A stretch of 64,000 nucleotides of DNA, taken from positions 201,711-265,710 of the forward strand of contig JAVZBY010000002.1 of assembly GCA_038874655.1 (NCBI GenBank), written 5' to 3'. The position numbers and the translations under genes were made by a program. Each line of letters opens with the position of its first letter. The first letter of the stretch is position 1. This stretch comes from Candidatus Woesearchaeota archaeon. Lineage in GTDB: Archaea > Nanobdellota > Nanobdellia > Woesearchaeales > GW2011-AR15. The notes beneath the pieces are model-generated. The model saw nothing but the letters and a program-made list of their open reading frames with translations. It ran no database searches and was not told the DNA's origin. Shown piece after piece: positions 1 to 64,000 of the stretch.

Positions 1-420
1 AAATATAATTTTAGATATTTTGATCATACAGCAGATGCGATGTTTGAAGGCTATGGAAAAACAATTGAGGAAGCATTTTCAAATTGCGCATTAGCAATGT
101 TTAATATTCTTACAGACATAAAAAAAGTAAAGCCATTAAAAAAAATCAATTTCTCAGTTAAAGCAGATAAATATGAAAAATTATTATTTGATTTTTTAGA
201 TGAATTATTGTTTTATTTGGATACAGAGCATTTAATTTTTTCAAAATTTAATATTAAAATATTAGAAAAAGATAACATCTTTTTTTTAAATTGTGATGCG
301 TTTGGAGATGATATAAAAAATTATGAAAGACATGGAGATATAAAAGCACCTACTTACAATGAAATGCTTATAAAAAAGGAAAAAAATAAATGGATTGTAA
401 GAGCAGTTGTAGATATCTAA
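1..420 (+). CDS. Archease (RtcB cofactor), 5'-truncated by the window edge
   Basis: Frame is open from base 1 (KYNFRYFDHTADAMFE) and contains the archease DHTAD motif; C-terminal IKAPTY...VVDI matches the family. Confidence 0.92.
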   Translation, partial: KYNFRYFDHTADAMFEGYGKTIEEAFSNCALAMFNILTDIKKVKPLKKINFSVKADKYEKLLFDFLDELLFYLDTEHLIFSKFNIKILEKDNIFFLNCDAFGDDIKNYERHGDIKAPTYNEMLIKKEKNKWIVRAVVDI

Positions 421-480
421 TCATTTTATTGTTTTAAGGATATAAACAATTTTATAAACAACCCAATTTTTCTAAAAACT

Positions 481-1164
481 ATGGTACATGTAATTATGGC
501 AAACTATAATCAAAACCCAAACATAGGTTTATTTTGTTATGCTAATGATAACTATTGTTTGGTTCCAAACAATTTCCCAAAAGCTCTTAAAAAAGAGTTT
601 CAAGATATATTAAAAGTACCAGTATATGAAATAAATGCAGCAGGCACACCATTGTTAGGTGTTTTTTTTAATGGAAATAATGACATTTTATTTGTGCCAG
701 AAATAATGTTTGAATCAGAGTTAAAAGAATTAGAAAAATTAAATATAAAATATAAAATAATAAATTCAGAATTAACAGCATTAGGAAATAATTTTCTTTT
801 TTTGGGAAATAATGTATTAGCTAATCCTGATTATAAAGATTCTTTATTGAAAGATTTAGAAAAGAACTTTAACTTAAAAATAAAAAAAGCTAGAATATCT
901 GAATTAAATATTGTAGGTTCGTTGGCAAAAGGAAACAATAAAGGTTTATTAGTTAGCCCAGATATAAAAGAATTTGAATTAAAATTTTTAAATGACTTTT
1001 TAAAAAAAGAATCACTAAACCTAAAAATTACAAAAGGCACACTTAACTTTGGTTCACCTTACATAAGCAGTGCTTTATTATGCAATTCTAATGGTTTTAT
1101 AGTAGGTGATATTTCCACAGGAGTTGAAATTCAAAATGCAGATGAAGCATTAGGATTTATTTGA
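481..1164 (+). CDS. eif6: Translation initiation factor 6 (aIF6)
   Basis: NPNIGLF start, repeated beta-beta-alpha units, GTLNFGSPYI and STGVEI...ALGF end; size typical. Confidence 0.9.
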   Translation: MVHVIMANYNQNPNIGLFCYANDNYCLVPNNFPKALKKEFQDILKVPVYEINAAGTPLLGVFFNGNNDILFVPEIMFESELKELEKLNIKYKIINSELTALGNNFLFLGNNVLANPDYKDSLLKDLEKNFNLKIKKARISELNIVGSLAKGNNKGLLVSPDIKEFELKFLNDFLKKESLNLKITKGTLNFGSPYISSALLCNSNGFIVGDISTGVEIQNADEALGFI

Positions 1165-1220
1165 TATATAAATGATAAAAATAAATTTTAAATAAATAAA
1201 AATATTGAATTTTAAAAAAA

Positions 1221-2207
1221 ATGTCAAAACTTAAAATTTTTACAGGAACAGCACATCCAGAATTAGCTAAAAAAATTTGTAATTACTTAAATGTGCCTTT
1301 ATCAGAAATGATTATAAAAAGATTTCCAGATTCTGAAATTTATGTAAAATCAAAAGAAGTTGTTAGGGGAGATGAAATTTTCATTATACAACCAACTAGT
1401 AATCCAGTTAATGAAAATCTTATGGAATTACTTATTATGATAGATGCTTTTAAGAGAAGCTCAGTTGGAAAAATAAATGTTGTTATGCCTTATTTTGGTT
1501 ATGCAAGACAAGATAGAAGAGCCTCTGCAAGAGAACCAATAACAGCAAAATTAATTGCAAATTTATTAACAAAAGCAGGTGCAGATAGAATTATAACTAT
1601 TGATTTACATAGCCCTCAGATAGTTGGTTTTTTTGATATTGATGTTGACCATTTTGAAGCATATCCTTTATTTGCACAATACATAGTAAATAACTTTTCA
1701 AAAGAAGATTTAAATAACTTAGTGGCAGTAGCTTCTGATGCTGGATTTGTTAAAAAAACAAGAAAGTTTGCTAAATTATTAGATTGTCCTTTAGCAATTA
1801 TAGATAAAAGAAGACAATATCATAGTGAAGTTGATATTGTAAATGTCATTGGAGAAGTTGAAAATAAAATATGTATTTTATTGGATGATATGATAGACAC
1901 AGCAAACACAATTTCTGGAGGAGCAAACGCATTAATAGAAAAAGGAGCAAAAGAGGTTTATATATTTGCAACACATGCTGTTTTAAGCAATGATGCAGTA
2001 GAAAAATTAAAAAATTGTAAAGCAAAAGAGATTATCTTAACAGATACAATTCCTATTCCAAAAGAAAAGATGTTTGATAAATTAAAAATTTATTCTTTAG
2101 CTGAGATTCTAGCACAAGTTATAGAAAGAATTCATGATAAAAAATCATTAGGAGAATTATTTTCATGGGAGGAGAAAGTAGATGTCGCAAGTAAAAGAGA
2201 AGAATAA
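1221..2207 (+). CDS. prs: Ribose-phosphate pyrophosphokinase (class I-like)
   Basis: FPDSEIYV, PYFGYARQDRR, DLHSPQIVGFF, PRPP-binding LLDDMIDTANT, ATHAVLS. Confidence 0.95.
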   Translation: MSKLKIFTGTAHPELAKKICNYLNVPLSEMIIKRFPDSEIYVKSKEVVRGDEIFIIQPTSNPVNENLMELLIMIDAFKRSSVGKINVVMPYFGYARQDRRASAREPITAKLIANLLTKAGADRIITIDLHSPQIVGFFDIDVDHFEAYPLFAQYIVNNFSKEDLNNLVAVASDAGFVKKTRKFAKLLDCPLAIIDKRRQYHSEVDIVNVIGEVENKICILLDDMIDTANTISGGANALIEKGAKEVYIFATHAVLSNDAVEKLKNCKAKEIILTDTIPIPKEKMFDKLKIYSLAEILAQVIERIHDKKSLGELFSWEEKVDVASKREE

Positions 2208-2625
2208 AAAAATAATTACAAAAGAACAAGAATTAGAGCAAGAAAAAAAGGAAAAATATTATGAGCTAAGACAATTAAACGAAAATATAAAAGAATTACA
2301 TGAACACATAGAAAGGATGGAAGAACAAATAACAGAATTAAAAGCCAATAAAGTCATCTTAAAAAAATTTTCTGAATTAAAACCAGGAAAAGAATTAAGA
2401 GTTCCATTAGCTAGTGGCATTTACATAATAGCAGAATTAAAAGACACAAGCAAAGTGATGATAAATGTTGGTTCTGACATTACAGTTGAAAAAAAACCAG
2501 AAGAAGTAATAGAAATATTAGAAACTCAAGTTAAAGAATTAGTTGATTATAGAAAGACCTTAGTGGAAAAGATAAAATCAATGATAGAAAGAGCCGAGGA
2601 ATTACAAAGCTATTTACAAGAATGA
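2182..2625 (+). CDS. pfdA: Prefoldin subunit alpha
   Basis: Two coiled coils flanking ELRVPLASGIYIIAEL...VMINVGSDITVEK; conserved position between eif6 and ftsY. Confidence 0.9.
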   Translation: MSQVKEKNKKIITKEQELEQEKKEKYYELRQLNENIKELHEHIERMEEQITELKANKVILKKFSELKPGKELRVPLASGIYIIAELKDTSKVMINVGSDITVEKKPEEVIEILETQVKELVDYRKTLVEKIKSMIERAEELQSYLQE

Positions 2626-2667
2626 TTATTAAATAATTTTTTATATAATTTTATTTCTAAACCTAAA

Positions 2668-3141
2668 ATGAAATTAGTTTTAGGTTATTTTAATGATTTT
2701 AATTCAGAAGGCTATTTATTAGAATTATATCATTCTAATGATCCTATTATCAAATTTTTATTAACTTTAAAAAAAGATAATTTTGCAATATATGGGCTTT
2801 ATAATCAGAAGGTCTTATTGATTCCAGATTTAAGCGAATTAAGAAATATTTTATGTGAAAAAACCAGAAGTTTTTCTAAATTAGAAAGATCAGGCTTAAA
2901 TAATTTAGAAAGAGCCGTAAATGGTAACTATAAATTGGAGCAAATAATTAGGTTAGTCTCTTATAATGAACTTTTATGTATTTTTCCTCTTCCTGGAGGG
3001 GGGTTAATTAATTTAAAAGGAATCTACTCAAATCCATACATCTTTAATATTTACTATTTAGTAAATGGCCTTACACAAAATCAAATATCTTTTTCAAAAG
3101 ATTGGTTTCCTCATTTTTTTAAGAATACGAATGTTAGTTAG
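2668..3141 (+). CDS. Hypothetical protein
   Basis: 157-aa ORF filling the pfdA-ftsY gap with its own TATA-like box upstream; no motif recognised. Confidence 0.65.
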   Translation: MKLVLGYFNDFNSEGYLLELYHSNDPIIKFLLTLKKDNFAIYGLYNQKVLLIPDLSELRNILCEKTRSFSKLERSGLNNLERAVNGNYKLEQIIRLVSYNELLCIFPLPGGGLINLKGIYSNPYIFNIYYLVNGLTQNQISFSKDWFPHFFKNTNVS

Positions 3142-3207
3142 TAATCAAAGTATTTTATTAAAGGTTTAATAGTGAAATTTATAAATGTAAAATTTCTCTT
3201 TTTATGT

Positions 3208-4527
3208 ATGTTTGGATTTTTAAAAAAGAAAATACAGGAGGCAATAAACTCATTTAAAAAAGTAGATGCAACAGAAGAAAATATAGATCAAAAAGATAAG
3301 AAAGAACAGGAAAAAGAACTAAAAAAAGATATAGAAAAAAAAGAAAAAAAGCAAGAGACAGAAAAAAAAGAGACTAGAATTATTGAACATAGAAACTTAG
3401 AAAAAGAGTTTAAAGAAAAAACTTTTATTGAAACAAAAGAAAATAAAGAGAAAGAGTCTCAAAATGAAGATTTAAAGAAAGTTCATCAAGAGCAAAAAAA
3501 AGTAAAACTAGAGCAAACTAAAGCAACAAAAGAAACATTAAAAGAAGAATTTAAAGAAAAAGAAAAACAAAAAAAACAGCAAAGAGAAATAGAAAAAAAA
3601 ATTCAGGAGAAAGATATTCAAGAGCAAGAAAAACAACAAAAAAAAGGAATTTTTGATAAAATAGGTGAATTTTTTTCTACAACAACAATTTCAGAACAAA
3701 AATTTGAAGAAATCTTTTATGATTTAGAAATTGGGTTATTAGAGAATAATGTTGCACTAGAAGTAATTGACAAGATAAAACAAGATTTAAAAACTGAATT
3801 AGTTAATAAAAAGCTTCCAAAAGGGAATATTGATAAAAAAGTTATAGATGCATTAAAAAATTCTATAGAATCTTTGTTTGATGTAGATCAAATTAATTTA
3901 GTTGAAAAAATAAAAGAAAAGAAACAAAAAACAGGAAATCCTTATATTATTTTGATGATTGGAATTAATGGTTCTGGGAAAACAACTACAATAGCAAAAC
4001 TTGTAAATCTTTTTAAGAAAAATAATTTAACTTGTGTTATCGGTGCTTGTGATACTTTTAGAGCTGCTGCAATTCAACAATTAGAAGAGCATGCAAATAA
4101 ATTAAATGTAAAATTAATAAAACATGATTATGGTTCTGATCCAGCAGCAGTTGCTTTTGACACAGTGCAACATGCCAAAGCAAAAAATATAGATGTTGTT
4201 TTAATAGATACTGCAGGTAGATTACATTCAAATGCTAATTTAATGGCAGAACTAGAAAAAATTATAAGAGTTGTAAAACCAGATTTCAAATTATTTATTG
4301 GAGAAAGCATAGCAGGTAATGATGTTGTTGAACAAGTTAAACTATTTAATGAAAAATCAGGTATAGATGGAATAATCTTATCAAAAGCAGATATTGATGA
4401 AAAAGGAGGAGCTGCTATTTCAGTTTCTTATATTACAGGGAAACCAATCCTTTATTTAGGAATAGGACAAAATTATGATGACTTAATAGAATTTAATAAA
4501 GAAAAAATAATTGAACAAATATTTTAA
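3208..4527 (+). CDS. ftsY: SRP receptor FtsY
   Basis: GINGSGKTTTIAKL, DTFRAAAIQQL, DTAGRLH, KADIDEKGG; charged N-terminal domain. Start moved to ATG 3208 (MFGFLKKK), 22 nt after TTTATAAA at 3178-3185. Confidence 0.96.
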   Translation: MFGFLKKKIQEAINSFKKVDATEENIDQKDKKEQEKELKKDIEKKEKKQETEKKETRIIEHRNLEKEFKEKTFIETKENKEKESQNEDLKKVHQEQKKVKLEQTKATKETLKEEFKEKEKQKKQQREIEKKIQEKDIQEQEKQQKKGIFDKIGEFFSTTTISEQKFEEIFYDLEIGLLENNVALEVIDKIKQDLKTELVNKKLPKGNIDKKVIDALKNSIESLFDVDQINLVEKIKEKKQKTGNPYIILMIGINGSGKTTTIAKLVNLFKKNNLTCVIGACDTFRAAAIQQLEEHANKLNVKLIKHDYGSDPAAVAFDTVQHAKAKNIDVVLIDTAGRLHSNANLMAELEKIIRVVKPDFKLFIGESIAGNDVVEQVKLFNEKSGIDGIILSKADIDEKGGAAISVSYITGKPILYLGIGQNYDDLIEFNKEKIIEQIF

Positions 4528-4553
4528 AAATTTCTAATATTATAAAAAAGTGT

Positions 4554-5069
4554 TTAAAAAAAGATTACACTTAATATAACCATCAATAAAACAAATCCTA
4601 TTAAAATAAAAAATAAGATAGGGTTTGTAAAAATAGAGCTATACTCTTCATAAATTTTATTTAAACTATTAATAATGTCAGTTTGAGAGATTATTCCAAT
4701 AACTTCATTTTTTTCATTTAAAACAACCAATTTTCTAACTTTGTGTTCTTTCATAGTATTGCCTGCAACAATAATAGGAGCATCAGGATAAATATGTTTT
4801 GGGTTTTTGGACATTATTTGTTCAATCTTTAATTTTTTAGGATCCTTTTCTTTATAAAGAACTTTTTTAACTAAATCTCTCTCTGTTAGAATTCCTACTA
4901 ATCTATCATTTTCTTCTACGATAATAGTACTTATAGAATTTTCAGCCATTAGCTTTATTGCATCATAAACACTCTTCTCTTTAGTTAAAAAAATAACTTT
5001 CTTAGACATTATATCTTTTACTTTTAAATTATTTTTAATGTTAGAAAAATTTTTTAATATTTTTTTCAT
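4554..5069 (-). CDS. Tandem CBS-domain protein with C-terminal transmembrane helix
   Basis: VKDIMS...LVGILTERDLV and IEQIMS...VIGIISQTDII CBS pair; hydrophobic tail ILFFILIGFVLLMVILSVIFF. Confidence 0.88.
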   Translation of the reverse strand: MKKILKNFSNIKNNLKVKDIMSKKVIFLTKEKSVYDAIKLMAENSISTIIVEENDRLVGILTERDLVKKVLYKEKDPKKLKIEQIMSKNPKHIYPDAPIIVAGNTMKEHKVRKLVVLNEKNEVIGIISQTDIINSLNKIYEEYSSIFTNPILFFILIGFVLLMVILSVIFF

Positions 5070-5093
5070 TTTATAATGAATTTTGTTTTTTAT

Positions 5094-5441
5094 TTAAAAT
5101 GCACTAAACTCATCTAAGCTTTTTAATAGACCTTTTCTTTTTAATAATTGTATTTGACTTTTTGTATATTTAAAAATAATATCTCCTTTTTCATCTTTCT
5201 CTAATTCCCATGGTTCAATTAAAACAATATCTCCTTCTCTAACCCATAGTGTTCTTTTTAATCTTCCAGGGATTCTACAATTTCTTGTTTTTCCATCTAA
5301 GCATCTAACATAACATCTAGAGCCTCCTAGTCTTCTATCTAAAACACCAATAACTTGATTACCTTTTGGTAGTTTTATTCTTCTGAGCTCTTCTTGCTCT
5401 TGCATTATTCTTTCTTGCTCTTCTCTTTCTTTTTTATTCAT
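5094..5441 (-). CDS. eif1a: Translation initiation factor 1A (aIF1A)
   Basis: LGGSRCYVRCLDGKTRNCRIPGRLKRTLWVREGDIVLIEPWE...KGDIIFKY. Confidence 0.96.
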   Translation of the reverse strand: MNKKEREEQERIMQEQEELRRIKLPKGNQVIGVLDRRLGGSRCYVRCLDGKTRNCRIPGRLKRTLWVREGDIVLIEPWELEKDEKGDIIFKYTKSQIQLLKRKGLLKSLDEFSAF

Positions 5442-5573
5442 TAATTTAAAGAAAAGAGCACTATTATATAAATGTTATTAGTTATGTTTTTTATATTATG
5501 TTTAGAAAGATAATAAAAAAACTTAAAGAATAATCATAAAATATTTATATTTAAAGCACTAAACAAAAAATTA

Positions 5574-6071
5574 ATGTTATATCTTCAAAGGCAATTTTTT
5601 AATTTTAAAATAACAAAACAAGATATTTTACTATATAAATCTCTTTTTTTAACATTTTTAGGGTTTTTATTATTTTTATTAGCAATAGTCAATAAAATAT
5701 TTTTTTTAAATAAAATTTACAAATCAAATTTTTTTATTGCTCTAGAAAATTATTATGTATTGTTTATTATGTCAGGTTTATTTCTTTTGATACTTGGCTT
5801 AATAATGCTATTTGTATGGAATTTTCGTAATAAATTACCTTATCAATCAAATTACACTTCTATGAATAAGCAAGTAATTAAAAAAGCAACCTTTTCAATT
5901 TATTTAATCACAGGTGTTTTTTTTGTTATGATGGGTTTTATTTTTTTATTTTTATTAAGATATAATAAAATAATTAAATTTCTCGCAATGGCTTTAAGCT
6001 TCACAGGCATATTTTTATTAATTATAGGGCTTTACCTTTTTTTGAAGTATATTTTTTTTCAAACGAGTTAA
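5574..6071 (+). CDS. Hypothetical membrane protein (about 4 TM helices)
   Basis: Four hydrophobic segments; 3' end overlaps the convergent RNase H gene by 50 nt. Confidence 0.65.
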   Translation: MLYLQRQFFNFKITKQDILLYKSLFLTFLGFLLFLLAIVNKIFFLNKIYKSNFFIALENYYVLFIMSGLFLLILGLIMLFVWNFRNKLPYQSNYTSMNKQVIKKATFSIYLITGVFFVMMGFIFLFLLRYNKIIKFLAMALSFTGIFLLIIGLYLFLKYIFFQTS

Positions 6072-6876
6072 GAAATTCAACCACATTTGAAAATTTTAAT
6101 TTTACAAAATCTTCAAAATTTAATGTCTTTTTTTTAATTTCTAATAATCCATTTTCAACATTAGAGCTTCCTAAGGGGATAAAAAATCCTGCTTTTTTTT
6201 CTAACTCTCTTATTTGTAATAATGCATAATATCTAGCTAATATTGAAGCTGCAGCAACTTCTAAGTATTTGGATTCTGCTTCTTTTTCTCTTATATCCCC
6301 CACAGAACAATTAGGATATAAATCAACAACATGTGTTATTTTACTATTTTTTGCTAATTTTTTATAGCATTTTTCATGTAATAAATCTAAAATTTCAGTC
6401 ATATTATATCTTAAATTTAGTTTATTAAACTCCTTTGGAAAAACACTTTCAACATGGTAATTGCTTGGAAACTTTTCTATTAAAACTTGTGCAATTCTAG
6501 TTATATCAGGATTTAATAATCTTTTAGAATCTTTAACACCAATTTCTTTTAATTGTTCTCTTATTTCATCATCAGCTTTAAAACCAGCAACAACAATCCC
6601 TCCAAAAGTATCTCCTTTTAAGCTTTCATCACTCCCTATAACTTCTCCTGAAATTTTTTTAGTGGGCTTATCTAAAATTTTTCTTATTAGTTCTTCTGCT
6701 TCAGTTATCCTGTTTTTTCTTCCTTGAATCTGTAAATTTCCATTTTTGTATAAAATTAAAGTAGCGTTTTTTCTATATCTTACAATCTCTTTACTTGATT
6801 TTGGTTCTCTTTTTTCATAACCATAATTTTTTAATTTTTCTAAATCTTTTTCAGTTACATGCTCTATTAAAACCAT
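6022..6876 (-). CDS. rnhC: Ribonuclease HIII (type 2 RNase H with N-terminal TBP-like domain)
   Basis: IGSDESLKGDTFGGIVVAG, GVKDSKRL, AESKYLEVAAASILAR, preceded by about 70 aa ending ATLILYKNGNLQIQG as in RNase HIII. Start may be GTG 6885. Confidence 0.8.
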   Translation of the reverse strand: MVLIEHVTEKDLEKLKNYGYEKREPKSSKEIVRYRKNATLILYKNGNLQIQGRKNRITEAEELIRKILDKPTKKISGEVIGSDESLKGDTFGGIVVAGFKADDEIREQLKEIGVKDSKRLLNPDITRIAQVLIEKFPSNYHVESVFPKEFNKLNLRYNMTEILDLLHEKCYKKLAKNSKITHVVDLYPNCSVGDIREKEAESKYLEVAAASILARYYALLQIRELEKKAGFFIPLGSSNVENGLLEIKKKTLNFEDFVKLKFSNVVEFLNSFEKKYTSKKGKAL

Positions 6877-6885
6877 TTTAACCAC

Positions 6886-7368
6886 TTATTCAGTATTTTC
6901 AATCTTTTTAAAATTTTGATCAACAGCAATTAAATACTCTTTTACTCTTTCAGATATGCTTGAGAGCATAAATTTTTCAATTTTTTCATTATAAATACTT
7001 AATAAATCTGAAAATTCAGATATTCTATAATCATTTTTAACTTTTTCTACTAACAAAGAATTTCTTAATTGTCTAATTTGTCTTCTAATATTGGAGGCAG
7101 CAGTTCCATTTAAATCCAAATTTTCTTGTTTTCTAAGATTAATTACTTCCTCCCTAATCTCTTCTGAGGATAATTTTTTGTTTTCTTTTTTTGCTTCTAA
7201 AAGAACATATAATATATCTACAATTATATCTCTTGAATCACCAGGGTTAAGTAATCCTAAACTTAAACATAATTTTCTAACTAATTCTCTTTTTTTTAAA
7301 TTGTAGGGTTTTTCATATCTTCTTAGGGTTATTTCAGATAAAGGTGTGTCAATTGATTTTTTTTGCAT
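6886..7368 (-). CDS. Putative winged-helix DNA-binding protein
   Basis: LSSEEI...AASNIRRQIRQLRNSLLVEKVKNDYRI resembles a recognition helix plus wing. Confidence 0.65.
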   Translation of the reverse strand: MQKKSIDTPLSEITLRRYEKPYNLKKRELVRKLCLSLGLLNPGDSRDIIVDILYVLLEAKKENKKLSSEEIREEVINLRKQENLDLNGTAASNIRRQIRQLRNSLLVEKVKNDYRISEFSDLLSIYNEKIEKFMLSSISERVKEYLIAVDQNFKKIENTE

Positions 7369-7728
7369 TTTTTACATATTTTTTTATTATTTATTAAATT
7401 TTTTAATTTTATTTTTTAAAATTTTATTATTTATTACACTTTTTTATAGATTATACAAAATCTAAGTCTTTTTATAGTTTTCTTTTTTTATTATACTAAT
7501 GCTAATCTCAAAAACTAGAATCTTACTTACTCTATTTAAAAGAGTATACAATAAACCATACTATTTTTCAAATTTGTTTTTTTTATTTATAAATTATTGT
7601 TTTTATGCTAATGAAAAAATATTTTTTGGTTTTTTTATCACTATTATGTTGTGAATGTCTAAAAAACCTAAAATTATGCTTTTTAAGCCTTAAAAATCAA
7701 TTTTTTTAATTTTATCTAGGATAATTGG

Positions 7729-7743
7729 CGAAAACTTTATAAA
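7729..7743 (+). promoter_or_regulatory. BRE plus TATA promoter of the S-layer gene
   Basis: CGAAAAC-TTTATAAA matches the archaeal BRE/TATA consensus about 135 nt upstream of the ATG; SD GGAGGTG at 7867-7873. Confidence 0.6.
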
Positions 7744-7879
7744 GGAATCAAAACACACAAGTATTAAGTAATTGAAAAATAAATGATATTTATAGAGATA
7801 ACAGAGTTTTGTTTATAGAAACAAGGAGAAAATACATTAATACTGCCTAAAAATAATATAAAACACGGAGGTGTTATTA

Positions 7880-10222
7880 ATGCAAATAGGCAAAATAGCA
7901 AAAAAATTAGCTGCCGTAAGCACTGGAGCATTAATGCTTGGTGCAACATTAACGGGAGCATTGGCTGCCTCATATAAATTGGCAGACTACCCAGCACCAT
8001 TCATAAAGAATGGCGTATTAGACAACACAGTTATAGTTGTCGGTAAAGCTGCAGCAACAGCAGATGTTGTTGGAGCAATTGATATAGCAGCAGCATTACA
8101 AGCAGAAGCTGTATCAAAAACTGCAGTAGAAGTAGGAGCAGTAGCACCAACAATTGATAATGGTGTAAAAATAGAAAGAAGCGGAAATAAGTTTAATTTT
8201 GACAATGATATCCAAGATGTTATGGATAAATTGACAAGAACAAACTTAGATTTACTAGAACAAGGAACCTTTAAAGACACAAAAGGTGATAATAGAGGTT
8301 CTCAAACATACAAACAAGAATTACAATTTTATGATGGATTTGGCACATTAATGTTAACACAGCCAAAAGACATGAAAGGTGGTGTTTACTTAGAAATGCC
8401 TAAAAAATCATCAACCTTTTACAGATACTCTTTGGACTTTGACACACCAAATAAATTGTCAACATCCAATACAGCAGATGACTTAAAAGGAAATTCTCTA
8501 GTTATACAAGGTAAAACTTATACAATCTCAGAAGTAAGTTTTGACAGTGCTAATAAAGTACAAAAAATGAAATTGCTTGCAGGAGACAGTTCAGTTTGGT
8601 TAACTCAAGACCAACCCTATACATTAGGAGAACATACTATAACTGTTGTTAGTGTTGAAGACAGTTCAAATCCAGCATGTGGCGTTAATGTAGATGGAGT
8701 CACAAAATGGATTGATCCAGGCACAACAGAAGAATTTAATGGTTTAAAAGTTGGTTTATTAAATGCAAAAGCAGTTAGATCAAAAGACTATGATAGAGAT
8801 GTATGTGAATTATCCTTAGGTTCAAGTGAAATTGTCTTAGAACAAGGAGAACCCGTAGAAGTAAATGGTTATGAAATAGATGGTTCATCAGTTTCTTTCC
8901 TAGGAAATGCATATGAATTTGATGGGTTTACAATTGATTTAAAAACAAACTACATGGATAAAAATATGTACTTGAAAGATGGACAAGCATGGACAGATCC
9001 TGTATTTGGTAACTGGAAAGTTGTTTATGCTGGTACAACTTCTAAAACAGAAACCATCAAAGTTGAATCATTAGGAGATAAAGCAGTATTAACCTTCTAT
9101 AATAGAGATGGTAAAAAAGTAGAAGTTCCATACTACTATGATGAAACAGCAGGAGCAGTATTCTTAGGTAATGATGAAGATGAAAGATTATTATTGCCAG
9201 GTGAATCACATACTTATACAGGAGACTATGATGTAGAAGGAACATTGTTCTTGTATTCAACTCCAGGTGGAGATGTACACTTATTACAAATGACAAGCTT
9301 AAAATGTGACTCTTCATCAAAGAATACAACAACAATTAAAGACTTAACATATGGAACAACAGTAGCAGAAAATGTTGAATTGGCAAATGACTGTAACAAT
9401 GTTGCAGAAACAATTGACATGGGCTCATTAGGACAATTAAAAGTAAATGTTACACCAAAATACATCTACTATGATCCAGCATATGGTTCAGGTAGCAGAT
9501 TTACAAAATATGAAGGTAACTTTACCTTTATGAACTCAACAACAGCAGTATTTACAGAAAAAGCAGGAGATGAATCTCAAGCAGGAGTATTAAGATATGA
9601 TTTAACTTATGACAATGATGACGATGAAATAAAGATAAATGTTCCAACATCTTTAACTTGGGTAAACAATGACCAAGGGGACAGTGATACAAGATGGGCA
9701 TTATTGGGAACAAGTGGACAAAGAAAAGGAAGTATTGTTAAATATGACAACAAGAACAAATTATCATTAGAAATAACCTACCCAGAAGACGATGTCTACG
9801 CAAATGTCTTTGTAGCTCCAGTTGATGCAGAACCAGTTGGAGGTTCAGCAGGTGGAGTAACAGCTGAAAAAGTCAATCCATTCAGTGTTGGATTAGCAGT
9901 ATTAGACACAGATGCAGCAAGCATGACCAAAAACATGATTGTTGTTGGTGGTCCATGTGCAAACACAGTTGCAGCTGAATTATTAGGCAATCCAACAAAC
10001 TGTGGAGAAGGCTTTGAACCTGGAAAAGCAATGTTGAAATTCTTTGACAGAAAAGGAAAAGCAGCATTACTTGTAGCAGGTTATGAAGCTGAAGAAACAT
10101 TAAACGCAGCTTATGTCTTAGCACAACATAACACAAAATACAAAGCAGACTTCGCTAAATTAAATGACGAAGTTGAGCTAGTTGTTGCAGACATGAGCAA
10201 AGTTGTGTTCAACACAGCTTAA
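7880..10222 (+). CDS. S-layer protein (Methanococcales-type N- and C-terminal domains)
   Basis: Signal peptide KIAKKLAAVSTGALMLGATLTGALA; LADYPAPF...IVVGKAAATADVVGAIDIAAAL; C-terminal MIVVGGPCANTVAAEL...LLVAGYEAEET; codon usage visibly less AT-skewed, as for a highly expressed gene. Confidence 0.9.
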   Translation: MQIGKIAKKLAAVSTGALMLGATLTGALAASYKLADYPAPFIKNGVLDNTVIVVGKAAATADVVGAIDIAAALQAEAVSKTAVEVGAVAPTIDNGVKIERSGNKFNFDNDIQDVMDKLTRTNLDLLEQGTFKDTKGDNRGSQTYKQELQFYDGFGTLMLTQPKDMKGGVYLEMPKKSSTFYRYSLDFDTPNKLSTSNTADDLKGNSLVIQGKTYTISEVSFDSANKVQKMKLLAGDSSVWLTQDQPYTLGEHTITVVSVEDSSNPACGVNVDGVTKWIDPGTTEEFNGLKVGLLNAKAVRSKDYDRDVCELSLGSSEIVLEQGEPVEVNGYEIDGSSVSFLGNAYEFDGFTIDLKTNYMDKNMYLKDGQAWTDPVFGNWKVVYAGTTSKTETIKVESLGDKAVLTFYNRDGKKVEVPYYYDETAGAVFLGNDEDERLLLPGESHTYTGDYDVEGTLFLYSTPGGDVHLLQMTSLKCDSSSKNTTTIKDLTYGTTVAENVELANDCNNVAETIDMGSLGQLKVNVTPKYIYYDPAYGSGSRFTKYEGNFTFMNSTTAVFTEKAGDESQAGVLRYDLTYDNDDDEIKINVPTSLTWVNNDQGDSDTRWALLGTSGQRKGSIVKYDNKNKLSLEITYPEDDVYANVFVAPVDAEPVGGSAGGVTAEKVNPFSVGLAVLDTDAASMTKNMIVVGGPCANTVAAELLGNPTNCGEGFEPGKAMLKFFDRKGKAALLVAGYEAEETLNAAYVLAQHNTKYKADFAKLNDEVELVVADMSKVVFNTA

Positions 10223-10234
10223 ATAAAATAAAAC

Positions 10235-10259
10235 TTTTTTCTTTTTTTTTTATTTTTTT
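10235..10259 (+). terminator. Oligo-T terminator after the S-layer gene
   Basis: Near-continuous T tract starting 12 nt after the stop codon. Confidence 0.6.
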
Positions 10260-10455
10260 AACAAATTCTAAATTATTACCTTGTTAATTCTTTAAACCTT
10301 TTTAGTAATGCACTTATTTTGATTAGTTTTAATTAAAAATATAATTAGATTTAATTAAAGAATTGATATACTTTTTTATTAACTATACTTCCTATTTTTT
10401 AGAAATATATGAATTATAATGTATATTTTAGAAAAAATAATCCTTAAAATGATTT

Positions 10456-11688
10456 TTATAATAATGGCACACCAACAAAAACATTATCTTTATCTCTGAT
10501 TAATTTAACTTTTATTTTTCCATTTGTTTTAGAACAATTAATTACGCTAATGACTCTGTTTTTAGAAACAGCAATAACAGAATTTTTTAACCTATCTTTT
10601 GCCTTTAATTCCACTTCAATAATATCATTTTTTTTAAATGGCTTTTTTAAAGTTTCATCAGGAACAATTGTTAAATCAGATGTAATTTTAGTTAAATTAA
10701 CATTAATATTGTATTTTTCATTAATTCTTTTTTCTAATTCATTTAATCTTTCATAAAAAACTTTAAAAGGAATCGCATTAACAGGTTTTTTTCCAAAATC
10801 ATACTCTAAAAAATTTTGTATTCCTATATCAGCATTAATTTTTTTAGCAAACAAAACAATTTGTTCTATATCTTCATCATTAATTCCAGGTAACCAAACA
10901 GGAACAATTAAACAATGCGCTTTTTTTGCAACAAATTCAGCAACTTCCATGACTTTTTCAACAGGATAAACAGAATTAGCTAAAAAAGAGGCTTTTTCTC
11001 TATTTAAGCTATGTATAGAAAAATGAAAATGACTTAATCCTGCATTTATTAATCTTTCAGCTCTATCTTTTGTAATTAAAATGCCATTACTAACCATTGA
11101 AATTGCTTTAACTTGTTTATTCTCTCTTATTCTTTTTACTAAATATTCTAAATCACCATATAAACTAGGATCTCCTTGACTTCCAATATGTATAATAACA
11201 GGATTTTTTTTAATATCAATAACTTTATTTAATTCTTCAATTAAATAATCTGCTTCAACAATAATATCAGAATTTCTTTTTGTATGATCTACAGAACAAA
11301 AAATACAATCAATATTACAAGTAGTTAATGGTTTAATTTCAATAGCATTAGTTTTTCTATCAATAATACCAAACTCATTTGAACCAATTAGAGGAATTCC
11401 AGAATTCTTATGCACATATAAAGCAGGTTTATTATTCAATGAACATTTTAATTCACTAAACCCTTTATCCAATAAAAAATTAAACTTTTGTAAAACATTT
11501 GATTCTTTTTTTTCACTTCTAAAAACAAGAGAGTTATTATTATTTTTATCAATTTCAAAATTTCCAATTTCTAATAAATCCTTTTTATTCAAATAAAAAT
11601 AATAAATATTCATAAAAATAACTCTAATCTTTTCATTTTTATCATTAGTTTCAGAAAACCTCAAATTTTCAAAACTTAATTTTACCAT
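10456..11688 (-). CDS. Radical SAM protein (archaeal COG2100-like) with C-terminal beta-rich TRAM-like region
   Basis: CNIDCIFC (CxxxCxxC) within PLIGSNEFGIIDRKTNAIEIKP...SVD; GDPSLY; VPVWLPGIND. Confidence 0.85.
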   Translation of the reverse strand: MVKLSFENLRFSETNDKNEKIRVIFMNIYYFYLNKKDLLEIGNFEIDKNNNNSLVFRSEKKESNVLQKFNFLLDKGFSELKCSLNNKPALYVHKNSGIPLIGSNEFGIIDRKTNAIEIKPLTTCNIDCIFCSVDHTKRNSDIIVEADYLIEELNKVIDIKKNPVIIHIGSQGDPSLYGDLEYLVKRIRENKQVKAISMVSNGILITKDRAERLINAGLSHFHFSIHSLNREKASFLANSVYPVEKVMEVAEFVAKKAHCLIVPVWLPGINDEDIEQIVLFAKKINADIGIQNFLEYDFGKKPVNAIPFKVFYERLNELEKRINEKYNINVNLTKITSDLTIVPDETLKKPFKKNDIIEVELKAKDRLKNSVIAVSKNRVISVINCSKTNGKIKVKLIRDKDNVFVGVPLL

Positions 11689-11690
11689 TT

Positions 11691-13805
11691 TTAGCTTATA
11701 CTTTTTTCTTCTTGTACATTAGTTATATGCTTAATTTTCTTTAAAATATCTATAGTCTTTATAAGTTCTTCATTACTTTCTGCTTTTATTTTTAAAGATA
11801 TTAAAATTGTTTTTTTATGTGGTTTTAAATTAATAGACAGAACATTAATCTTAAAATTACTTAACTGATTTAAAATATCCTCAACAATTCCTAATTTATC
11901 TTCAACATAAACATTGATTGTTTTAATCTGTTCTTTTGGCACATTCCAACAGACATTTACTTTTTTAGTTTTATCTAACGCGTGTATATTTGGACATTTC
12001 TCTTTATGCACTGAAATTGTACCATCTTTCATTCTATAAGCAACAATGGCATCATTAAACTGAGGATTACAGCATTTAGATAACTTTAATTGTCCCTTTT
12101 CCTCACAATATATATATTTTGCCAAATTAATTTTATCTTGCTCTTCTCTTAATTGTTTAGGATCTCGCTCTATTTCAATTCCCAATGCACTTCTAATCTT
12201 TTGTTTAGCTTTATTTGTCACAACAAAACTGAGCCAATTTCTTGATGGTTTTGCGTTTGGATTAGTAATAATATAAACAACATCCCCGCTTTTTAATTTA
12301 TAATCCAATGGAACCAATTTCTTATTAACTTGTGCTTTTGAACAAGTTTCTCCTATTTTTGAATGAACTTCAAAAGCAAAATCAACAGGAGTGGCATTTT
12401 CAGGTAAAATTATAGGATCTCCTTTAGGTGTAAAAACAACAATCTCATTCTCAAACAAATCAACCTTTAAAGAATCTAAAAATTCACTAGGAGCATTCTT
12501 TTTCCATTCTAAAACTTGTTCAAGCCAAGCAATTCTTTTATCAAAAGCTTTATCTCTCTCAGTTCCTTTATAACGCCAGTGTGCAGCAACCCCATATTTA
12601 GCTACTTGATGCATTTCTAGAGTTCTTATTTGAACTTCACAAATAGTATTAAAAGGAGTTACAACATCAGTGTGTAATGATTGATAACCATTTGACTTTG
12701 GAACTGCAATATAATCTTTAAATCTACCTGGAATTGGTTTCCATAATTGATGTATCTCAGCTAAAACCCTATAACAATCTGGTATAGTTTTAACAATAAT
12801 TCTGACAGCAATTAAATCATAAATCTCTTCAAAGCTTCTTTTTTCTAATATCATCTTCCTATAAATGCTATAAAAATACTTTGCTCTACCACTAACTTCT
12901 AAAAACTCAATATTAGATTCATTTAATTTCTTTTTAATCATATCCATAATAAGCTTTGCTTTTTTTTCTCTTTCAGCTCTTTTTTCATTAACTTTATTTT
13001 TTATATATTGATAAATATCTGGTTTTAAATACCTCAGAGATAAATCTTCCAATTCACCTTTCAAATTATACAATCCTAATTTATGAGCAATTGGAGCATA
13101 AATCTCTAGAGTTTCTTTAGCAATTCTTTGCTGTTTATCTTCTCTTAAATATTTCAATGTTCTCATATTGCTTAATCTGTCAGCCAATTTAATTAAAATA
13201 ACTCTAAAATCTTTTATAGTAGCTAAAAGAAGTTTTCTCCAATTTTCAGCTGTATAATCCTCTGGACTTTCAAAACTAGCTTTGTTTGTTTTTGTTTCTC
13301 CTTCAACTAAAGAAGCAACTTCTTCGCCAAACTCTTTTTTTATATCCTCTAAATTATATTCTGTTTCTTCAACAATGTCATGAAGCAAAGCAGCACATAT
13401 AGTAGCAGTATCAGGCTTATACTCTAAAAGAATTTTAGCAACAGAAACAGGATGCTCGAAATAATCTTTTCCAGATTCTCTTTTTTGTCCTTGATGGGCT
13501 TTTCTTGCAAAATTATATGCTTTTTCAATGAGCTTTAAATCTGCTTTTTTATCATAAGAAGCAACCTCATTTAAAATAAACTTTAATTCTTTATCAAAAT
13601 CCATAGGGATATCCTTTCTTTCAATTTCATCTAAAATTAAATCAACTTCATCTTTTTCTTTTAATAGATTATCATTCTCATTATTATTTTGGCTATTATT
13701 TAAACTATTATTTTCCTTATTTAATTCAGATTTATTAATTTCTTTTATCTCATCTATGTTATTACTTATACTTTTATTTAAATCATTGTTCATATAAATA
13801 GGCAT
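11691..13805 (-). CDS. rel: Long RelA/SpoT homologue, bifunctional (p)ppGpp synthetase/hydrolase-type
   Basis: HD domain (AHQGQKRESG, ALLHDIVEE, KLADRLSNMRTL), synthetase (RFKDYI, NGYQSLH, EVQIRT, GVAAHWRYK), TGS (FTPKGD...ATPVDFAFEVHS), zinc finger (SKCCNP...VHKEKC), C-terminal ACT. Confidence 0.95.
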   Translation of the reverse strand: MPIYMNNDLNKSISNNIDEIKEINKSELNKENNSLNNSQNNNENDNLLKEKDEVDLILDEIERKDIPMDFDKELKFILNEVASYDKKADLKLIEKAYNFARKAHQGQKRESGKDYFEHPVSVAKILLEYKPDTATICAALLHDIVEETEYNLEDIKKEFGEEVASLVEGETKTNKASFESPEDYTAENWRKLLLATIKDFRVILIKLADRLSNMRTLKYLREDKQQRIAKETLEIYAPIAHKLGLYNLKGELEDLSLRYLKPDIYQYIKNKVNEKRAEREKKAKLIMDMIKKKLNESNIEFLEVSGRAKYFYSIYRKMILEKRSFEEIYDLIAVRIIVKTIPDCYRVLAEIHQLWKPIPGRFKDYIAVPKSNGYQSLHTDVVTPFNTICEVQIRTLEMHQVAKYGVAAHWRYKGTERDKAFDKRIAWLEQVLEWKKNAPSEFLDSLKVDLFENEIVVFTPKGDPIILPENATPVDFAFEVHSKIGETCSKAQVNKKLVPLDYKLKSGDVVYIITNPNAKPSRNWLSFVVTNKAKQKIRSALGIEIERDPKQLREEQDKINLAKYIYCEEKGQLKLSKCCNPQFNDAIVAYRMKDGTISVHKEKCPNIHALDKTKKVNVCWNVPKEQIKTINVYVEDKLGIVEDILNQLSNFKINVLSINLKPHKKTILISLKIKAESNEELIKTIDILKKIKHITNVQEEKSIS

Positions 13806-13943
13806 AATTTAAGAATATTAAAACTTTTGCTATCTTACTTAAAAAAGCAGAATATTGCTAAAATTAAAAATAATAATTAAATAACTAATTAATTTATAAA
13901 TAATTAAAAAATTATTTAAACCAAACAATCCTTTATTAATATA

Positions 13944-15242
13944 ATGCCCATTCATAAATTAAAAAACAAACCAAAAAAACAGAAATCAAAAAAGTTATAT
14001 AATTTTAAAAATAAAACTATTAAAAATAGTAAAAAAAGAGCAGTTTCTCAACTAGATTGGGTAATGAGTTTAGCATTATTTTTATTATATCTAGCATGGT
14101 TTTTTTCATTTATTTTACCAAATCTAAATTTTCAAAAAAACAAAAATACAAATCTTTACATACTAAAAGAAAATTTTATTACAGATTTTTCTTATATAAC
14201 AACAAAAACACCTCTATTTATTATATCAAATAAAACTTTTAATAACAAACCAATAATAATAGATTTCCCTTATTCATATAACCTTTTTTCAGAAGAAGAT
14301 ATTATATTTTATGAAAACAAGCTTTTGCTTTTAACAAATATCACACAAAAAAAGATTATAAATTTTTATGAGAATCTTAACATATCAAAAAATAATAACT
14401 TCTATAATATACAAAGTGATGAAGAAAAAACATCTGTTAATAATATGGTAGTATATTTTTCTAATAGCTTACCTAAAAAAATAATATATAAACAAAATTC
14501 TAAAATCTTAGATATAAATTACAAAATAAATAGTATCTCTTTTAACCCAAGCAATTTCTCACATGAAAAAGATCTTTTTTTATCTTCTTATAAAGCAAAA
14601 ACAGGTAATATAAATTTTTCAACACTTATATTTTCAGATAATCATGAAATTTACTTTTTAATCACCAATCCTGAAACAGAAAAATATGAATTAGAATTAG
14701 ACTTGGATTTAGATAATTATGCATCATACTACTCAGATAATCTTCATTTTGGAAACTTTTCTTATTCATCAGAGAAGCAATATATTAGATTTTTTAGTGA
14801 TAAAATTACTTTATATAATAATAATGATAAACTAACCTTATTTATAGAAAATTCACAATTTAATATCACAAACTTTAACGATACTTTAAAAATTAACATA
14901 AAAACAGAAATAAATAATAGTTTATTTAAAATTTCTTTTGATTCTGATCCTTTTAATCCATTAGATATTAATAAAAAAGATTATGATTATTCTTTTGGAA
15001 TTAAAGAAATAGAATCTTTCATATTATTAGACAAAAATGAAAATTCAAATTATACATTTTATAAAAATAAAATTGATTTTGATTTTTATATTTCCATTTA
15101 TAATGAAACAAACTCAGAAATTTTCTATGAACTAGGAATCAATAATCCAAAAAAAAGACAAGTTTATGCAGAAACAGAGTCATACATGGCTTTAAAAGAA
15201 AACAACATCTTCCCTGTCTTAGTAAATTTTAGGATATGGTAA
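13944..15242 (+). CDS. Membrane-anchored surface protein with class III (prepilin-like) signal
   Basis: Basic leader ending KKRA followed by VSQLDWVMSLALFLLYLAWFF; many N-x-S/T sequons downstream. Confidence 0.6.
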   Translation: MPIHKLKNKPKKQKSKKLYNFKNKTIKNSKKRAVSQLDWVMSLALFLLYLAWFFSFILPNLNFQKNKNTNLYILKENFITDFSYITTKTPLFIISNKTFNNKPIIIDFPYSYNLFSEEDIIFYENKLLLLTNITQKKIINFYENLNISKNNNFYNIQSDEEKTSVNNMVVYFSNSLPKKIIYKQNSKILDINYKINSISFNPSNFSHEKDLFLSSYKAKTGNINFSTLIFSDNHEIYFLITNPETEKYELELDLDLDNYASYYSDNLHFGNFSYSSEKQYIRFFSDKITLYNNNDKLTLFIENSQFNITNFNDTLKINIKTEINNSLFKISFDSDPFNPLDINKKDYDYSFGIKEIESFILLDKNENSNYTFYKNKIDFDFYISIYNETNSEIFYELGINNPKKRQVYAETESYMALKENNIFPVLVNFRIW

Positions 15243-15281
15243 TTATAATATAACTAATATAAAAAAATAAAAACTAAAAAA

Positions 15282-15662
15282 ATGAGAAAACAAAAAAAAG
15301 CACAAGAAAATATCTCAAATAAAAAAGCATTCATAAAAACAGTTGAAATATTATTAGTTATAATAATTACAACTATTCTATCTATCTCTTTAATTCAAAG
15401 ACAAGAAAGGATTTCATCATATGATTTAGATAAAAACTATTTAATAAATATTGAAAAAAACAAAGAATTCAGACAATTTGTTATTGAAAATAATGGTTGT
15501 TATGCAAGCAAAAATCTTTCCTTTATAACAAAACCAAATATTTTAATTTGTATTGATACAATAAATAATGACTTTAATGCACAATACTTAGAAACAATAT
15601 TTTTTACAGGTAATGAAACAACAATTTCATACAAAAGAATTTATCTTTATTCATTAAAATAA
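15282..15662 (+). CDS. Small archaeal pilin-like protein
   Basis: NKKA|FIKTVEILLVIIITTILSISLI: basic leader, small residue at the cleavage site, Glu near +5/+6, hydrophobic helix. Confidence 0.6.
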   Translation: MRKQKKAQENISNKKAFIKTVEILLVIIITTILSISLIQRQERISSYDLDKNYLINIEKNKEFRQFVIENNGCYASKNLSFITKPNILICIDTINNDFNAQYLETIFFTGNETTISYKRIYLYSLK

Positions 15663-15806
15663 TAAGTTAGAAAAAAATAAAAAAATTATAGTAAATAAAA
15701 TATATGCTATTAATCAAAAAATTAATAAATTGCATTTTATTTAATTTATTAAAATATTAATTTCCTTTTATAAAATTAATTAGTTATAATATAAAAAAGA
15801 GGTAAA

Positions 15807-17066
15807 ATGCTTCCTATTGAAACCTTTGAATTATTGTATAAATTTTTTTTATCAATTGCCTTAGGTGCTTTAATAGGTGCTGAAAGAGAAAAAAGTCATC
15901 AACAGCACTTAGGAACTGATTTCGCAGGAATAAGAACATTTATGTTAATAACTTTTTTAGGCACATTATCAGCATATCTCTCTAATCTTTATTATGATTG
16001 GCTTTTGGCAGTTATCTTTTTTTGTTTTGTAATTGCGGTTTTAGCTGGATATATATTAAGCTCATATTTTAATAAAGAAGTTGGGATGACTACAGAATTA
16101 TCAACATTAATAGCATTTATTATTGGTGTTTTAGTTTATTCTATTACAGAAATTATTCCTATCATTTTAGCTATAAGTTTAACTTTAATATTATCTTTTA
16201 AAAATTATTTACATAGATTTGTTTATAATTTAAAGTCAAATGAATTCTTTGATACACTAAAATTTTTAGTAATTGCATTTGTAATACTACCTTTATTAAG
16301 AAACATAGAACCATTTGGTCCTTATAATTCTATTGATCTTTATGAGATATGGATTATGGTTGTTTTTGTTTCTGGGTTAAGCTTTTTTGCGTATGTTTTA
16401 GTTAAAACATTTGGTTCTAACAAAGGAACATTTATAACAGGAATGTTAGGAGGCATATTATCTAGTACAGCAGTTGTTTCAACATTAGCAGAAAAATCTA
16501 AAGAAACAGAAAATTCATATCCTCTAGTTGCTGCTGCAGCTGTTGCATGCTCAGCAATGTTTATTAGAGTTTTAATAGAAGTTTCAATATTAAACTTTTC
16601 TATATTTGAAAAATTAGCATTTCCTATGATAACATTATCCTTTATTGGTTTTATAAGTTCATCTTATCTATGGAAAAAACAAAAAACATATCAAGAAACC
16701 TCTATAAATTTTACCTCCCCTTTAATGTTAAAACCAGCATTAAAATTTGGCCTTTTTTATGCAATTGTTTTAATTGCAGCCACAATATTAAAAGAAATCT
16801 TTGGCTCACATGGAATTTTAATAGCTTCTTTATTTAGTGGTATTGTAGATTCAGATACAATTGCAATCTTTATCTCAAGGCATCCAGACATAATAAATAA
16901 TTTAGCGATTGCTGCTATTGTATTAGCTTCTTCTATTAATACAATCACAAAAGTAATTATTGCAAAATCCTTTGGTTCAAAAGAATTCGGTAATAAATTC
17001 TTTGGTTTAATGTTTCCAGTTATAATTGTTGGATTTGCTTTTGTTTTCTTTTTGATGAATTTTTAA
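15807..17066 (+). CDS. MgtC/SapB-family membrane protein with DUF4010 domain
   Basis: LGALIGAERE...AGIRTF, GMTTE, VILPLL, GGILSSTAV, PALKFG. Confidence 0.85.
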   Translation: MLPIETFELLYKFFLSIALGALIGAEREKSHQQHLGTDFAGIRTFMLITFLGTLSAYLSNLYYDWLLAVIFFCFVIAVLAGYILSSYFNKEVGMTTELSTLIAFIIGVLVYSITEIIPIILAISLTLILSFKNYLHRFVYNLKSNEFFDTLKFLVIAFVILPLLRNIEPFGPYNSIDLYEIWIMVVFVSGLSFFAYVLVKTFGSNKGTFITGMLGGILSSTAVVSTLAEKSKETENSYPLVAAAAVACSAMFIRVLIEVSILNFSIFEKLAFPMITLSFIGFISSSYLWKKQKTYQETSINFTSPLMLKPALKFGLFYAIVLIAATILKEIFGSHGILIASLFSGIVDSDTIAIFISRHPDIINNLAIAAIVLASSINTITKVIIAKSFGSKEFGNKFFGLMFPVIIVGFAFVFFLMNF

Positions 17067-17123
17067 ATTTCTTTCTTTAAGTAATCTTATCAAAACAACA
17101 TTTATTTTTAAGATACCTCTAAG

Positions 17124-17147
17124 AAAAAAGCGCCGCGGGTGAGATTT
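17124..17147. repeat. 24-bp direct repeat of the tRNA-Ser 3' end (other copy 17292-17315)
   Basis: AAAAAAGCGCCGCGGGTGAGATTT is present identically at both positions. Confidence 0.9.
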
Positions 17148-17298
17148 AGGAACCAATCCTTTTTACAAAAGCATTGATGGAAAATACTTTTTACTCTGTA
17201 GAAAGGTTTTGCTTTGTAAAATAACAACTTTGCAAAACAATAACACCTTAAAAGAAAATAAAACAGAAAGATAAAAAGCAAAAGAAAAATAAAAAAAG

Positions 17299-17424
17299 CG
17301 CCGCGGGTGAGATTTGAACTCACGTATCCTTACGGACAGCGGATTTTTGTAGGCTATTTATGGAAATCTTAAAGACAAATGTCCTTAGCAATCCACCGCA
17401 ATAGCCGGACTATGCGACCGCGGC
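17299..17424 (-). tRNA. tRNA-Ser(GCU) with 41-nt intron at 37/38 (intron 17345-17385)
   Basis: Acceptor GCCGCGG/CCGCGGC, discriminator G, anticodon arm GTGGA-TTGCTA[intron]A-TCCGC, long variable arm, T arm GTGAG-TTCAAAT-CTCAC; CCA not encoded. Confidence 0.9.
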
Positions 17425-17494
17425 ATAAATACGCAAATAGTATAATTTTATATAGAAAAATAAAACCTTTTTAAATATTTTCTTGATAATTACT

Positions 17495-19075
17495 CTAATT
17501 AAAAGTATATTCGTAAATTTCAATATCCTCTATCTCTTTCAATAACTTAAACTTAGTATTAGATTTTAACCAATTTTTATCAATAGATTTTAAAGAATCT
17601 TTATAATTAATAAAAAACCCGTTCTTATTCATATACCTTATATAATATTTATAAAAATAATCATTGTCATGAACAATAATTGGCATCACTGTAAAATTTG
17701 TGTAATAACCATATACAGGAAAATACTCTCTCACATAAACTTTATAATCTTTTTTTTCAGGATATTCTTTCACATGATCCATTAAAAATTCAGAAACTTT
17801 TACTTCTTTACTTTTAAAAGAGTCAATAAAATTATTAGATTTATCGAAACTTTCTTTTGAAAAAAACATAAAAAGAACAATCAAACCTATTATAAACAAA
17901 TCTGAAGCTATTTTAATTTTCATTATGTTAATCTTCTTTTCTAGGAACTTATTTAAAATATAAAAACCTTTACTAGAAAGAAAGAAAAATGGTAAAAAAA
18001 TAGGCAACAAATATCTTAATTCTTTATGGGGGATAATTGAAATATAAAAGATATATGAAATAATCCAAAAGAGAAAAACAAAATCTTCATTTAACCCTTT
18101 TGAAAACTCTAAATTATTCAAATTAAATGCTATTTCTCTTTTAAATCTTTTTTTTAATAAAAAAATATCTAAATAGTAATAAACTAAAATTGAAATATAT
18201 ATCAAAAAACCTATATTAATTATTACATTATAAATATTAAAAAAATTAATAACATAGAATAAATTATTCTCATTAAAATCAGAAACATAATTATATGCAT
18301 TAAAAAAGGGATAAAGAAAAAAACCAAACCTTACTTGAATCCAAACAAAATAAGGTATTAAAATTAAAAAAAATCCTACAAAAAAGTAAAAAAATTTCTT
18401 TAGAAAATCAATAAAAAAACCTAAAATATAACTTAAAAATTTTAAATTTACTTCAAATTTAATCTTTCTAAATTTTTTCTCATAAAAACCAATAAGAAAA
18501 TATAAAATCAAAATAAAAAATAAAAATAAACTAGTGAATCTTGTCAATAGACTAATCCCATAAAATAAACCTGATAAAAACAAATATTTGTTTAATTTTT
18601 CTTTTCTTTTAACTCCAATGACAAGTAAATAAAAAGATATCATAAAAAAAGTCATACTTGGAATTTCTGTTAAAATTAATTTTGATATACTTACTATAAA
18701 AGTTGAAAAACCATAAAATATGGAACTTAAAAAACCAATCTCTTCATTATACAATTCTTTTCCTATTAAAAAAACCATTAAAAAACCAATGCTTCCTAAT
18801 AAAGCAACTATAAACCTTGCAGTTAAGACATTATGATAGATGAAATAACCAAAATAAAAAATTAAAGATAGAAAAATTGGTCTATAATTAAACTCATTAT
18901 AATTATTTTTTCCAGAAAAGAAAAATTCAGAATGCTGCAAATAAACAGATTCATCCCAACCATAAGAAACTCTTATAGGAAAAAATCTCAAAACAAAAAC
19001 AATAATAAATAACAAAAAAAACAATAAATAAAAAAAAATTTTTTTATTTTTAACTAAATTTTTAATTAATTTCAT
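17495..19075 (-). CDS. GT-C fold membrane glycosyltransferase (ArnT/PMT-like)
   Basis: WDESVY acidic motif after the first TM helix, YRPIF, LTEIPS, many TM helices, KELRYLLPIF. Confidence 0.82.
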   Translation of the reverse strand: MKLIKNLVKNKKIFFYLLFFLLFIIVFVLRFFPIRVSYGWDESVYLQHSEFFFSGKNNYNEFNYRPIFLSLIFYFGYFIYHNVLTARFIVALLGSIGFLMVFLIGKELYNEEIGFLSSIFYGFSTFIVSISKLILTEIPSMTFFMISFYLLVIGVKRKEKLNKYLFLSGLFYGISLLTRFTSLFLFFILILYFLIGFYEKKFRKIKFEVNLKFLSYILGFFIDFLKKFFYFFVGFFLILIPYFVWIQVRFGFFLYPFFNAYNYVSDFNENNLFYVINFFNIYNVIINIGFLIYISILVYYYLDIFLLKKRFKREIAFNLNNLEFSKGLNEDFVFLFWIISYIFYISIIPHKELRYLLPIFLPFFFLSSKGFYILNKFLEKKINIMKIKIASDLFIIGLIVLFMFFSKESFDKSNNFIDSFKSKEVKVSEFLMDHVKEYPEKKDYKVYVREYFPVYGYYTNFTVMPIIVHDNDYFYKYYIRYMNKNGFFINYKDSLKSIDKNWLKSNTKFKLLKEIEDIEIYEYTFN

Positions 19076-19109
19076 TCTTTAATAATTAAATCTAATTCAT
19101 TTTATAATA

Positions 19110-20165
19110 TTATTTTTTTAATATTATTGTGTTTGTTGGGTATGCAAAATTTATTTTTTCCTTTTTGAATGCTTCTTTTAACATTAAATTAATTCTTTCT
19201 TGTGTATCCATATAAACTTTATAATCCCTAGAATTAATAAAATAAACTATTTCAAAAATCAATGAAAAATCACCAAAAGTTTTAAAATGTGCTCTATCTA
19301 ATTCAGCATTATCTATTTTTTTAAATATATCATTTATGATCTTTTTTATTTTTTTAATTTTCTCAACACTTGTATCATATTCAACACCAAAAGTAAAAAC
19401 AATTCTTCTTTTCTGCATTTTTTTATAATTATGGATTCTTGCTGTAGTCATTTCTTTATTAGATATGACTAACTCTTCACCTTGTAATGTTCTTATTCTT
19501 GTGCTTTTTATTCCAATGTGTTCAACAGTTCCAGCTTCATTATCAATAGTAATAAAATCTCCTTCTTCAAAGGGTTTATCAAAATAAATACTGAATGAAC
19601 TAAAAATGTCTTCTAAAATTCTTTGTAAAGCAAAAGCAACAGCAATACCACCAACACCTAAACCAGCAATAAGAGAAGTAATATTAATACCTAAATTTGC
19701 TAATGCTGTTAATATGGCAATAACCCATATAAAAATTTGCAATATTTTGCACATTACTTTTAATAAAGAGCTATCTTTATTATCTTTCTCTTTTCTTTTT
19801 TTTATCTCTAAATCAAAAAAATGTCCTATTGTTTTATTAACAGCTAAGGTTATAAAAAACACAAACATAATAAACATCATTTTATGTAAAACTAAATCTA
19901 CATCACCTGGCAGAATTAAATACATAGCAGCAGCATAAAAAGAAATAAATGCATAAAAAAACCAAGGAATATCTTCAATAAACTCAAGTATCATATCATC
20001 AAAAGTAAATGTTGTTTTCTTTGCTATTTTTTTTAATGAATTAATAAAAATATTTTTAAATAGATACAATAAACCAAAACAAAGCATAAAAATTGAAGCA
20101 GCAATAATATAACTTTGTCCAGTATTGTTGAAATAAACACCTTTTAAAAATTCATCTGTAATCAT
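19110..20165 (-). CDS. mscS: Small-conductance mechanosensitive channel
   Basis: LIAGLGVGGIAVAFALQ, DKPFEEGDFI, GTVEHIGIKSTRIRT, INFAYPT. Start at ATG after SD AGGTG. Confidence 0.92.
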   Translation of the reverse strand: MITDEFLKGVYFNNTGQSYIIAASIFMLCFGLLYLFKNIFINSLKKIAKKTTFTFDDMILEFIEDIPWFFYAFISFYAAAMYLILPGDVDLVLHKMMFIMFVFFITLAVNKTIGHFFDLEIKKRKEKDNKDSSLLKVMCKILQIFIWVIAILTALANLGINITSLIAGLGVGGIAVAFALQRILEDIFSSFSIYFDKPFEEGDFITIDNEAGTVEHIGIKSTRIRTLQGEELVISNKEMTTARIHNYKKMQKRRIVFTFGVEYDTSVEKIKKIKKIINDIFKKIDNAELDRAHFKTFGDFSLIFEIVYFINSRDYKVYMDTQERINLMLKEAFKKEKINFAYPTNTIILKK

Positions 20166-20277
20166 TTTAAACACCTTTTTTTATTTATTATTTCTATAAC
20201 TTTTTGATTTTTTTATTTGTAAATAATGCTAATTACAAATAATTACCTTTAAATAAATTTCTATTATTTATAACAAT

Positions 20278-20517
20278 ATGCATGGTAGTGATAGAATAAT
20301 AAAAGAGAAAAAAGCAGATAGTATTCTAAGAACAAAAAAAGCTCAAACTAAAAAAAATTCAAAAAAATCTTTTTTTATTAGGTTAATTTACATCGTATTA
20401 GTAATTTTATTAATTTTAAATATGATTCTATTTGCATTAAGAAAAACAAATGATCTAATATTTTGGTTTGTTATACTATTCTCATTTATTTTAATGCAGA
20501 TTCTTAAAAAACACTAA
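20278..20517 (+). CDS. Small two-TM hypothetical protein
   Basis: Basic N-terminus and two hydrophobic helices; TATA-like TTTAAATA upstream. Confidence 0.6.
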   Translation: MHGSDRIIKEKKADSILRTKKAQTKKNSKKSFFIRLIYIVLVILLILNMILFALRKTNDLIFWFVILFSFILMQILKKH

Positions 20518-20593
20518 ACAAATAATCAAAAGAATAAAGAATTAAAATTATTATTAGATAAAATTTATATATACACATTATTTTAGATTAGTC

Positions 20594-20968
20594 ATGGGTG
20601 GCGGCGGTTTTTATCCAGGAGCACAACAAGGTCATCAAGGTTTAAAACATGCTGACGATCATGGTCATGTGCCAGAGGAAGAATTATTAAAAGATGTACC
20701 TCCAAGAGCATATAAACTAAAACCACATGAAAAAAAAAATTTAGAGTACATTGAAAAAAAATTAAAAAGTGGTGAAATTACAAAAAAGGAATTGCATGAT
20801 ATATTACACTTCTTAGAACATTTCTCACATGAACTAAAAGAAATTTTGGAAGTAGAGAGAGAAGAACACATTGTTAATATGGAACTGGAAAAAGAATTAA
20901 GAAAAGTTGCCCAACTAATGGGTGAAGTTTCTTTTATGTTAGAGGGATCTTCTTCAACACAACATTAA
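20594..20968 (+). CDS. Histidine-rich small helical protein
   Basis: 11 His in 124 aa; MGGGGFYPG start; TATA-like box just upstream. Confidence 0.75.
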   Translation: MGGGGFYPGAQQGHQGLKHADDHGHVPEEELLKDVPPRAYKLKPHEKKNLEYIEKKLKSGEITKKELHDILHFLEHFSHELKEILEVEREEHIVNMELEKELRKVAQLMGEVSFMLEGSSSTQH

Positions 20969-21092
20969 TTAAACTAATGTTAAACTAATTAAAAATCTCT
21001 CATTTAAAAAACCTGAAAAAAATAATCAATATACTAAAAAATTTATAAATAATAATATAAAATATTGCAAAAAAATAATTCTTATTAAATAA

Positions 21093-22211
21093 TCAAGATA
21101 ACTGATCAAATATTTTTTTTAACTCATTTGCTGTTTTCTCCCATGTATAATTTTCTATAATAGTTTTTCTTGCATTTCTTCCTATTTCAATTATTTTATC
21201 TGGGTTTTCTCTTAAATAACATAGCTTTTCAAATAATGCAATAGAATTCTTTTTTGGAAATAAAAATCCATTAACACCTTCGTCTATATACTCTTTTATA
21301 AAACCAACTGGTGTTGCAATAACAGCTAAGCCAGTTGCCATTGCTTCCATAGTTGTTAAAGAAGTTGTTTCAACTAAGCTAGGATGCACATAAATATCCA
21401 TAGCCTGAAAATAAGGAGCTAAATTATTTTTTAATCCTGTTAAAACAACATCTTTTTTACTTAAAAATAAATTTTCTAATTCTGGTCTTCCACCGCCAGC
21501 TATTAATAACAAAGAGTCTCCATATTTTTTATTAAATCTAACAAAAGCTCTATATAATGTTTTTATATCCTTTTCTAAACTTACCCTACCAGCATATCCT
21601 ATAACAAATTTATTTGTATCAATACCTATTTCTTGTTTAGCTATAGTTTTAGCAACAGGTGGCTTAAATTTTTTCACATCAACACCTAAATGAACAACTC
21701 TTTTTTCAGATTTTACTCCTAAAATATTTAATAATTCAGCCTGTTCTAATGATGGCACAATAATAACATCACATTTTTTATATAACTTTAAAGAAAAGAA
21801 TTTCGTTATAATATTGATAGGCACTTTAAGAAAATTTATTCCTTGGCTCTGTGGAAAAACCTCCCACTCAATCATATGATTATACATAACGACCTTTTTT
21901 TTAAAATGTTTGCCTAAAATTATACCCCAAATTCCTATAGGACCTAAACATTGCACAAAAACAATATCATTTTTTTTTATTTCATTAGCCATTATTTTTA
22001 AATTAACCTTACTAGCAAAATAATTATCACCTAATCTAATTTTAATAGTATTAAATTTTATAATCTTTGCTTTATAACTATAATTGTAATCTCCTAAATT
22101 TGGAGCAATTATAGTCAATTCATAATCATCTTGTATTATAACATTAAGAAAACTAGCAATACCATCCCATCTTGGTAAAAAACCATCAGTAGCAATTAAA
22201 ATTTTTTTCAT
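21093..22211 (-). CDS. Glycosyltransferase family 4 (GT-B)
   Basis: ILIATDGFLPRWDG, YAGRVSLEKD, PSLVETTSLTTMEAMATG. Confidence 0.92.
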   Translation of the reverse strand: MKKILIATDGFLPRWDGIASFLNVIIQDDYELTIIAPNLGDYNYSYKAKIIKFNTIKIRLGDNYFASKVNLKIMANEIKKNDIVFVQCLGPIGIWGIILGKHFKKKVVMYNHMIEWEVFPQSQGINFLKVPINIITKFFSLKLYKKCDVIIVPSLEQAELLNILGVKSEKRVVHLGVDVKKFKPPVAKTIAKQEIGIDTNKFVIGYAGRVSLEKDIKTLYRAFVRFNKKYGDSLLLIAGGGRPELENLFLSKKDVVLTGLKNNLAPYFQAMDIYVHPSLVETTSLTTMEAMATGLAVIATPVGFIKEYIDEGVNGFLFPKKNSIALFEKLCYLRENPDKIIEIGRNARKTIIENYTWEKTANELKKIFDQLS

Positions 22212-22262
22212 CTTATTAAAAACTTTATTTTTTCATGTTATTTTTCAATTTTTTAAATTTAT

Positions 22263-22973
22263 TCATCTAACTTTATAAAAAACTTCTGCATACTTCATAC
22301 CATTATTTATACCATTTAAAATAGCTTGTAAATAAATATTCCACATTAAGGATAAAATAGCAGCTTTCTGACTTTTATGTTCATTAAATGCCTTTATCTT
22401 TATATCAAAAGTATCACTAATATCAACAACTAACTTTGGTTTATCTCTATTTCTAAAGTTAATAAATAGATTCCATACATTGAAAGAATAAACATCACAC
22501 TTATATTTCATTATATCTAATAAATTTATTATAAACTCATAAGTTGCTCTATGATCTGGATGAGGATCATCAATAGAATGTGTAAATATTTTACTAGGTT
22601 TTACTTTTTTAATAATCTTTTTAATTTTTTCATAAATTTTTTTTTCTTGAAATTCTTTTTTAAAATTGCCTTCTTTTAATCCTAGATAATATATTTCACT
22701 TTCACCTAAAATTTTTGCAGCTTTTTTTGATTCTAAAACCCTGGTTTTTTTACTTATTTTTTCTTGTAAATGAGGTAATGATGTTTCTCCAAAAGAAAAT
22801 ATAATTGTAATAACTTTCTTTCCCTCTTTAGCATATTTTGCTAAAGTGCCTCCAGCACCTACAATTTGATCATCATTATGAGCACACAAAAATAAAATAG
22901 ATTCTTTCCTATTATCGGTTTTTAGATCTTCTACAGAAGTATTATCTCTTTCTCCTTTTTTAATTAACCCCAT
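22263..22973 (-). CDS. PIG-L/LmbE-family N-acetylhexosamine deacetylase
   Basis: CAHNDDQIVGAGGTL, DPHPDH, VDISDTFDIKIKAFNEHKSQ, YAEVF. Confidence 0.88.
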   Translation of the reverse strand: MGLIKKGERDNTSVEDLKTDNRKESILFLCAHNDDQIVGAGGTLAKYAKEGKKVITIIFSFGETSLPHLQEKISKKTRVLESKKAAKILGESEIYYLGLKEGNFKKEFQEKKIYEKIKKIIKKVKPSKIFTHSIDDPHPDHRATYEFIINLLDIMKYKCDVYSFNVWNLFINFRNRDKPKLVVDISDTFDIKIKAFNEHKSQKAAILSLMWNIYLQAILNGINNGMKYAEVFYKVR

Positions 22974-23136
22974 AATAAATCAAATATCTTTTTTATTATA
23001 TAAATCTTGTTTTTATAAGGTTTTGTTATACAAAAATTAGGAAAAAATACATAGGAAAAAATATATAAAAAAGTCCTAGTTCTTTAATAAATAACTTAAA
23101 AATTATAATTAAATTGTGTAAAACAACTATCTATTT

Positions 23137-23278
23137 GCGGATGTGCCGGAGTGGTCAAACGGGATAGGCTTAGGTGTGATGAGCCATATACTAAATTTTT
23201 AAATCAAAAAATAAGGGCAATGACATTAAGACACCTATTGGCTTAGTGCCTGCGCAGGTTCGAACCCTGCCGTCCGCA
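23137..23278 (+). tRNA. tRNA-Leu(UAG) with 58-nt intron at 37/38 (intron 23175-23232)
   Basis: Acceptor GCGGATG/CGTCCGC plus A; anticodon arm ATAGG-CTTAGG[intron]A-CCTAT; CTTA/TAAG central helix of a canonical bulge-helix-bulge; long variable arm; GCAGG-TTCGAAC-CCTGC. Confidence 0.94.
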
Positions 23279-23386
23279 TATTTTTTATCTATTTAGTAAT
23301 CATTTAGCAATCTTTATAAAGAACCATCATTTCTTTAATTTTACGAGAGAAAGAGAATAGATTTTTCTCTAGTGGCGGACAAATCC

Positions 23387-23788
23387 ATGAAAGGAAAACC
23401 ACTATTACCAACATTAAGGCAAAAAAAAAGATATGTTGTTTATGATTACATATCTGAAAAAGAATTAGATGATAATAAAGTTTTTTATGCTATATTATCC
23501 TCTTTCAAAGAATTGTTTGGTAAGCTTGAGCTTGTAAAAGCTAACATAAAAAAAATTCAATTATTAGAAAAATCACAAAAAAAAAAGAAAAATAATATAA
23601 CTAATGAAACAAAAATAATAAACCTTAAAATATTAAGAATCAACAATAAATATCTGAATCATTTAAGATTAGCAATGGCAAATGTTTATGAAATAGATGG
23701 TATAAAAATTATAATATATACTACAAAAACATCAGGGTTAATTAATAAAATTAGAAAATTTTTAAAAAATAAAAAAAAGGAAGATTAA
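23387..23788 (+). CDS. rnp2: Ribonuclease P protein component Pop5/Rpp14
   Basis: PLLPTLRQKKRYVVY start and TSGLINKIR end; canonical position before psmA. Confidence 0.85.
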   Translation: MKGKPLLPTLRQKKRYVVYDYISEKELDDNKVFYAILSSFKELFGKLELVKANIKKIQLLEKSQKKKKNNITNETKIINLKILRINNKYLNHLRLAMANVYEIDGIKIIIYTTKTSGLINKIRKFLKNKKKED

Positions 23789-23889
23789 AAATAAAAAGAT
23801 TGGGTTAAATAAATATTTTATAAAAATTGTAATCTTAAAAGAAAGTGAAATTAAAAAACCTATAAAATAAAAAAACGGAGGAAGAAAAA

Positions 23890-24615
23890 ATGCAACCATT
23901 ACAGCATCAAATGATGGGTTATGATAGAGCCATTACAATGTTTTCACCTGATGGAAGATTACTTCAGGTAGAATATGCTAAAAAAACAGTTAGACAAGGT
24001 AGTACAGCAATTGGAATTTCATGTAAAGATGGTGTTGTTTTAGTAACAGATAAAAGATTAGTAGATAAATTAGTAGTTTCAGAATCTGTTGAAAAAATCT
24101 GGCAAATTGACGAACATGTTGCTGCAACAGCATCTGGCATAATAAGCGATGCTCGTGTTTTAATAGAAAGAGCACAAATTTTAGCACAACAACACAGGGT
24201 TACTTATGACACACCAATTGATTTATTATCAATTGTTAAAGACATTTGTAATTTAAAACAAATTACCACACAATCAGGCGGCTATAGACCTTTTGGTGTT
24301 TCAATTTTAGTTGCAGGAGTTGATAATGGTATTCCAAAATTATTTGAGACAGATCCTACAGGAATTTATTTTCAATATAAAGCAACAGTAATAGGAGAAG
24401 CAGAACCAGAGATAGAAGAAATATTATACAAAGAATACAATGATAATATAACTATAGAAGAGGGTTTAAAATTAGCAATTAATGCTTTGAAAAAAACATT
24501 AGACAAAAATTTTGATCCTGAAAGAATAGATGCAGCAATTGTTAGTATCAAAGATTCAAAATTTAAAAAATTATCAAAAGAAGAAATTTTAGCTTACTCA
24601 AAAGGTAAAAAATAA
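23890..24615 (+). CDS. psmA: Proteasome subunit alpha
   Basis: YDRAITMFSPDGRLLQVEYA, RPFGVSILVAG, ETDPTG. Confidence 0.97.
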   Translation: MQPLQHQMMGYDRAITMFSPDGRLLQVEYAKKTVRQGSTAIGISCKDGVVLVTDKRLVDKLVVSESVEKIWQIDEHVAATASGIISDARVLIERAQILAQQHRVTYDTPIDLLSIVKDICNLKQITTQSGGYRPFGVSILVAGVDNGIPKLFETDPTGIYFQYKATVIGEAEPEIEEILYKEYNDNITIEEGLKLAINALKKTLDKNFDPERIDAAIVSIKDSKFKKLSKEEILAYSKGKK

Positions 24616-24640
24616 TTAAAAATAAAAAAAGGTAGTAAAA

Positions 24641-25363
24641 ATGAAAAACCCAAAAACATTTGACCAAGAAAAGATTTCTCTAAACTTGGCAAAATTAAAA
24701 AAGGGTTCTGAGCATTTTGAGGTTATAATAAACCCTGACAAAATAATAGAATACAAAAAAAATCCAAATATGGATGTTAGAGAAGTTATTTTATTTGAAA
24801 AAATTTTTAGTGATGCTAAAAAAGCATTAGAGGCTTCTCATGAAAAAATGAAGTCTATTTTTGGAACAGATGATGCATTGAAAGTAGCAAAGATAATATT
24901 AAATGAAGGAGAAATACAATTTACACAAGAATATAGAGATCAAAAAAGAAAAGAAAAAAGAAATAGAATAATTGATATCATTGTTAGAAATGCAATTGAT
25001 CCAAGAACAGGATTACCTCATCCAAGAATTAGAATAGAAAGTGCAATGGAAGAAGCAAAAGTTAGAATTGATGATTTAAAAGAAGCAGAAGATCAAGTAA
25101 ATGCTATTGTTTCTGCATTAAAGCCAATTCTTCCAATAAAATTATCAACAAAAGAAATTGAATTAAAAATTCCTTCGCAATTTGGAGCAAAAGCATATCC
25201 TGTTGTAGAAAGATTTGGAAAAATAGTATCAGATAATTGGCTTAACGATGGTTCCTGGTTATGTGTTGTAGAAATTCCTGCTGGTTTGCAAACAGAATTA
25301 TTTGATGCTTTAAACAAATTAACTAAAGGAGATTTTGATTCAAGAGTAGTTAGGGAAAAATAG
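24641..25363 (+). CDS. Ribosome maturation protein SBDS/SDO1
   Basis: IFSDAKK, GEIQFT, DPRTGLPHPRIRIESAMEEA; superoperon position. Confidence 0.95.
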   Translation: MKNPKTFDQEKISLNLAKLKKGSEHFEVIINPDKIIEYKKNPNMDVREVILFEKIFSDAKKALEASHEKMKSIFGTDDALKVAKIILNEGEIQFTQEYRDQKRKEKRNRIIDIIVRNAIDPRTGLPHPRIRIESAMEEAKVRIDDLKEAEDQVNAIVSALKPILPIKLSTKEIELKIPSQFGAKAYPVVERFGKIVSDNWLNDGSWLCVVEIPAGLQTELFDALNKLTKGDFDSRVVREK

Positions 25364-25421
25364 GATTTTAAGAAAAAATAACAAAAAAAATTAAAAAAAT
25401 AATCAAAGATAGGTGAAATTT

Positions 25422-26165
25422 ATGGAAAGTGAGTTAAAAGTTAAAGAAAAGGATATTGTATGTCCTGGCGAGATTTTAGCAGAAGGTATGTCCTATTTAC
25501 CAGGACAAGGTATGTATAGACAAGGAAATTATATAATTGCTTCAAGATTAGGGTTAATAAAAATAGAAGGTAAAGTTATAAAAATAATACCTTTATCAGG
25601 AAAATATTTGCCTAAAACAGGCGATGTGATTATAGGTAGAATTAAGGATGTAAATATTAATGGTTGGGTTGTTGATACAAATTCAGCATATCCAGCAATG
25701 CTATCAATGAAAGATGGGACATCTGATTTTATAAGAAGAGGTTCTGATTTAACAAGATATTTTGATATCGGTGATTACATATTAACAAAAATAATCAATG
25801 TAACAAGTCAAAACTTAATAGATTTAACAATGAAAGGCCCTGGATTAAGAAAATTAGAAGATGGTAGAATTCTAAAAGTTGCTGCATCAAAAGTTCCAAG
25901 AATTATAGGTAAGCAAGGTTCAATGGTTAGTATGTTAAAAAAAGCAACTAATTGTAATATTATTGTAGGCCAAAATGGGATAGTTTGGATAAAAGGAATA
26001 AATCCTAAAGACGAAATATTAACTGTTGAAACAATACAAAAAATAGAAAGAGAAAGTCATTTATCAGGTTTAACTGATAGAATAAAAGAATTCTTAGAAA
26101 AAAATGGTAAAAAAGTAGATTTATCAGAACTAAAAGAAAATAATGGTGATAATGATGAGTTATAA
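25422..26165 (+). CDS. rrp4: Exosome RNA-binding protein Rrp4
   Basis: VCPGEIL, YLPKTGDVIIG (S1), KVPRIIGKQGSM (KH), VGQNGIVW. Confidence 0.95.
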   Translation: MESELKVKEKDIVCPGEILAEGMSYLPGQGMYRQGNYIIASRLGLIKIEGKVIKIIPLSGKYLPKTGDVIIGRIKDVNINGWVVDTNSAYPAMLSMKDGTSDFIRRGSDLTRYFDIGDYILTKIINVTSQNLIDLTMKGPGLRKLEDGRILKVAASKVPRIIGKQGSMVSMLKKATNCNIIVGQNGIVWIKGINPKDEILTVETIQKIERESHLSGLTDRIKEFLEKNGKKVDLSELKENNGDNDEL

Positions 26166-26874
26166 AAAAAGATTAGATGGAAGAAAATTTGATGAATTAA
26201 GACCAATTGAAGCAAAAGTAGGAATAATAAAAAATGCAGATGGATCAGCATATTTTAAAATTGGAAAAACAATTGCTTATGCAGCTGTTTATGGACCAAG
26301 AGATTTATTTCCAAAATTTTTACAAAATCCTGAAAAGGGATTATTAAGATGTAATTATAATATGATGCCTTTTTCTGGCTCTGGTGAAAGAGTAAAACCA
26401 GGCCCAAGTAGAAGAAGCAGAGAAATTTCTTATGTTACAGAAAATGCATTACTTCCTGTTTTAAATTTAGAAGACTTTCCAAATGCAGTAGTTGATGTTT
26501 TTATTGAATTAAGTCAAACAGATGCAGGTTCAAGATGTGCTGGAATCTGTGCAGCATCAATGGCATTAGCAGATGCGGGTTTAATAATGAAAGATTTAGT
26601 AGCAGCAGTTTCAGTTGGAATTGTAGATGGTCAAGTTTTACTAGACTTAGATTATAATGAGGAATCTTATCCTGAGGGTGATGTGGCAGACATTCCAATT
26701 GCTATAATCCCAAGTACGGGACAATTTAGTTTATTACAAATGGATGGAAAGATTTCTAAAGAAAACCTAATGAAAGCATTAGAATTAGGAAAAAAAGCAA
26801 TTCCAAAAATAATAGAAATTCAAAGAATAGCTCTTAAAAAGAAATTTGAGTTAGTAGAATTAAATAAACTATAG
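26155..26874 (+). CDS. rrp41: Exosome subunit Rrp41
   Basis: RLDGRKFDELRP, ADGSAY, VYGPR, DAGSRCAGI, ALADAG, LLQMDG; start after SD GGTGAT. Confidence 0.95.
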   Translation: MSYKKRLDGRKFDELRPIEAKVGIIKNADGSAYFKIGKTIAYAAVYGPRDLFPKFLQNPEKGLLRCNYNMMPFSGSGERVKPGPSRRSREISYVTENALLPVLNLEDFPNAVVDVFIELSQTDAGSRCAGICAASMALADAGLIMKDLVAAVSVGIVDGQVLLDLDYNEESYPEGDVADIPIAIIPSTGQFSLLQMDGKISKENLMKALELGKKAIPKIIEIQRIALKKKFELVELNKL

Positions 26875-26888
26875 AAGTAGGTGAAAAA

Positions 26889-27653
26889 ATGGCTAATGAT
26901 CACATATTAAATTACCTTAAAAATAATATAAGATTTGATGGTAGAAAAAATTTAGAATATAGAAAAATTGAAGTAGAAACAGGATTAATTGAAACAGCAG
27001 AAGGCTCTGCAAAAGTAAAAATTGGTGATACAGAAGTTATAGCAGGTGTCAAATTTGAAGTTGGTAAACCCTATCCAGATCTACCAGATGAAGGTACAAT
27101 AATGGTAAATGCAGAATTGTTGCCAATGAGCAATCCTGAATTTGAATCTGGGCCGCCAGGAATTCAAGCAATTGAATTAGCCAGAGTTGTAGATAGAGGA
27201 ATTAGAGAAGCAAAAGCAATTGATACAAAAAAACTATGTATCACACCAGGTGAATTAGTTTGGACAGTAGTTATAGACTTGATCCCTATAAATGACAATG
27301 GAAATTTATTTGATGCATCAGCATTAGCAGCAATGTTAGCATTAAAAAATGCACGATTTCCAGAAATAGAAGGAGAAAAAATTGACTATAAAAAACATAC
27401 AAATAAAAAATTGCCTATCTTAACAGAACCAGTTTCAATAACAGTTTTAAAAATAGGTGATTTTTTTATAGTTGACCCACTTCCACAAGAAGAAGCTGTT
27501 TTAGATGCAAGATTAACAGTAGCAACATTAGAAGATGGTACAATTTGTGCTTTACAAAAAGGAGGTAGCACACCATTAAGCCAAAATGATATTAGTAAAA
27601 TGATTGATTTAGCATTTGAAAAATCAAAAGAATTAAGAAAGTTTTTAAAATAA
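26889..27653 (+). CDS. rrp42: Exosome subunit Rrp42
   Basis: RFDGRK, AEGSAKVKIGDTEVIAGVK, FESGPP, ELARVVDRGIRE, GNLFDA, ICALQKGG. Confidence 0.95.
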   Translation: MANDHILNYLKNNIRFDGRKNLEYRKIEVETGLIETAEGSAKVKIGDTEVIAGVKFEVGKPYPDLPDEGTIMVNAELLPMSNPEFESGPPGIQAIELARVVDRGIREAKAIDTKKLCITPGELVWTVVIDLIPINDNGNLFDASALAAMLALKNARFPEIEGEKIDYKKHTNKKLPILTEPVSITVLKIGDFFIVDPLPQEEAVLDARLTVATLEDGTICALQKGGSTPLSQNDISKMIDLAFEKSKELRKFLK

Positions 27654-27702
27654 AAATTTTTTCATAACTTTTATAAATTTTTATAAAAATCATGGTGAAA
27701 AA

Positions 27703-27942
27703 ATGGAATATACAAAATATGAAAAAGCAAGATTAATAGGTGCTAGAGCATTGCAGATCTCAATGGGAGCTCCTTTTGTTATAAAATTATCAAAAGAGCA
27801 ATTAGAAGAATTAAGATATGATCCTGTAAAAATAGCAATGAAAGAATTTGAAAATGGTGTTTTACCTATAGAAATAAAAAGAGTTTATCCAGATACTAGA
27901 AAAAAATTAGAGAAGGATTTAAATAAAGATGATAAAGAGTAA
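27703..27942 (+). CDS. rpoK: DNA-directed RNA polymerase subunit K (Rpo6)
   Basis: YTKYEKARLIGARALQISMGAP...DPVKIAMKE...LPIEIKR. Confidence 0.96.
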   Translation: MEYTKYEKARLIGARALQISMGAPFVIKLSKEQLEELRYDPVKIAMKEFENGVLPIEIKRVYPDTRKKLEKDLNKDDKE

Positions 27943-28045
27943 AAATAAGTAATAAAAAAATAAATCTTAAAAAATAATCTTTTAATTTTGTTTTCTTTAA
28001 ACTTTATTTTTATAATACACTATTTAAAAATTTTTTATTTGAAGA

Positions 28046-29194
28046 TTATTTTTCTTTAACAAAAATTAATATTGCAAATCCAATTATCATAGAGACAATA
28101 GCAAAATAAAAAGTTATTATATATCCAAATTTTAGCCAAAGAAAACCAGCTATAGTTGAACTTGGTAAAGCAGATAAACCAGTTATTAATTGAAAACTTC
28201 CAATACCCGTTGCTTTTAATTTTTTAGGACTTAACTGTGCAGATAAAGTACTCATAGATGTTTCAAAAATTCCTTTTGAAATACCATAAACTAAAAATAG
28301 CATAATAAGAATGATTAAACTATTCTCTAATAAATATATTTTTGTAAATAAAAATAGCATTACTACATATAAAAATATTGCAAAATATATTACCTTTTTT
28401 TTATATTTATCAAATAATCTTCCACTTGGATATGATGCAATAGCAGCCATAAAAGTAAATAATAAATAAAATAATGGTAAAATTTTCTCACTTAATCCAT
28501 ACTCTTTTACAAAAATCAAAAAAAAAGAATAACTAAAACTTCCTAATGTAATAAAAAAAGATGAAATCAAAAAAATCTTAAAATTTTTGTCAAAAAGATT
28601 AAGTGAAATTTTTTTTATTTTACCTCTTTTGCCTTCTTTTATAAACAATAAAACTAACAATACAGAAATTAAAGAAGGAAATGCAGCAATATAAAAAATA
28701 GTTTTAATATCAACAAAATTAATTAAAATTAAACAAAGAATTACTCCAAAAAAAGCACCTAAATTATCCATAGATCTAATTATACCAAAATTTTTTCCTT
28801 TTTCTTTTGATATTTCAGAAACAATTGCATCTCTAGGTGAACCTCTTATTTTTCCAAACCTATCTAGGATTTTAAATGGAATCAGATGAATCCATGTTTT
28901 TGAAATAGCATAACCTAATCTAGAAAAAAAAGCCATTAAATAACCTAACCAAATAAAAACCTTTCTTTTTCCAGTTTTATCAGATAAATACCCTGATAAT
29001 GCTTTTGAAATAGCAACAATAGCATCACCAATACCATCTATTAAACCTAAAATAAACATATTTGCATTCATAACAGATGTTATAAATAAAGGCCATATAG
29101 GATAAATCATATCAGAACCTAAATCATTAAAAAAAGATGCTAAACCTAAACTTATTAATTCCCTTTTTTTAATATCTTGTCTAACTTTATCCAT
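28046..29194 (-). CDS. Major facilitator superfamily transporter
   Basis: About 12 TM helices; GYLSDKTGKRK motif A; DRFGKIRGSPRDA. Confidence 0.9.
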   Translation of the reverse strand: MDKVRQDIKKRELISLGLASFFNDLGSDMIYPIWPLFITSVMNANMFILGLIDGIGDAIVAISKALSGYLSDKTGKRKVFIWLGYLMAFFSRLGYAISKTWIHLIPFKILDRFGKIRGSPRDAIVSEISKEKGKNFGIIRSMDNLGAFFGVILCLILINFVDIKTIFYIAAFPSLISVLLVLLFIKEGKRGKIKKISLNLFDKNFKIFLISSFFITLGSFSYSFFLIFVKEYGLSEKILPLFYLLFTFMAAIASYPSGRLFDKYKKKVIYFAIFLYVVMLFLFTKIYLLENSLIILIMLFLVYGISKGIFETSMSTLSAQLSPKKLKATGIGSFQLITGLSALPSSTIAGFLWLKFGYIITFYFAIVSMIIGFAILIFVKEK

Positions 29195-29394
29195 TTTTTA
29201 TGCGTATAATCTTTTTTTACTATTTATCCTGTTTATGTTTCTTATATTTAAGTTAACATTTAATTTAACCTAGATTTTTTTGCCTTTTAAATAATTTGTT
29301 AATGCTTACAAAGATATAATAAACACAAAATTAATACTTAAAAATTAATCAAATAATAATTAACTTTAAATTTCATTTAATTTTTTATAAATTC

Positions 29395-30195
29395 ATGTTA
29401 AATAAGTTTGAGAATTTTTTATTAGTTTATCAAAAAGATAGTCATTATCTAGAAGAAATATTAAATTTTTTAGAAAAAAAGTCAAAATGCTTATGTGTTG
29501 AAAGAGATTCATTATTAGAAGAACATTATAAAAATATAGATCTAATAGTTGTTTTAGGAGGCGATGGCACATTTTTAAGAGCTTCTCATTTAAATAAAAA
29601 TATTCCTATTATAGGAATTAATCCTAATCCAGAAAAAAAAGAAGGTTTCTATATGCAATTAACTTTAACTAATTATAAGGAGAAAATTGAAAAAATAATC
29701 AAAGGCAAACTAAATGAAGATTATTCTATTCTAAAACTTTTGAGATTGTCAGCAAAGATTAATAATAAAAAACTACCACAATTAATTTTAAATGAAGTTT
29801 ATATTGGTGATGAAAAACCTTATAATGTTTTTAATTATATTATACAAATTAAAAAAAATAATAAAATTCAAGAGGAATTCCAAAGAAGTTCAGGCATACT
29901 AGTAGGAACACCTTCTGGTAGTCATGCGTGGCTTTCAAGTGCAGGCGGAAAAAAACAAAAAATTACAGATAATAAATTTCAATTTGTTGTAAGAGAATTG
30001 TATGAAGGCAGACTAACAAAAAACTATAAATTAAAAAATGGTTTTTTAGAATCAAATAAAGATAATAAAATTATAATAAAACCTAAAAGTAAAGGCATTT
30101 TAGTTATAGATTCAATTTCACCGGAATATGAACTAAATATAGATGATGAAATTGAAATATTTACAGATGAATATTTAAATTACATAATATTTTAA
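29395..30195 (+). CDS. nadK: NAD(+) kinase
   Basis: VLGGDGTFL, LNE, GILVGTPSGSHAW. Confidence 0.88.
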   Translation: MLNKFENFLLVYQKDSHYLEEILNFLEKKSKCLCVERDSLLEEHYKNIDLIVVLGGDGTFLRASHLNKNIPIIGINPNPEKKEGFYMQLTLTNYKEKIEKIIKGKLNEDYSILKLLRLSAKINNKKLPQLILNEVYIGDEKPYNVFNYIIQIKKNNKIQEEFQRSSGILVGTPSGSHAWLSSAGGKKQKITDNKFQFVVRELYEGRLTKNYKLKNGFLESNKDNKIIIKPKSKGILVIDSISPEYELNIDDEIEIFTDEYLNYIIF

Positions 30196-30252
30196 TTTTT
30201 AGAATTAGTTTATTTTATATTTTATTTTTTTATATGGACTAATGGTGTAAAA

Positions 30253-31704
30253 ATGGAAAAAAAATCTACTTTGGGATTAACAGCAAAAAAAGATGAAAAT
30301 TTTTCAGAGTGGTATACACAACTAATACAAAAAGCTGACTTAGCAGATTATAGTTCTGTTTCAGGTTGTATTGTTTTTAAACCTTATTCATATGAAATAT
30401 GGGAAAAATTACAAAAATTTTTAGATGAAAAATTTAAAAAATCAGGCGTAAAAAATGCTTATTTTCCAAGTATGATTCCAGAAAATTTACTTAATAAAGA
30501 AAAAGAACATGTTGAGGGATTTACTCCTGAAGTTGCATGGATAACACATGCAGGTAATCAAAAATTAAATGAAAAGCTAGCATTAAGACCTACATCAGAA
30601 ACAATAATTTATGATTCTTACTCAAAATGGATTAGAAGCTACAATGATTTACCTTTAAGATTAAATCAATGGTGTAATGTAGTTAGATGGGAGTTTAAAT
30701 ATGCAATTCCTTTTTTAAGAACCCGTGAGTTTTTATGGCAAGAAGGTCATAGTGTTTTTGCAACAAAAGAAGAAGCAGATAAAGAAGTTTTAGAAATTTT
30801 GGATTATTATGCAGAAGCATTTGAAGAATTGCTAGCAGTTCCAGTAATCAAGGGAAAAAAAACAGAGAGAGAAAAATTTGCAGGCGCTCTTTACAGTACA
30901 ACAATTGAAACATTTTTGCCTATAGGAAAAGCAATACAATGTTCTACATCACATTGTTTAGGACAAAATTTTTCAAAAGCTTTTGAAATTACCTTTTTAG
31001 ATAATAAAGGCAATAAGCAATATGCATGGCAAAACTCATGGGGATTTTCTACAAGAGCAATAGGAACTATGATAATAATGCATAGCGATGACAAAGGATT
31101 AGTATTACCTCCAAAAGTTGCTCCTATTCAAATAGTAATCATTCCAATTTTGTTTGAAAACACTAAAGAAAAAGTTTTATCAAGTGCAAAAAAAATAAAA
31201 GAAGAATTAACACAAGAATACTCTGTTTATTTGGATGAAAGAGAGCAATACACACCCGGATGGAAATTTAATAATTGGGAATTAAAAGGAGTTCCATTAA
31301 GAATAGAAATAGGGCCAAAAGATTTAGAAAAAGATCAAATAACCATAGCTAGAAGAGACACAAGTGAAAAATATCAAATACCTATTTCTAATATAAAAAC
31401 CAAAGTTAATGAACTCTTAACAGAAATTCAAAAAAATCTATACCAAAAAGCAGAAAAAAGCATTAAAAAAAGCATAGTAAAAATAAAAACATGGCAAGAA
31501 TTTTTAAAAGCTGTTGAAGAAAAAAAATACATAAGAGCTGAGCATTGTGGCTTAATTGAATGTGAAGATGAAATAAGAAATAAAACAGAGGGAGTAAAAA
31601 CAACATGTATCCCTTTTGAACAAGCACAAAAAGAAAAATTAGGTAATTGTTTTCATTGTGGAAAAAAAGCTCAATATGAAGTTTTATTTGCGAAAAGCTA
31701 TTAA
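30253..31704 (+). CDS. proS: Proline--tRNA ligase (archaeal/eukaryotic type)
   Basis: FSEWY, HVEGFTPEV, LRPTSET, NQWCNVVRWE, FLRTREFLWQEGH, QNSWGFSTR, C-terminal FAKSY. Confidence 0.97.
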   Translation: MEKKSTLGLTAKKDENFSEWYTQLIQKADLADYSSVSGCIVFKPYSYEIWEKLQKFLDEKFKKSGVKNAYFPSMIPENLLNKEKEHVEGFTPEVAWITHAGNQKLNEKLALRPTSETIIYDSYSKWIRSYNDLPLRLNQWCNVVRWEFKYAIPFLRTREFLWQEGHSVFATKEEADKEVLEILDYYAEAFEELLAVPVIKGKKTEREKFAGALYSTTIETFLPIGKAIQCSTSHCLGQNFSKAFEITFLDNKGNKQYAWQNSWGFSTRAIGTMIIMHSDDKGLVLPPKVAPIQIVIIPILFENTKEKVLSSAKKIKEELTQEYSVYLDEREQYTPGWKFNNWELKGVPLRIEIGPKDLEKDQITIARRDTSEKYQIPISNIKTKVNELLTEIQKNLYQKAEKSIKKSIVKIKTWQEFLKAVEEKKYIRAEHCGLIECEDEIRNKTEGVKTTCIPFEQAQKEKLGNCFHCGKKAQYEVLFAKSY

Positions 31705-31957
31705 TAAAAAATAATTCTTGGTTTTTATTTTTCATTCTTTTTTATTTTTCAATTTTAACCATTCTTTTTCATTTTCATTCTATTTTTTGATATTATAAAT
31801 GATAAACTATTTAAATGAGTATATCTCTTTAAGATACTAAATAAAAAACAATAAAAAAATTTTTTTAAAAAATTCAATAAAAAACTAATTATGAATATAA
31901 AAAATAGTCTATAACTTTTATTTAGAAAATAAATTTCAAAAAACGGAGGGAAATTAT

Positions 31958-34225
31958 ATGCCTGAAGAAAAAGCTTTTGATCAATCAGCTTCTCTTAATA
32001 CATTAAATAAAAAAGATAAACCCATAGATATAAAATTTGAAAATAAAAAAGTTGATGCTAACCCTAAAAATGATAATAATAAAAACAATCTTTCTTTAGA
32101 TTTACCAGAGCCGCCAAAATTTAATTTAGATGATTTACCAGAGCCGCCAAAATTAGATATAGATGAATTTAAACCAACCTTGGAAAATAAAAAAGATGTA
32201 AATTTTAATGATCAAAAAAACAACTTAAAATTAGATGATTTACCAGAAATGCCTAAAATAGATATAAAACCAATTCAACCAAGTGAGGAAACAAAAAAAG
32301 AGAAAAAAGGTTTGTTTTCATTTTTATTTAAAAAGAAAAAAGAAGAGAAAGTAGAATTATTCCCAAAAATAGAGCCACCCAAAGTAGAAATGCCTCAACC
32401 AGAACAATCAGATAAAAAAATAACAGATTTATCAGAATTAGAATTTGCACCACCTTCTTTGAAACCAATATTAAATGAAAATTTACCAAATCAAACATTG
32501 GAAAAAAATTCTATTGATAATTTAAAATTAGAAAATAATCAATTAGAAAATATTAAAGTGAATTCAGATACAAGCAAAACAGATATTAATCAAAAAATAG
32601 ATATTAATCAAGATATTAATGTCAAACAAGATGAAAATGAACAACTTAACAAAAAAGCACAATTAAGTGATCTTTCAGTTGAACCATTAAATAAAGAAAT
32701 TCAAAAAATAAATCTATCTGAAAAAATAGATAATAAATATTCACTAGATACATCATTTGAAACAGTTAATAAAGAAACAATTGATGAATCAGATAAAGAT
32801 CTTACTAAAAATGAAAAAACAATGCTTCAAGAAGGAGAAGCATATTTAAAAAGTAATTTAGAAGAAAAGGTTCAAGATGAAATATCTTCAGAAAAAGAGC
32901 AAGAAGTAAAAGAAATCCCAATCTCAGAGGTTAAAGGTATTGGTCCTAAGAGAGAACAAAAATTAAAAAAGTTGGGTATAAAAACAGCACAAAAAATAGC
33001 AGAATTATCTTTCAAAGATTTAGCAAAAAAATTAAAAATTCCAGACAAAGAAGCAAAGAAAATAATAACAAATGCTAGAAAAATAACTAGAATAAAAAAG
33101 AAATTAAAACAAACAAAAGTGCAAGAAGGAATTACAGATGTAGTTAAAAAATTAGAAAAAGAAAGAAAAAAAATAGAAGTAATGCAAAAAGTTTCAAAAA
33201 TAAATGAAAACAAATTAATTGAAATTGAAGGACATGCAGAATTAGTAAAAATACTAGAAGCATTAGAAAAAAAGAGACTTGAATTAGAAAGACAAGAACA
33301 ATTGTTAAGAGAAAGAGAATTAAAATTATCTTCGCATGATGAAACATATAAAAGAGAAGTTGAGCAAATAGAGAATTTAAGAAGAAAACTTGATCAAGAT
33401 ATAAGAGAAAGAACAGAATATTTAATAAATCTAGAAAAAGATTATTTCCAACGAGGTCAAATCTTAGCAAAAAAACAAGCAGAAATAGAAATAAAAGAAA
33501 AAGAATTAGATGAAAAATATAAACTTTTAAAAGAACAAGAGGAAAAATTAAAAATAAAAGCAAATGAATTAGAAGATAGAGCAATTACTTTAAATGCAAA
33601 AGAGAAAAATTATGAAAAAATTGTTAAGGAATTAGAAAAACAAGATTTAGTTTTAAAGGAAAAAGAAGAAGATTTATTGAAAAGAGAAGCAGAATACATG
33701 AAAAGATTAGATTTATTAGAAAGTCATGAAAAAGAAATATTAAAAAATCTAGAGGAAAAAAGAAAAAAATTAGAACAAAAGGAAAAAGAAATTGAATTAA
33801 AAGAACAACAATTAAAGAAAAAAGAAAAATTAGTAGATAAAAAATCAGTTGCATTGGAATATGAAAAAGATATTATAGAAACACAAAAAGATAAATTAGT
33901 TGATGATGAATTTGAACAATATCTACATGAACAATTAGGATTAGTTAGAAATTCAGGAATTAATATTGATGACATAAATTTCGTAAAAAATATAAAAGAG
34001 CCAACATTTGAAAATACCGCAGGAAAAATACATGTACTTTATCAAATGATAGATACTTGTAGAGATTTATTAAAAAACAATAAAATAACAGATGCAAAAA
34101 TATTCTACAATCAAATTAGAGACAAATATTATGAAACTACTTTTAATAATCCAAAAGAAAAAGAAAACATCCATAATATGTTAAGAACATTATATGATGA
34201 GATTAATTTGGCTGATATAAAATAA
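31958..34225 (+). CDS. Large coiled-coil protein with Pro-rich N-terminal repeats and a central helix-hairpin-helix domain
   Basis: DLPEPPK repeats; ISEVKGIGPKREQKLKKLGIKT (HhH); long E/K-rich heptad region; helical C-terminal domain. Confidence 0.75.
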   Translation: MPEEKAFDQSASLNTLNKKDKPIDIKFENKKVDANPKNDNNKNNLSLDLPEPPKFNLDDLPEPPKLDIDEFKPTLENKKDVNFNDQKNNLKLDDLPEMPKIDIKPIQPSEETKKEKKGLFSFLFKKKKEEKVELFPKIEPPKVEMPQPEQSDKKITDLSELEFAPPSLKPILNENLPNQTLEKNSIDNLKLENNQLENIKVNSDTSKTDINQKIDINQDINVKQDENEQLNKKAQLSDLSVEPLNKEIQKINLSEKIDNKYSLDTSFETVNKETIDESDKDLTKNEKTMLQEGEAYLKSNLEEKVQDEISSEKEQEVKEIPISEVKGIGPKREQKLKKLGIKTAQKIAELSFKDLAKKLKIPDKEAKKIITNARKITRIKKKLKQTKVQEGITDVVKKLEKERKKIEVMQKVSKINENKLIEIEGHAELVKILEALEKKRLELERQEQLLRERELKLSSHDETYKREVEQIENLRRKLDQDIRERTEYLINLEKDYFQRGQILAKKQAEIEIKEKELDEKYKLLKEQEEKLKIKANELEDRAITLNAKEKNYEKIVKELEKQDLVLKEKEEDLLKREAEYMKRLDLLESHEKEILKNLEEKRKKLEQKEKEIELKEQQLKKKEKLVDKKSVALEYEKDIIETQKDKLVDDEFEQYLHEQLGLVRNSGINIDDINFVKNIKEPTFENTAGKIHVLYQMIDTCRDLLKNNKITDAKIFYNQIRDKYYETTFNNPKEKENIHNMLRTLYDEINLADIK
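32099..32154 (+). repeat. Intragenic direct repeat (23 bp x2, degenerate third copy near 32237)
   Basis: GATTTACCAGAGCCGCCAAAATT at 32099-32121 and 32132-32154, encoding DLPEPPK. Confidence 0.85.
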
Positions 34226-34329
34226 AATTTAATTTTTTAATTAAATCTCAACTTTTTTCAAATTTTTAATAGAAACTTTTTTATATAATTTATTTCTTTT
34301 TTATAAAAATTTATTTAAATTAAAATTTA

Positions 34330-34722
34330 ATGGTTAAAATGACATTAGAAACAAAAGCAGAGGAATTTTATATTTTTCAGGTTAATACAAATGCTGTTTT
34401 TGATTTGTATTCATTAGCTATTTATTTAGCACAATTTTTACCAAATTTTTATTTAGAGCAAAAAAGAGAAAATTTCCTAAATACATTTAGAATATATTTC
34501 ACAGATACTAAAAATAGAGAAAATAGTGAAAAACACCTAGGTCTTATTTTAAGATATAATGCAAAAATTTCAGTTCTTGAACTATTTCTTTCTGATAAAA
34601 CACCAAACTATAAAGATATTATAAAATCTCTACAACAGTTATATCAAGGAACAGATTTTTTTGAAAATGGTAGTATAGTTATTCCAAAAATTACTCCTCC
34701 AATTTTTTTTAAAATATTTTGA
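34330..34722 (+). CDS. Hypothetical protein
   Basis: 130-aa ORF with no recognised motif. Confidence 0.6.
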   Translation: MVKMTLETKAEEFYIFQVNTNAVFDLYSLAIYLAQFLPNFYLEQKRENFLNTFRIYFTDTKNRENSEKHLGLILRYNAKISVLELFLSDKTPNYKDIIKSLQQLYQGTDFFENGSIVIPKITPPIFFKIF

Positions 34723-34773
34723 AAAAATAAGATTAAAGATTAATTAAATTATAAATTAATATTTTATATATTC

Positions 34774-35871
34774 CTAACTCAAAAACCTTTCAATCACATA
34801 TTCATTAGCCTTATAATGCCCAGTAATTTCACATTTATAAGAGCCGCCAAATAATGCTTTATAAATTAATAATTGATCTCCTAAATATGAATCAACATCA
34901 AAAACAGATTCAATTTGTTTTATTAAATTTTCAGCACATTCTTTTCCAACAATTTCTGCTCTTTTTCCTTTTTCTCCTAATGAATCAGAGCCAAGTATAG
35001 TGCCAATCTTTATTTCATCATTACTTATTTTTAAATTATTAAAATTATCTTCTTTTGAATTAAAAAAAGCCCATAATGTAATTCCAGAGCCAGTTGATAA
35101 TGTTTCATTATAAATAGTTTGTATTTTTATAGGCACTTCTAACTTATTATTTAGGAGGTAATTACTTAAAACAAATTTAGCGTATTTTGCCTGTCTCTCA
35201 GAAACTTTATTTTTTATTAAATCCATAGAAGAATGACTTATGCCTTTTATATAAATTAAATTACCTTTTTTAGCAATTATTTTTTTATTTTGTTCTTTTA
35301 AAAAATTATAAAACTCTGAGAACGATGAAAAATCTTTAAAACTAAAATTAAATTTTGGTTTTATTTTTAAAATAAAATCACCATTCCCTTTTGGATAATA
35401 ACCTCTTTTTAATAATTCTGTCTCATAATCAATAATCTCTTTAAAAAATGGAAGAAACACATTAATAAAATAATCAATTGAAGGACTATGACTAACATCA
35501 GTGCCTCCTTTAATTCTTACTTTTATGGGTTTGTCAGAAAAAATTAAAACAGGCATTAATGCTTGTAATAAAAGTGTAATTGAACCAGCAGTTTCAATAT
35601 CAATATTCAAATTTTTAAATTCAGTTTCATTAGGATAAAATTCTAAATTTTCACTTCCAATAAAATTCCCTTTAACCTCAGCATTACAAATTTCTTTAAT
35701 TACATTTACTGCAATTAAATGTTGTTGTTTTAACCCTTTCTGAGGTCTATTTTTTCTAATATTTTTAATAACAAAACCTTTTTTAGTTAAAGCAGATAAA
35801 GCTAATGCAGTTCTTAAGATTTGACCTCCACCTTCATAAAGAGAGCCATCTATTTCAATAAAATTAGTCAT
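34774..35871 (-). CDS. rtcA: RNA 3'-terminal phosphate cyclase
   Basis: IDGSLYEGGGQILRTALALS, GLKQQH, TAGSITLLLQ, GGTDV, RGYYPKGNG, DQLLIY, catalytic TGH. Confidence 0.94.
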   Translation of the reverse strand: MTNFIEIDGSLYEGGGQILRTALALSALTKKGFVIKNIRKNRPQKGLKQQHLIAVNVIKEICNAEVKGNFIGSENLEFYPNETEFKNLNIDIETAGSITLLLQALMPVLIFSDKPIKVRIKGGTDVSHSPSIDYFINVFLPFFKEIIDYETELLKRGYYPKGNGDFILKIKPKFNFSFKDFSSFSEFYNFLKEQNKKIIAKKGNLIYIKGISHSSMDLIKNKVSERQAKYAKFVLSNYLLNNKLEVPIKIQTIYNETLSTGSGITLWAFFNSKEDNFNNLKISNDEIKIGTILGSDSLGEKGKRAEIVGKECAENLIKQIESVFDVDSYLGDQLLIYKALFGGSYKCEITGHYKANEYVIERFLS

Positions 35872-35941
35872 ATAAATTAGATTTTTTAATAAATTAAAAA
35901 TTTAAGCAAATTTTATAAATAAAAAATTCTTTATTGAATCA

Positions 35942-36508
35942 ATGGCATTAAAAGAATATGCAATTGTTATTGCAATAATGATTTTATTTACTTCTTTTAT
36001 TATGTTTTCTATTGAGGCAATTTATCCAAGACCCGATTTTAATTATTACTGCAATACTACTTATGATAATTCCTTTAATTATGAAAAAAATCAAGAAAAT
36101 TGTACTTATGATTATAAAAAAGAACAAGAGTGTTTTAAAAATCAAGGCATTGTTAAATATGACTATGATGAAAAAGGTTGCAGATATGTTTCAGAATGTG
36201 ATTATTGCCAAAAAAACTACAATAATGCTTTAAAAAATTATAATTTAGTTTTATTTTACATATTAGCTATAATAGGTGTAGCAGCAATAATTTTTGGTAT
36301 TTATTATAAAATAGAATTTATCGGAACAGGATTTATGTTTTCAGGAATATTTTTATTATTTTTTGGAACCACACAAACCTTTAATGATTTAAACAGATAT
36401 CTTAGACCGATTGTTTTATTTTTAGAACTATCTTTAATATTGTTTATTGCATATAAAAAAATAGTGAAAAATTCACTCAGCATAGAAAATAAGAAAACAA
36501 GAAAATAA
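35942..36508 (+). CDS. Membrane protein with a six-Cys extracellular loop
   Basis: One TM helix, loop with 6 Cys, then three TM helices. Confidence 0.7.
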   Translation: MALKEYAIVIAIMILFTSFIMFSIEAIYPRPDFNYYCNTTYDNSFNYEKNQENCTYDYKKEQECFKNQGIVKYDYDEKGCRYVSECDYCQKNYNNALKNYNLVLFYILAIIGVAAIIFGIYYKIEFIGTGFMFSGIFLLFFGTTQTFNDLNRYLRPIVLFLELSLILFIAYKKIVKNSLSIENKKTRK

Positions 36509-36561
36509 ATTTTTTTGTTCTATTTTTTGTATCTTCAATTTTTTTATTTTAAACTTAATCT

Positions 36562-37368
36562 TTATACATTTTCTTCTATAAACTTTTTTAATCTATTAAC
36601 ATAGTCCTCAGCTTCTTTATAATATTTGTCATAATCTTTTCCAGATATTTCATTTATTTCTCTATATTCTATTTTTTTACTTAAATCATAAAATTTTTTT
36701 ACCACATCAGCATATTTCTTTTCTATTAAACTAGTATCAACTAATTTTTCTTTAACCATATCAGCTACATGATTAGGTGTTGGAGGAATTTCATTAATTT
36801 TCATTAATGCAGCATGACTTGCATCAATAACAGCCCAATATAAATCCATTACAGCAGAAATCATTTTAAATTTTGATTCTTGCAGCATTTGTGGACTTTT
36901 ATAATAATAAGTCCAAACAGATTCTTTACTTGGTCTTATTCTACCTTGATATAAAAGAACTTGCAATGGCCTAAAAAATTCTCTATCTACTATTGGAACA
37001 CCATCTCTTAATATATTGATGACAATAGGATCACCTAATCTAACCATTTCCCAAAAATAACTATATTTAAAAGTAGTTATATGTAATCTTTTAGAAATTT
37101 TAGCAATCAAATTATCTACAATAATTCTATATGTTTGCACTAATTCTTTTGTCCAATAAACAGTTAAATCATCTACAATTATTAAAATATCAATATCATG
37201 ACTTGGCTTTTTTTTTCTTGCAGTGCTTCCAAATAAAACAATACCTTTTAATAATTTACCCATTTCTTTAGAAATTTCAGCAGAAAAATGATAAGCAATG
37301 TCTAAATCATCTTTAGGATACTCATTTTTTTTATCAATTTCCTCTTTTTTTTTAATTTCTGCTTCCAT
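36562..37368 (-). CDS. Fused minimal nucleotidyltransferase (MNT)-HEPN protein
   Basis: IVLFGSTARKKKPSHDIDILIIVDD (GS...DxD) followed by HEPN-like DLYWAVIDASHAALM...YYKEAEDYVNRL. Confidence 0.82.
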   Translation of the reverse strand: MEAEIKKKEEIDKKNEYPKDDLDIAYHFSAEISKEMGKLLKGIVLFGSTARKKKPSHDIDILIIVDDLTVYWTKELVQTYRIIVDNLIAKISKRLHITTFKYSYFWEMVRLGDPIVINILRDGVPIVDREFFRPLQVLLYQGRIRPSKESVWTYYYKSPQMLQESKFKMISAVMDLYWAVIDASHAALMKINEIPPTPNHVADMVKEKLVDTSLIEKKYADVVKKFYDLSKKIEYREINEISGKDYDKYYKEAEDYVNRLKKFIEENV

Positions 37369-37472
37369 TAAGCTCACCTTTTTTTATCGTTAATTTAATC
37401 TTTATATGATTAGGTTTTTATTTTTTTCTTTTTTAATTTTCTTGTTTATTATTAAATAAAATAATATACTTT

Positions 37473-39503
37473 TTATTCCATACTTAAACCAGAGTAAAAC
37501 GGAGCTCCTTTATAGTCTTCACTTGGTGCAGTATCTCCAACCAAATATCTTGGTCCTTCTGTTCTTCCAAAATAACTTCTGTAAAAATTGTTCCATCCAT
37601 AGGGTGTTTGTCCAATACTTGGCTCTGTCCATGGATCAATCTTAAAACCTGGAACATGCAAATTATAAACAGAACTATCAAAGTGCATCCAAGTATCTGG
37701 TAATGAAGTCATCGGATTAAAAGAGCCACTTTCAACAATAAATTCACTTAACCCAGCATCTTTTGCAGCTTTTATAAATTCTTTCAACGGAACATTTCCA
37801 TCACCAGCTGTTAAATGTTCATCATGAAAACCAAAATTATCACTGACATGAATATGACCAACAATTCCATCTTCAATTAATTTTTTAGCTTCTTTTACAA
37901 GCCATTCATTAAATCTTTTATCTCTCTCTTCTAGAGATTCACCAGGTTTACTAACAAAATACTTTCTCCATATATTTGCATGACTTATGTCAAAAGTTGC
38001 TTTTATGTGTTCTTTTGCTAATTCTTTTGCTTTTTCTTCTGAAATTTTATATTTTTCTTTTAATTCTTTTTCCATTTCTTTTCTACCAGATTCAACTAAT
38101 CTTCTTAATTCATCTGGATGGCTGCCATAAACTTCAGGAAATAAATTCTCAGGAGCAATATAAATGGGATGCTTTAATTTTAGCATACCATTTTCACCTT
38201 GCCCTTCTTTTTTTGCTTTTTCAGTCATTTGCCAAGCATAAATGCCTAATTCTGCCATAGACTTTGCAGATTGTTCAACAGCAAAATCTTCAGCTAATTC
38301 AGATCTTTTAACAACATCTAACTGCTCAGATGCAGTTCTCCTACCATGTAACGCCAATTCTTTAATATAAGCAATATTTCTTTCATTTTCTAAAAGCATT
38401 TCTTTTAGTATTTTTATAGGGTCTTTTGTATCAGGAGGCAATAAATTATATTGTCTGTCATATTGTATTTCTTTTTCATATCTCCACCATTCATCTTTAG
38501 GAACCTTTTCTTTAAGTTGTTTATAAAAATTATATGTTTTGATTATTTTTTCTCTTTGTTCCAATAATTCTTTATATTGTTTTTCATGTCCAATTCCAAA
38601 ATATAAACTATACATTACATCAACAAACTTTTGTTGATAAAAGAAATCTTTAGCTAATTCTTTTTCACTAGGTTCTTTTTTTTTTAAATCTATATACTCC
38701 TTTCTTCTTCTCTCTCTAAAAGTATTAAAATCTATAATCTCAGTCTTTATATTTCCCTCTTCATCAGTTTCGTAAAGAGGTACTTTTCCTTCATGGATTG
38801 TGTCATAATCTTTTAAGGTTGGATCAATAACATAATTTCCATTTTCATCTTTTAAATATTGTATTCTTCCATTTTCATCTCTTTTGTATATAGGAACAGC
38901 TAATCTATCAATATCACTAACCTGTGCTACTAATCTTTTACTAATAGGATCAACTAAGAAAATTTTTCTTCTTTTTTCCTCTTCTGGGAAAGCCATAAAC
39001 ATAGGGTTACCTTTTTCATCTTTCATATAATCTTTACCATACATATACCTTGGAGCTTCACCTGTATGAAAAACAACAGCTCCACCAGTAGTAGCTTCTG
39101 CTGCAAAATGAATTGCTCTTTTAATTTCATCAATTGCTTCTTTTCTATGTCTATCATCAAAAGAACCACTTTGCATATCCAAACCAGACAAGCCAGTAAT
39201 CCCAACTGTTGCATGAGTTGTAGTTTCAACTTCATTTATCTCTGCTAGTTCTCTCATATCCATTCTTTCTCTTTTTCCAAAGCTTTCTGGAGTTGCTGCT
39301 TCTTTTCTACCTTTTCCAGCTCCAAAGAATTCAAATTCTATTCTATTAGCACCATGAAATATTCTAGCTTTCAATGCTTGAGTTTGATGTTCAAAAGGAT
39401 TTGTAGTTGTTCCCCAAGAATCAATACCAATCTCTGTACTTCTATCTATCTCTTTCATTACAGGATTTTTACTTTCTGTTTTAGGGATATAATAATCTGT
39501 CAT
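37473..39503 (-). CDS. Large TIM-barrel metalloenzyme (xylose isomerase-like/AP endonuclease 2 fold) with a long insertion
   Basis: TTHA, VVFHTGE, APENLFP, TFDISHA, HIHVSDNFGFHDEHL, IVES metal-ligand motifs. Confidence 0.78.
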   Translation of the reverse strand: MTDYYIPKTESKNPVMKEIDRSTEIGIDSWGTTTNPFEHQTQALKARIFHGANRIEFEFFGAGKGRKEAATPESFGKRERMDMRELAEINEVETTTHATVGITGLSGLDMQSGSFDDRHRKEAIDEIKRAIHFAAEATTGGAVVFHTGEAPRYMYGKDYMKDEKGNPMFMAFPEEEKRRKIFLVDPISKRLVAQVSDIDRLAVPIYKRDENGRIQYLKDENGNYVIDPTLKDYDTIHEGKVPLYETDEEGNIKTEIIDFNTFRERRRKEYIDLKKKEPSEKELAKDFFYQQKFVDVMYSLYFGIGHEKQYKELLEQREKIIKTYNFYKQLKEKVPKDEWWRYEKEIQYDRQYNLLPPDTKDPIKILKEMLLENERNIAYIKELALHGRRTASEQLDVVKRSELAEDFAVEQSAKSMAELGIYAWQMTEKAKKEGQGENGMLKLKHPIYIAPENLFPEVYGSHPDELRRLVESGRKEMEKELKEKYKISEEKAKELAKEHIKATFDISHANIWRKYFVSKPGESLEERDKRFNEWLVKEAKKLIEDGIVGHIHVSDNFGFHDEHLTAGDGNVPLKEFIKAAKDAGLSEFIVESGSFNPMTSLPDTWMHFDSSVYNLHVPGFKIDPWTEPSIGQTPYGWNNFYRSYFGRTEGPRYLVGDTAPSEDYKGAPFYSGLSME

Positions 39504-39523
39504 TTTTAATTTTCTTTTTTGAA

Positions 39524-41185
39524 TTAAGCTTCTACCCAATATAATGTGCTTGCAGGTCCCATCTTATATCTATAATAAGTTTCCCATGCTGCTTCTGCAG
39601 CAAAATGTACTGCTCTATGTTCTTCTACATGTTCTTTATAACCATGACTATGTTTCTCAGATTTTTTTTCAGGTTTTTTTTCAGCAGGTCCTTTAGGTGG
39701 ACTAAAAGATGTAAATATCTCTTTAAAACCATCTACAACATCCATAAAAGGAGCAAATAATTCAAACCTTTTTTTCTTTTCTTCTTTTTTTTCTTCTTCT
39801 TTTTCATCACCAAATTTCAAACTTGGATCAGCTTCTTTCAAGTATTTTTTTAAATCATCTCCTAATGCATCCATAGCATCTTGAACAGATTTATCAATAA
39901 GTGTCATTAAGTCTATATCATCTTCTTGTCTATATTTTATATAATTTTTAATCTTTTTATCATCCCAAGCATATGCTCTTAAAGTTATATCAGCCATACC
40001 AGTATAAATCGGACCTTTATGTTGATATTCATAACTATGATATGCCAATTCTGGTTTAACTCTGTAAAAAATATGTAATGATAACACAGGATATGCAACC
40101 TTAAAATCTTGTCTTATAAATAATGTTTCAATCTCAATAATTTGAGTTTCAAATGACTGTATAATATGAGGATTATCCATATTTTTTTCATATAATTTTA
40201 ATCTTCTTAAATTTCTTAAATATGGCTTAACCCAAGACATATACATTCTTATTGTTTCATAATGTTGTTTCATATATTTTATTTCAAAATCTCTTCTAAC
40301 CAATAATTCCTTTTTTGTTCTTCTTTTCCATTCATAATACTGCCTTAATTTTCTCTTTAAAACCTCTCTAACTTTAGCATTAAACTTTAATTTATCCACT
40401 GTTGATTCAATTTCACTAGGATCTTTTACTTGAACTCTAAAAAATAAATCAGGCAGTACACTAAAACCAATTGTATTTGCTAATCCATAAACAGAAGCTG
40501 GATTTTTTGCACCGCCTTCTACTTGATCAATCCATAAACCTTTTAAAACAATCTCAGAACTTAAAGCACTATTTTTATCTCCTTTTGGATCGCCATCACT
40601 GTCATAATAATATTGTAATCTTTCATCTAAAATTCTTAATTCTCTAACCATCTGAAACAAACCCTTAATCATATCACTAATCCCTTTAAGATATTGACTA
40701 ACTTGTGCTTGTTGTGCTCCAATTCTATTTTGCATGTTTCCAAACATGCTAGAAGCAACACTATAAGCCATTGTATCAATAACTTTTTCAACCTTATCAA
40801 AACCCCATGTTTCACTGATAAATCTCAAAAACCAGTAATAATGTTGTTCAATATTAAAATTAGGATACTCTAATACTATTCTAAATCTTCTTTCTGGTTT
40901 TGGAAACTCAGTTTTCACTAATCTATGTTGAAATTTTTCAAACTCTTCTTGTCCACTTTTTTTTACTATCTCTCCTTTCTTATCTGTTTCTACTTTTAAA
41001 AATTCATATTCATATAATCTTTTTTCAATAGCATCTAATTTCTCTTTTATAACATCTTTCTCACTTTTTAATTTATTTTGTAATTTTCTTAAATCATAAT
41101 CTAACTCTTTTATGTGATGCTCTATCTCATGAATTTCTTCCTCTTTGCTCTTCTTTTTTTTCATAAAAGGCAACTCTAAAGCCAT
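39524..41185 (-). CDS. Hypothetical helical protein (553 aa)
   Basis: Long ORF with SD GGAGG; coiled-coil N-terminus and His-rich C-terminus; no recognised family. Confidence 0.8.
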   Translation of the reverse strand: MALELPFMKKKKSKEEEIHEIEHHIKELDYDLRKLQNKLKSEKDVIKEKLDAIEKRLYEYEFLKVETDKKGEIVKKSGQEEFEKFQHRLVKTEFPKPERRFRIVLEYPNFNIEQHYYWFLRFISETWGFDKVEKVIDTMAYSVASSMFGNMQNRIGAQQAQVSQYLKGISDMIKGLFQMVRELRILDERLQYYYDSDGDPKGDKNSALSSEIVLKGLWIDQVEGGAKNPASVYGLANTIGFSVLPDLFFRVQVKDPSEIESTVDKLKFNAKVREVLKRKLRQYYEWKRRTKKELLVRRDFEIKYMKQHYETIRMYMSWVKPYLRNLRRLKLYEKNMDNPHIIQSFETQIIEIETLFIRQDFKVAYPVLSLHIFYRVKPELAYHSYEYQHKGPIYTGMADITLRAYAWDDKKIKNYIKYRQEDDIDLMTLIDKSVQDAMDALGDDLKKYLKEADPSLKFGDEKEEEKKEEKKKRFELFAPFMDVVDGFKEIFTSFSPPKGPAEKKPEKKSEKHSHGYKEHVEEHRAVHFAAEAAWETYYRYKMGPASTLYWVEA

Positions 41186-41483
41186 CTAAAGACCCTCCAA
41201 ATTTTATAACTAACTTTTAAAATAAATTGATTTTTATATCTTAAATTTGCATACACAATTAAAATCTAAATTAAAGCCAAATATACTTTTTGCTATACTA
41301 TTATATTATTATAATAAAAAAGGGTATATATACTTTTCGCTTTTATATAAATTAAAAAATTTTTTGAAAACTAAAAGGTAGATTATTCATTTTTTATTAA
41401 GTTTTCAAAAATTATAAAAAGATAAGAGACATTCTAATCTAAATTTGAAATTAACTAAACTTAAAAATGCGTTAAGATCTAAA

Positions 41484-43025
41484 ATGTCAAATGAAATTAA
41501 TATAATTTCTAAGTTTCATCCGTTAGAAAGAAAAGTTTTTCCTCTTTTAGCTAATGATATCTCTTTAGAAGAACTTTTCTCATTAGCAAAAAATGAAGAT
41601 CTAAAAGATGTTGAAGTAATGAGAGCAATACAATGGCTTGAAAACAAAAATATTTTAAGAACAGAATCAACAGAAAAAGAACTTATCTTCTTAGATAAAA
41701 ATGGTATTATCTATAAAGAGAGAGGTTTACCTGAAAAAAGATTTTTAAATGCAATCAAAGATAGTGAGAAAAAATTAAGTGAAATAAAAAATTATTTAGA
41801 TGAAAAAGAAATAAACATTTCAATAGGAATATTAAAAAGAAACAATTTAATAGAAATTAAGAAATATGATGAAATGCATTTTTCAATAACAGAATTAGGA
41901 AAAAAATATTTATCAGAAAAAACACAGGAAGAGAAATTCTTAGAAAAAAATTTTCCACTGGATTTTGAGTCATTAACAAATGAAGAGAAACAAATTGCTG
42001 ACTTACTATTAAAAAGAAAAGAAATTTTAAAAAAAGAAAAAAAAACATTGAAAAAAGTTTTTTTAACAGAGTTGGGAATAGAATTGAAAAAATTAAAATT
42101 AGAAAGTATAGAAATAATAGATAGATTAACACCTAACGACTTAAAAGAAAAAACATGGAAAAACAAAACATTTAGAGAATATGATGTTGAAATTAATGTT
42201 CCAAAAATAAGTGGGGCAAAAAGACACATAACATTACAAGCAGTTGAATACATAAAAAGTATTTGGTTAGAATTAGGTTTTAAAGAAATGACAGGGAATT
42301 GTGTTCATACTTGTTTTTGGGATTTAGATGCTTTGTTTGTGCCGCAGGATCATCCTGCAAGAGAAATGCAAGATACTTTTTATTTAAAGCAACCGAAATC
42401 AGGAGAAATTAAAGAGAAAGATATTTTAGAGAGGGTTAAAAAAACACATGAAAATGGTTGGACAACTAATTCCTTAGGTTGGCAAAATCCTTTTTCAATA
42501 GATAAATCAAAAGAAAATTTATTAAGAACTCATACAACAGTTTTGAGTGCACAAACACTAGCAAAATTAAAAAAATCAGATTTGCCTGCAAAATTTTTTG
42601 CAGTTGGAAAATGCTTTAGAAATGAGACATTAGATTGGAAACATTTATTTGAATTTTATCAAGTTGAAGGCATTGTTGTTGATGAAGATGCAAATTTTAG
42701 TAATCTTTTAGGCTATTTAAAAGAATTTTTCAAGAAAATGGGCTACCTTGATGTAAGAATAAGACCAGGCCATTTTCCTTACACAGAACCAAGTGCAGAG
42801 GTTGATGTTTATCATCCAATAAGAAAAGAATGGGTTGAATTAGGAGGCGCAGGAATCTTTAGGCCAGAAGTTGTGAAACCATTAATGGACTTTGAAGTTC
42901 CTGTTTTAGCTTGGGGGTTAGGTTTAGACAGATTAATAAAAGAATACTGGAAAATAGAAGATATTAGGGATTTATACAAAAATGATTTAAAACAATTAAG
43001 AGAATTAAAAATTTGGTTGAAATAA
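41484..43025 (+). CDS. pheS: Phenylalanine--tRNA ligase alpha subunit (archaeal type)
   Basis: DALFVPQDHPAREMQDTFY, LLRTHTT, FRNE, EFYQVEG, FPYTEPS, AWGLGLDRL. Confidence 0.97.
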   Translation: MSNEINIISKFHPLERKVFPLLANDISLEELFSLAKNEDLKDVEVMRAIQWLENKNILRTESTEKELIFLDKNGIIYKERGLPEKRFLNAIKDSEKKLSEIKNYLDEKEINISIGILKRNNLIEIKKYDEMHFSITELGKKYLSEKTQEEKFLEKNFPLDFESLTNEEKQIADLLLKRKEILKKEKKTLKKVFLTELGIELKKLKLESIEIIDRLTPNDLKEKTWKNKTFREYDVEINVPKISGAKRHITLQAVEYIKSIWLELGFKEMTGNCVHTCFWDLDALFVPQDHPAREMQDTFYLKQPKSGEIKEKDILERVKKTHENGWTTNSLGWQNPFSIDKSKENLLRTHTTVLSAQTLAKLKKSDLPAKFFAVGKCFRNETLDWKHLFEFYQVEGIVVDEDANFSNLLGYLKEFFKKMGYLDVRIRPGHFPYTEPSAEVDVYHPIRKEWVELGGAGIFRPEVVKPLMDFEVPVLAWGLGLDRLIKEYWKIEDIRDLYKNDLKQLRELKIWLK

Positions 43026-43063
43026 AAAAATTATAATTTTAAATTTAAATTAAAAAGATTAAA

Positions 43064-44839
43064 ATGCCAACAATAAAGATTAATAGAAAAGTATTAGAAA
43101 GTTTGATAGGAAAAAAACTATCAACAGAGGAATTAAAAGACAGAATCTCAATGATAGGAACAGCTCTAGAAGATATAAATGAAAATGAAATTATCGTAGA
43201 GGTTTTTCCTAACAGGCCAGATATGTTATCTGAACAAGGCTTTGCTCGTGCATTGAGTAGTTTTTTAGGTGTTAAAGGAAAATTTGGCTTAAAAAAATAT
43301 AAAGTAAATAAGCCATTAAAAGATTACAAGGTCTATGTTTCAAAAGAAAATTTAAATGTCAGACCTTATACGGCATGTGCTATTGTTAAAAATTTAAAGC
43401 TGAATGATGAAAAAATAAAAGAAATTATTCAAATCCAGGAAAAATTGCACATAACCTTTTGCAGAAGAAGGAAAAAAGCAGCTATTGGAATTTATCCATT
43501 GGATAAAATTAAATTGCCAATTTATTTTGAAGCAAAAAAACCAAATGAAATTAAATTTAAACCATTAGACACAAATGCTGAGATGACAGCTCTAGAAATT
43601 TTAGAAAAACATGATAAAGGTAAAGAATTTAAGCATTTAGTTGATGGCTTAAATAAATACGCAATATTTAGAGATTCAGCAAATAATATATTAAGTTTTA
43701 CACCTATAATTAATTCTGATTACACTGGAAAGGTAGATGAATCAACAAAAGAAGTTTTTATTGAGGTAAGTGGCTTTGATTTAAGAACAAATGTATATGT
43801 TTTAAATATTTTAGTTTGTGCATTAGCAGATATGTCAGAAGATGTTGAAATTTATCAAATGGAAGTTATTTATCCTTCTAATTATATGGCAATAAAAGCA
43901 GAAAACTTTGAAATGAAAAAATCAAAAAACGATTACTTATTAATAACACCAAATTTAAAGCCAAGGAAATTAAAATTTGATTTATCTTTTGTTAATAAGT
44001 GGCTTGGATTAAGTTTAAATGAAAATGAAGTAAAAAAATTGCTTGAAAAAATGGGATATGGTTATGAAAAAATAACTAAAAAAGGAAAGATTGAACATAT
44101 TGCTTTAATTCCTGCTTATAGAGCAGATATTTTACATCAAGTTGATTTAACAGAAGATATTGCAATTGCTTATGGCTATGAAAATTTTAAACCTGAAATT
44201 CCAAAAAAAGCCACAACTGGAAATGAGGATAGTTTTGAAAAATTCAAAAAAAAAATTGCATATCTTTTAATTGGATTGGGCTTAATGGAAACAAGTTCAT
44301 ATCATTTGACTAATAAAGAAATTCTTTTAAAAATGAATTTAGATGAAAATGATATGAAAGATATTGTTGAGATAGCTGACTCTAAATCAGCAGAACACAA
44401 TATTTTAAGAAAATCATTATTGCCCAATCTTATGGAAATTTTATCAAAAAACACACATAATGAATATCCGCAAAATATTTTTGAAATTGGTATTGTTTTT
44501 AATCAAGATAAAAATGAAGAAACAGGTGTCAAAGAAAAAACAGATTTGGCTGTAGCAATTTCAGATATTAATGCAGATTACACGAAAATAAGGCAGATTT
44601 TAGAATATTTATTAAATTCAATTGGATTTAATGAAAATAACTATCAAATAAAAGAGGCAGAACATAAATCATTTATAAAAGGTAGATGTGCAAAAATAAT
44701 TCTTAAACTAAATCAAAATGAGCAAGAAATCGGCTTTTTAGGAGAAATACATCCTAGTGTTTTAGAAAAATTTGGAGTTGAGATGCCTGTTTCTATGCTT
44801 GAGATTGAATTAGGTTTTTTATTTACATTTATAAATTAA
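43064..44839 (+). CDS. pheT: Phenylalanine--tRNA ligase beta subunit
   Basis: MPTI start, PNRPDMLSEQGFAR, IQIQEKLH, PAYRADILHQVDLTEDIAIAYGY, GEIHP. Confidence 0.96.
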   Translation: MPTIKINRKVLESLIGKKLSTEELKDRISMIGTALEDINENEIIVEVFPNRPDMLSEQGFARALSSFLGVKGKFGLKKYKVNKPLKDYKVYVSKENLNVRPYTACAIVKNLKLNDEKIKEIIQIQEKLHITFCRRRKKAAIGIYPLDKIKLPIYFEAKKPNEIKFKPLDTNAEMTALEILEKHDKGKEFKHLVDGLNKYAIFRDSANNILSFTPIINSDYTGKVDESTKEVFIEVSGFDLRTNVYVLNILVCALADMSEDVEIYQMEVIYPSNYMAIKAENFEMKKSKNDYLLITPNLKPRKLKFDLSFVNKWLGLSLNENEVKKLLEKMGYGYEKITKKGKIEHIALIPAYRADILHQVDLTEDIAIAYGYENFKPEIPKKATTGNEDSFEKFKKKIAYLLIGLGLMETSSYHLTNKEILLKMNLDENDMKDIVEIADSKSAEHNILRKSLLPNLMEILSKNTHNEYPQNIFEIGIVFNQDKNEETGVKEKTDLAVAISDINADYTKIRQILEYLLNSIGFNENNYQIKEAEHKSFIKGRCAKIILKLNQNEQEIGFLGEIHPSVLEKFGVEMPVSMLEIELGFLFTFIN

Positions 44840-44845
44840 TTTATT

Positions 44846-45584
44846 TTAATATTTTTTGAATTGCTCTAAGATATTTTCTGCTACAAAGTTACCAAAATTT
44901 CTTATTTTATTTCTTGGTGTTAAATATAATCTTTGTAAAACTTCTACATTAGTTAATCCTGAAGGTAAATTATCATACATATCAAGCCATTCTTGACTTG
45001 CTTGTTCCAGTAAATTATAATATTCTTGTCTATCTTTAGAATTAATATTAAATGGATAACTATGAGTTTGATAAGGAATAGTATTTTGTAATAATCTAAA
45101 AGTTCTTCCATTACCATCCATAAAAGGATGAATTCTGACTCCTGCAAAATGAACTAAAATAGATTTTTCTAAAGGATTGATATTTTTCTTGTAAAATCAT
45201 TTCAATATATTGCATATGGTAAGGAACTTTCTCAGGAGAGGGAACAGAAACATTTGAGCCTTGTATAAACACTCTTTTATCTCTAAAACCTTCTCCAAAT
45301 TGTCCTTGCGTTATTATATAATTTACTTTAATTATGTCCTCAACTGTCCAAGTAGAATATTGTTTTTGATTCAAATATAAAAAAGCCTCTTCAGCAGCTT
45401 TATAACCCTGTTTTCTAAATTTTTTGTTAGTTTCTTCAAAATCTTCTGATTTTTTATTTGCAGCTTCAATTGCTTTTTCTAACCTGTTTCTTATTAAAAG
45501 ACATCTTTTATTAGATAGCCCTTTTATATAAGACAAAATATCCTGATAAATTTTATTATCAACAATACCTATATAATTCCACAT
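44846..45584 (-). pseudogene. Fic-domain protein split by a single-base frameshift
   Basis: Upstream frame has GEGFRDKRVFIQGS...PSPEKVP; the next frame reads NPLEKSILVHFAGVRIHPFMDGNGRTFR (complete Fic motif). Removing one base in the T5 run at 45183-45187 gives one 245-aa ORF. Confidence 0.85.
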
Positions 45585-45685
45585 TTTTTTTGAAAAAAAA
45601 TTAAGTTTTTTTTAAAAATATAGGTTGGTTTCTTTTTTTAAATAAATAATATTATACTAATCAATAATGATAACATTTAAATATA

Positions 45686-45708
45686 AATACTAATTACTAA
45701 TTAGTATT
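45686..45708. promoter_or_regulatory. Perfect 10-bp inverted repeat (operator-like) between TATA box and start codon
   Basis: AATACTAATT-ACT-AATTAGTATT ends immediately before ATG 45709; TTTAAATA at 45676-45683. Confidence 0.55.
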
Positions 45709-46986
45709 ATGGAAAAAGAAATATTAAGGCAAATTGTGTATAGGCAAAAAAACCAAATTTCAAATTTAAATAAAGAGAATTATGTTGAGAGAGAAATATT
45801 AAAACAAATTATTACTTTTTTAAATGATGATAGAATATTAATTTTAACAGGCATAAGAAGAAGTGGAAAATCTACAATACTAAAATTAATTATGGCTCAT
45901 TTAAAAGAAAATTTAAGTTATTGTTATGTTAATTTTGAAGATGAAAGGTTTATTAATTTTAAAGCAGAAGAATTTGAATTACTAAATGAAGTTCTAATTG
46001 AGGTTTATGGCAATTCTAATTATTATTTTTTTGATGAAATTCAGAATATAGAAAAATTTGAATTATTTATAAGAAGACTTCAAGATGAAAATAAAAAAAT
46101 AATTATAACTGGTTCAAATGCTTCATTATTAAGCAAAGAATTAGGAACAAGGTTAACAGGCAGATATAAATTATTTGAAATATATCCCTTTTCTTTTATT
46201 GAATTCTTAAGATACAATAACTTTAAAATTTTTCCTAAAAATGAGCAACTTTATAATATTGAAAAAAAAGTGCAATTGCAAAAATTATTTCAAGAATATA
46301 TGATATTTGGAGGTTTTCCTGAATATTTAAAAAACAAGGATAAGGATTATATTAAAACCCTTTTTGAAAATATATTATATAGGGACATTATTGTTAGATA
46401 TTCACTAAAAAAAGAAAAGATATTAAAAGATCTAATAAATATATTATCAACAAATGTCTCTTCATTAATAACCTATAATTCTCTAAAAGAAACATTAAAT
46501 TTAGCGAATGCTATAAGTGTAAAAGAATATATTAATTATTTAAGCAATAGCTATTTATTCTTTGAAGTACTAAAATTTTCTTTTTCATTAAATAAGCAAT
46601 TAAAAAATCCAAGAAAAATATATCTAATAGACCCAAGTTTTATTGAAATTTTTGGCTATAACTTTTCAAATAATTTTGGAAAAATATTTGAAAACATTAT
46701 ATTTTTAGAATTAAAGAGGCAAAACAAAGATTTATTTTATTTTTCAAATAAACATGAATGTGATTTTGTTGTAAAAGAAAACAAAAAAATAACAAATCTA
46801 ATTCAAGTATGCTATACTCTAAATGAGGCAAACAAAGAAAGAGAAATTAATGGCTTATTAGAAGCAATGAACTTTTTTAATATAGAAGAAGGATTAATTA
46901 TAACATTAGAGCAATATGATGTTTTAAAAATAAATAATAAAAAAATTAAAATAATTCCTTTTATAAAATGGATTTTTAGCAATTAA
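45709..46986 (+). CDS. AAA+ ATPase, COG1373 type (AAA_14 plus DUF4143)
   Basis: GIRRSGKST, FFDEIQ, ITGSNA, LTGR, GGFPE, RKIYLID, FENIIF, ECDFVV...IQVC. Confidence 0.92.
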   Translation: MEKEILRQIVYRQKNQISNLNKENYVEREILKQIITFLNDDRILILTGIRRSGKSTILKLIMAHLKENLSYCYVNFEDERFINFKAEEFELLNEVLIEVYGNSNYYFFDEIQNIEKFELFIRRLQDENKKIIITGSNASLLSKELGTRLTGRYKLFEIYPFSFIEFLRYNNFKIFPKNEQLYNIEKKVQLQKLFQEYMIFGGFPEYLKNKDKDYIKTLFENILYRDIIVRYSLKKEKILKDLINILSTNVSSLITYNSLKETLNLANAISVKEYINYLSNSYLFFEVLKFSFSLNKQLKNPRKIYLIDPSFIEIFGYNFSNNFGKIFENIIFLELKRQNKDLFYFSNKHECDFVVKENKKITNLIQVCYTLNEANKEREINGLLEAMNFFNIEEGLIITLEQYDVLKINNKKIKIIPFIKWIFSN

Positions 46987-47026
46987 AAGGTTTAATTTTA
47001 AATATAAGTTCTATTCTTTAAAAAAA

Positions 47027-47374
47027 ATGAATTTAATCCAAATTATAGAAGATTTAACTTCTAATTATGCAACCGAGTTAGATAGAACTTGCAATCCAAA
47101 CAGAATAGAGGATTTTGATTGCGATAAATTTACACAAGGTTTTTATAAATTACTTAAACAAAATGGAATTGATAGTTTTATTTACTGGACAGATAAAGAT
47201 GGAGAAGGTTTCATGTATTTTGTTAATGTTGTTCCTTTAGGTAATGATACATATAGAATTTATGACTTTACAAGAGAAAATCCATTAGTAGCAATCTTAA
47301 ATAAAGATCAAATAACAAATTTTCTGCATGATAAATATGGTGGAAATTGGCAACCACGAGAAGGAATCTACTAA
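47027..47374 (+). CDS. Hypothetical protein, possible transglutaminase-like fold
   Basis: DCDKFT...LLKQNGI...YFVNVV...IYDFT pattern; the expected catalytic His appears replaced. Confidence 0.55.
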   Translation: MNLIQIIEDLTSNYATELDRTCNPNRIEDFDCDKFTQGFYKLLKQNGIDSFIYWTDKDGEGFMYFVNVVPLGNDTYRIYDFTRENPLVAILNKDQITNFLHDKYGGNWQPREGIY

Positions 47375-47401
47375 AATAATTAACAACTTGTAATAATTAA
47401 A

Positions 47402-48175
47402 CTACCCAATATAACTCACATCCTCTTTCTTACTTTTTCCAACTTTCAATAATTCATCTGCAATTTTTAATTTGGATTCAAATGCTTTTATTTCAGAATC
47501 TAAGTTTTTCATATTCAATTTTAATTCAAATTTTTTTTCTAAAATATTTAAAATATTTTTAGCTCCTTTTAAACCAACATACATAGGATGCCCAAAAGTT
47601 TCAGATAATAAACAGATTCCTTTTATTTTTCTTTCTTCAGCTAAACCTAATAAAACACCGGAAACACCAATAATAGGCCCAACAACACCATAAACATCTT
47701 TTTTTAATTCTTTTTCTAAATCTTTTGAAAATTCCTCAATTTTTTCTTTATTGTTTCCTGTAATATAAACTTTCGGATTTTTAGGAATGTTTTGTAATCC
47801 AATCCCTCCTAATGTTATAATAAAGTTTCCTTTATTCTCAACAAAATAATCCAAGACACTATCACAAAAACTATAACAACCAATTTCATCAATCGGTTGG
47901 CTGTCTCCTGTTAATATTAGAAAATTTAATTTACTCTTTTCTTTATAAAACATCTCAATTTTAGGCATCTCAATTAAATTATTTTCATTTACAAAAACAG
48001 AATTAGGCATTCTATATGAAAAAAATTCAACAATTTTTTTAGCTTTTAATTGTTCAATCAAAACATCAGCAACAACTTTTCCAACATTCGCTATTCCTGG
48101 CAAGCCAACTATTAAAATGGAATTGCTTATATCTGTTTTCTCAATTTCTTTAACTAACCACTCATTTTTGTTCAT
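47402..48175 (-). CDS. PAC2-family proteasome assembly chaperone homologue
   Basis: GLPGIANVGK, LTGDSQP, ITLGG, IIGVSGVLLG, CLLSET, C-terminal YIG. Confidence 0.88.
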   Translation of the reverse strand: MNKNEWLVKEIEKTDISNSILIVGLPGIANVGKVVADVLIEQLKAKKIVEFFSYRMPNSVFVNENNLIEMPKIEMFYKEKSKLNFLILTGDSQPIDEIGCYSFCDSVLDYFVENKGNFIITLGGIGLQNIPKNPKVYITGNNKEKIEEFSKDLEKELKKDVYGVVGPIIGVSGVLLGLAEERKIKGICLLSETFGHPMYVGLKGAKNILNILEKKFELKLNMKNLDSEIKAFESKLKIADELLKVGKSKKEDVSYIG

Positions 48176-48352
48176 TTTAATTTTTATTAAAATTAATCAT
48201 TTTAAATAGATTTCTATATCTAAAATCAAAAAATTTATAACCTTTAACAAAAAATTTAATAATCATTGTTATTTTATTTAATAGCAATCTTATTTATAAT
48301 TAAGAAATTTGTATTTAAAAAAGTAATGTCTAAAAAAGGTTTGGGTGGTTAG

Positions 48353-48610
48353 ATGGCTAAAACATATACATTACAACATGATAGAGTTAATTGTATTGGT
48401 TGTGGTGCATGTGCAACAATTGCTCCTAAATTTTGGGAAATGAATGATGATGGTAAATCTGATATTATTGGAGGAAAATCAAAAGAAAATGGATGGCAAG
48501 AAAGGAAAATAAATCAAGAGGACTTTGATATTAATTTAGAAGCAGCAGAAAGTTGTCCTGTTGAAGTTATTCATTTAATTGATGATGAAAGTGGTAAAAA
48601 AATCATATAA
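48353..48610 (+). CDS. Monocluster ferredoxin
   Basis: CIGCGAC...AAESCPVEVI. Confidence 0.92.
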   Translation: MAKTYTLQHDRVNCIGCGACATIAPKFWEMNDDGKSDIIGGKSKENGWQERKINQEDFDINLEAAESCPVEVIHLIDDESGKKII

Positions 48611-48668
48611 TAAAATTTCTAATAAAGGAAATTTTCATAAAAAAATTATAAAAAAAGAGGATGATAAA

Positions 48669-50414
48669 ATGATTAATAAAGTAGCTTTAAAAGCAGGTGG
48701 TCCAGCAGGAAGTGGTGTTTTTACTATTGGTGCAATGTTTGCTCGTAGTGTTCAAAAAATGGGATTATATGTTTTTTACACAGCAGAATATCCTTCTTTA
48801 ATTAAAGGTGGTCATAATTCTTGTTATGTAAGAGCAGAAGACGAAGAAGTTCATAGTCAAATAAAAACCTGTGATATTTTAGTTGCATTAGATAAGATTA
48901 CAATAGATAAACACTTTAATGAACTAACAAACAATGGGGCTATAATCTATGATTCTGAGTTAATAAAAAAAGAAGAAATAAACATAAATAGAAATGACTT
49001 AATTTTATTGCCAGTTCCTTTTTATTCATTAGGGAAAGAATTAGGAAATAAACTTTATGGTAATATTGTTGCTTTAGGTGTCATTGCTGGCTTAATAAAT
49101 ATAGATTTAGAAAAGATAAATATAGCTTTGGAAAAACAATTTGAAAAAAAGAAAGGTTCTGAAATAGCAGAGATAAATAAAAAAGCAGCTAAATTAGGTT
49201 ATGACTATTTCATGAATAATTTTAAAATTGATTTCAAAGTTAAATTACAGAAAATAAATAGAGAACCAACAATTTTGTTATCAGGAAATGAAGCTGCCTC
49301 AATTGGCGCAATAAAAGCTGGCACAAAATTTGTTGCAGAATATCCAATGACTCCCTCTTCTGGTGTTTTACATTTTATGGCTGCACAAGAGCATAATTAT
49401 AATATTGTTGTTAAACATACTGAAGATGAAATTGCAGCAATAAATATGCTTACAGGTAGTTCAATGGCAGGAGCAAGATCTTTAACTGCAACTTCAGGTG
49501 GTGGACTTTCTTTAATGGTTGAAGCTCTTGGAATGGCTGGCTTAAGTGAAACACCTTTAGTTATAATTGAAAGCCAAAGAACAGGCCCAAGTACAGGAAT
49601 GCCAACTTATACAGAACAATCAGATTTAAGATTTGTTTTACATGCATCGCAAGGAGAATTTCCAAGATTAGTTGTTGCCCCTGGTGATCAAGAAGAAGCC
49701 TTTTATGAAACCTTTAAAATGTTTAATTTAACAGACAGAGTTCAAACACCAGGCATAATTTTATTGGATAAACATGTTTCAGAATCCTCTAAAACAATAA
49801 AACCATTTGATACAGCTAATCTAAAAATAGAGAGAGGAAAATTATTAAAATATGAAGAAGCAGAAAAACAAATTGATTATAAAAGATATAAATTAACAGA
49901 AGATGGCATATCTCCAAGATCAATTCCAGGACAGCCAAATTGTTTTTATGTTTCAACAAGTTATGAGCATGATGAAACAAGTTTTAGTTGTGAAGAAAGT
50001 CATAATAGAATAATGCAAGTTGAAAAAAGAGCTAAAAAATTAAAAGCAATAAAAGATGAAGAAATAGCACCAAAAATATTTGGTGATGAAAAACCAGATT
50101 TAACAATTGTTTCCTGGGGTTCTAATAAAGGCATGATACTAGAAGCAATGAAATGGCTAAAAAATGATGGTTTTAAAGTAAATTTTATGCATATTCTTTG
50201 GATAAATCCTTTTCCAGTAAAAAAAGTTTCAGAGGTTTTATCAAAAGCAAAAAAAACTTTAATAGTTGAAGGAAATAGTGAAGCACAAATGCGTGGCTTA
50301 ATAAGAGAAAAAACTGGCTTTTTCATTGAAAACACATTATTAAAGTATGATGGAAGACCTTTTGATCCAGAAGAAATTTATCAAAAAGCAAAGGAATTAT
50401 TATTGAAAAAATAA
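48669..50414 (+). CDS. 2-oxoacid:ferredoxin oxidoreductase alpha subunit (fused gamma domain)
   Basis: GGPAGSGV, YPSLIKGGH, GNEA, YPMTP, EDEIAA, TATSGGG, QRTGPSTGMPT; start after SD GAGG. Confidence 0.93.
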   Translation: MINKVALKAGGPAGSGVFTIGAMFARSVQKMGLYVFYTAEYPSLIKGGHNSCYVRAEDEEVHSQIKTCDILVALDKITIDKHFNELTNNGAIIYDSELIKKEEININRNDLILLPVPFYSLGKELGNKLYGNIVALGVIAGLINIDLEKINIALEKQFEKKKGSEIAEINKKAAKLGYDYFMNNFKIDFKVKLQKINREPTILLSGNEAASIGAIKAGTKFVAEYPMTPSSGVLHFMAAQEHNYNIVVKHTEDEIAAINMLTGSSMAGARSLTATSGGGLSLMVEALGMAGLSETPLVIIESQRTGPSTGMPTYTEQSDLRFVLHASQGEFPRLVVAPGDQEEAFYETFKMFNLTDRVQTPGIILLDKHVSESSKTIKPFDTANLKIERGKLLKYEEAEKQIDYKRYKLTEDGISPRSIPGQPNCFYVSTSYEHDETSFSCEESHNRIMQVEKRAKKLKAIKDEEIAPKIFGDEKPDLTIVSWGSNKGMILEAMKWLKNDGFKVNFMHILWINPFPVKKVSEVLSKAKKTLIVEGNSEAQMRGLIREKTGFFIENTLLKYDGRPFDPEEIYQKAKELLLKK

Positions 50415-50431
50415 ATAAAAGAGGTGTAAAC

Positions 50432-51289
50432 ATGGTTTCTGTTAATGAATTAGGTAATAAAAATCAAATTCAATGGTGTCCAGGTTGTGGTGATTTTGGA
50501 ATTTTAATGGCCATAAAACAAGCAATTTCAAATTTGAATTTAAATCCAAAAGATGTTGTAGTTGTTTCTGGAATAGGTTGTTCTGGAAAATTACCGCATT
50601 ACATAAAAACCTATGGTTTAGAAAGCATACATGGAAGAGCAGTAGCAGCAGCAACAGGAGTTCAATTAGCAAATCCTAAACTAACAGTAATTGCAGTTGG
50701 CGGTGATGGTGATGGTTATGGTATTGGTTTAAATCATTTTCTACAAGCAGTTAGAAGAAATGTTAATATAACTTATATAGTTCATAATAATGCTGTCTAT
50801 GGATTAACAAAAGGACAAGCTGCACCAACAGCTCAAAAAGGAACAAAAACACCAAGTACGCCACATGGTTCAATAGAACCACCAATAAATCCATTAGCAT
50901 TAGCATTAGCAGCTAATGGGACATTTGTGGCAAGAGGTTTTGCAGGCGAACTAAAACATTTAACAAATTTGATTATGCAAGGAATTAAACACAATGGCTT
51001 TTCTTTTATTGATGTTTTACAACCTTGTGTTTCATATAATCCATGGCAAACTTTTGAATACTATAGAGAAAGAGTTTATGATTTGCAAAGTACAGATTAT
51101 AAAACAGATGATTTTTTAGAAGCATGTAAAAAAGTTTGGGAATGGGAACCAAAAATACCAATTGGTTTATTCTATAAAACACAAAGACCAACTTACTCTG
51201 ATGAACTACCACAAGATAAAGATATCCCTGTTGCTTTACAAGATATAGAAAATATAGATATTAAGCCATTGTTGGAGAAGTATTATTAA
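50432..51289 (+). CDS. 2-oxoacid:ferredoxin oxidoreductase beta subunit
   Basis: WCPGCGD, SGIGCS, HGRA, TPP motif GDGDG...NN, YGLTKGQ, QPCVSY. Confidence 0.94.
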   Translation: MVSVNELGNKNQIQWCPGCGDFGILMAIKQAISNLNLNPKDVVVVSGIGCSGKLPHYIKTYGLESIHGRAVAAATGVQLANPKLTVIAVGGDGDGYGIGLNHFLQAVRRNVNITYIVHNNAVYGLTKGQAAPTAQKGTKTPSTPHGSIEPPINPLALALAANGTFVARGFAGELKHLTNLIMQGIKHNGFSFIDVLQPCVSYNPWQTFEYYRERVYDLQSTDYKTDDFLEACKKVWEWEPKIPIGLFYKTQRPTYSDELPQDKDIPVALQDIENIDIKPLLEKYY

Positions 51290-51293
51290 CAGC

Positions 51294-51311
51294 TTTTTTT
51301 TTAGTTTTTTT
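51294..51311 (+). terminator. Oligo-T terminator after the oxidoreductase operon
   Basis: T9-AG-T7 starting 4 nt after the stop codon. Confidence 0.55.
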
Positions 51312-51361
51312 AAATTATTAATATAAAAAATTAAGATAGAAAAAAAGAATAGACAAAGAAA

Positions 51362-51685
51362 TCAAAAATCAAAATCCTCACTTTCTTTAATTAGTTTTTC
51401 AGCAGTAGTGGTTTTTTTAATTGAAATTGAACCTTCTTTACCGCAATAAGGACAAGATGTTACTAAAAATGATTTTTTTCTTCTAAAATTATAACCACAA
51501 CCTCCACAGATATATTCAATTGTTTCTTCTTTTTTTACTTCTTTTTGTTCTAATTTTTTTGTCATCAAATCTTCTCTTGGTTTTACACCTAAACAATAAA
51601 CACATGCAAATTTATTTGTATTAGTAAATCTAATTTCATGGGCATCATACTCTCTATTACATTTATAGCAATGATATTTTCCCAT
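51362..51685 (-). CDS. Double zinc-ribbon protein
   Basis: Four CxxC motifs: CYKC, CVYC, CGGC, CPYC; SD AGGTGA. Confidence 0.8.
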   Translation of the reverse strand: MGKYHCYKCNREYDAHEIRFTNTNKFACVYCLGVKPREDLMTKKLEQKEVKKEETIEYICGGCGYNFRRKKSFLVTSCPYCGKEGSISIKKTTTAEKLIKESEDFDF

Positions 51686-51834
51686 TTTTTCACCTTTTAT
51701 TATAGTTTTTAAAAGTTTAAATATCTAAGTTTAAATATCTAATTAGTATAAAATACTTAAAAATTAATTTTTTTATGTTTTTATAATTTTCTATGAGAGT
51801 TCCTATTAATAAAAAAATTAAGTATTTTTTTTAC

Positions 51835-51940
51835 AATGACTAAATTATTTTAATTTCTGTAAGTCATTAACTAAACTTTTAAACAAAAGTTTAATCAAAA
51901 ATAAAATTGCTATGCAATTGGTTTTGCTTCACAAAGCACA
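51835..51940. repeat. Cluster of short inverted repeats downstream of tRNA-Pro
   Basis: AATGACT/AGTCATT, TAAACTTTT-AAAC-AAAAGTTTA (51872-51893), AATTGC-TAT-GCAATT, TGCTT/AAGCA. Confidence 0.5.
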
Positions 51941-51955
51941 AATAAAAGAAAAATA

Positions 51956-52029
51956 TGGGGTCCCTGGGATTTGAACCCAGATCACAAGATCCCGAATCTT
52001 GTATTCTAGCCAAGTTAAACTAAGACCCC
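51956..52029 (-). tRNA. tRNA-Pro(CGG)
   Basis: Acceptor GGGGTCT/GGACCCC plus A; anticodon arm CAAGA-TTCGGGA-TCTTG; CTGGG-TTCAAAT-CCCAG. Confidence 0.94.
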
Positions 52030-52115
52030 TTTTATCAAACATTTTTTAAAAATAGAAATAAATATATAAAAAATATTTATAAAAAATATTTTATAATACT
52101 AGCTTTTTTAACTAT

Positions 52116-52811
52116 TTAACCTAACTCAACATAAATAAAGTAAGTAGCAAATCCAGTTAATTTATCAACAGGAACTAATAATTGGAAATCTACTTCTGTG
52201 CCATTAAAACCGATTCTGTCATTTTCCATTAAAACTGTGTAAATTGTATTTGTTTCATTAGTGTTTAGTAATACATTCCAAAAAACAGCTTGTGCATTTG
52301 TACTATTATGTGTTCTTGTTGCCCTACAATTTGATAAAAATTTTCCAGCTATATCAAAACTAGGATGATTTGTGTAAATAAAAGTATCATTTATTCCATC
52401 AGAAGTTTCATTCATGATATTTAATCTTTCTTCTTCTAAATAAATTTCTGTTTGATTTGTGCATTTAACATTACTCCAGTCATTAACAAAATTTCTTGTT
52501 GCAATTATTTCTCCAATAGCATCAACAACATTCCAATCATAAAAAATATCTCCATTAGCATTTTCTAAAACAATTCCACCAGAAACTCTACCAAAAAAAC
52601 CTTGCCATACATTTGTTATTTGTGTTAAATCAGCATTAACCCAAGTAATATTTCCGTTTTGTGCTGTTAAATTTGTTGCATTTGAAATTGGTCTTCTTGA
52701 GGATTCTCCAATAATTAAATTAGCTCCAGAAGGTTCAGCAAATATATTTTTTATAAAAAAAACCAACAATAAAAAAACAAAAAAATATTTTACTTTATTT
52801 AATATATTCAT
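52116..52811 (-). CDS. Secreted beta-rich surface glycoprotein, function unknown
   Basis: Signal peptide; WQGFFGRVSG and VDFQLLVP motifs; nine N-x-T sequons; two Cys. Confidence 0.75.
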   Translation of the reverse strand: MNILNKVKYFFVFLLLVFFIKNIFAEPSGANLIIGESSRRPISNATNLTAQNGNITWVNADLTQITNVWQGFFGRVSGGIVLENANGDIFYDWNVVDAIGEIIATRNFVNDWSNVKCTNQTEIYLEEERLNIMNETSDGINDTFIYTNHPSFDIAGKFLSNCRATRTHNSTNAQAVFWNVLLNTNETNTIYTVLMENDRIGFNGTEVDFQLLVPVDKLTGFATYFIYVELG

Positions 52812-53362
52812 AATCCCACCCTCTTTAAAAAATTGTGATAATTGCCAATTTGAAATTTATTAGCAGAAAATTTAAAATTCTGTAAAATTTGAAAAACTCT
52901 AAACTCACTTAAATCTAAATTTTTTGCAATATTTTCAATAAAAACACCATTCAAATAAGCATGTAAAACATGATAATATCTCAATTTTATAGGATTGAAA
53001 TTTGAATCATAATCTTTTGTGTAGTATCTTATAATTTGATTTACTCTTTTTTCAGAAATATTTTTACCTTGTCTTGAAAAAAACAAAAAATCTTCTTTTG
53101 CTAGTTTATTTCCTTCTATGAATAATGATAAATCCTTAGCTAATTTTCCACTGATTAAAACAAACCTATTATTTAATCTTATTTTATTGCCCAAAATATC
53201 TTTAATTTTTATATTAACTAATTCATTTGGCAAGCAACCTGTCTCATAAAGAACTCTAAAAATCAAATTATCTCTGGCATTTTTAATATTTGAAATTATT
53301 TCTCTAATCTCTTTCATAGATAAAAAAATTTCTTTGTTGTATGATTTTATGACAGGAACCAT
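52808..53362 (-). CDS. Tyrosine recombinase-like catalytic-domain protein, active site degenerate
   Basis: RDNLIFRVLYETGCLPNELVNIKIKDI (box I), SRQGKNISEKRVNQII, NPIKLRYY...GVFIENIAKNL (box II). Confidence 0.75.
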   Translation of the reverse strand: MVPVIKSYNKEIFLSMKEIREIISNIKNARDNLIFRVLYETGCLPNELVNIKIKDILGNKIRLNNRFVLISGKLAKDLSLFIEGNKLAKEDFLFFSRQGKNISEKRVNQIIRYYTKDYDSNFNPIKLRYYHVLHAYLNGVFIENIAKNLDLSEFRVFQILQNFKFSANKFQIGNYHNFLKRVGL

Positions 53363-53807
53363 TTTCTTTTTTTCTGTTTTTATTTTATTTTTTATTTATT
53401 TAATTATAGTTTTATATGCTTTTTATACAAAAGTGATATTAAATTGTTTTTTAGGCAAATAATATTCTTTTTTTATTTACCAATATATTTTTTTGTTTAT
53501 TAGTATTTAATTAGTATTTTTATGTATATTAATGGAAATTATTTCTAAATAATTATATATAAAAAGAAACTGATATATAAATGTTTTGTTTTTATCAATT
53601 AGTATATAAAAAAGTATACTATTTGTAATATTTCATTATTTTTCCTTTAAAGAATAACCTGAGAGGAATAATGAAGTATTTTATCGTTGATGAAACGGAA
53701 ATAAAAATAAAGATGAAAATCCTAATTAAATATTGACACATTAGAATATGAAAAAAATTAGAATATGAAAAAATGAAACAAATAAAAGAATACAATGAAT
53801 AATTGTA

Positions 53808-53882
53808 TAGCGGGGGAAAGATTTGAACTTCCGACCTTTGGGTTATGAGCCCAACGGGCACTCCTAGCTGCCCTACCCCGCT
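53808..53882 (-). tRNA. Initiator tRNA-Met(CAU)
   Basis: A1-U72 acceptor AGCGGGG/CCCCGCT, three consecutive G-C pairs in TTGGG-CTCATAA-CCCAA. Confidence 0.95.
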
Positions 53883-54050
53883 GCATCAATAAACTACTAA
53901 TATCTAACAAATAATATCTAATAATTAATATTCATTAAAATATTTATCGATTAATTAGTTGAAAATAGACTGAATTTATAAATATTTTTAAAAAAACATG
54001 CTATAATTTTATGAGTTAGTTATTTTTATTTATTAATAAGATTTTTTTTA

Positions 54051-54686
54051 ATGTTTTCTGATTTTGAAAAAAAATTTTTAAGTAATAGAAGTAAAAAAGG
54101 TATTTACACTGATTTAGAAAAATTCTTAAAAAATAATTATAAAAAGGGACATAGATTATTAGATGTGGGTGCAGGAACAGGGATTTATTCAAAATTAGCA
54201 AAAAAAATAGGTTATGAAGTATATGCTATTGATTATAATCCAGAAATATGTAAATTTAAAGAAATAAAAATACTTTTTTGCGATTTAAATACACAAAAAT
54301 TACCCTTTTTAGATAATTACTTTGATGTAGTTATCATGACAGAGGTCATTGAGCATTTATATAACACTGGATTCATACTTTCAGAAATAAATAGAGTTCT
54401 GAAAGAAAAAGGAATTCTATATTTAACAACACCAAATTTGGCTAATCTAAAAAATAAATTATGGTTCTTATTTTTTTCATATTTTATTACACATAAAAAA
54501 AATCCAGGATTAGGTGATCACATTAATCATATAACCCCTCTTTTTCTAAAATATTTTTTGGAAAGAACCAATTTTCAAAAAATTAGAATATCTTATTTAA
54601 ATTCGTTTTTTCCTTTTACTAAAATCAAATTACCAAATTCAGAATTTTTTTCTGATACTGTAAAACTGATAGCATATAAAAAATAG
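54051..54686 (+). CDS. Class I SAM-dependent methyltransferase
   Basis: LLDVGAGTG, FDVVIMTEVIEHL, RVLKEKGILYLTTPN. Confidence 0.9.
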   Translation: MFSDFEKKFLSNRSKKGIYTDLEKFLKNNYKKGHRLLDVGAGTGIYSKLAKKIGYEVYAIDYNPEICKFKEIKILFCDLNTQKLPFLDNYFDVVIMTEVIEHLYNTGFILSEINRVLKEKGILYLTTPNLANLKNKLWFLFFSYFITHKKNPGLGDHINHITPLFLKYFLERTNFQKIRISYLNSFFPFTKIKLPNSEFFSDTVKLIAYKK

Positions 54687-54868
54687 TAAAAATGATATTA
54701 CTAAATTTTCATTTATACAAAATAATTTAAAATTCAATTATTATTAAAAATAAGAAATTTTATAAATCTAATTCATTCTTAAAAATATAATTTATAATAA
54801 AAAATATCTTTAAAAACTAAATATTAATATTAAATTATTAATATAAAAATAAATAAAAAAAAGGTGAA

Positions 54869-56989
54869 ATGATGAATTCAAAAGAAGAAAAACAATATGA
54901 TTTAAGAAAGCAAGAAAATTCAAACAATAAATATGAAAAAACAAAAGAGTCTTTTTCTGAAGGTCAAAGTCAGCAAAATATCCCATTAACTTTAAATGAT
55001 TTAGACCTATCAAAATTAAACTTACCAAAAGAAACTAAAGAAAGATTAGAAGAAATAAAGAAAAAATTAGAGAGATTTCAAAAAGAGGTTTTAGAAAAAT
55101 TTGATAAATATATAATGGGAATAGCATTATTACCTCCTAGAAAACAAGGAGCACAAAATCCTTTAGGTAATTTGCCTTTACCTTTGCCTAATATACCAAA
55201 TTTACCGAATTTTGGATTACCAAATCAAAATTTACCAGGATTATCACCATTAATTCCAGGAATACCAAATTTTATGCCATTTACGCAATCAACTTTACAA
55301 ACACCAGCTAATTTACCAAATTTAAACAATTCACCTACTTTAAATCCAACACAAGGTCCTGTAGTACAAGAAAATAAAAATGAACTTAGAACATTAGTTT
55401 TAGTAGATGATAGTGATAGTCAAAAGATGACTAAAATAGAATTAAAAGCAAAATTATCTCAAATCATAATAGGAATTGCAAATAATATTGACAAAAACAT
55501 TTGGGTTGAAACCTTATTGTTAAGTGAATTATGGGAAAATTGTTATGATGGTAAATATGAAACATTAAGTTTAATAGCTTCTGGAACACCTGTTTATGAT
55601 ACAGGGATGTTAGCAGCAATAAAAATAGCAGAAGTCCATAAGCAAATGGTTTTAGCAAAGTTTGAAAAATATATTGTTTGTTATGTTCTAGCTGGTAGCC
55701 TAGTTCAAGGAAAAGCAACAAAAGATTCTGATATTGATGTTTTTGTAGTAATTGATGATACCGATGTTAAAAAAATGTCTAGATTTGAGTTAAAAGAAAA
55801 ATTAAGAGCAATCATTATAGGAATGGGTTTAGAAGCAGGAGAACTAACAGGAATAAGAAATAAAATTAACATTCAAGTTTATATCTTAACAGATTTCTGG
55901 GAAAACATAAAAGAAGCAAATCCAATAATCTTTACATTTTTAAGAGATGGTATTCCTTTTTATGACAGAGGAATTTTCATGCCTTGGAAACAATTGTTAA
56001 AAATGGGTAAAATAAAACCAAGTCAAGAGGCAATTGATATTTTTATGCAATCAGGCGATCAATTAATGAAAACAGTTGATTTTAAATTAAAAACAATAGG
56101 TATGGAAGATACATTTTATGCAATATTAACTCCAAGTCAAGCAGCAATTATGTTATATGGTATTGCTCCTCCAACACCAAAAGAAACACCAGAAATAATG
56201 AGAGAAATTTTCGTTAAAAAAGAAAAATTACTAGAAGAAGAATATGTGGAAATTTTAGAAAAGAACATAAAAATTAGAAAAGACTTAGAACATGGAACAA
56301 AAAAAGAATTAACAGGAAAAGAAGTTGATGAATTAGTTGAAAATGCAAAAAAATACTTAAAAAGAATTGAGAAATTATTTAAGCAAATAGAAAAAGTAAA
56401 AGAAGAAGAATCTCTTATTAATACTTATGAGACAACATTAACAATTGTAAAAGATGTCTTAAAATTAGAGGGCATAGAAAAAATAAAAGAAAAAGAAGTT
56501 TTGGAATTATTTGAAACAGCTTTAATAGATACAGGAAAAATACCTCATAAATATTTGAGAGAATTAAAAGATATCATAAAAGCAAAAGAAGATTATGATA
56601 ATGGCAAATTAACAAAAACAGATATTTCAAAAGTTAATAAATCAAGTAAGGAATTTCATAATTTCTTAATAGAATACATACATAAAAAAAGAGGCGCAGA
56701 ATTAGAAAAAGCAAAAATTAAAGTAAAATATGGTGATAAATTTGGTGAAGTTATTTTACTAGACAAAGTAGCATTTATAATACATGATATAGACTCAAAA
56801 GATAAAAAAATTAGTAAAGCAGACCTAGAAAATGGTAATTTAATAAATATAAGAGAGACTACACAAGAAGAATTAGAAAAAGCATTGGCAGAAATGAAAA
56901 TTCCAGAAAATGTATTTTTAAAAAATAATTTATTTAACAATTTAAGTGAATTATTTGGTAATGATGTTGAGATATTAGTAAAAAATTAG
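54869..56989 (+). CDS. Multidomain nucleotidyltransferase-HEPN protein (degenerate NTase, intact NTase, HEPN, helical tail)
   Basis: VLAGSLVQGKATKDSDIDVFVVIDD; HEPN-like FYAILTPSQAAIML...IRKDLEHG (RxxxxH); first repeat lacks the GS motif and carries a Pro/Asn/Leu insert. Confidence 0.8.
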   Translation: MMNSKEEKQYDLRKQENSNNKYEKTKESFSEGQSQQNIPLTLNDLDLSKLNLPKETKERLEEIKKKLERFQKEVLEKFDKYIMGIALLPPRKQGAQNPLGNLPLPLPNIPNLPNFGLPNQNLPGLSPLIPGIPNFMPFTQSTLQTPANLPNLNNSPTLNPTQGPVVQENKNELRTLVLVDDSDSQKMTKIELKAKLSQIIIGIANNIDKNIWVETLLLSELWENCYDGKYETLSLIASGTPVYDTGMLAAIKIAEVHKQMVLAKFEKYIVCYVLAGSLVQGKATKDSDIDVFVVIDDTDVKKMSRFELKEKLRAIIIGMGLEAGELTGIRNKINIQVYILTDFWENIKEANPIIFTFLRDGIPFYDRGIFMPWKQLLKMGKIKPSQEAIDIFMQSGDQLMKTVDFKLKTIGMEDTFYAILTPSQAAIMLYGIAPPTPKETPEIMREIFVKKEKLLEEEYVEILEKNIKIRKDLEHGTKKELTGKEVDELVENAKKYLKRIEKLFKQIEKVKEEESLINTYETTLTIVKDVLKLEGIEKIKEKEVLELFETALIDTGKIPHKYLRELKDIIKAKEDYDNGKLTKTDISKVNKSSKEFHNFLIEYIHKKRGAELEKAKIKVKYGDKFGEVILLDKVAFIIHDIDSKDKKISKADLENGNLINIRETTQEELEKALAEMKIPENVFLKNNLFNNLSELFGNDVEILVKN

Positions 56990-57083
56990 TAAAAACTTAA
57001 AAACAATAAATTGAAAAAGTATAAAATAGAAAATTAAATCATCTTTAAAAAATATTAAAAATATATTTCATTTTTTTATTTTT

Positions 57084-57776
57084 ATGAATTTGACAGATTT
57101 AAAAGAAAGAATATTTGGTAATAAATTCAATTTAGACAATACTTTTTTAAAATCCTTTTATGAAAATTATTTTTTCAACAATGAAATAAAAAATAGTTTT
57201 TTTCATAATATTAATGAAAAAAACAGAGATAATTCTTTACTTGAAGAGATTTTAGAAGAATTAGTAAAAGAAAAAACAATTGTTTTTAAAAATAACAACT
57301 TCTTGGAGGAAAATTTAGAAGAAAAAACATTGCAAGAAAAAATTTCAAAATTAAATAACACCGTTTTTATAATTGAAGAGGAAAAATTAGATGATAAACG
57401 AATCTTTTTATATGAATTCTTTCCAAACACATATTATGTTTATCTAAAAAGAAAAATAACTGAAGATGATAAAAAAGAACAAAATAAAAACAATAAAAAA
57501 CTAAATGAAGATATATATGGCTCTTTTGGATACTTTAGCTTATTTGTTCCAACAGGGGTTATTGTTAATAGAGTTCCTCAAAGTGTTTTAGGAAATGGTG
57601 TTTTAGGAAGGGCTTTTATTTATAGTAATTATATAGAGATATTGGATTCTTTAGTAGGAAATGAATATATTGAAGTTTTAACTCATGAAGTTTTACACAT
57701 ATTATATCCTGAAAAAAAAGAAATGGAAATAAGAATGATTACTAGGAATTATTTAGGGAATACAGTTTATAATTAG
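57084..57776 (+). CDS. Hypothetical protein with C-terminal HExxH (zincin-like) motif
   Basis: GVLGRAF...VLTHEVLHILYPEKKE. Confidence 0.65.
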   Translation: MNLTDLKERIFGNKFNLDNTFLKSFYENYFFNNEIKNSFFHNINEKNRDNSLLEEILEELVKEKTIVFKNNNFLEENLEEKTLQEKISKLNNTVFIIEEEKLDDKRIFLYEFFPNTYYVYLKRKITEDDKKEQNKNNKKLNEDIYGSFGYFSLFVPTGVIVNRVPQSVLGNGVLGRAFIYSNYIEILDSLVGNEYIEVLTHEVLHILYPEKKEMEIRMITRNYLGNTVYN

Positions 57777-57862
57777 AATTTATTTTTTGAAATATTTTAT
57801 TTTACTTATTATTACTCTTAAATAACAATATCTTTAAATATAATTTATTTTTTTTTTAACTT

Positions 57863-59458
57863 ATGTCATTAGAGGAAAGAGTTGCAAAAGCAGCATTAAA
57901 AATTATAGGTAAAACTATAAGAAATTTAGTTATTGGAGGGACAATAGCAGTAGGATTATTATATGGTGGTTATAGGTTAGGTTTGATTAAAGTTCCTTTA
58001 TTAGATCAATATAATCAACCATCAATATCAACTGTTGAACAGATGCAAAAGCAATTTTCTCAAGAAATAGAAAGTTTAGGAAATTTAATGACAGGAAATT
58101 GGGACTATGGTAATAGTCAAGAAGTAACATTACCAAGTGGACAAACAGTTGAATTAAAACAATTAGAACCAATTACTTACAATGTAATAGATATATTTAA
58201 CAGTTCTGCTCAACAAAGTATACCTATTGCAATAAGTAGCAGTAATCCTGGTGCTTGTCAACAACCTTCTTTATGTATAATTTTTTATACAAATATACCT
58301 ACACAACCACAAAATTATTTTTTTTTACCTTCATTTGCAAACACTATTCTAAGTTATTGGAAAGGTGATATTGGACTTTTAGATTTTTTGAATAATTTAT
58401 ATAAATCACCAATCCCGGGCTTAAAAGATATATTAGATTCATTTAATTTATTAATAGTTAATTTAAAGGGTGGGGAAGAAATTAAATTTGTAACTTTAAT
58501 TCAGCCAAATGGTAACATAAATTTACAAGAAATTGGAAGTACAGAAATTAATGAGATAGCATTACAGAATGGAAAAAATTATTATGAGATTCCTGGTGTT
58601 GTTTTAGAAACAAAAGTAGGTTTTCCTTTAAGTAGTATATCTGCAAACACAACTGATGCTTATAATGGAAATGCTATTATCTCTTTTCAAACATTAACTG
58701 TATTACCTAAAAATCTAAGACCTGAAACTTATTTTTCAAAACCTGCTTCCACTCCGGAAGAACATGAAAAAAGATTAGTAAATTATATCCAAGAGATTAG
58801 CAAATATGGATTAGTATCAATATCAATAAAACAAGAATATGAAGCAAACAGGCAAGTTGTTATAGTTTTTCCTGAATCTGGAATTGATGTTTCACAATTT
58901 GATATGTTAGGAAGATTCCCAAATGCAGTAGAATTAATTTATTTAAATGATGGTGATCCTAATAATCCAAATAGAAATAACGAATTATTAAAATATTGGA
59001 GAAGTTCACAAGGTCCAAATAAACAAACAACACTGGTTTCTGCTTATCAAGATTTGAGAAATTTAAGACAAACATCTTGTCAAGTTGCTCAATGGTTAAA
59101 AGAGGATGGCTTTAATGTTCAACCAGGAATTAGTGAGCCATGTTATGAGCCAAATGGACAAATTCAAAGGCCTGATTGGCTTGATTTATATGAGCAAAGA
59201 TTAAAAGAAGAACAAGCAAAATTAGTACAACAATCAATAGAAACTATTACTAATGCTATTCCTCAAATGCCTGATTTATGCGCAATGTGGACAGACAATG
59301 CAAGAAATTTATTAGGTCCTGATTGCAAACAAACTAATTCACAAACATTAAAAGTCTATGTTCCTGAGAATATGGTATCTTTATTACAAGCTTGGGCACA
59401 AATGTATCAAGCAACTTTTGGCGGCACAATTGAAATTTTACCATTGCCTCAACAATAG
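57863..59458 (+). CDS. Membrane-anchored hypothetical protein
   Basis: Single N-terminal TM helix (LVIGGTIAVGLLYGGY), Gln/Pro-rich, six Cys; no recognised family. Confidence 0.75.
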   Translation: MSLEERVAKAALKIIGKTIRNLVIGGTIAVGLLYGGYRLGLIKVPLLDQYNQPSISTVEQMQKQFSQEIESLGNLMTGNWDYGNSQEVTLPSGQTVELKQLEPITYNVIDIFNSSAQQSIPIAISSSNPGACQQPSLCIIFYTNIPTQPQNYFFLPSFANTILSYWKGDIGLLDFLNNLYKSPIPGLKDILDSFNLLIVNLKGGEEIKFVTLIQPNGNINLQEIGSTEINEIALQNGKNYYEIPGVVLETKVGFPLSSISANTTDAYNGNAIISFQTLTVLPKNLRPETYFSKPASTPEEHEKRLVNYIQEISKYGLVSISIKQEYEANRQVVIVFPESGIDVSQFDMLGRFPNAVELIYLNDGDPNNPNRNNELLKYWRSSQGPNKQTTLVSAYQDLRNLRQTSCQVAQWLKEDGFNVQPGISEPCYEPNGQIQRPDWLDLYEQRLKEEQAKLVQQSIETITNAIPQMPDLCAMWTDNARNLLGPDCKQTNSQTLKVYVPENMVSLLQAWAQMYQATFGGTIEILPLPQQ

Positions 59459-59582
59459 TCAATCAATTAAAGTATTTTTTCTTCTCTTCATATTAATAAA
59501 ATAAAGTTAAAAAACAAATACTTATAATGTTATTACTAATAAATAGTAAAATTTATATAATGGTTTTTATTTTTTTAAAATA

Positions 59583-61253
59583 ATGAAAAGAATTAAAGGA
59601 TATTATAATTCTAGCAATAAAGGAGTAGAATCAAGATTATTGCAACCTTTGAGAGTAAAACCAAAAAGAAGAGAAAAGCAATCAAAAGAACAATTAATAA
59701 AGAGAGACCATTTACCAATAAGAATTGAGAATCCTCCTTATGAAATACAAGGTAATTTAAATCAATGGTTATATTCTTGGGCTTTATATTTAAATGAAAA
59801 TTTGATTAATTTAGTTTGTGAAATAACAAATACAACACAACCACCAGGAGATATAAATGAAATAATTAGTAATACCCAATTAAATATGGAAGAGGTTATT
59901 GAAAGATTATTAAATTTTAGAGAAAATTTACCAAAACCACCAGAATTTTTAAGATCTTATTTAACAGACCAACAAAAAAGAAAACATCAAAGATGGATTA
60001 ATTATTATAATGAAAGATGGAAAAATGCAAGAAATACTGTTGATAATTTATTATATGGTTATGGACTCTTTGAATGGAGAAACTTTGCAAATGCATTTAA
60101 TAAATTTTATAATCCTCACCAGACTAATTTACAAATACAAAATCCAGAGCATAATCAAAAATTTAATAATATATACAACCACTTTTTTAATTGTTTAAAA
60201 ATAAACCTAAGCCTTGCCTCAAGAAATAATATAAGATATAGGGGTATAAATTATGCAGAAAAAAGCAGAAATAACTTATTAAACTTAGTTGATATTTATC
60301 ACCAAAGAATTTTGCCTGAAGGAATTAAATTGAATAAATTAACTTTAGATAATTTCTTTGATGTTTTTGATGCTATATTGGATGAACATTCTTTAAGAAG
60401 GGAAAAAGGACAAAATAAACATTTCTTAGAGGAATTAGCTTCAAGATTTAGTAATTATTATTTTAGTGAGTTTGCTTTTGCTTCTATGGTTTTAAATATA
60501 CAAATACCAAGTCAAATATCACCAGAACAATATGAACAGATAAAAACAAATTTAACTTCTGCATATGCTCTTGTTCATAAAGTTTTAGAAAAGGCAATTG
60601 AATTAAAAAAAAGAGAAAAACATAAAGAGTTTTATGGAAAAATTGCTGATTTTTTTATTTCTTATGGCTTAGATATTTTAAGTAAGTATTTTTCACAATT
60701 TTTAAATTTTAATGCTGTTGATATTGAAACAGCTGTTAGCAATTATTTATTTTTAATTCAAGCTTTACCTGAAAAAAAGAAGGAGATCTCTACAATTATT
60801 GATAAAAGTTTATATTTTGAAATTCAAAGATTAATTGATTATAATACCCAACTAAATAAAGAATTTAAACCAGAGTTTTATAATGCTGTTTTAGATTATG
60901 CAAGAAAAACAAAAAATGCATTTGATAAATTAAAAGAATATTGCCTAAATAATGAAAATAATAATGAATCTAATTTAAGCATTATTGTAAAAGGAGGAGT
61001 TTTAGGATTAACTATTCAATATATACAAATTGCAGGATTAGGTATTGTTAATAATTTGATTGAAGTTAATGAAGTTGTTCAATATATTAAAAGCATTATT
61101 GAAGAGCCTTTTTTTAATCAAGATGAGAGATTTATGCAAAGATTTAATGATCTGTTATTACAAAGCACAACTTATTTTGCACAATTAGGTGCTAGATATC
61201 CTGAGACACATTCTAAATTTGAAGAATTTTACACTAAATTACAAAAAGTTTAA
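59583..61253 (+). CDS. Hypothetical helical protein
   Basis: 556-aa ORF with own TATA-like box; no recognised motif. Confidence 0.75.
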   Translation: MKRIKGYYNSSNKGVESRLLQPLRVKPKRREKQSKEQLIKRDHLPIRIENPPYEIQGNLNQWLYSWALYLNENLINLVCEITNTTQPPGDINEIISNTQLNMEEVIERLLNFRENLPKPPEFLRSYLTDQQKRKHQRWINYYNERWKNARNTVDNLLYGYGLFEWRNFANAFNKFYNPHQTNLQIQNPEHNQKFNNIYNHFFNCLKINLSLASRNNIRYRGINYAEKSRNNLLNLVDIYHQRILPEGIKLNKLTLDNFFDVFDAILDEHSLRREKGQNKHFLEELASRFSNYYFSEFAFASMVLNIQIPSQISPEQYEQIKTNLTSAYALVHKVLEKAIELKKREKHKEFYGKIADFFISYGLDILSKYFSQFLNFNAVDIETAVSNYLFLIQALPEKKKEISTIIDKSLYFEIQRLIDYNTQLNKEFKPEFYNAVLDYARKTKNAFDKLKEYCLNNENNNESNLSIIVKGGVLGLTIQYIQIAGLGIVNNLIEVNEVVQYIKSIIEEPFFNQDERFMQRFNDLLLQSTTYFAQLGARYPETHSKFEEFYTKLQKV

Positions 61254-61307
61254 TTACTACTATAAAATAACAATAAATTTAAATATATTCTTTTTTTTAT
61301 CCTTAAA

Positions 61308-63443
61308 ATGCTCTTTTCATTAAAAAGAATTGTTCAAGTAGGTTTGTTATTAAGTGGATTATTTATTTCACTTTATAATACGGGTTTAGCAAACTCTTTT
61401 GATTTAATTAATCCACAATCTCAACAGCCACCTGCATGTGAAATTTTTCAAAATTATGATCCAAAATCAGCACCAACAGAAATTAACGAAATTTTTTCAG
61501 ATCCTAATTTTCAAAACGCAATTTGTTCTTTAAAAGGAAGTGTGCTTATAGTTGATAGTGAAGGTAAGGAAGTAAACTATTTAGATTTTAATCCATATGG
61601 AGAGACAGGAGGATATAGATATTTAACAGTTAAATTTCCTAAAATAGTTTTGACACCATTGATTAATTTTGAGTCAATACCTCCTTCTTTTGAAAATAAG
61701 GCAATAGGTCCATCAGGATTTCATATGGGCGCAGATTATACAAGTATTTTATATGATCCTACAGGAGAGTATACAATTATAGATTCAAATGGAAATAAAA
61801 TTCCAATTAACATTCATAGAATGCAAGCATTCTTTAAAAGACCAGAGGGATTAGAAGCAACAATAGTAGAAGAAACATGGCCACAGGGTTATGGTAAAAA
61901 TGGAATATTAATAAAACTTGGTAGTTATAATGATTGGGAATTACAATTAAGAATTGGACATGGGATTTTTCCTAATCAAAATGCTTTAATTGAAGATGAA
62001 GATGAAATAAAACAAATATTAGATTATTTAAATCAACAAATTAAAGAAAATCCAGAAAAATTTGTTCATGTAGCTGATTCAGGAATGGAAGGTGCAGCAA
62101 ATGGACATCCTCATTATCATGTAGAGCTTTCTTTATTAAATCCTAAAACAGGAAGACGTGTTTTTTTAGATCCTACCTTTACTGTAATTTTAAATCAACA
62201 TCCTGAAAACGTTTCTTCAATAAATAATTTAGTAGAACAAAAAAAACTTTCAGATAATGATTTAGTTAATGAATATATTGAATTTCTAAGACAAAGCCCT
62301 GAAGCAAGAGCACTTTTATTAACTATTGCGAGAAATGAAAGTGGATATAACTTTGATGCTAAAAACCCTAATTCAAGTGCTTATGGTTTTTTTCAAATTA
62401 TTGATTCAACAAATCAAGAACTTAATAAAAAAGGTTTTCCAGATAATAATAATAATAAAGAAACACAATTAGCAAAAGGTGCTTATCTTTTGGAGAGTAG
62501 AATAAAATTATATACTACTAAAGACCCAACAACATTTTTAAAAGAATTAACAAAAGAAGAACTTATTGATTTTTTAAATAAAGAATTACAGTGTGAATGG
62601 GCAGGAACACCAGGCACTTGTTTACAATCTAGAGGTTTTAATAATCAATATTATCCAGAAAATTATGGTTTTTCATCTTGGGAAAAAGCTCAAGAAGAAT
62701 TCTGGGAAACTTACAAAATACATTTAGAAATTTCTAAAAAAGGAGAAGATTTAATATCAACATTAATAGGAGAGGTTCAATTACCAAATGAAAGAGAAAG
62801 TGCATCTGAAATATCTTTAATAGATTATCTCAAACAACATCCAGATTTAGTTTTAGTTAATAACACTTTTAGAAAACAAGGTGTAAAAGGTCCTGAAGAA
62901 TGTAGAGAGGGAGAACTTTGGTTTATGGAAGGGAGTTTAAGACAAACACCTTTACCAGAAAAAGCAAATGCTTATACTTGTAATAAGGGACATTGGGACG
63001 AAATTCAAACTTTTAATCTAGAAGGTGTTAATTTAGAAGACTATACAAATAAAAGAGTACTACCTGATACACAGCAACAACAGTATAAACTTCCAGATTA
63101 TTTAAGAAATAGTCTTCAAATAAGTGGTGATGGTAGTGTTATATTTAACCCAAAGGAGCAATGGTTTCCAAATTATGAACAAAATCCTTTTTCATTTTTC
63201 TTGATTCCTGAAATAGACCAAGAAGGAAAAATACCTTTTTATCAAATACAAATTGCACCAGGTGTAATCTTAACTTTTAGAAAAGAAGAAGGCTCATTTA
63301 ATCTTTCAGAAATTTTTGATTTACAAAGAGAAATTTATTCCTCTTTAATGAATAGAGAAAATATTGAATTAAACTATGGAAGGTTAGTCAAAATTGAATT
63401 ACCTTATAGTGAATTTGAAGAATTAATATTAAAAAATCCATAA
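61308..63443 (+). CDS. Secreted M23 peptidase plus lysozyme-like (SLT/muramidase) fusion, probable peptidoglycan hydrolase
   Basis: Signal peptide; M23 motifs FHMGADY (HxxxD), LRIGH, HPHYHVEL (HxH), FLDP; lysozyme-like IARNESG, SAYGFFQII, EWAGTPG. Confidence 0.8.
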   Translation: MLFSLKRIVQVGLLLSGLFISLYNTGLANSFDLINPQSQQPPACEIFQNYDPKSAPTEINEIFSDPNFQNAICSLKGSVLIVDSEGKEVNYLDFNPYGETGGYRYLTVKFPKIVLTPLINFESIPPSFENKAIGPSGFHMGADYTSILYDPTGEYTIIDSNGNKIPINIHRMQAFFKRPEGLEATIVEETWPQGYGKNGILIKLGSYNDWELQLRIGHGIFPNQNALIEDEDEIKQILDYLNQQIKENPEKFVHVADSGMEGAANGHPHYHVELSLLNPKTGRRVFLDPTFTVILNQHPENVSSINNLVEQKKLSDNDLVNEYIEFLRQSPEARALLLTIARNESGYNFDAKNPNSSAYGFFQIIDSTNQELNKKGFPDNNNNKETQLAKGAYLLESRIKLYTTKDPTTFLKELTKEELIDFLNKELQCEWAGTPGTCLQSRGFNNQYYPENYGFSSWEKAQEEFWETYKIHLEISKKGEDLISTLIGEVQLPNERESASEISLIDYLKQHPDLVLVNNTFRKQGVKGPEECREGELWFMEGSLRQTPLPEKANAYTCNKGHWDEIQTFNLEGVNLEDYTNKRVLPDTQQQQYKLPDYLRNSLQISGDGSVIFNPKEQWFPNYEQNPFSFFLIPEIDQEGKIPFYQIQIAPGVILTFRKEEGSFNLSEIFDLQREIYSSLMNRENIELNYGRLVKIELPYSEFEELILKNP

Positions 63444-63476
63444 TCTTTAAATATAAAAATTTACTACCACTATAAA

Positions 63477-64000
63477 ATGACAGATTATTATTTTTTGGCA
63501 ATACCTGTTGAATTAATTTTGGAAAAAAAAAATGAATTAAATGAGCAGGATCCAGTTAAATTTAATTCACTTGACTCTTGCGTTAGTCAAGAGGAAACAT
63601 TTAACTCTTGGGTTAGTGGAAGAAAAGGTGCTGGTTTAAATTTAAAACAAGATCCATATAATCTTTGGTGGAGAATATTTTCTTTGTTAAATCTTTTACC
63701 AGATAGTTTTATCCCAATAGCAACCTTAAGAGTTATTACATCTGAGAATCGAAATCCATTTTTACCAGAAAGAGGGAATTATGTTGGTGTTATAATTAAA
63801 AGTGAAGAAAAACCGACTTTTGAGTCTGATAGAATAAAGGTATATGGCTTAGAAAGTGCTGGTATTGTAGTTGATGAAAAAGTAGATGATAAAAGAAACC
63901 CACATTTAACAATTTTACATTCTAATTCTAGTAGATTAGATAGTGGGAATGACTTACTAAATTTATTAAAAATATATGTAACTAATTTTGGGATTTCTTC
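63477..64000 (+). CDS. Hypothetical protein, 3'-truncated by the window edge
   Basis: Open frame from ATG 63477 (MTDYYFLAIPVEL) to the end of the window; TTTAAATA at 63446-63453. Confidence 0.65.
   Translation, partial: MTDYYFLAIPVELILEKKNELNEQDPVKFNSLDSCVSQEETFNSWVSGRKGAGLNLKQDPYNLWWRIFSLLNLLPDSFIPIATLRVITSENRNPFLPERGNYVGVIIKSEEKPTFESDRIKVYGLESAGIVVDEKVDDKRNPHLTILHSNSSRLDSGNDLLNLLKIYVTNFGIS

Follow-up and report, generated by a model that had tools for sequence, protein, structure and literature searches.

The 64,000-nucleotide window analysed here, the whole stretch of DNA from a Candidatus Woesearchaeota archaeon, carries a gene that we lean towards reading as an intact bifunctional Rel, which would have been acquired once from bacteria, kept by selection and left with a compact tRNA sensor half. 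The ORF lies on the reverse strand and encodes 704 amino acids without internal stops. Its product scored 666.4 bits against the NCBIfam profile TIGR00691 spoT_relA, for which the cutoff is 499.2, and judged by its sequence the ORF is a genuine long RelA/SpoT homologue (RSH). In a sequence search of the PDB the best match was B. subtilis Rel (6yxa, 510 bits), with mycobacterial Rel (8fr8) also matched, and the top Foldseek matches were RelA on the 70S ribosome, B. subtilis Rel and full-length SpoT (5iqr, 6yxa and 7qpr). Structures of SAS enzymes were found among the Foldseek matches only as weak and partial hits. Identity as a SAS, SAH or toxSAS was ruled out based on the presence of the regulatory half and the five-domain architecture (Pfam), and membership in the monofunctional RelA subgroup was ruled out by the intact HD sites and the motif RFKD instead of EXDD. 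The features of the gene and its immediate surroundings are as follows.

11691..13805, reverse strand: long RSH (Rel-type) gene, 704 aa (TIGR00691, Pfam domains and Foldseek)
13605..13805, reverse strand: N-terminal extension rich in Asn, Asp, Glu and Lys, residues 1-67 (ORF comparison and frame statistics)
13602..13604, reverse strand: ATG of Met68, a possible alternative start (conserved start in orthologues)
13071..13520, reverse strand: HD (hydrolase) domain, residues 96-245 (Pfam HD_4, 159 bits)
12561..12890, reverse strand: SYNTH domain, residues 306-415 (Pfam RelA_SpoT, 142 bits)
12264..12443, reverse strand: TGS domain with H481, residues 455-514 (Pfam TGS, 65 bits)
12090..12182, reverse strand: short linker at the place of the AH domain, residues 542-572 (alignments and AF2 model)
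11931..12089, reverse strand: zinc-finger (ZFD/RIS) domain, residues 573-625, with C578, C579, H600 and C604 (ligand conservation)
11712..11921, reverse strand: RRM/ACT domain, residues 629-698 (Pfam ACT_4, 30.8 bits, cutoff 27)
10456..11688, reverse strand: radical-SAM gene, 2 nt downstream of the Rel gene (MoaA-like, 68 bits, cutoff 231)

The initial annotation had described all of the domains of a long RSH, and each of its elements was recovered, with HD_4, RelA_SpoT, TGS and ACT_4 found by Pfam together with the Zn ligands, the RFKD motif and the TGS His. It had also reported a helical region between TGS and zinc finger that is much shorter than in bacterial Rel, an Asn-rich N-terminal extension, and the substitutions HDIVEE, DRLSN and AKYG; all of these are present in the window protein, the extension being restricted to the window genus. 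Overall, the gene is real and functional-looking.

At the place of the AH (helical) domain, which comprises ~100-125 residues in bacterial Rel, the window protein has a linker of 33 aa. This interval measured 90-129 aa in 118 of 151 aligned rows, and in the alignment with mycobacterial Rel 8fr8 the step from query residue 555 to 573 corresponded to a step from 559 to 661 of the chain. Short linkers, of 32-42 aa, were observed in every one of the 62 members of the archaeal clade, and no PF19296 match was listed for the proteins of that clade. In the AF2 model the linker has a single 7-residue helix and no helical domain, and pLDDT falls below 50 at ORF residues 547-558. The AH domain is absent clade-wide. 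We have kept the window protein in the long-RSH family, in a reduced form, because the profile cutoff was passed and the AH domain is regulatory rather than catalytic. No description of the AH deletion was found in print, the search having covered passages of a 2021 survey (PMC8407392).

Strong reduction of the AH domain is not confined to the archaeal clade, as it is shared by the Caldisericia-labelled Rel proteins (the P0143 group), in which the linker is 46-58 aa, or ~15-20 aa longer than the archaeal linker, the total length is 657-688 aa, and for which no PF19296 match was listed either. Those proteins are bacterial, and they form a clade of their own with good support (SH-aLRT 99); in the best tree this clade and the archaeal one are not sisters. 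By analogy, the Caldisericia-labelled clade suggests that a Rel can work with an AH domain that is much reduced. The clade-wide loss in archaea and the independent bacterial reduction together provide a natural test of what the AH domain contributes to the sensing of starved ribosomes.

When RelA is bound to the ribosome, its AH domain, together with the two linker helices of that domain, touches the A/R tRNA and packs against ACT, and the AH domain also bridges TGS to the RIS there (PMC4974054). The absence of this domain may mean that ribosome-dependent or tRNA-dependent activation has been lost or altered. The remainder of the sensor half is well preserved. H481 of the TGS domain is equivalent to H432 of E. 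coli RelA and H420 of B. subtilis Rel, a residue whose role is the recognition of the CCA end (PMC7797070), and it is His in all 62 clade members and in all 22 bacterial references. The four Zn ligands are equally constant (62/62 and 22/22), and residues corresponding to N640 and W657 are kept in 55 and 60 of the 62 clade members, respectively. Because many of the conserved positions serve as structural Zn ligands, this conservation of the ZFD is not proof of ribosome contact. In the ACT domain, the Asp that is in contact with uL16 in E. coli RelA (D675; PMC4974054) has an equivalent that is also Asp in 55/62 clade members; the published contacts of RelA with uL16 or uS19 are small and mediated by rRNA (PMC4974054). 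Both the ZFD and the RRM/ACT domain are folded in the AF2 model, with block-mean pLDDT of ~76-89. E. coli RelA (5iqr, 5kpv), the top Foldseek match, shares the sensor logic of the C-terminal half, its H432, C612/C613/H634/C638 and D675 all being represented in the window protein. It differs in being monofunctional and ribosome-activated, with a dead hydrolase (0/10 HD sites), EXDD instead of RXKD, and an AH domain at aa 485-580 that binds the A/R tRNA (PMC4974054) and is lacking in the window protein. On balance, a dependence of the window Rel on tRNA and the ribosome is plausible, albeit with slightly more doubt than confidence on our part.

We propose the following working for such a Rel. 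The SYNTH domain, being of the RFKD type, would make (p)ppGpp from ATP and GTP or GDP, the Mn-dependent HD domain would degrade it, and the C-terminal half would reciprocally control synthesis versus hydrolysis. The compact sensor would consist, in order, of the TGS domain, a tether of ~33 residues, the zinc finger and the RRM/ACT domain. The most likely trigger would be uncharged tRNA on a stalled archaeal ribosome, with the TGS His reading the free CCA end of that tRNA, the zinc finger and RRM acting as the anchor, and the flexible tether substituting for the AH scaffold. A true (p)ppGpp stringent response in Woesearchaeota-type DPANN, in which an AH-less Rel would dock on the archaeal ribosome via its zinc finger/RRM, the TGS His would sense uncharged tRNA, and the alarmone would act on archaeal translation GTPases and nucleotide-salvage enzymes, is a tentative proposal that we consider rather unlikely to hold in full. 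If true, alarmone signalling would be documented in Archaea for the first time, and nature would in effect have performed an experiment in which the AH domain proved dispensable for starved-ribosome sensing.

A possible, though on the whole doubtful, alternative is that the enzyme is ribosome-independent and SpoT-like. Its C-terminal domains would then be an intramolecular switch or a sensor of a small ligand (e.g., a metabolite on the ACT fold), and its main role would be the buffering or hydrolysis of (p)ppGpp, or the response to signals that do not involve uncharged tRNA. The ribosomes of archaea are unlike those of bacteria, on which the ancestral Rel docked, and this difference counts towards such an enzyme, as does the low-confidence tether that is all the AF2 model shows between TGS and zinc finger. 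The lack, in 62 of 62 clade members, of the AH domain that makes contact with the A/R tRNA and links TGS to RIS (PMC4974054) favours it as well, as does the behaviour of B. subtilis Rel, which off the ribosome is a net hydrolase (PMC7797070). However, the His that stacks on the CCA end of tRNA is constant in the clade, no part of the protein is under tighter constraint than the TGS and ZFD (dN/dS of 0.05 and 0.02), and the uL16-touching Asp is kept in most members. These three features could instead reflect a role in autoregulation.

Returning to the bifunctional Rel that we prefer, its catalytic half shows close agreement with bacterial enzymes. The HD site comprises R109, H118, H142-D143, E146-E147, D209, S212, N213 and T216, the catalytic residues being assigned partly after RelSeq work. 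Eight of these 10 sites are identical to those of the 22 bacterial bifunctional references, as compared with none of 10 in the control, the pseudo-hydrolase E. coli RelA. The corresponding SYNTH residues are R307, K309, D330, RFKD at 361-364, YQSLH at 374-378, E390 and H409, and these are invariant or nearly so across the 62 archaeal clade members and the 22 references. Within the clade, the hydrolase residues, those of the RFKD-type synthetase, the TGS His and the zinc-finger residues show no variation or nearly none. The RXKD motif is of the Rel/SpoT type and has been linked to the handling of G nucleotides (PMC3153485), and D264 of B. subtilis Rel is functionally important (PMC7797070). Based on these residues, the window protein very probably has both activities, synthesis and hydrolysis.

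The three substitutions affect E147, which is the Asp of the ED pair in 22/22 bacterial references, S212, which is the His of DRLHN in 22/22, and K403, which is the Glu of AEYG in 21/22. They were considered as a signature of the archaeal clade, and this was rejected as they are lineage-specific, the E147, S212 and K403 states being present in only 22, 2 and 21 of the 62 members, respectively. The hydrolase could be weakened in the window genus by the changes to E147 and S212, because two positions that are invariant in the 22 bacterial references are altered.

The protein most resembles Bacillota Rel (6yxa/6htq; S. aureus 7oiw; RelSeq 1vj7) in its order of HD-SYNTH-TGS-...-ZFD-RRM, in an identity of 44-52% over the NTD and TGS (Foldseek rows 6yxa, 7oiw, 8acu and 1vj7), and in the shared hydrolase and synthetase residues, RXKD motif, TGS His and Zn ligands. 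It is unlike them in its shorter linker (the Priestia and Bacillus references have 116-118 aa there), in having E147, S212 and K403 together with a genus-specific low-complexity N-terminal tail, and in its archaeal host, so that any ribosome partner would be archaeal.

It is improbable that the synthetase has come to make a different product or act on a different target, as would be the case with (p)ppApp or with the pyrophosphorylation of tRNA ends carried out by some toxic small alarmone synthetases, or that the enzyme handles the alarmones of a partner organism. DPANN archaea are mostly ectosymbionts, according to the passages covered of PMC8407392, and K403 replaces an otherwise conserved Glu, both of which would suit such a change. 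However, K403 is the sole departure among the 17 SYNTH sites examined, the other 16, including RXKD, being as in bacterial Rel, and the architecture is that of a long RSH and not of a toxSAS. In addition, no signal peptide or secretion context was apparent.

The bifunctional Rel is also well embedded in its genome. The contig, of 274 kb, is compositionally uniform and clearly archaeal, and archaeal genes flank the Rel gene on both sides. The gene has a GC content of 0.282 as compared with a window mean of 0.259 +/- 0.035, and its codon-usage cosine ranks 46 of 54. Among sequencing runs, X1 contained a share of 0.93 of the sampled words and may derive from the source sample, X2 contained 0.38, and an RNA run (X4) contained 0.07, a share that does not amount to evidence of expression. 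Its dN/dS was 0.079 over the core (635 codons) and 0.10 in the RRM/ACT domain, and strong purifying selection is seen in every domain. That the gene is an artefact or relic, i.e., a mis-binned or mis-assembled bacterial fragment or a decaying recent transfer, is barely credible even though long RSHs are overwhelmingly bacterial, as the gene lies >58 kb from either contig end among archaeal neighbours and is native in composition, both of its junctions recur in an independently assembled genome of the same genus (G001), orthologues occur in closed single-contig genomes of the same family (G016) and of another family of the order (G035), and the reading frame has neither stops nor a relaxed dN/dS. 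The AT-rich, archaeal context described in the initial annotation was thus borne out, and two of the objections it had raised, an assembly chimera and an isolated recent transfer under relaxed selection, are ruled out by these findings and by the wide distribution of orthologues.

Orthologues were found in 17 of 19 genomes of the same family, and 161 of the 401 genomes sampled across the phylum had a match above the cutoff. In phylogenetic analyses, the archaeal sequences were monophyletic (26 rows, SH-aLRT 98) and nested within the diversity of bacterial Rel; the clade is called archaeal here on the basis of source names carried by some of its rows, the basal P0125, P0126, P0227 and P0242 being without a name. 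The sequences nearest to the clade were P0264 and P0255, and the deep nodes of the trees were weak, with support of 81-89. The named bacterial references were drawn from at least 80 bacterial loci among the matches listed in the contig scan. The trees point to a single bacterial origin of the archaeal Rel clade, such that a DPANN ancestor (Woesearchaeota/Nanoarchaeia-labelled) would have taken the gene once from bacteria and purifying selection would have acted on it since. The phylogeny and the survey across DPANN that had been suggested as checks hence gave one clade inside bacterial Rel, present in a large part of the phylum, and the notion of a domesticated Rel agrees with the native composition, lineage-wide spread, single clade and purifying selection.

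The premise that such an archaeal gene is new is outdated. The presence of the gene is already known, both from GenBank, in which the closest proteins (87% identical) are named [quoted passage not shown], and from the 2021 survey, which in the passages covered reported RelA/SpoT in 41.7% of Woesearchaeota and predicted a bacterial origin (PMC8407392). The DPANN proteins of that survey are of the same family as ours, and their frequency is close to the 161/401 found here. The same passages give frequencies and the prediction of LGT, and do not mention the AH deletion, architecture, residue conservation or selection (PMC8407392). For the domain organisation and biochemistry of long RSHs from archaea our literature search yielded only this survey; Fig. 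S34 of the survey and the supplements of a separate study (Jimmy et al., bioRxiv 10.1101/575399) may include these proteins. A 2026 paper (PMC13725321), in the part covered, still describes (p)ppGpp as a bacterial and plant molecule, and reviews likewise place it in bacteria and plants. As an apparently bifunctional Rel is present in ~40% of the sampled genomes of the phylum, the use of (p)ppGpp by archaea is directly testable with one recombinant protein.

Additional observations were made on the surroundings of the gene and on the rest of the genome. The radical-SAM gene is probably co-transcribed with the Rel gene; its orthologue was present at only one (L003, of the same genus) of 11 orthologue loci, and a functional RSH-rSAM unit was rejected as the pairing is genus-specific. 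In other genera, an archaeal pyrH adjoins the Rel gene at 8 of 10 loci. The Rel gene was the sole match when its own genome was searched with Pfam HD_4, and no second synthetase was found there (next best SYN match, E 0.09). A clade-specific HD profile revealed a second, divergent HD-like (HDxxED) ORF at C4:69647-70951, the possibly related product of which could be a second hydrolase of the circuit.

The N-terminal extension was found only in the window protein and in that of L003. The proteins of the clade are ~635 aa in length, and among the 12 longest ORFs of orthologues, 6 start at a Met equivalent to M68. That the extension is purely an artefact of ORF calling was rejected, as the probability of its frame being open by chance is ~0.0003, the other two frames having 10 and 22 stops. 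Its GC content by codon position is coding-like, and its dN/dS of 0.59 (46 aligned codons) indicates that it is fast-evolving. Based on these frame statistics, the extension is probably translated.

The RSH gene, an ORF at 11691..13805 (-) with a product of 704 aa, is real and native to its genome. Sequence evidence points to a working, bifunctional (p)ppGpp enzyme of the Rel type that has a bacterial origin and is fixed in a large DPANN clade. Its C-terminal sensor is compact, without the alpha-helical (AH) domain that lies between TGS and the zinc finger (ZFD/RIS) in bacterial long RSHs. The domains and features listed in the initial annotation were all found where claimed. Pfam recognized the four domains listed here, and the protein scored 666 bits against TIGR00691 (spoT_relA, NCBIfam), for which the curated cutoff is 499.

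Pfam domains of the RSH protein
residues 96-245: HD_4
residues 306-415: RelA_SpoT
residues 455-514: TGS
residues 629-698: ACT_4

The closest solved relatives by sequence were B. subtilis Rel (6yxa, 510 bits) and mycobacterial Rel (8fr8_I, 473 bits). An AlphaFold2 model, for which the input was the 62 sequences of the archaeal-type RSH clade, had a mean pLDDT of 84.8 and a pTM of 0.66, and its best Foldseek matches were RelA on the 70S ribosome (5iqr), B. subtilis Rel (6yxa) and full-length SpoT (7qpr).

The gene is located at ~213.4-215.5 kb on a contig of 274 kb, in a genome of 1.26 Mb and 17 contigs (completeness 97.3%, contamination 0.27%). It had been described as AT-rich like its neighbours and embedded among archaeal genes, and this description held: its GC (0.282) and GC3 (0.155) are within the range of the window genes (0.259 +/- 0.035 and 0.134 +/- 0.027, n = 54), and few of them have a more typical codon usage (cosine 0.957, rank 46 of 54). 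Archaeal genes in the window include those for aIF6, aIF1A, prefoldin, proteasome alpha, SBDS, exosome Rrp4/Rrp41/Rrp42, RNase P Pop5 and PAC2, and an archaeal S-layer protein gene directly adjoins the RSH gene. The S-layer gene at 7871-10222 (+) has the highest GC of the window genes (0.351 against a mean of 0.259).

Three explanations that the initial annotation had named as potentially fatal to its reading, an assembly chimera, a recent isolated transfer and relaxed selection, are contradicted by our data. Decay of the gene is ruled out by the dN/dS (NG86) of its core relative to the same-genus orthologue, which was 0.079 over 635 codons in a comparison whose dS of 0.98 is near saturation. 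By region, the ratios (NG86, same orthologue) were 0.13 for HD, 0.05 for SYNTH, 0.05 for TGS, 0.15 for the linker, 0.02 for ZFD and 0.10 for RRM, the last domain. A lone transfer is ruled out by the distribution survey that the initial annotation had proposed. Of the family's 19 other genomes, 17 have a near-full-length orthologue, completeness being 90% and 76% in the two that lack one, and orthologues were present in 7/21 genomes from other families of the order. Across the phylum, TIGR00691 was matched at its curated cutoff in 161 of 401 sampled genomes, each at least 90% complete and including six unpublished genomes, none of which was positive. A chimeric assembly is effectively ruled out by the order hypothetical gene, RSH gene, radical-SAM gene, which recurs in an independently assembled genome of the same genus (G001, locus L003), and by orthologues in two closed genomes of one contig each, G016 from the same family and G035 from a different family of the order.

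The radical-SAM protein (410 aa, 10456-11688 (-)) starts 2 nt past the RSH stop codon and resembles MoaA only weakly (68 bits, cutoff 231). About 110 aa at its N-terminus and ~130 aa at its C-terminus are uncharacterised, and its pairing with RSH is conserved within the genus only. At RSH loci of other genera, an archaeal-type UMP kinase (pyrH_arch, TIGR02076, 160.7 bits, cutoff 158) adjoins the RSH gene in 8/10 cases (L004-L011 of L004-L013), often transcribed divergently from it, and PAC2 is close by in three of these. Two uncharacterised families, of ~230 aa and ~133 aa, also recur in L004-L011. The synteny of UMP kinase and RSH is lost in the window.

Phylogenetic analyses, likewise proposed in the initial annotation, placed the archaeal clade within bacterial diversity. 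In a FastTree analysis of 145 representatives, 13 of the 14 short-linker sequences grouped with the window protein in one clade (support 94). In an IQ-TREE quick search (LG+C20 PMSF, 71 rows, 599 columns, linker columns removed), 26 rows designated archaeal formed a single clade (SH-aLRT 98) that branched inside the diversity of bacterial phyla. The designation drew on the list of homologues and the FastTree analysis; archaeal names are borne by some of these rows only, and the four at the base are unnamed. One of these basal rows, P0227, has its best matches within the class (45-49% identical) in orders other than that of the window. The weakly supported sister (89) of the archaeal clade comprised one Riflebacteria-named sequence and two unnamed long-linker sequences. 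Linkers of 46-58 aa were found in a separate clade (99) that includes Caldisericia-named proteins.

The existence of the archaeal gene is already published (PMC8407392) and annotated, and the premise of the initial annotation that long RSHs are bacterial or plastid has been overtaken. The closest database proteins, 87% identical, are named 'RelA/SpoT family protein [Candidatus Woesearchaeota archaeon]' by their source, and further listed homologues are labelled Nanoarchaeota or archaeon. Atkinson et al. 2011 (PMC3153485) found no archaeal RSHs other than small ones and list the lack of long RSHs as an archaeal feature. Our literature search turned up no publication that describes the architecture or the biochemistry of a long RSH from an archaeon.

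Catalytic and sensor residues were compared in an alignment of the clade (62 members, 39-88% identity to the window protein) with 22 named bacterial long RSHs from genome records and with E. coli RelA (MG1655). At the hydrolase sites the window protein matched the bacterial references at 8/10 positions. E. coli RelA, a known pseudo-hydrolase, matched at 0/10, and the comparison is therefore discriminating. Unlike RelA, whose HD domain is decayed, the window protein keeps all HD residues bar two substitutions. The alignment of the clade (A1) suggests that occasional hydrolase-dead variants occur; D143 is replaced by Q and E146 by S in 1/62 members each, maybe in the same protein. At the SYNTH sites examined (R307, K309, D330, RFKD, YQSLH, E390, H409 and others), window, clade and bacteria agree except at K403. 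With its RFKD motif the protein follows Rel and SpoT, which have RXKD, and differs from RelA, which has EXDD (PMC3153485). In the sensor region the four Zn ligands are invariant, and H481 of TGS, a His in 62/62 clade members, aligns with H432 of E. coli RelA. This His contacts uncharged tRNA by stacking on its CCA end, and replacing it by Glu (H432E/H420E) abolishes activation (PMC7797070). The ACT Asp equivalent to D675, which in RelA touches uL16 (PMC4974054), is Asp in 55/62 members.

The helical region between TGS and the zinc finger had been noted as much shorter than in bacterial Rel, and measurement bore this out. Defined as the segment from the post-TGS 'KIRxxL' motif to the zinc finger, in the window protein and 150 representatives of the nearest 50%-identity clusters, this linker is 33 aa in the window protein versus 90-129 aa in 118/151 rows; its range over the whole clade (n = 62) is 32-42 aa. 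HMMER aligned residues 555 to 573 of the query with residues 559 to 661 of the 8fr8 chain, and by alignment the protein has no AH core and little of either linker helix. The AlphaFold2 model has a single 7-residue helix in the linker and pLDDT < 50 at ORF residues 547-558. PF19296 appears in precomputed Pfam lists on proteins of ~720 aa and not on short forms. In RelA, Linker helix 1 passes beneath the acceptor arm and reaches TGS, Linker helix 2 is packed against ACT, and the protein is anchored at bridge B1a through RIS and ACT (PMC4974054). Loss of AH with retention of the RIS, ACT and TGS residues points to an archaeal protein in which the anchor and the CCA reader are kept and the scaffold between them is gone.

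The substitutions HDIVEE, DRLSN and AKYG (the last being K403) were present as first described, at positions (near-)invariant in the bacterial sample (D 22/22, H 22/22 and E 21/22). As a clade signature they were rejected, none being clade-defining: the ED pair has E in 22/62 members and D in 35/62, DRLHN has S in 2/62 (the window protein and its congener), and AEYG has K in 21/62. The three substitutions may modulate activity; a weakened hydrolase in this genus is possible.

The N-terminal extension is also present, as 67 codons before M68, and is genus-specific. Clade proteins are ~635 aa long, 6 of the 12 longest orthologue ORFs begin at a Met equal to M68, and the frame is open upstream of M68 only in the window (67 codons) and the congener (46 codons). 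The tail is low-complexity and poorly conserved (dN/dS 0.59). It is probably translated, because 67 stop-free codons have a probability of about 0.0003 given local composition, the other two frames are interrupted by 10 and 22 stops, and the GC pattern over codon positions resembles that of coding sequence.

A search of the genome with Pfam RelA_SpoT and HD_4 found the RSH gene as sole match; no second synthetase was found in the genome. A profile of the clade HD region gave one further weak match (E 7e-5), a 434-aa ORF outside the window, on another contig (C4:69647-70951(-); locus L100:2148-3452). In a 58-residue alignment to the HD core (hhalign probability 74.5%, E 2.7e-5) its R...HP...HDxxED residues are intact, and Pfam gave a sub-threshold HD match only. 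This very divergent RSH-type hydrolase core could represent a second alarmone hydrolase.

Other features were observed in the window. A tRNA of 142 nt at 23137-23278 (+) was called by Rfam (43.6 bits) and is absent from the ARAGORN calls; it is probably an intron-containing archaeal tRNA, based on the length of the span and the missed call. Between tRNA-Pro and tRNA-Met, a phage-integrase-family ORF (184 aa, 52808-53362) overlaps an unknown ORF of 231 aa, and this region (51956-53882) may be what is left of an integrated element. A 711-aa protein of this archaeon, at 61308-63443 (+), contains a peptidoglycan-cleaving fold, the SLT lytic-transglycosylase domain, and upstream of its gene are three large ORFs without a Pfam match (57084-61253).

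Follow-up and report, generated by a model that had tools for sequence, protein, structure and literature searches.

A putative two-enzyme peptidoglycan hydrolase encoded on an accessory gene island of a Woesearchaeota-type archaeon

The stretch of DNA analyzed here (64,000 nucleotides, hereafter the window) encodes PGH711, a protein that we judge, with reasonable though limited confidence, to be a two-enzyme hydrolase for bacterial peptidoglycan, either exported or held by an N-terminal anchor, in a murein-less Woesearchaeota-type archaeon. A Sec-type signal would export or anchor the protein. Peptide stems or cross-bridges would be the target of a very divergent LytM/M23-like zinc endopeptidase (HxGxD, GYG, candidate His218, PHxHxE), and the MurNAc-GlcNAc bond that of an SLT/GH23 domain with Glu344, which would generate 1,6-anhydroMurNAc ends. 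A cysteine-bearing tail of ~225 residues may target the enzyme. PGH711 could serve to breach the wall of a bacterium where the two cells touch, or to lyse bacteria. It is encoded by the third gene of an 8.6-kb, five-gene island. The open reading frame and the five motifs picked out in a prior sequence-only reading (HMGAD, HYH, IARNESG, GFFQ and EWAGTPG) were all recovered by translation at the positions reported there (Table 1).

Table 1. Features of PGH711 and of the island that carries it. Positions refer to the window; window coordinate = L001 coordinate + 52389.
Feature	Position	Strand	Basis or remark
PGH711 gene (711 aa, putative exported dual hydrolase)	61308..63443	+	ORF list and translation; ATG start
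Predicted Sec-type signal peptide or signal anchor, aa 1-28	61308..61391	+	inferred from sequence
Probable M23/LytM-like domain, aa ~110-295	61635..62192	+	motifs, MAFFT alignment, ESM Atlas neighbors; without HMM support
HMGAD, aa 139-143	61722-61736		candidate ligands H139, D143
H218 (RIGHG)	61959-61961		candidate second catalytic His
HYH, aa 269-271	62112-62120		candidate residues H269, H271
SLT/GH23 lytic transglycosylase domain, aa 317-484	62256..62759	+	Pfam PF01464, alignment A2, gp144 match
Glu344	62337-62339		candidate catalytic Glu
C-terminal region, aa 485-711, conserved Cys/Trp positions	62760..63440	+	aligns with fragment P0003
Island (~8.6 kb, five genes), part within the window	57789..64000	+	tblastn and boundary alignment; extends ~2.4 kb past the window
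Promoter-like 46-nt element with TTTAAATA	61253..61298	+	direct repeat D3 (L001 8864-8909); just upstream of PGH711
Second copy of the 46-nt element	57808-57853 (L001 5419-5464)		83% identity; upstream of p531
p531	57863-59458		first island gene
p556	59583-61253		second island gene
p520	from 63477		island gene downstream of PGH711
NAGPA-domain protein	L001 12647-14002, beyond the window		NAGPA PF09992, E 2.7e-19

Domain architecture of PGH711

Profile searches confirmed the lysozyme-like part of PGH711, for which a catalytic Glu had been proposed, as an SLT/GH23 lytic transglycosylase domain. The Pfam SLT profile PF01464 matches aa 334-403 (E 1.2e-7, 31.7 bits versus a gathering score of 21.3), scoring 35.1 bits when searched genome-wide, and PGH711 is the sole SLT match in the genome. 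The residues E, S, N, A, G, Q and T, including the E-S and G-x-x-Q motifs, are invariant in a nine-sequence alignment of the domain (A2). In PGH711, E-S is formed by the candidate catalytic Glu344 and S345 within IARNESG (aa 340-346), and G-x-x-Q corresponds to GFFQ (G360-F-F-Q363). EWAGTPG (aa 430-436) is part of a CEWAGTPG extension, and its W-x-x-x-P-G stretch is common to the tape-measure-like proteins P0012 and P0014. Over aa 317-484, PGH711 is 45% identical to the SLT protein P0002 (233 aa) from Woesearchaeota.

Among the best 60 of 290 PDB matches to the A2 profile, the closest solved relatives are the lytic transglycosylase endolysin gp144 of phiKZ (PDB 3bkh, E 4e-9) and E. coli Slt70 (1qsa, E 1.6e-5). 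Lambda lysozyme is absent from these 60, and the suggested likeness to lambda-type muramidases is not borne out among them. The catalytic E-S and the S-S-A-x-G-x-F-Q stretch of gp144 and Slt70 align with PGH711, but only ~55-65 residues align in all, and the C-terminal half of the domain, from CEWAGTPG on, has no solved counterpart among the same best 60 matches. Slt70-type (family 1) lytic transglycosylases carry a C-terminal AYNxG-type motif. None follows GFFQ in the sequence of PGH711, and the PF01464 match stops at position 84 of the 117 in the model, so the domain is filed at the SLT/GH23 level only.

The M23 domain proposed for the N-terminal part is probably present, as its motifs and structural neighbors suggest, but every profile test was negative or marginal. 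PF01551 gave no match at E ≤ 1 on the protein or the locus, and an HMM built from 28 M23 domains of the phylum scored 2.8 bits, a value equaled by 33 of 2000 shuffles. When hhalign was run against these 28 domains, just 19 columns around HxH aligned (E 0.069). A search of 400 phylum genomes with the N-terminal part returned eight matches, all at chance level (E 0.037-0.09), a word-based homolog search of a protein database with aa 61-321 returned nothing at E ≤ 10, and phmmer of both the whole protein and aa 101-321 against PDB sequences found nothing relevant. Given that no score reaches the PF01551 cut-off, the domain is called M23-like here and is not assigned to that family.

The motif evidence comes from an unsupervised MAFFT alignment with the 28 phylum domains, in which PGH711 matches the consensus at 11 of the 18 columns where 24 or more of the 28 domains agree. 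The columns of H139, G and D143 are conserved in 28, 26 and 28 of the 28 domains, and those of H269 and H271 in 28 and 27. GYGKNG occurs at aa 194, and a helical insertion of ~30 aa appears to lie within the domain at aa ~225-255. Where the second catalytic His lies is ambiguous, as the MAFFT alignment sets the candidate H218 under another conserved His column and Y240 under the YxH column. The loose pattern HxxxD ... HxH is not diagnostic alone because 11 of the 3167 open frames of the genome carry it. The tighter HxGxD ... PHxHxE, a pattern picked after the sequence had been seen, occurs in PGH711 only (1 of 3167). HPHYH[VI]ELS is kept in P0003, the only relative of the N-terminal part.

The ESM Atlas gave seven structure neighbors, all from PF01551 clusters, with TM values reaching 0.57 (131 residues). 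An AF2 model (pLDDT 54) has LytM as its best Foldseek match (E 0.03), and a VIA search with it returned LytM/M23 structures in all of the top 35 rows (Z 5.1-8.7, followed by Z 3.0), the best being the LytM domain of DipM (Z 8.7, rmsd 4.3, 134 aligned); the input alignment consisted of M23 domains, so the model is not independent support. A hairpin with strands at aa 199-207 and 210-217 is among the parts of the model with the highest confidence (10-residue block means of 83 and 72), and most of it (aa 199-213) is without aligned homologs in the input alignment. Its geometry would fit H218 at the end of the second strand. A single-sequence AF2 prediction of aa 31-500 failed (pLDDT 40).

It is unlikely, though still a serious alternative, that the SLT domain is the only enzyme in PGH711, with an N-terminal region that is either not M23 at all or a LytM-type binder or regulator akin to EnvC, NlpD, DipM or the LytM domain of PrgK. 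The failed or marginal profile tests and the ambiguous second His would be expected of such a region, and degenerate LytM domains (DipM, EnvC and PrgK) are among the structural matches. Degenerate LytM domains are, however, not known to keep the metal ligands, whereas H139, D143, H269 and H271 are all present in conserved columns in PGH711, and the conservation of PHYH[VI]ELS in P0003 also speaks against this reading.

Outside the M23-like and SLT regions, PGH711 looks exported, as had been claimed. The N-terminus begins with MLFSLKR, in which K6/R7 would form the n-region, followed by a hydrophobic stretch (aa 2-20 are flagged in a Kyte-Doolittle window) and a GLA/NS site, which together we take for a Sec-type signal peptide or anchor. 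Judged by eye, it is not pilin-like: a class III (prepilin-like) signal, taken as a short charged leader ending in Gly, Ala or Ser ahead of a hydrophobic stretch, is absent from PGH711 and from its four island neighbors. The C-terminal region, with which fragment P0003 aligns despite having no SLT domain, is possibly a targeting module. It has no Pfam match over threshold (aa 485-711) and no usable ESM Atlas match (aa 490-711), and Pfam found no LysM, PG_binding, SH3 or similar wall-binding domain anywhere in the protein.

The archaeal host and the five-gene island

The host is a Woesearchaeota-type DPANN archaeon, in agreement with the sequence-only reading. PheT is archaeal, ProS is of class I, with a nearest relative named Candidatus Woesearchaeota at 84% identity, and there is an S-layer signal. 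The lineage rests on these protein markers because a search of the assembly yielded no archaeal SSU rRNA. Mur ligase, SEDS and PBP genes were not found in the genome, which is estimated to be 97% complete, and this makes a bacterial wall the most sensible substrate for PGH711. AnmK was not found in the genome and MurQ had no match over the cut-off, so the canonical route of anhydro-muropeptide use was not found either. Of the bacterial-type genes said to accompany PGH711, Rel (666 bits) and Prs (420.7 bits) were verified, but RNase HIII fell under its cut-off (106.5 versus 161.2 bits).

The island is an insertion relative to five relatives, and among the genomes searched it was found only in this one. 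Its five genes have no tblastn match in eight loci of relatives, and hexxh230 adjoins par171a in the five relative loci that hold both flanks, so the island is missing there. Syntenic archaeal core genes flank it on both sides, and both junctions are bridged by independent Logan contigs with 0 differences. The earlier worry that the region might be proviral or mis-assembled bacterial DNA was checked, and it proved to be an inserted island that is neither proviral by any match nor mis-assembled. Codon use is host-like (GC3 of 0.09-0.13 versus 0.134 ± 0.02 for the genome). None of the five ORFs is disrupted, and every one of them either has a promoter-like element or is coupled to the adjacent gene. 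We infer that TTTAAATA in the 46-nt element is an archaeal TATA box, and PGH711 is probably co-transcribed with two downstream genes, including that for the NAGPA protein. By its domain assignment, the latter would be a membrane-anchored phosphodiester glycosidase; p531 and p520 also look membrane-anchored, and p556 is without a hydrophobic segment. None of the sequencing runs listed as carrying the sequence is an RNA run, which has no bearing on expression. The other island proteins have no NCBIfam match, and paralogs of island proteins were not found in the genome, save a weak NAGPA match.

Might the island be the cargo of a virus or mobile element, or what is left of one, and its hydrolase a wall-opener for virions or transfer with no present role in the archaeon? 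We regard this as improbable. The insertion of five genes relative to five relatives would fit, as would the fact that a search with the whole protein found no match in 60 relatives or 400 phylum genomes. The SLT part also resembles PHROG tail-fiber, transglycosylase and tape-measure families, the tape-measure-like P0012 and P0014, and sequences on viral contigs; the seven loci detected there with alignment A6 have only 36-55 residues in common with it at 43-53% identity, and a scan of viral contigs with PGH711 itself found no relative. Against these resemblances, the other four island proteins have no PHROGs match, including to integrase, capsid or terminase, direct repeats flanking the island were not found, and codon use is native, with five intact ORFs that each have a promoter-like element or are coupled. 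Nor does a virus or plasmid need a murein hydrolase when its archaeal host is wall-less. We rejected a provirus because the island is without hallmark genes. A tRNA-Met with an integrase was likewise rejected as an integration module, the integrase-like ORF being ~4.4 kb upstream, beyond conserved core genes.

Relatives and known systems

Rarity of the domains, one ground for interest in PGH711, did not hold up: M23 occurs in 145 of 401 sampled phylum genomes and SLT in 184 of 351. The two are fused in one frame in at least nine phylum genomes, five in the order M23-SLT and four in the order SLT-M23. PGH711 itself has just two relatives among 1.84 billion representatives, generic SLT matches aside. 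A word-based homolog search with the whole protein returned only itself, and no relative was found in genome contigs scanned with PGH711 and with P0002, or in metagenome contigs scanned with alignment A5.

The canonical secreted counterpart is a 595-aa protein from another genome of the same DPANN order (G254:C5, L043 673..2460, minus strand). It shares with PGH711 the phylum and the arrangement of N-terminal hydrophobic anchor, M23 and SLT, and its fusion was verified by Pfam (88.5 bits for M23 and 75 for SLT). There is, however, no detectable sequence similarity between the two (best BLASTP E 2.4). The G254 protein has GLMQ and AAYNGG, whereas PGH711 has GFFQ and no AYNxG, an M23 part invisible to Pfam, and an extra tail of 225 aa.

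A comparable pairing of lysozyme-like and LytM/M23 domains on one polypeptide is known from gp13 of phi29 and PrgK of pCF10, which pierce the wall locally. These are two-domain wall-opening enzymes, as PGH711 may be, and the structural matches include the PrgK LytM domain (8s0u, Z 5.2). They belong to phage and conjugation systems, however, and the island of PGH711 is without phage or transfer genes.

In Woesearchaeota, Castelle et al. 2021 (PMC8204110) describe large SLT/GH23 (LT) proteins of family fam00969 that reach 3000 aa, and Vigneron et al. 2022 (PMC9723730) report GH23 genes; both papers infer binding or degradation of bacterial walls. As described there, these are SLT/GH23 domains on extracellular Woesearchaeote proteins, as in PGH711, but they are up to 3000 aa long and form a lineage-widespread family, whereas PGH711 has 711 aa and is island-borne. 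Strock et al. 2025 (PMC12352652) report that the M23 peptidoglycan hydrolases Woldo and Danwoldo of Halogranum salarium have killing activity, that peptidoglycan hydrolase (PGH) homologs are particularly prominent in Nanoarchaeota, and that M23 homologs occur in four Nanoarchaeia genomes. Woldo and Danwoldo resemble the enzyme proposed here in being archaeal, of M23 type and aimed at bacteria. They pair M23 with PG_binding_1, however, while PGH711 has a second catalytic domain and no recognized binding domain, and it thereby falls outside the modular definition of archaeal PGHs given in that paper (a catalytic plus a wall-binding domain). The idea of a bacterial target, put forward in the sequence-only reading, is therefore not new, as it appears in all three papers.

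Substrate, role and significance

That PGH711 acts on a polymer other than murein, such as envelope glycans or glycine-rich proteins of an archaeal host, pseudomurein or chitin-like material, seems to us quite improbable. To our knowledge, validated DPANN hosts are archaea, which would suit such a substrate, as would a C-terminal targeting region without a fold match and the failure to find a murein-binding domain. Both catalytic families are nevertheless murein-specific in nearly all characterized members, and the closest solved relatives, among the best 60 of 290 PDB matches, are murein lytic transglycosylases. Pseudomurein in particular has a beta-1,3 glycan bond that resists lysozyme-type enzymes. 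Only two archaeal PGH homologs come from pseudomurein-making classes, according to Strock et al. (PMC12352652). An autolysin for a murein-like wall of the archaeon itself and mis-binned bacterial DNA can both be dismissed as extremely improbable, the former because Mur ligase, SEDS and PBP families were not found in the genome, the latter because the island sits between archaeal core genes in conserved order, with host-like GC3 and bridged junctions.

A hydrolase for bacterial peptidoglycan is thus the reading that we prefer. The proposal that the archaeon has a bacterial host or prey stands in so far as the most plausible substrate is a bacterial wall, but host, prey and scavenging are indistinguishable here. 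The phosphodiester glycosidase gene in the same island suggests a multi-enzyme wall-degrading set. A bolder and rather unlikely extension is that the island forms a transferable set of tools for taking down bacterial walls, in which PGH711 would act with a NAGPA protein that strips phosphodiester-linked wall polymers, for instance teichoic acids, and with three orphan proteins (p531, p556 and p520), making the strain an attacker or episymbiont. Were this so, gain of the island would have turned one hot-spring Woesearchaeote strain on (Gram-positive) bacteria, and the excess of amino-acid-changing differences between strains would speak of an arms race. None of the papers listed in a literature search on phosphodiester glycosidases and cell walls dealt with bacterial or archaeal NAGPA function.

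Enzymes of this kind are neither new nor rare among these archaea, and PGH711 opens no new question; the canonical relatives are equally suited to address the activity of DPANN enzymes on bacterial sacculi. Because of its extreme divergence, such a protein would be overlooked or under-called by surveys that depend on Pfam M23 or demand a wall-binding domain. The gene is accessory, carried on an island absent from congeners, and PGH711 provides one more well-delimited case for the already published proposal of physical interactions between some Woesearchaeota and bacteria.

Domain composition of PGH711

Translation places all five motifs of the sequence-only reading where that reading had put them in PGH711, the 711-residue product of the ORF in the table. 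The gene is genuine and archaeal, and its protein is exported-looking. The N-terminus reads MLFSLKR and then a hydrophobic stretch (aa 2-20 flagged by a hydrophobicity window); of the signal peptide proposed earlier the hydrophobic segment stands, and by eye it is predicted to be a Sec-type signal or signal anchor. Neither in PGH711 nor in the other island proteins did reading by eye show a prepilin-like leader.

The lysozyme-like domain is borne out by a Pfam SLT match whose 31.7 bits exceed the gathering score (21.3), the sole SLT match of the whole genome in profile searches. Searched exhaustively with phmmer, 1.84 billion representatives yielded 14 proteins at E ≤ 0.001, the query included, and 12 of the 13 others match within the SLT domain only. 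The top match, P0002, a 233-aa protein of a Candidatus Woesearchaeota MAG named by NCBI as an SLT-domain protein, is 45% identical over aa 317-484, a span that covers the CEWA.PG extension. A nine-sequence alignment shows no variation at either residue of E-S (Glu, Ser) or at the G and Q of GFFQ. Among solved structures the domain profile finds its best relatives in phiKZ gp144, a lytic transglycosylase (E 4e-9), and in Slt70 (E 1.6e-5); no support emerged for the suggested likeness to lambda-type muramidases, lambda lysozyme being absent from the best 60 of 290 solved matches. Judged from sequence, we class the domain at the SLT/GH23 level only, because the Pfam match reaches no further than model position 84 (of 117), and reading the domain by eye showed no AYNxG motif.

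The M23 endopeptidase assignment was upheld in part: the zinc-ligand motifs are in place and the structural neighbours agree, but profiles do not detect the family. PF01551 gave nothing at E ≤ 1 on either protein or locus, and the N-terminal part found no match in the protein database and a best E of 0.037 among 400 genomes of the phylum. An hhalign comparison with 28 M23 domains from the phylum aligned 19 columns (E 0.069), and an HMM built from these domains scored 2.8 bits, equalled by 33 of 2000 shuffles. Single-sequence AF2 failed (pLDDT 40).

On the other side, the motifs follow M23 family order (HxGxD, GYG, a hairpin-terminal His, G..G...G.PHxHxE) with family-typical neighbours. HxGxD ... 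PHxHxE, a pattern picked after the sequence was known, occurs in one of the genome's 3167 open frames, and the looser pattern used earlier in 11. In an unsupervised MAFFT alignment, 18 columns are conserved in 24 or more of the 28 domains, and PGH711 agrees with the consensus at 11 of these, H139, G141, D143, H269 and H271 among them; the second catalytic His would be H218 or none. P0003, a fragment that is the sole relative of this region, retains MEGAAN.HPHYH.ELS. All seven structural neighbour rows for the ESM Atlas model are PF01551 clusters, with TM by row reaching 0.57 over 131 residues. AF2 run on the M23 alignment reached pLDDT 54, in a model not independent of that alignment; VIA on this model returned LytM/M23 in its first 35 rows, at Z 5.1-8.7, after which Z falls to 3.0. 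Its hairpin at aa 199-217 is among the parts of highest confidence, and aa 199-213 have no aligned homologues. The M23 call is probable, not proven: we hold the M23 fold to be likely and, with less assurance, favour the prediction of an active peptidase. We term the domain M23-like, not a member of PF01551.

PGH711 aa 485-711 also align with P0003, which runs from the M23 end directly into the C-terminal region without an SLT domain; this makes the SLT domain look like a module that entered later between two older segments. The C-terminal region gave no family (Pfam) or fold (ESM Atlas) lead. The genome has a second small M23 gene, a 160-aa ORF inside a 297-aa open frame with the motif GIHLHFE, at 29.4 bits (Pfam cut-off 28.7) over model positions 32-91 only, the C-terminal two thirds.

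Genomic setting of the gene

The attribution to a DPANN host holds. Among the window's genes are matches to archaeal PheT at 504 bits, to class-I ProS at 627 bits and to an S-layer signal of the Methanococcus type, and the nearest ProS (84% identity) comes from a Candidatus Woesearchaeota archaeon, the other named rows being mostly Woesearchaeota or Nanoarchaeota. The window ProS (483 aa) has neither PF03483 nor PF04073, one of which is an extra domain in the 630-730-aa ProS of several related archaea (e.g. P0031, P0033, P0044). The genome comprises 1.26 Mb in 17 contigs (~24.5% G+C, estimated completeness 97%, no rRNA in the assembly); the PGH711 contig is 274 kb. The bacterial-type Rel and Prs were recovered as described earlier, and the RNase HIII match fell below cut-off. 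The 142-nt tRNA match, not reported by ARAGORN, is probably an intron-containing archaeal tRNA.

Features of the PGH711 region and genome (window coordinate = coordinate in locus record L001 + 52389)
Feature	Coordinates	Strand	Detail
PGH711 ORF	61308..63443	+	ATG start, 711 aa
Motifs of PGH711	aa 139, 269, 340, 360, 430		HMGAD, HYH, IARNESG, GFFQ, EWAGTPG
Pfam SLT match of PGH711	aa 334-403
Island	57789 to ~2.4 kb past window end		~8.6 kb; p531, p556, PGH711, p520, NAGPA protein
Island NAGPA gene	L001 12647..14002	+	just past window; 451 aa; PF09992, E 2.7e-19
Second NAGPA gene	G000:C3:40870-41415	-
Three tandem ~170-aa genes	L001 14065..15666	+	past window; no family match
Nucleotidyltransferase	54869..56989	+	706 aa; central Pol-beta-type domain
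Phage-integrase-family ORF	52808..53362	-	184 aa
tRNA-Met	53808..53882	-
Prs	1221..2207	+	420.7 bits to PRK01259 vs 223.6 to archaeal-type model
RNase HIII match	6022..6885	-	106.5 vs cut-off 161.2 bits
G+C peak	8001..10000		0.344 vs about 0.25; over 783-aa gene with N-terminal S-layer signal (TIGR01564, 43.4 bits)
Long RelA/SpoT protein	11691..13805	-	666 bits
tRNA match	23137..23278	+	142 nt; Rfam, 43.6 bits
Second M23 gene	G000:C1:267971-268195; L004 1312..1794	-

Three congeners and two other family members share the gene order 706-aa nucleotidyltransferase, 230-aa HExxH protein, three ~170-aa paralogues and phosphoglucose isomerase. The source genome has five additional genes at this point, after the HExxH gene and ahead of the first ~170-aa paralogue, none with a match in the eight relatives' loci examined. 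Apart from a weak NAGPA match, the island proteins have no paralogues elsewhere in the genome. GC3 is 0.09-0.13, against 0.134 ± 0.02 in 483 long frames of the genome, and G+C is slightly higher, with the excess at codon positions 1 and 2. Both p531 and PGH711 are preceded by a 46-nt element with TTTAAATA, the two copies being 83% identical. PGH711, p520 and the NAGPA gene are probably co-transcribed, we infer, because the first two are 33 nt apart and the last two overlap by 4 nt.

The sequence-only reading had allowed for proviral or mis-assembled bacterial DNA; the region was examined for both and identified as neither. Of a provirus there is no recognisable sign: PHROG and NCBIfam gave no matches beyond the SLT part of PGH711, and a repeat search found no flanking direct repeats. 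Independent Logan contigs of run X1, possibly the source sample, cover L001 3500-7434 and 11429-14580 with 0 differences, so both island edges are bridged; with archaeal synteny and genome-like GC3, this rules out bacterial contamination. Given the synteny, the GC3 and the absence of phage matches, the island is an accessory insertion, long-resident or DPANN-derived.

Several neighbouring features were also recorded. PF09992 matched 8 of 14 control genomes, all bacterial, and the island NAGPA protein includes a hydrophobic stretch at its N-terminus, while its Pro/Thr-rich linker resembles that of p520. The ~170-aa genes directly follow the insertion point, and congeners and family members keep their order; genes two and three are clearly paralogous (27% identity, E 4e-21), and gene one has no significant similarity to them. 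The nucleotidyltransferase occurs in 20 of 20 relatives searched (56-83% identity), with a shorter paralogue (~30% identity) in 19. The integrase-like ORF, ~450 nt from tRNA-Met, is probably unrelated to the island, since conserved core genes lie between.

Occurrence, variation and likely substrate

Exact island pieces occur in run X2, from the same study as X1, and short pieces about 93-97% alike in X3 and X4, from two other studies; all four carry the label hot springs metagenome. PGH711 variants show at least 24 differences inside the gene among those listed, with 37 further across the whole aligned stretch; the 24 alter 21 codons, 19 of them amino-acid-changing. One variant has a 15-nt insertion that preserves the frame, and at one site IARNES becomes IARHES, as in relatives. 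The differences only hint at a protein that evolves fast while its reading frame is preserved, because the contigs are low-depth and the counts come from the differences listed.

Proteins of this kind are already known and common in the phylum. PF01551 matched 145 of 401 sampled genomes (134 over cut-off) and PF01464 184 of 351, a tally that takes in one unpublished genome, G276; among controls at these thresholds, M23 (10 of 14) and SLT (8 of 14) matched bacteria only, with none of the four archaea. From coordinates among the matches listed, at least nine genomes have both domains in one open frame, M23-SLT in G254, G056, G238, G364 and G184 and SLT-M23 in G088, G059, G035 and G308. The verified G254 protein has a TM anchor, M23 (88.5 bits) and SLT (75 bits), but no detectable similarity to PGH711. 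Large extracellular murein-like LT proteins, with bacterial episymbiosis suggested, are described for Woesearchaeota and Pacearchaeota (Castelle et al. 2021, PMC8204110), and Woesearchaeota GH23 genes have been given a predatory reading (Vigneron et al. 2022, PMC9723730). Of 3706 archaeal genomes, 175 are reported to carry PGH homologues, which stand out most in Nanoarchaeota, and M23 is reported from four Nanoarchaeia genomes (Strock et al. 2025, PMC12352652). What is new in PGH711 is its extreme divergence, its strain-specific island and its NAGPA neighbour.

Profile searches found no Mur ligase, SEDS or PBP families in the genome (controls matched in 13, 10 and 10 of 14 reference genomes), which argues for a foreign substrate. 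AnmK was not found and MurQ had no match over cut-off, so the canonical anhydro-muropeptide salvage route was not found; this result tips the balance slightly towards breaching or killing and away from feeding on amino sugars. The proposal that PGH711 targets bacterial walls keeps its footing: these murein synthesis families were not found in the genome, and of the two domains predicted to cut murein the SLT domain is confirmed and the M23-like domain probable. PGH711 would most likely act on bacterial walls.
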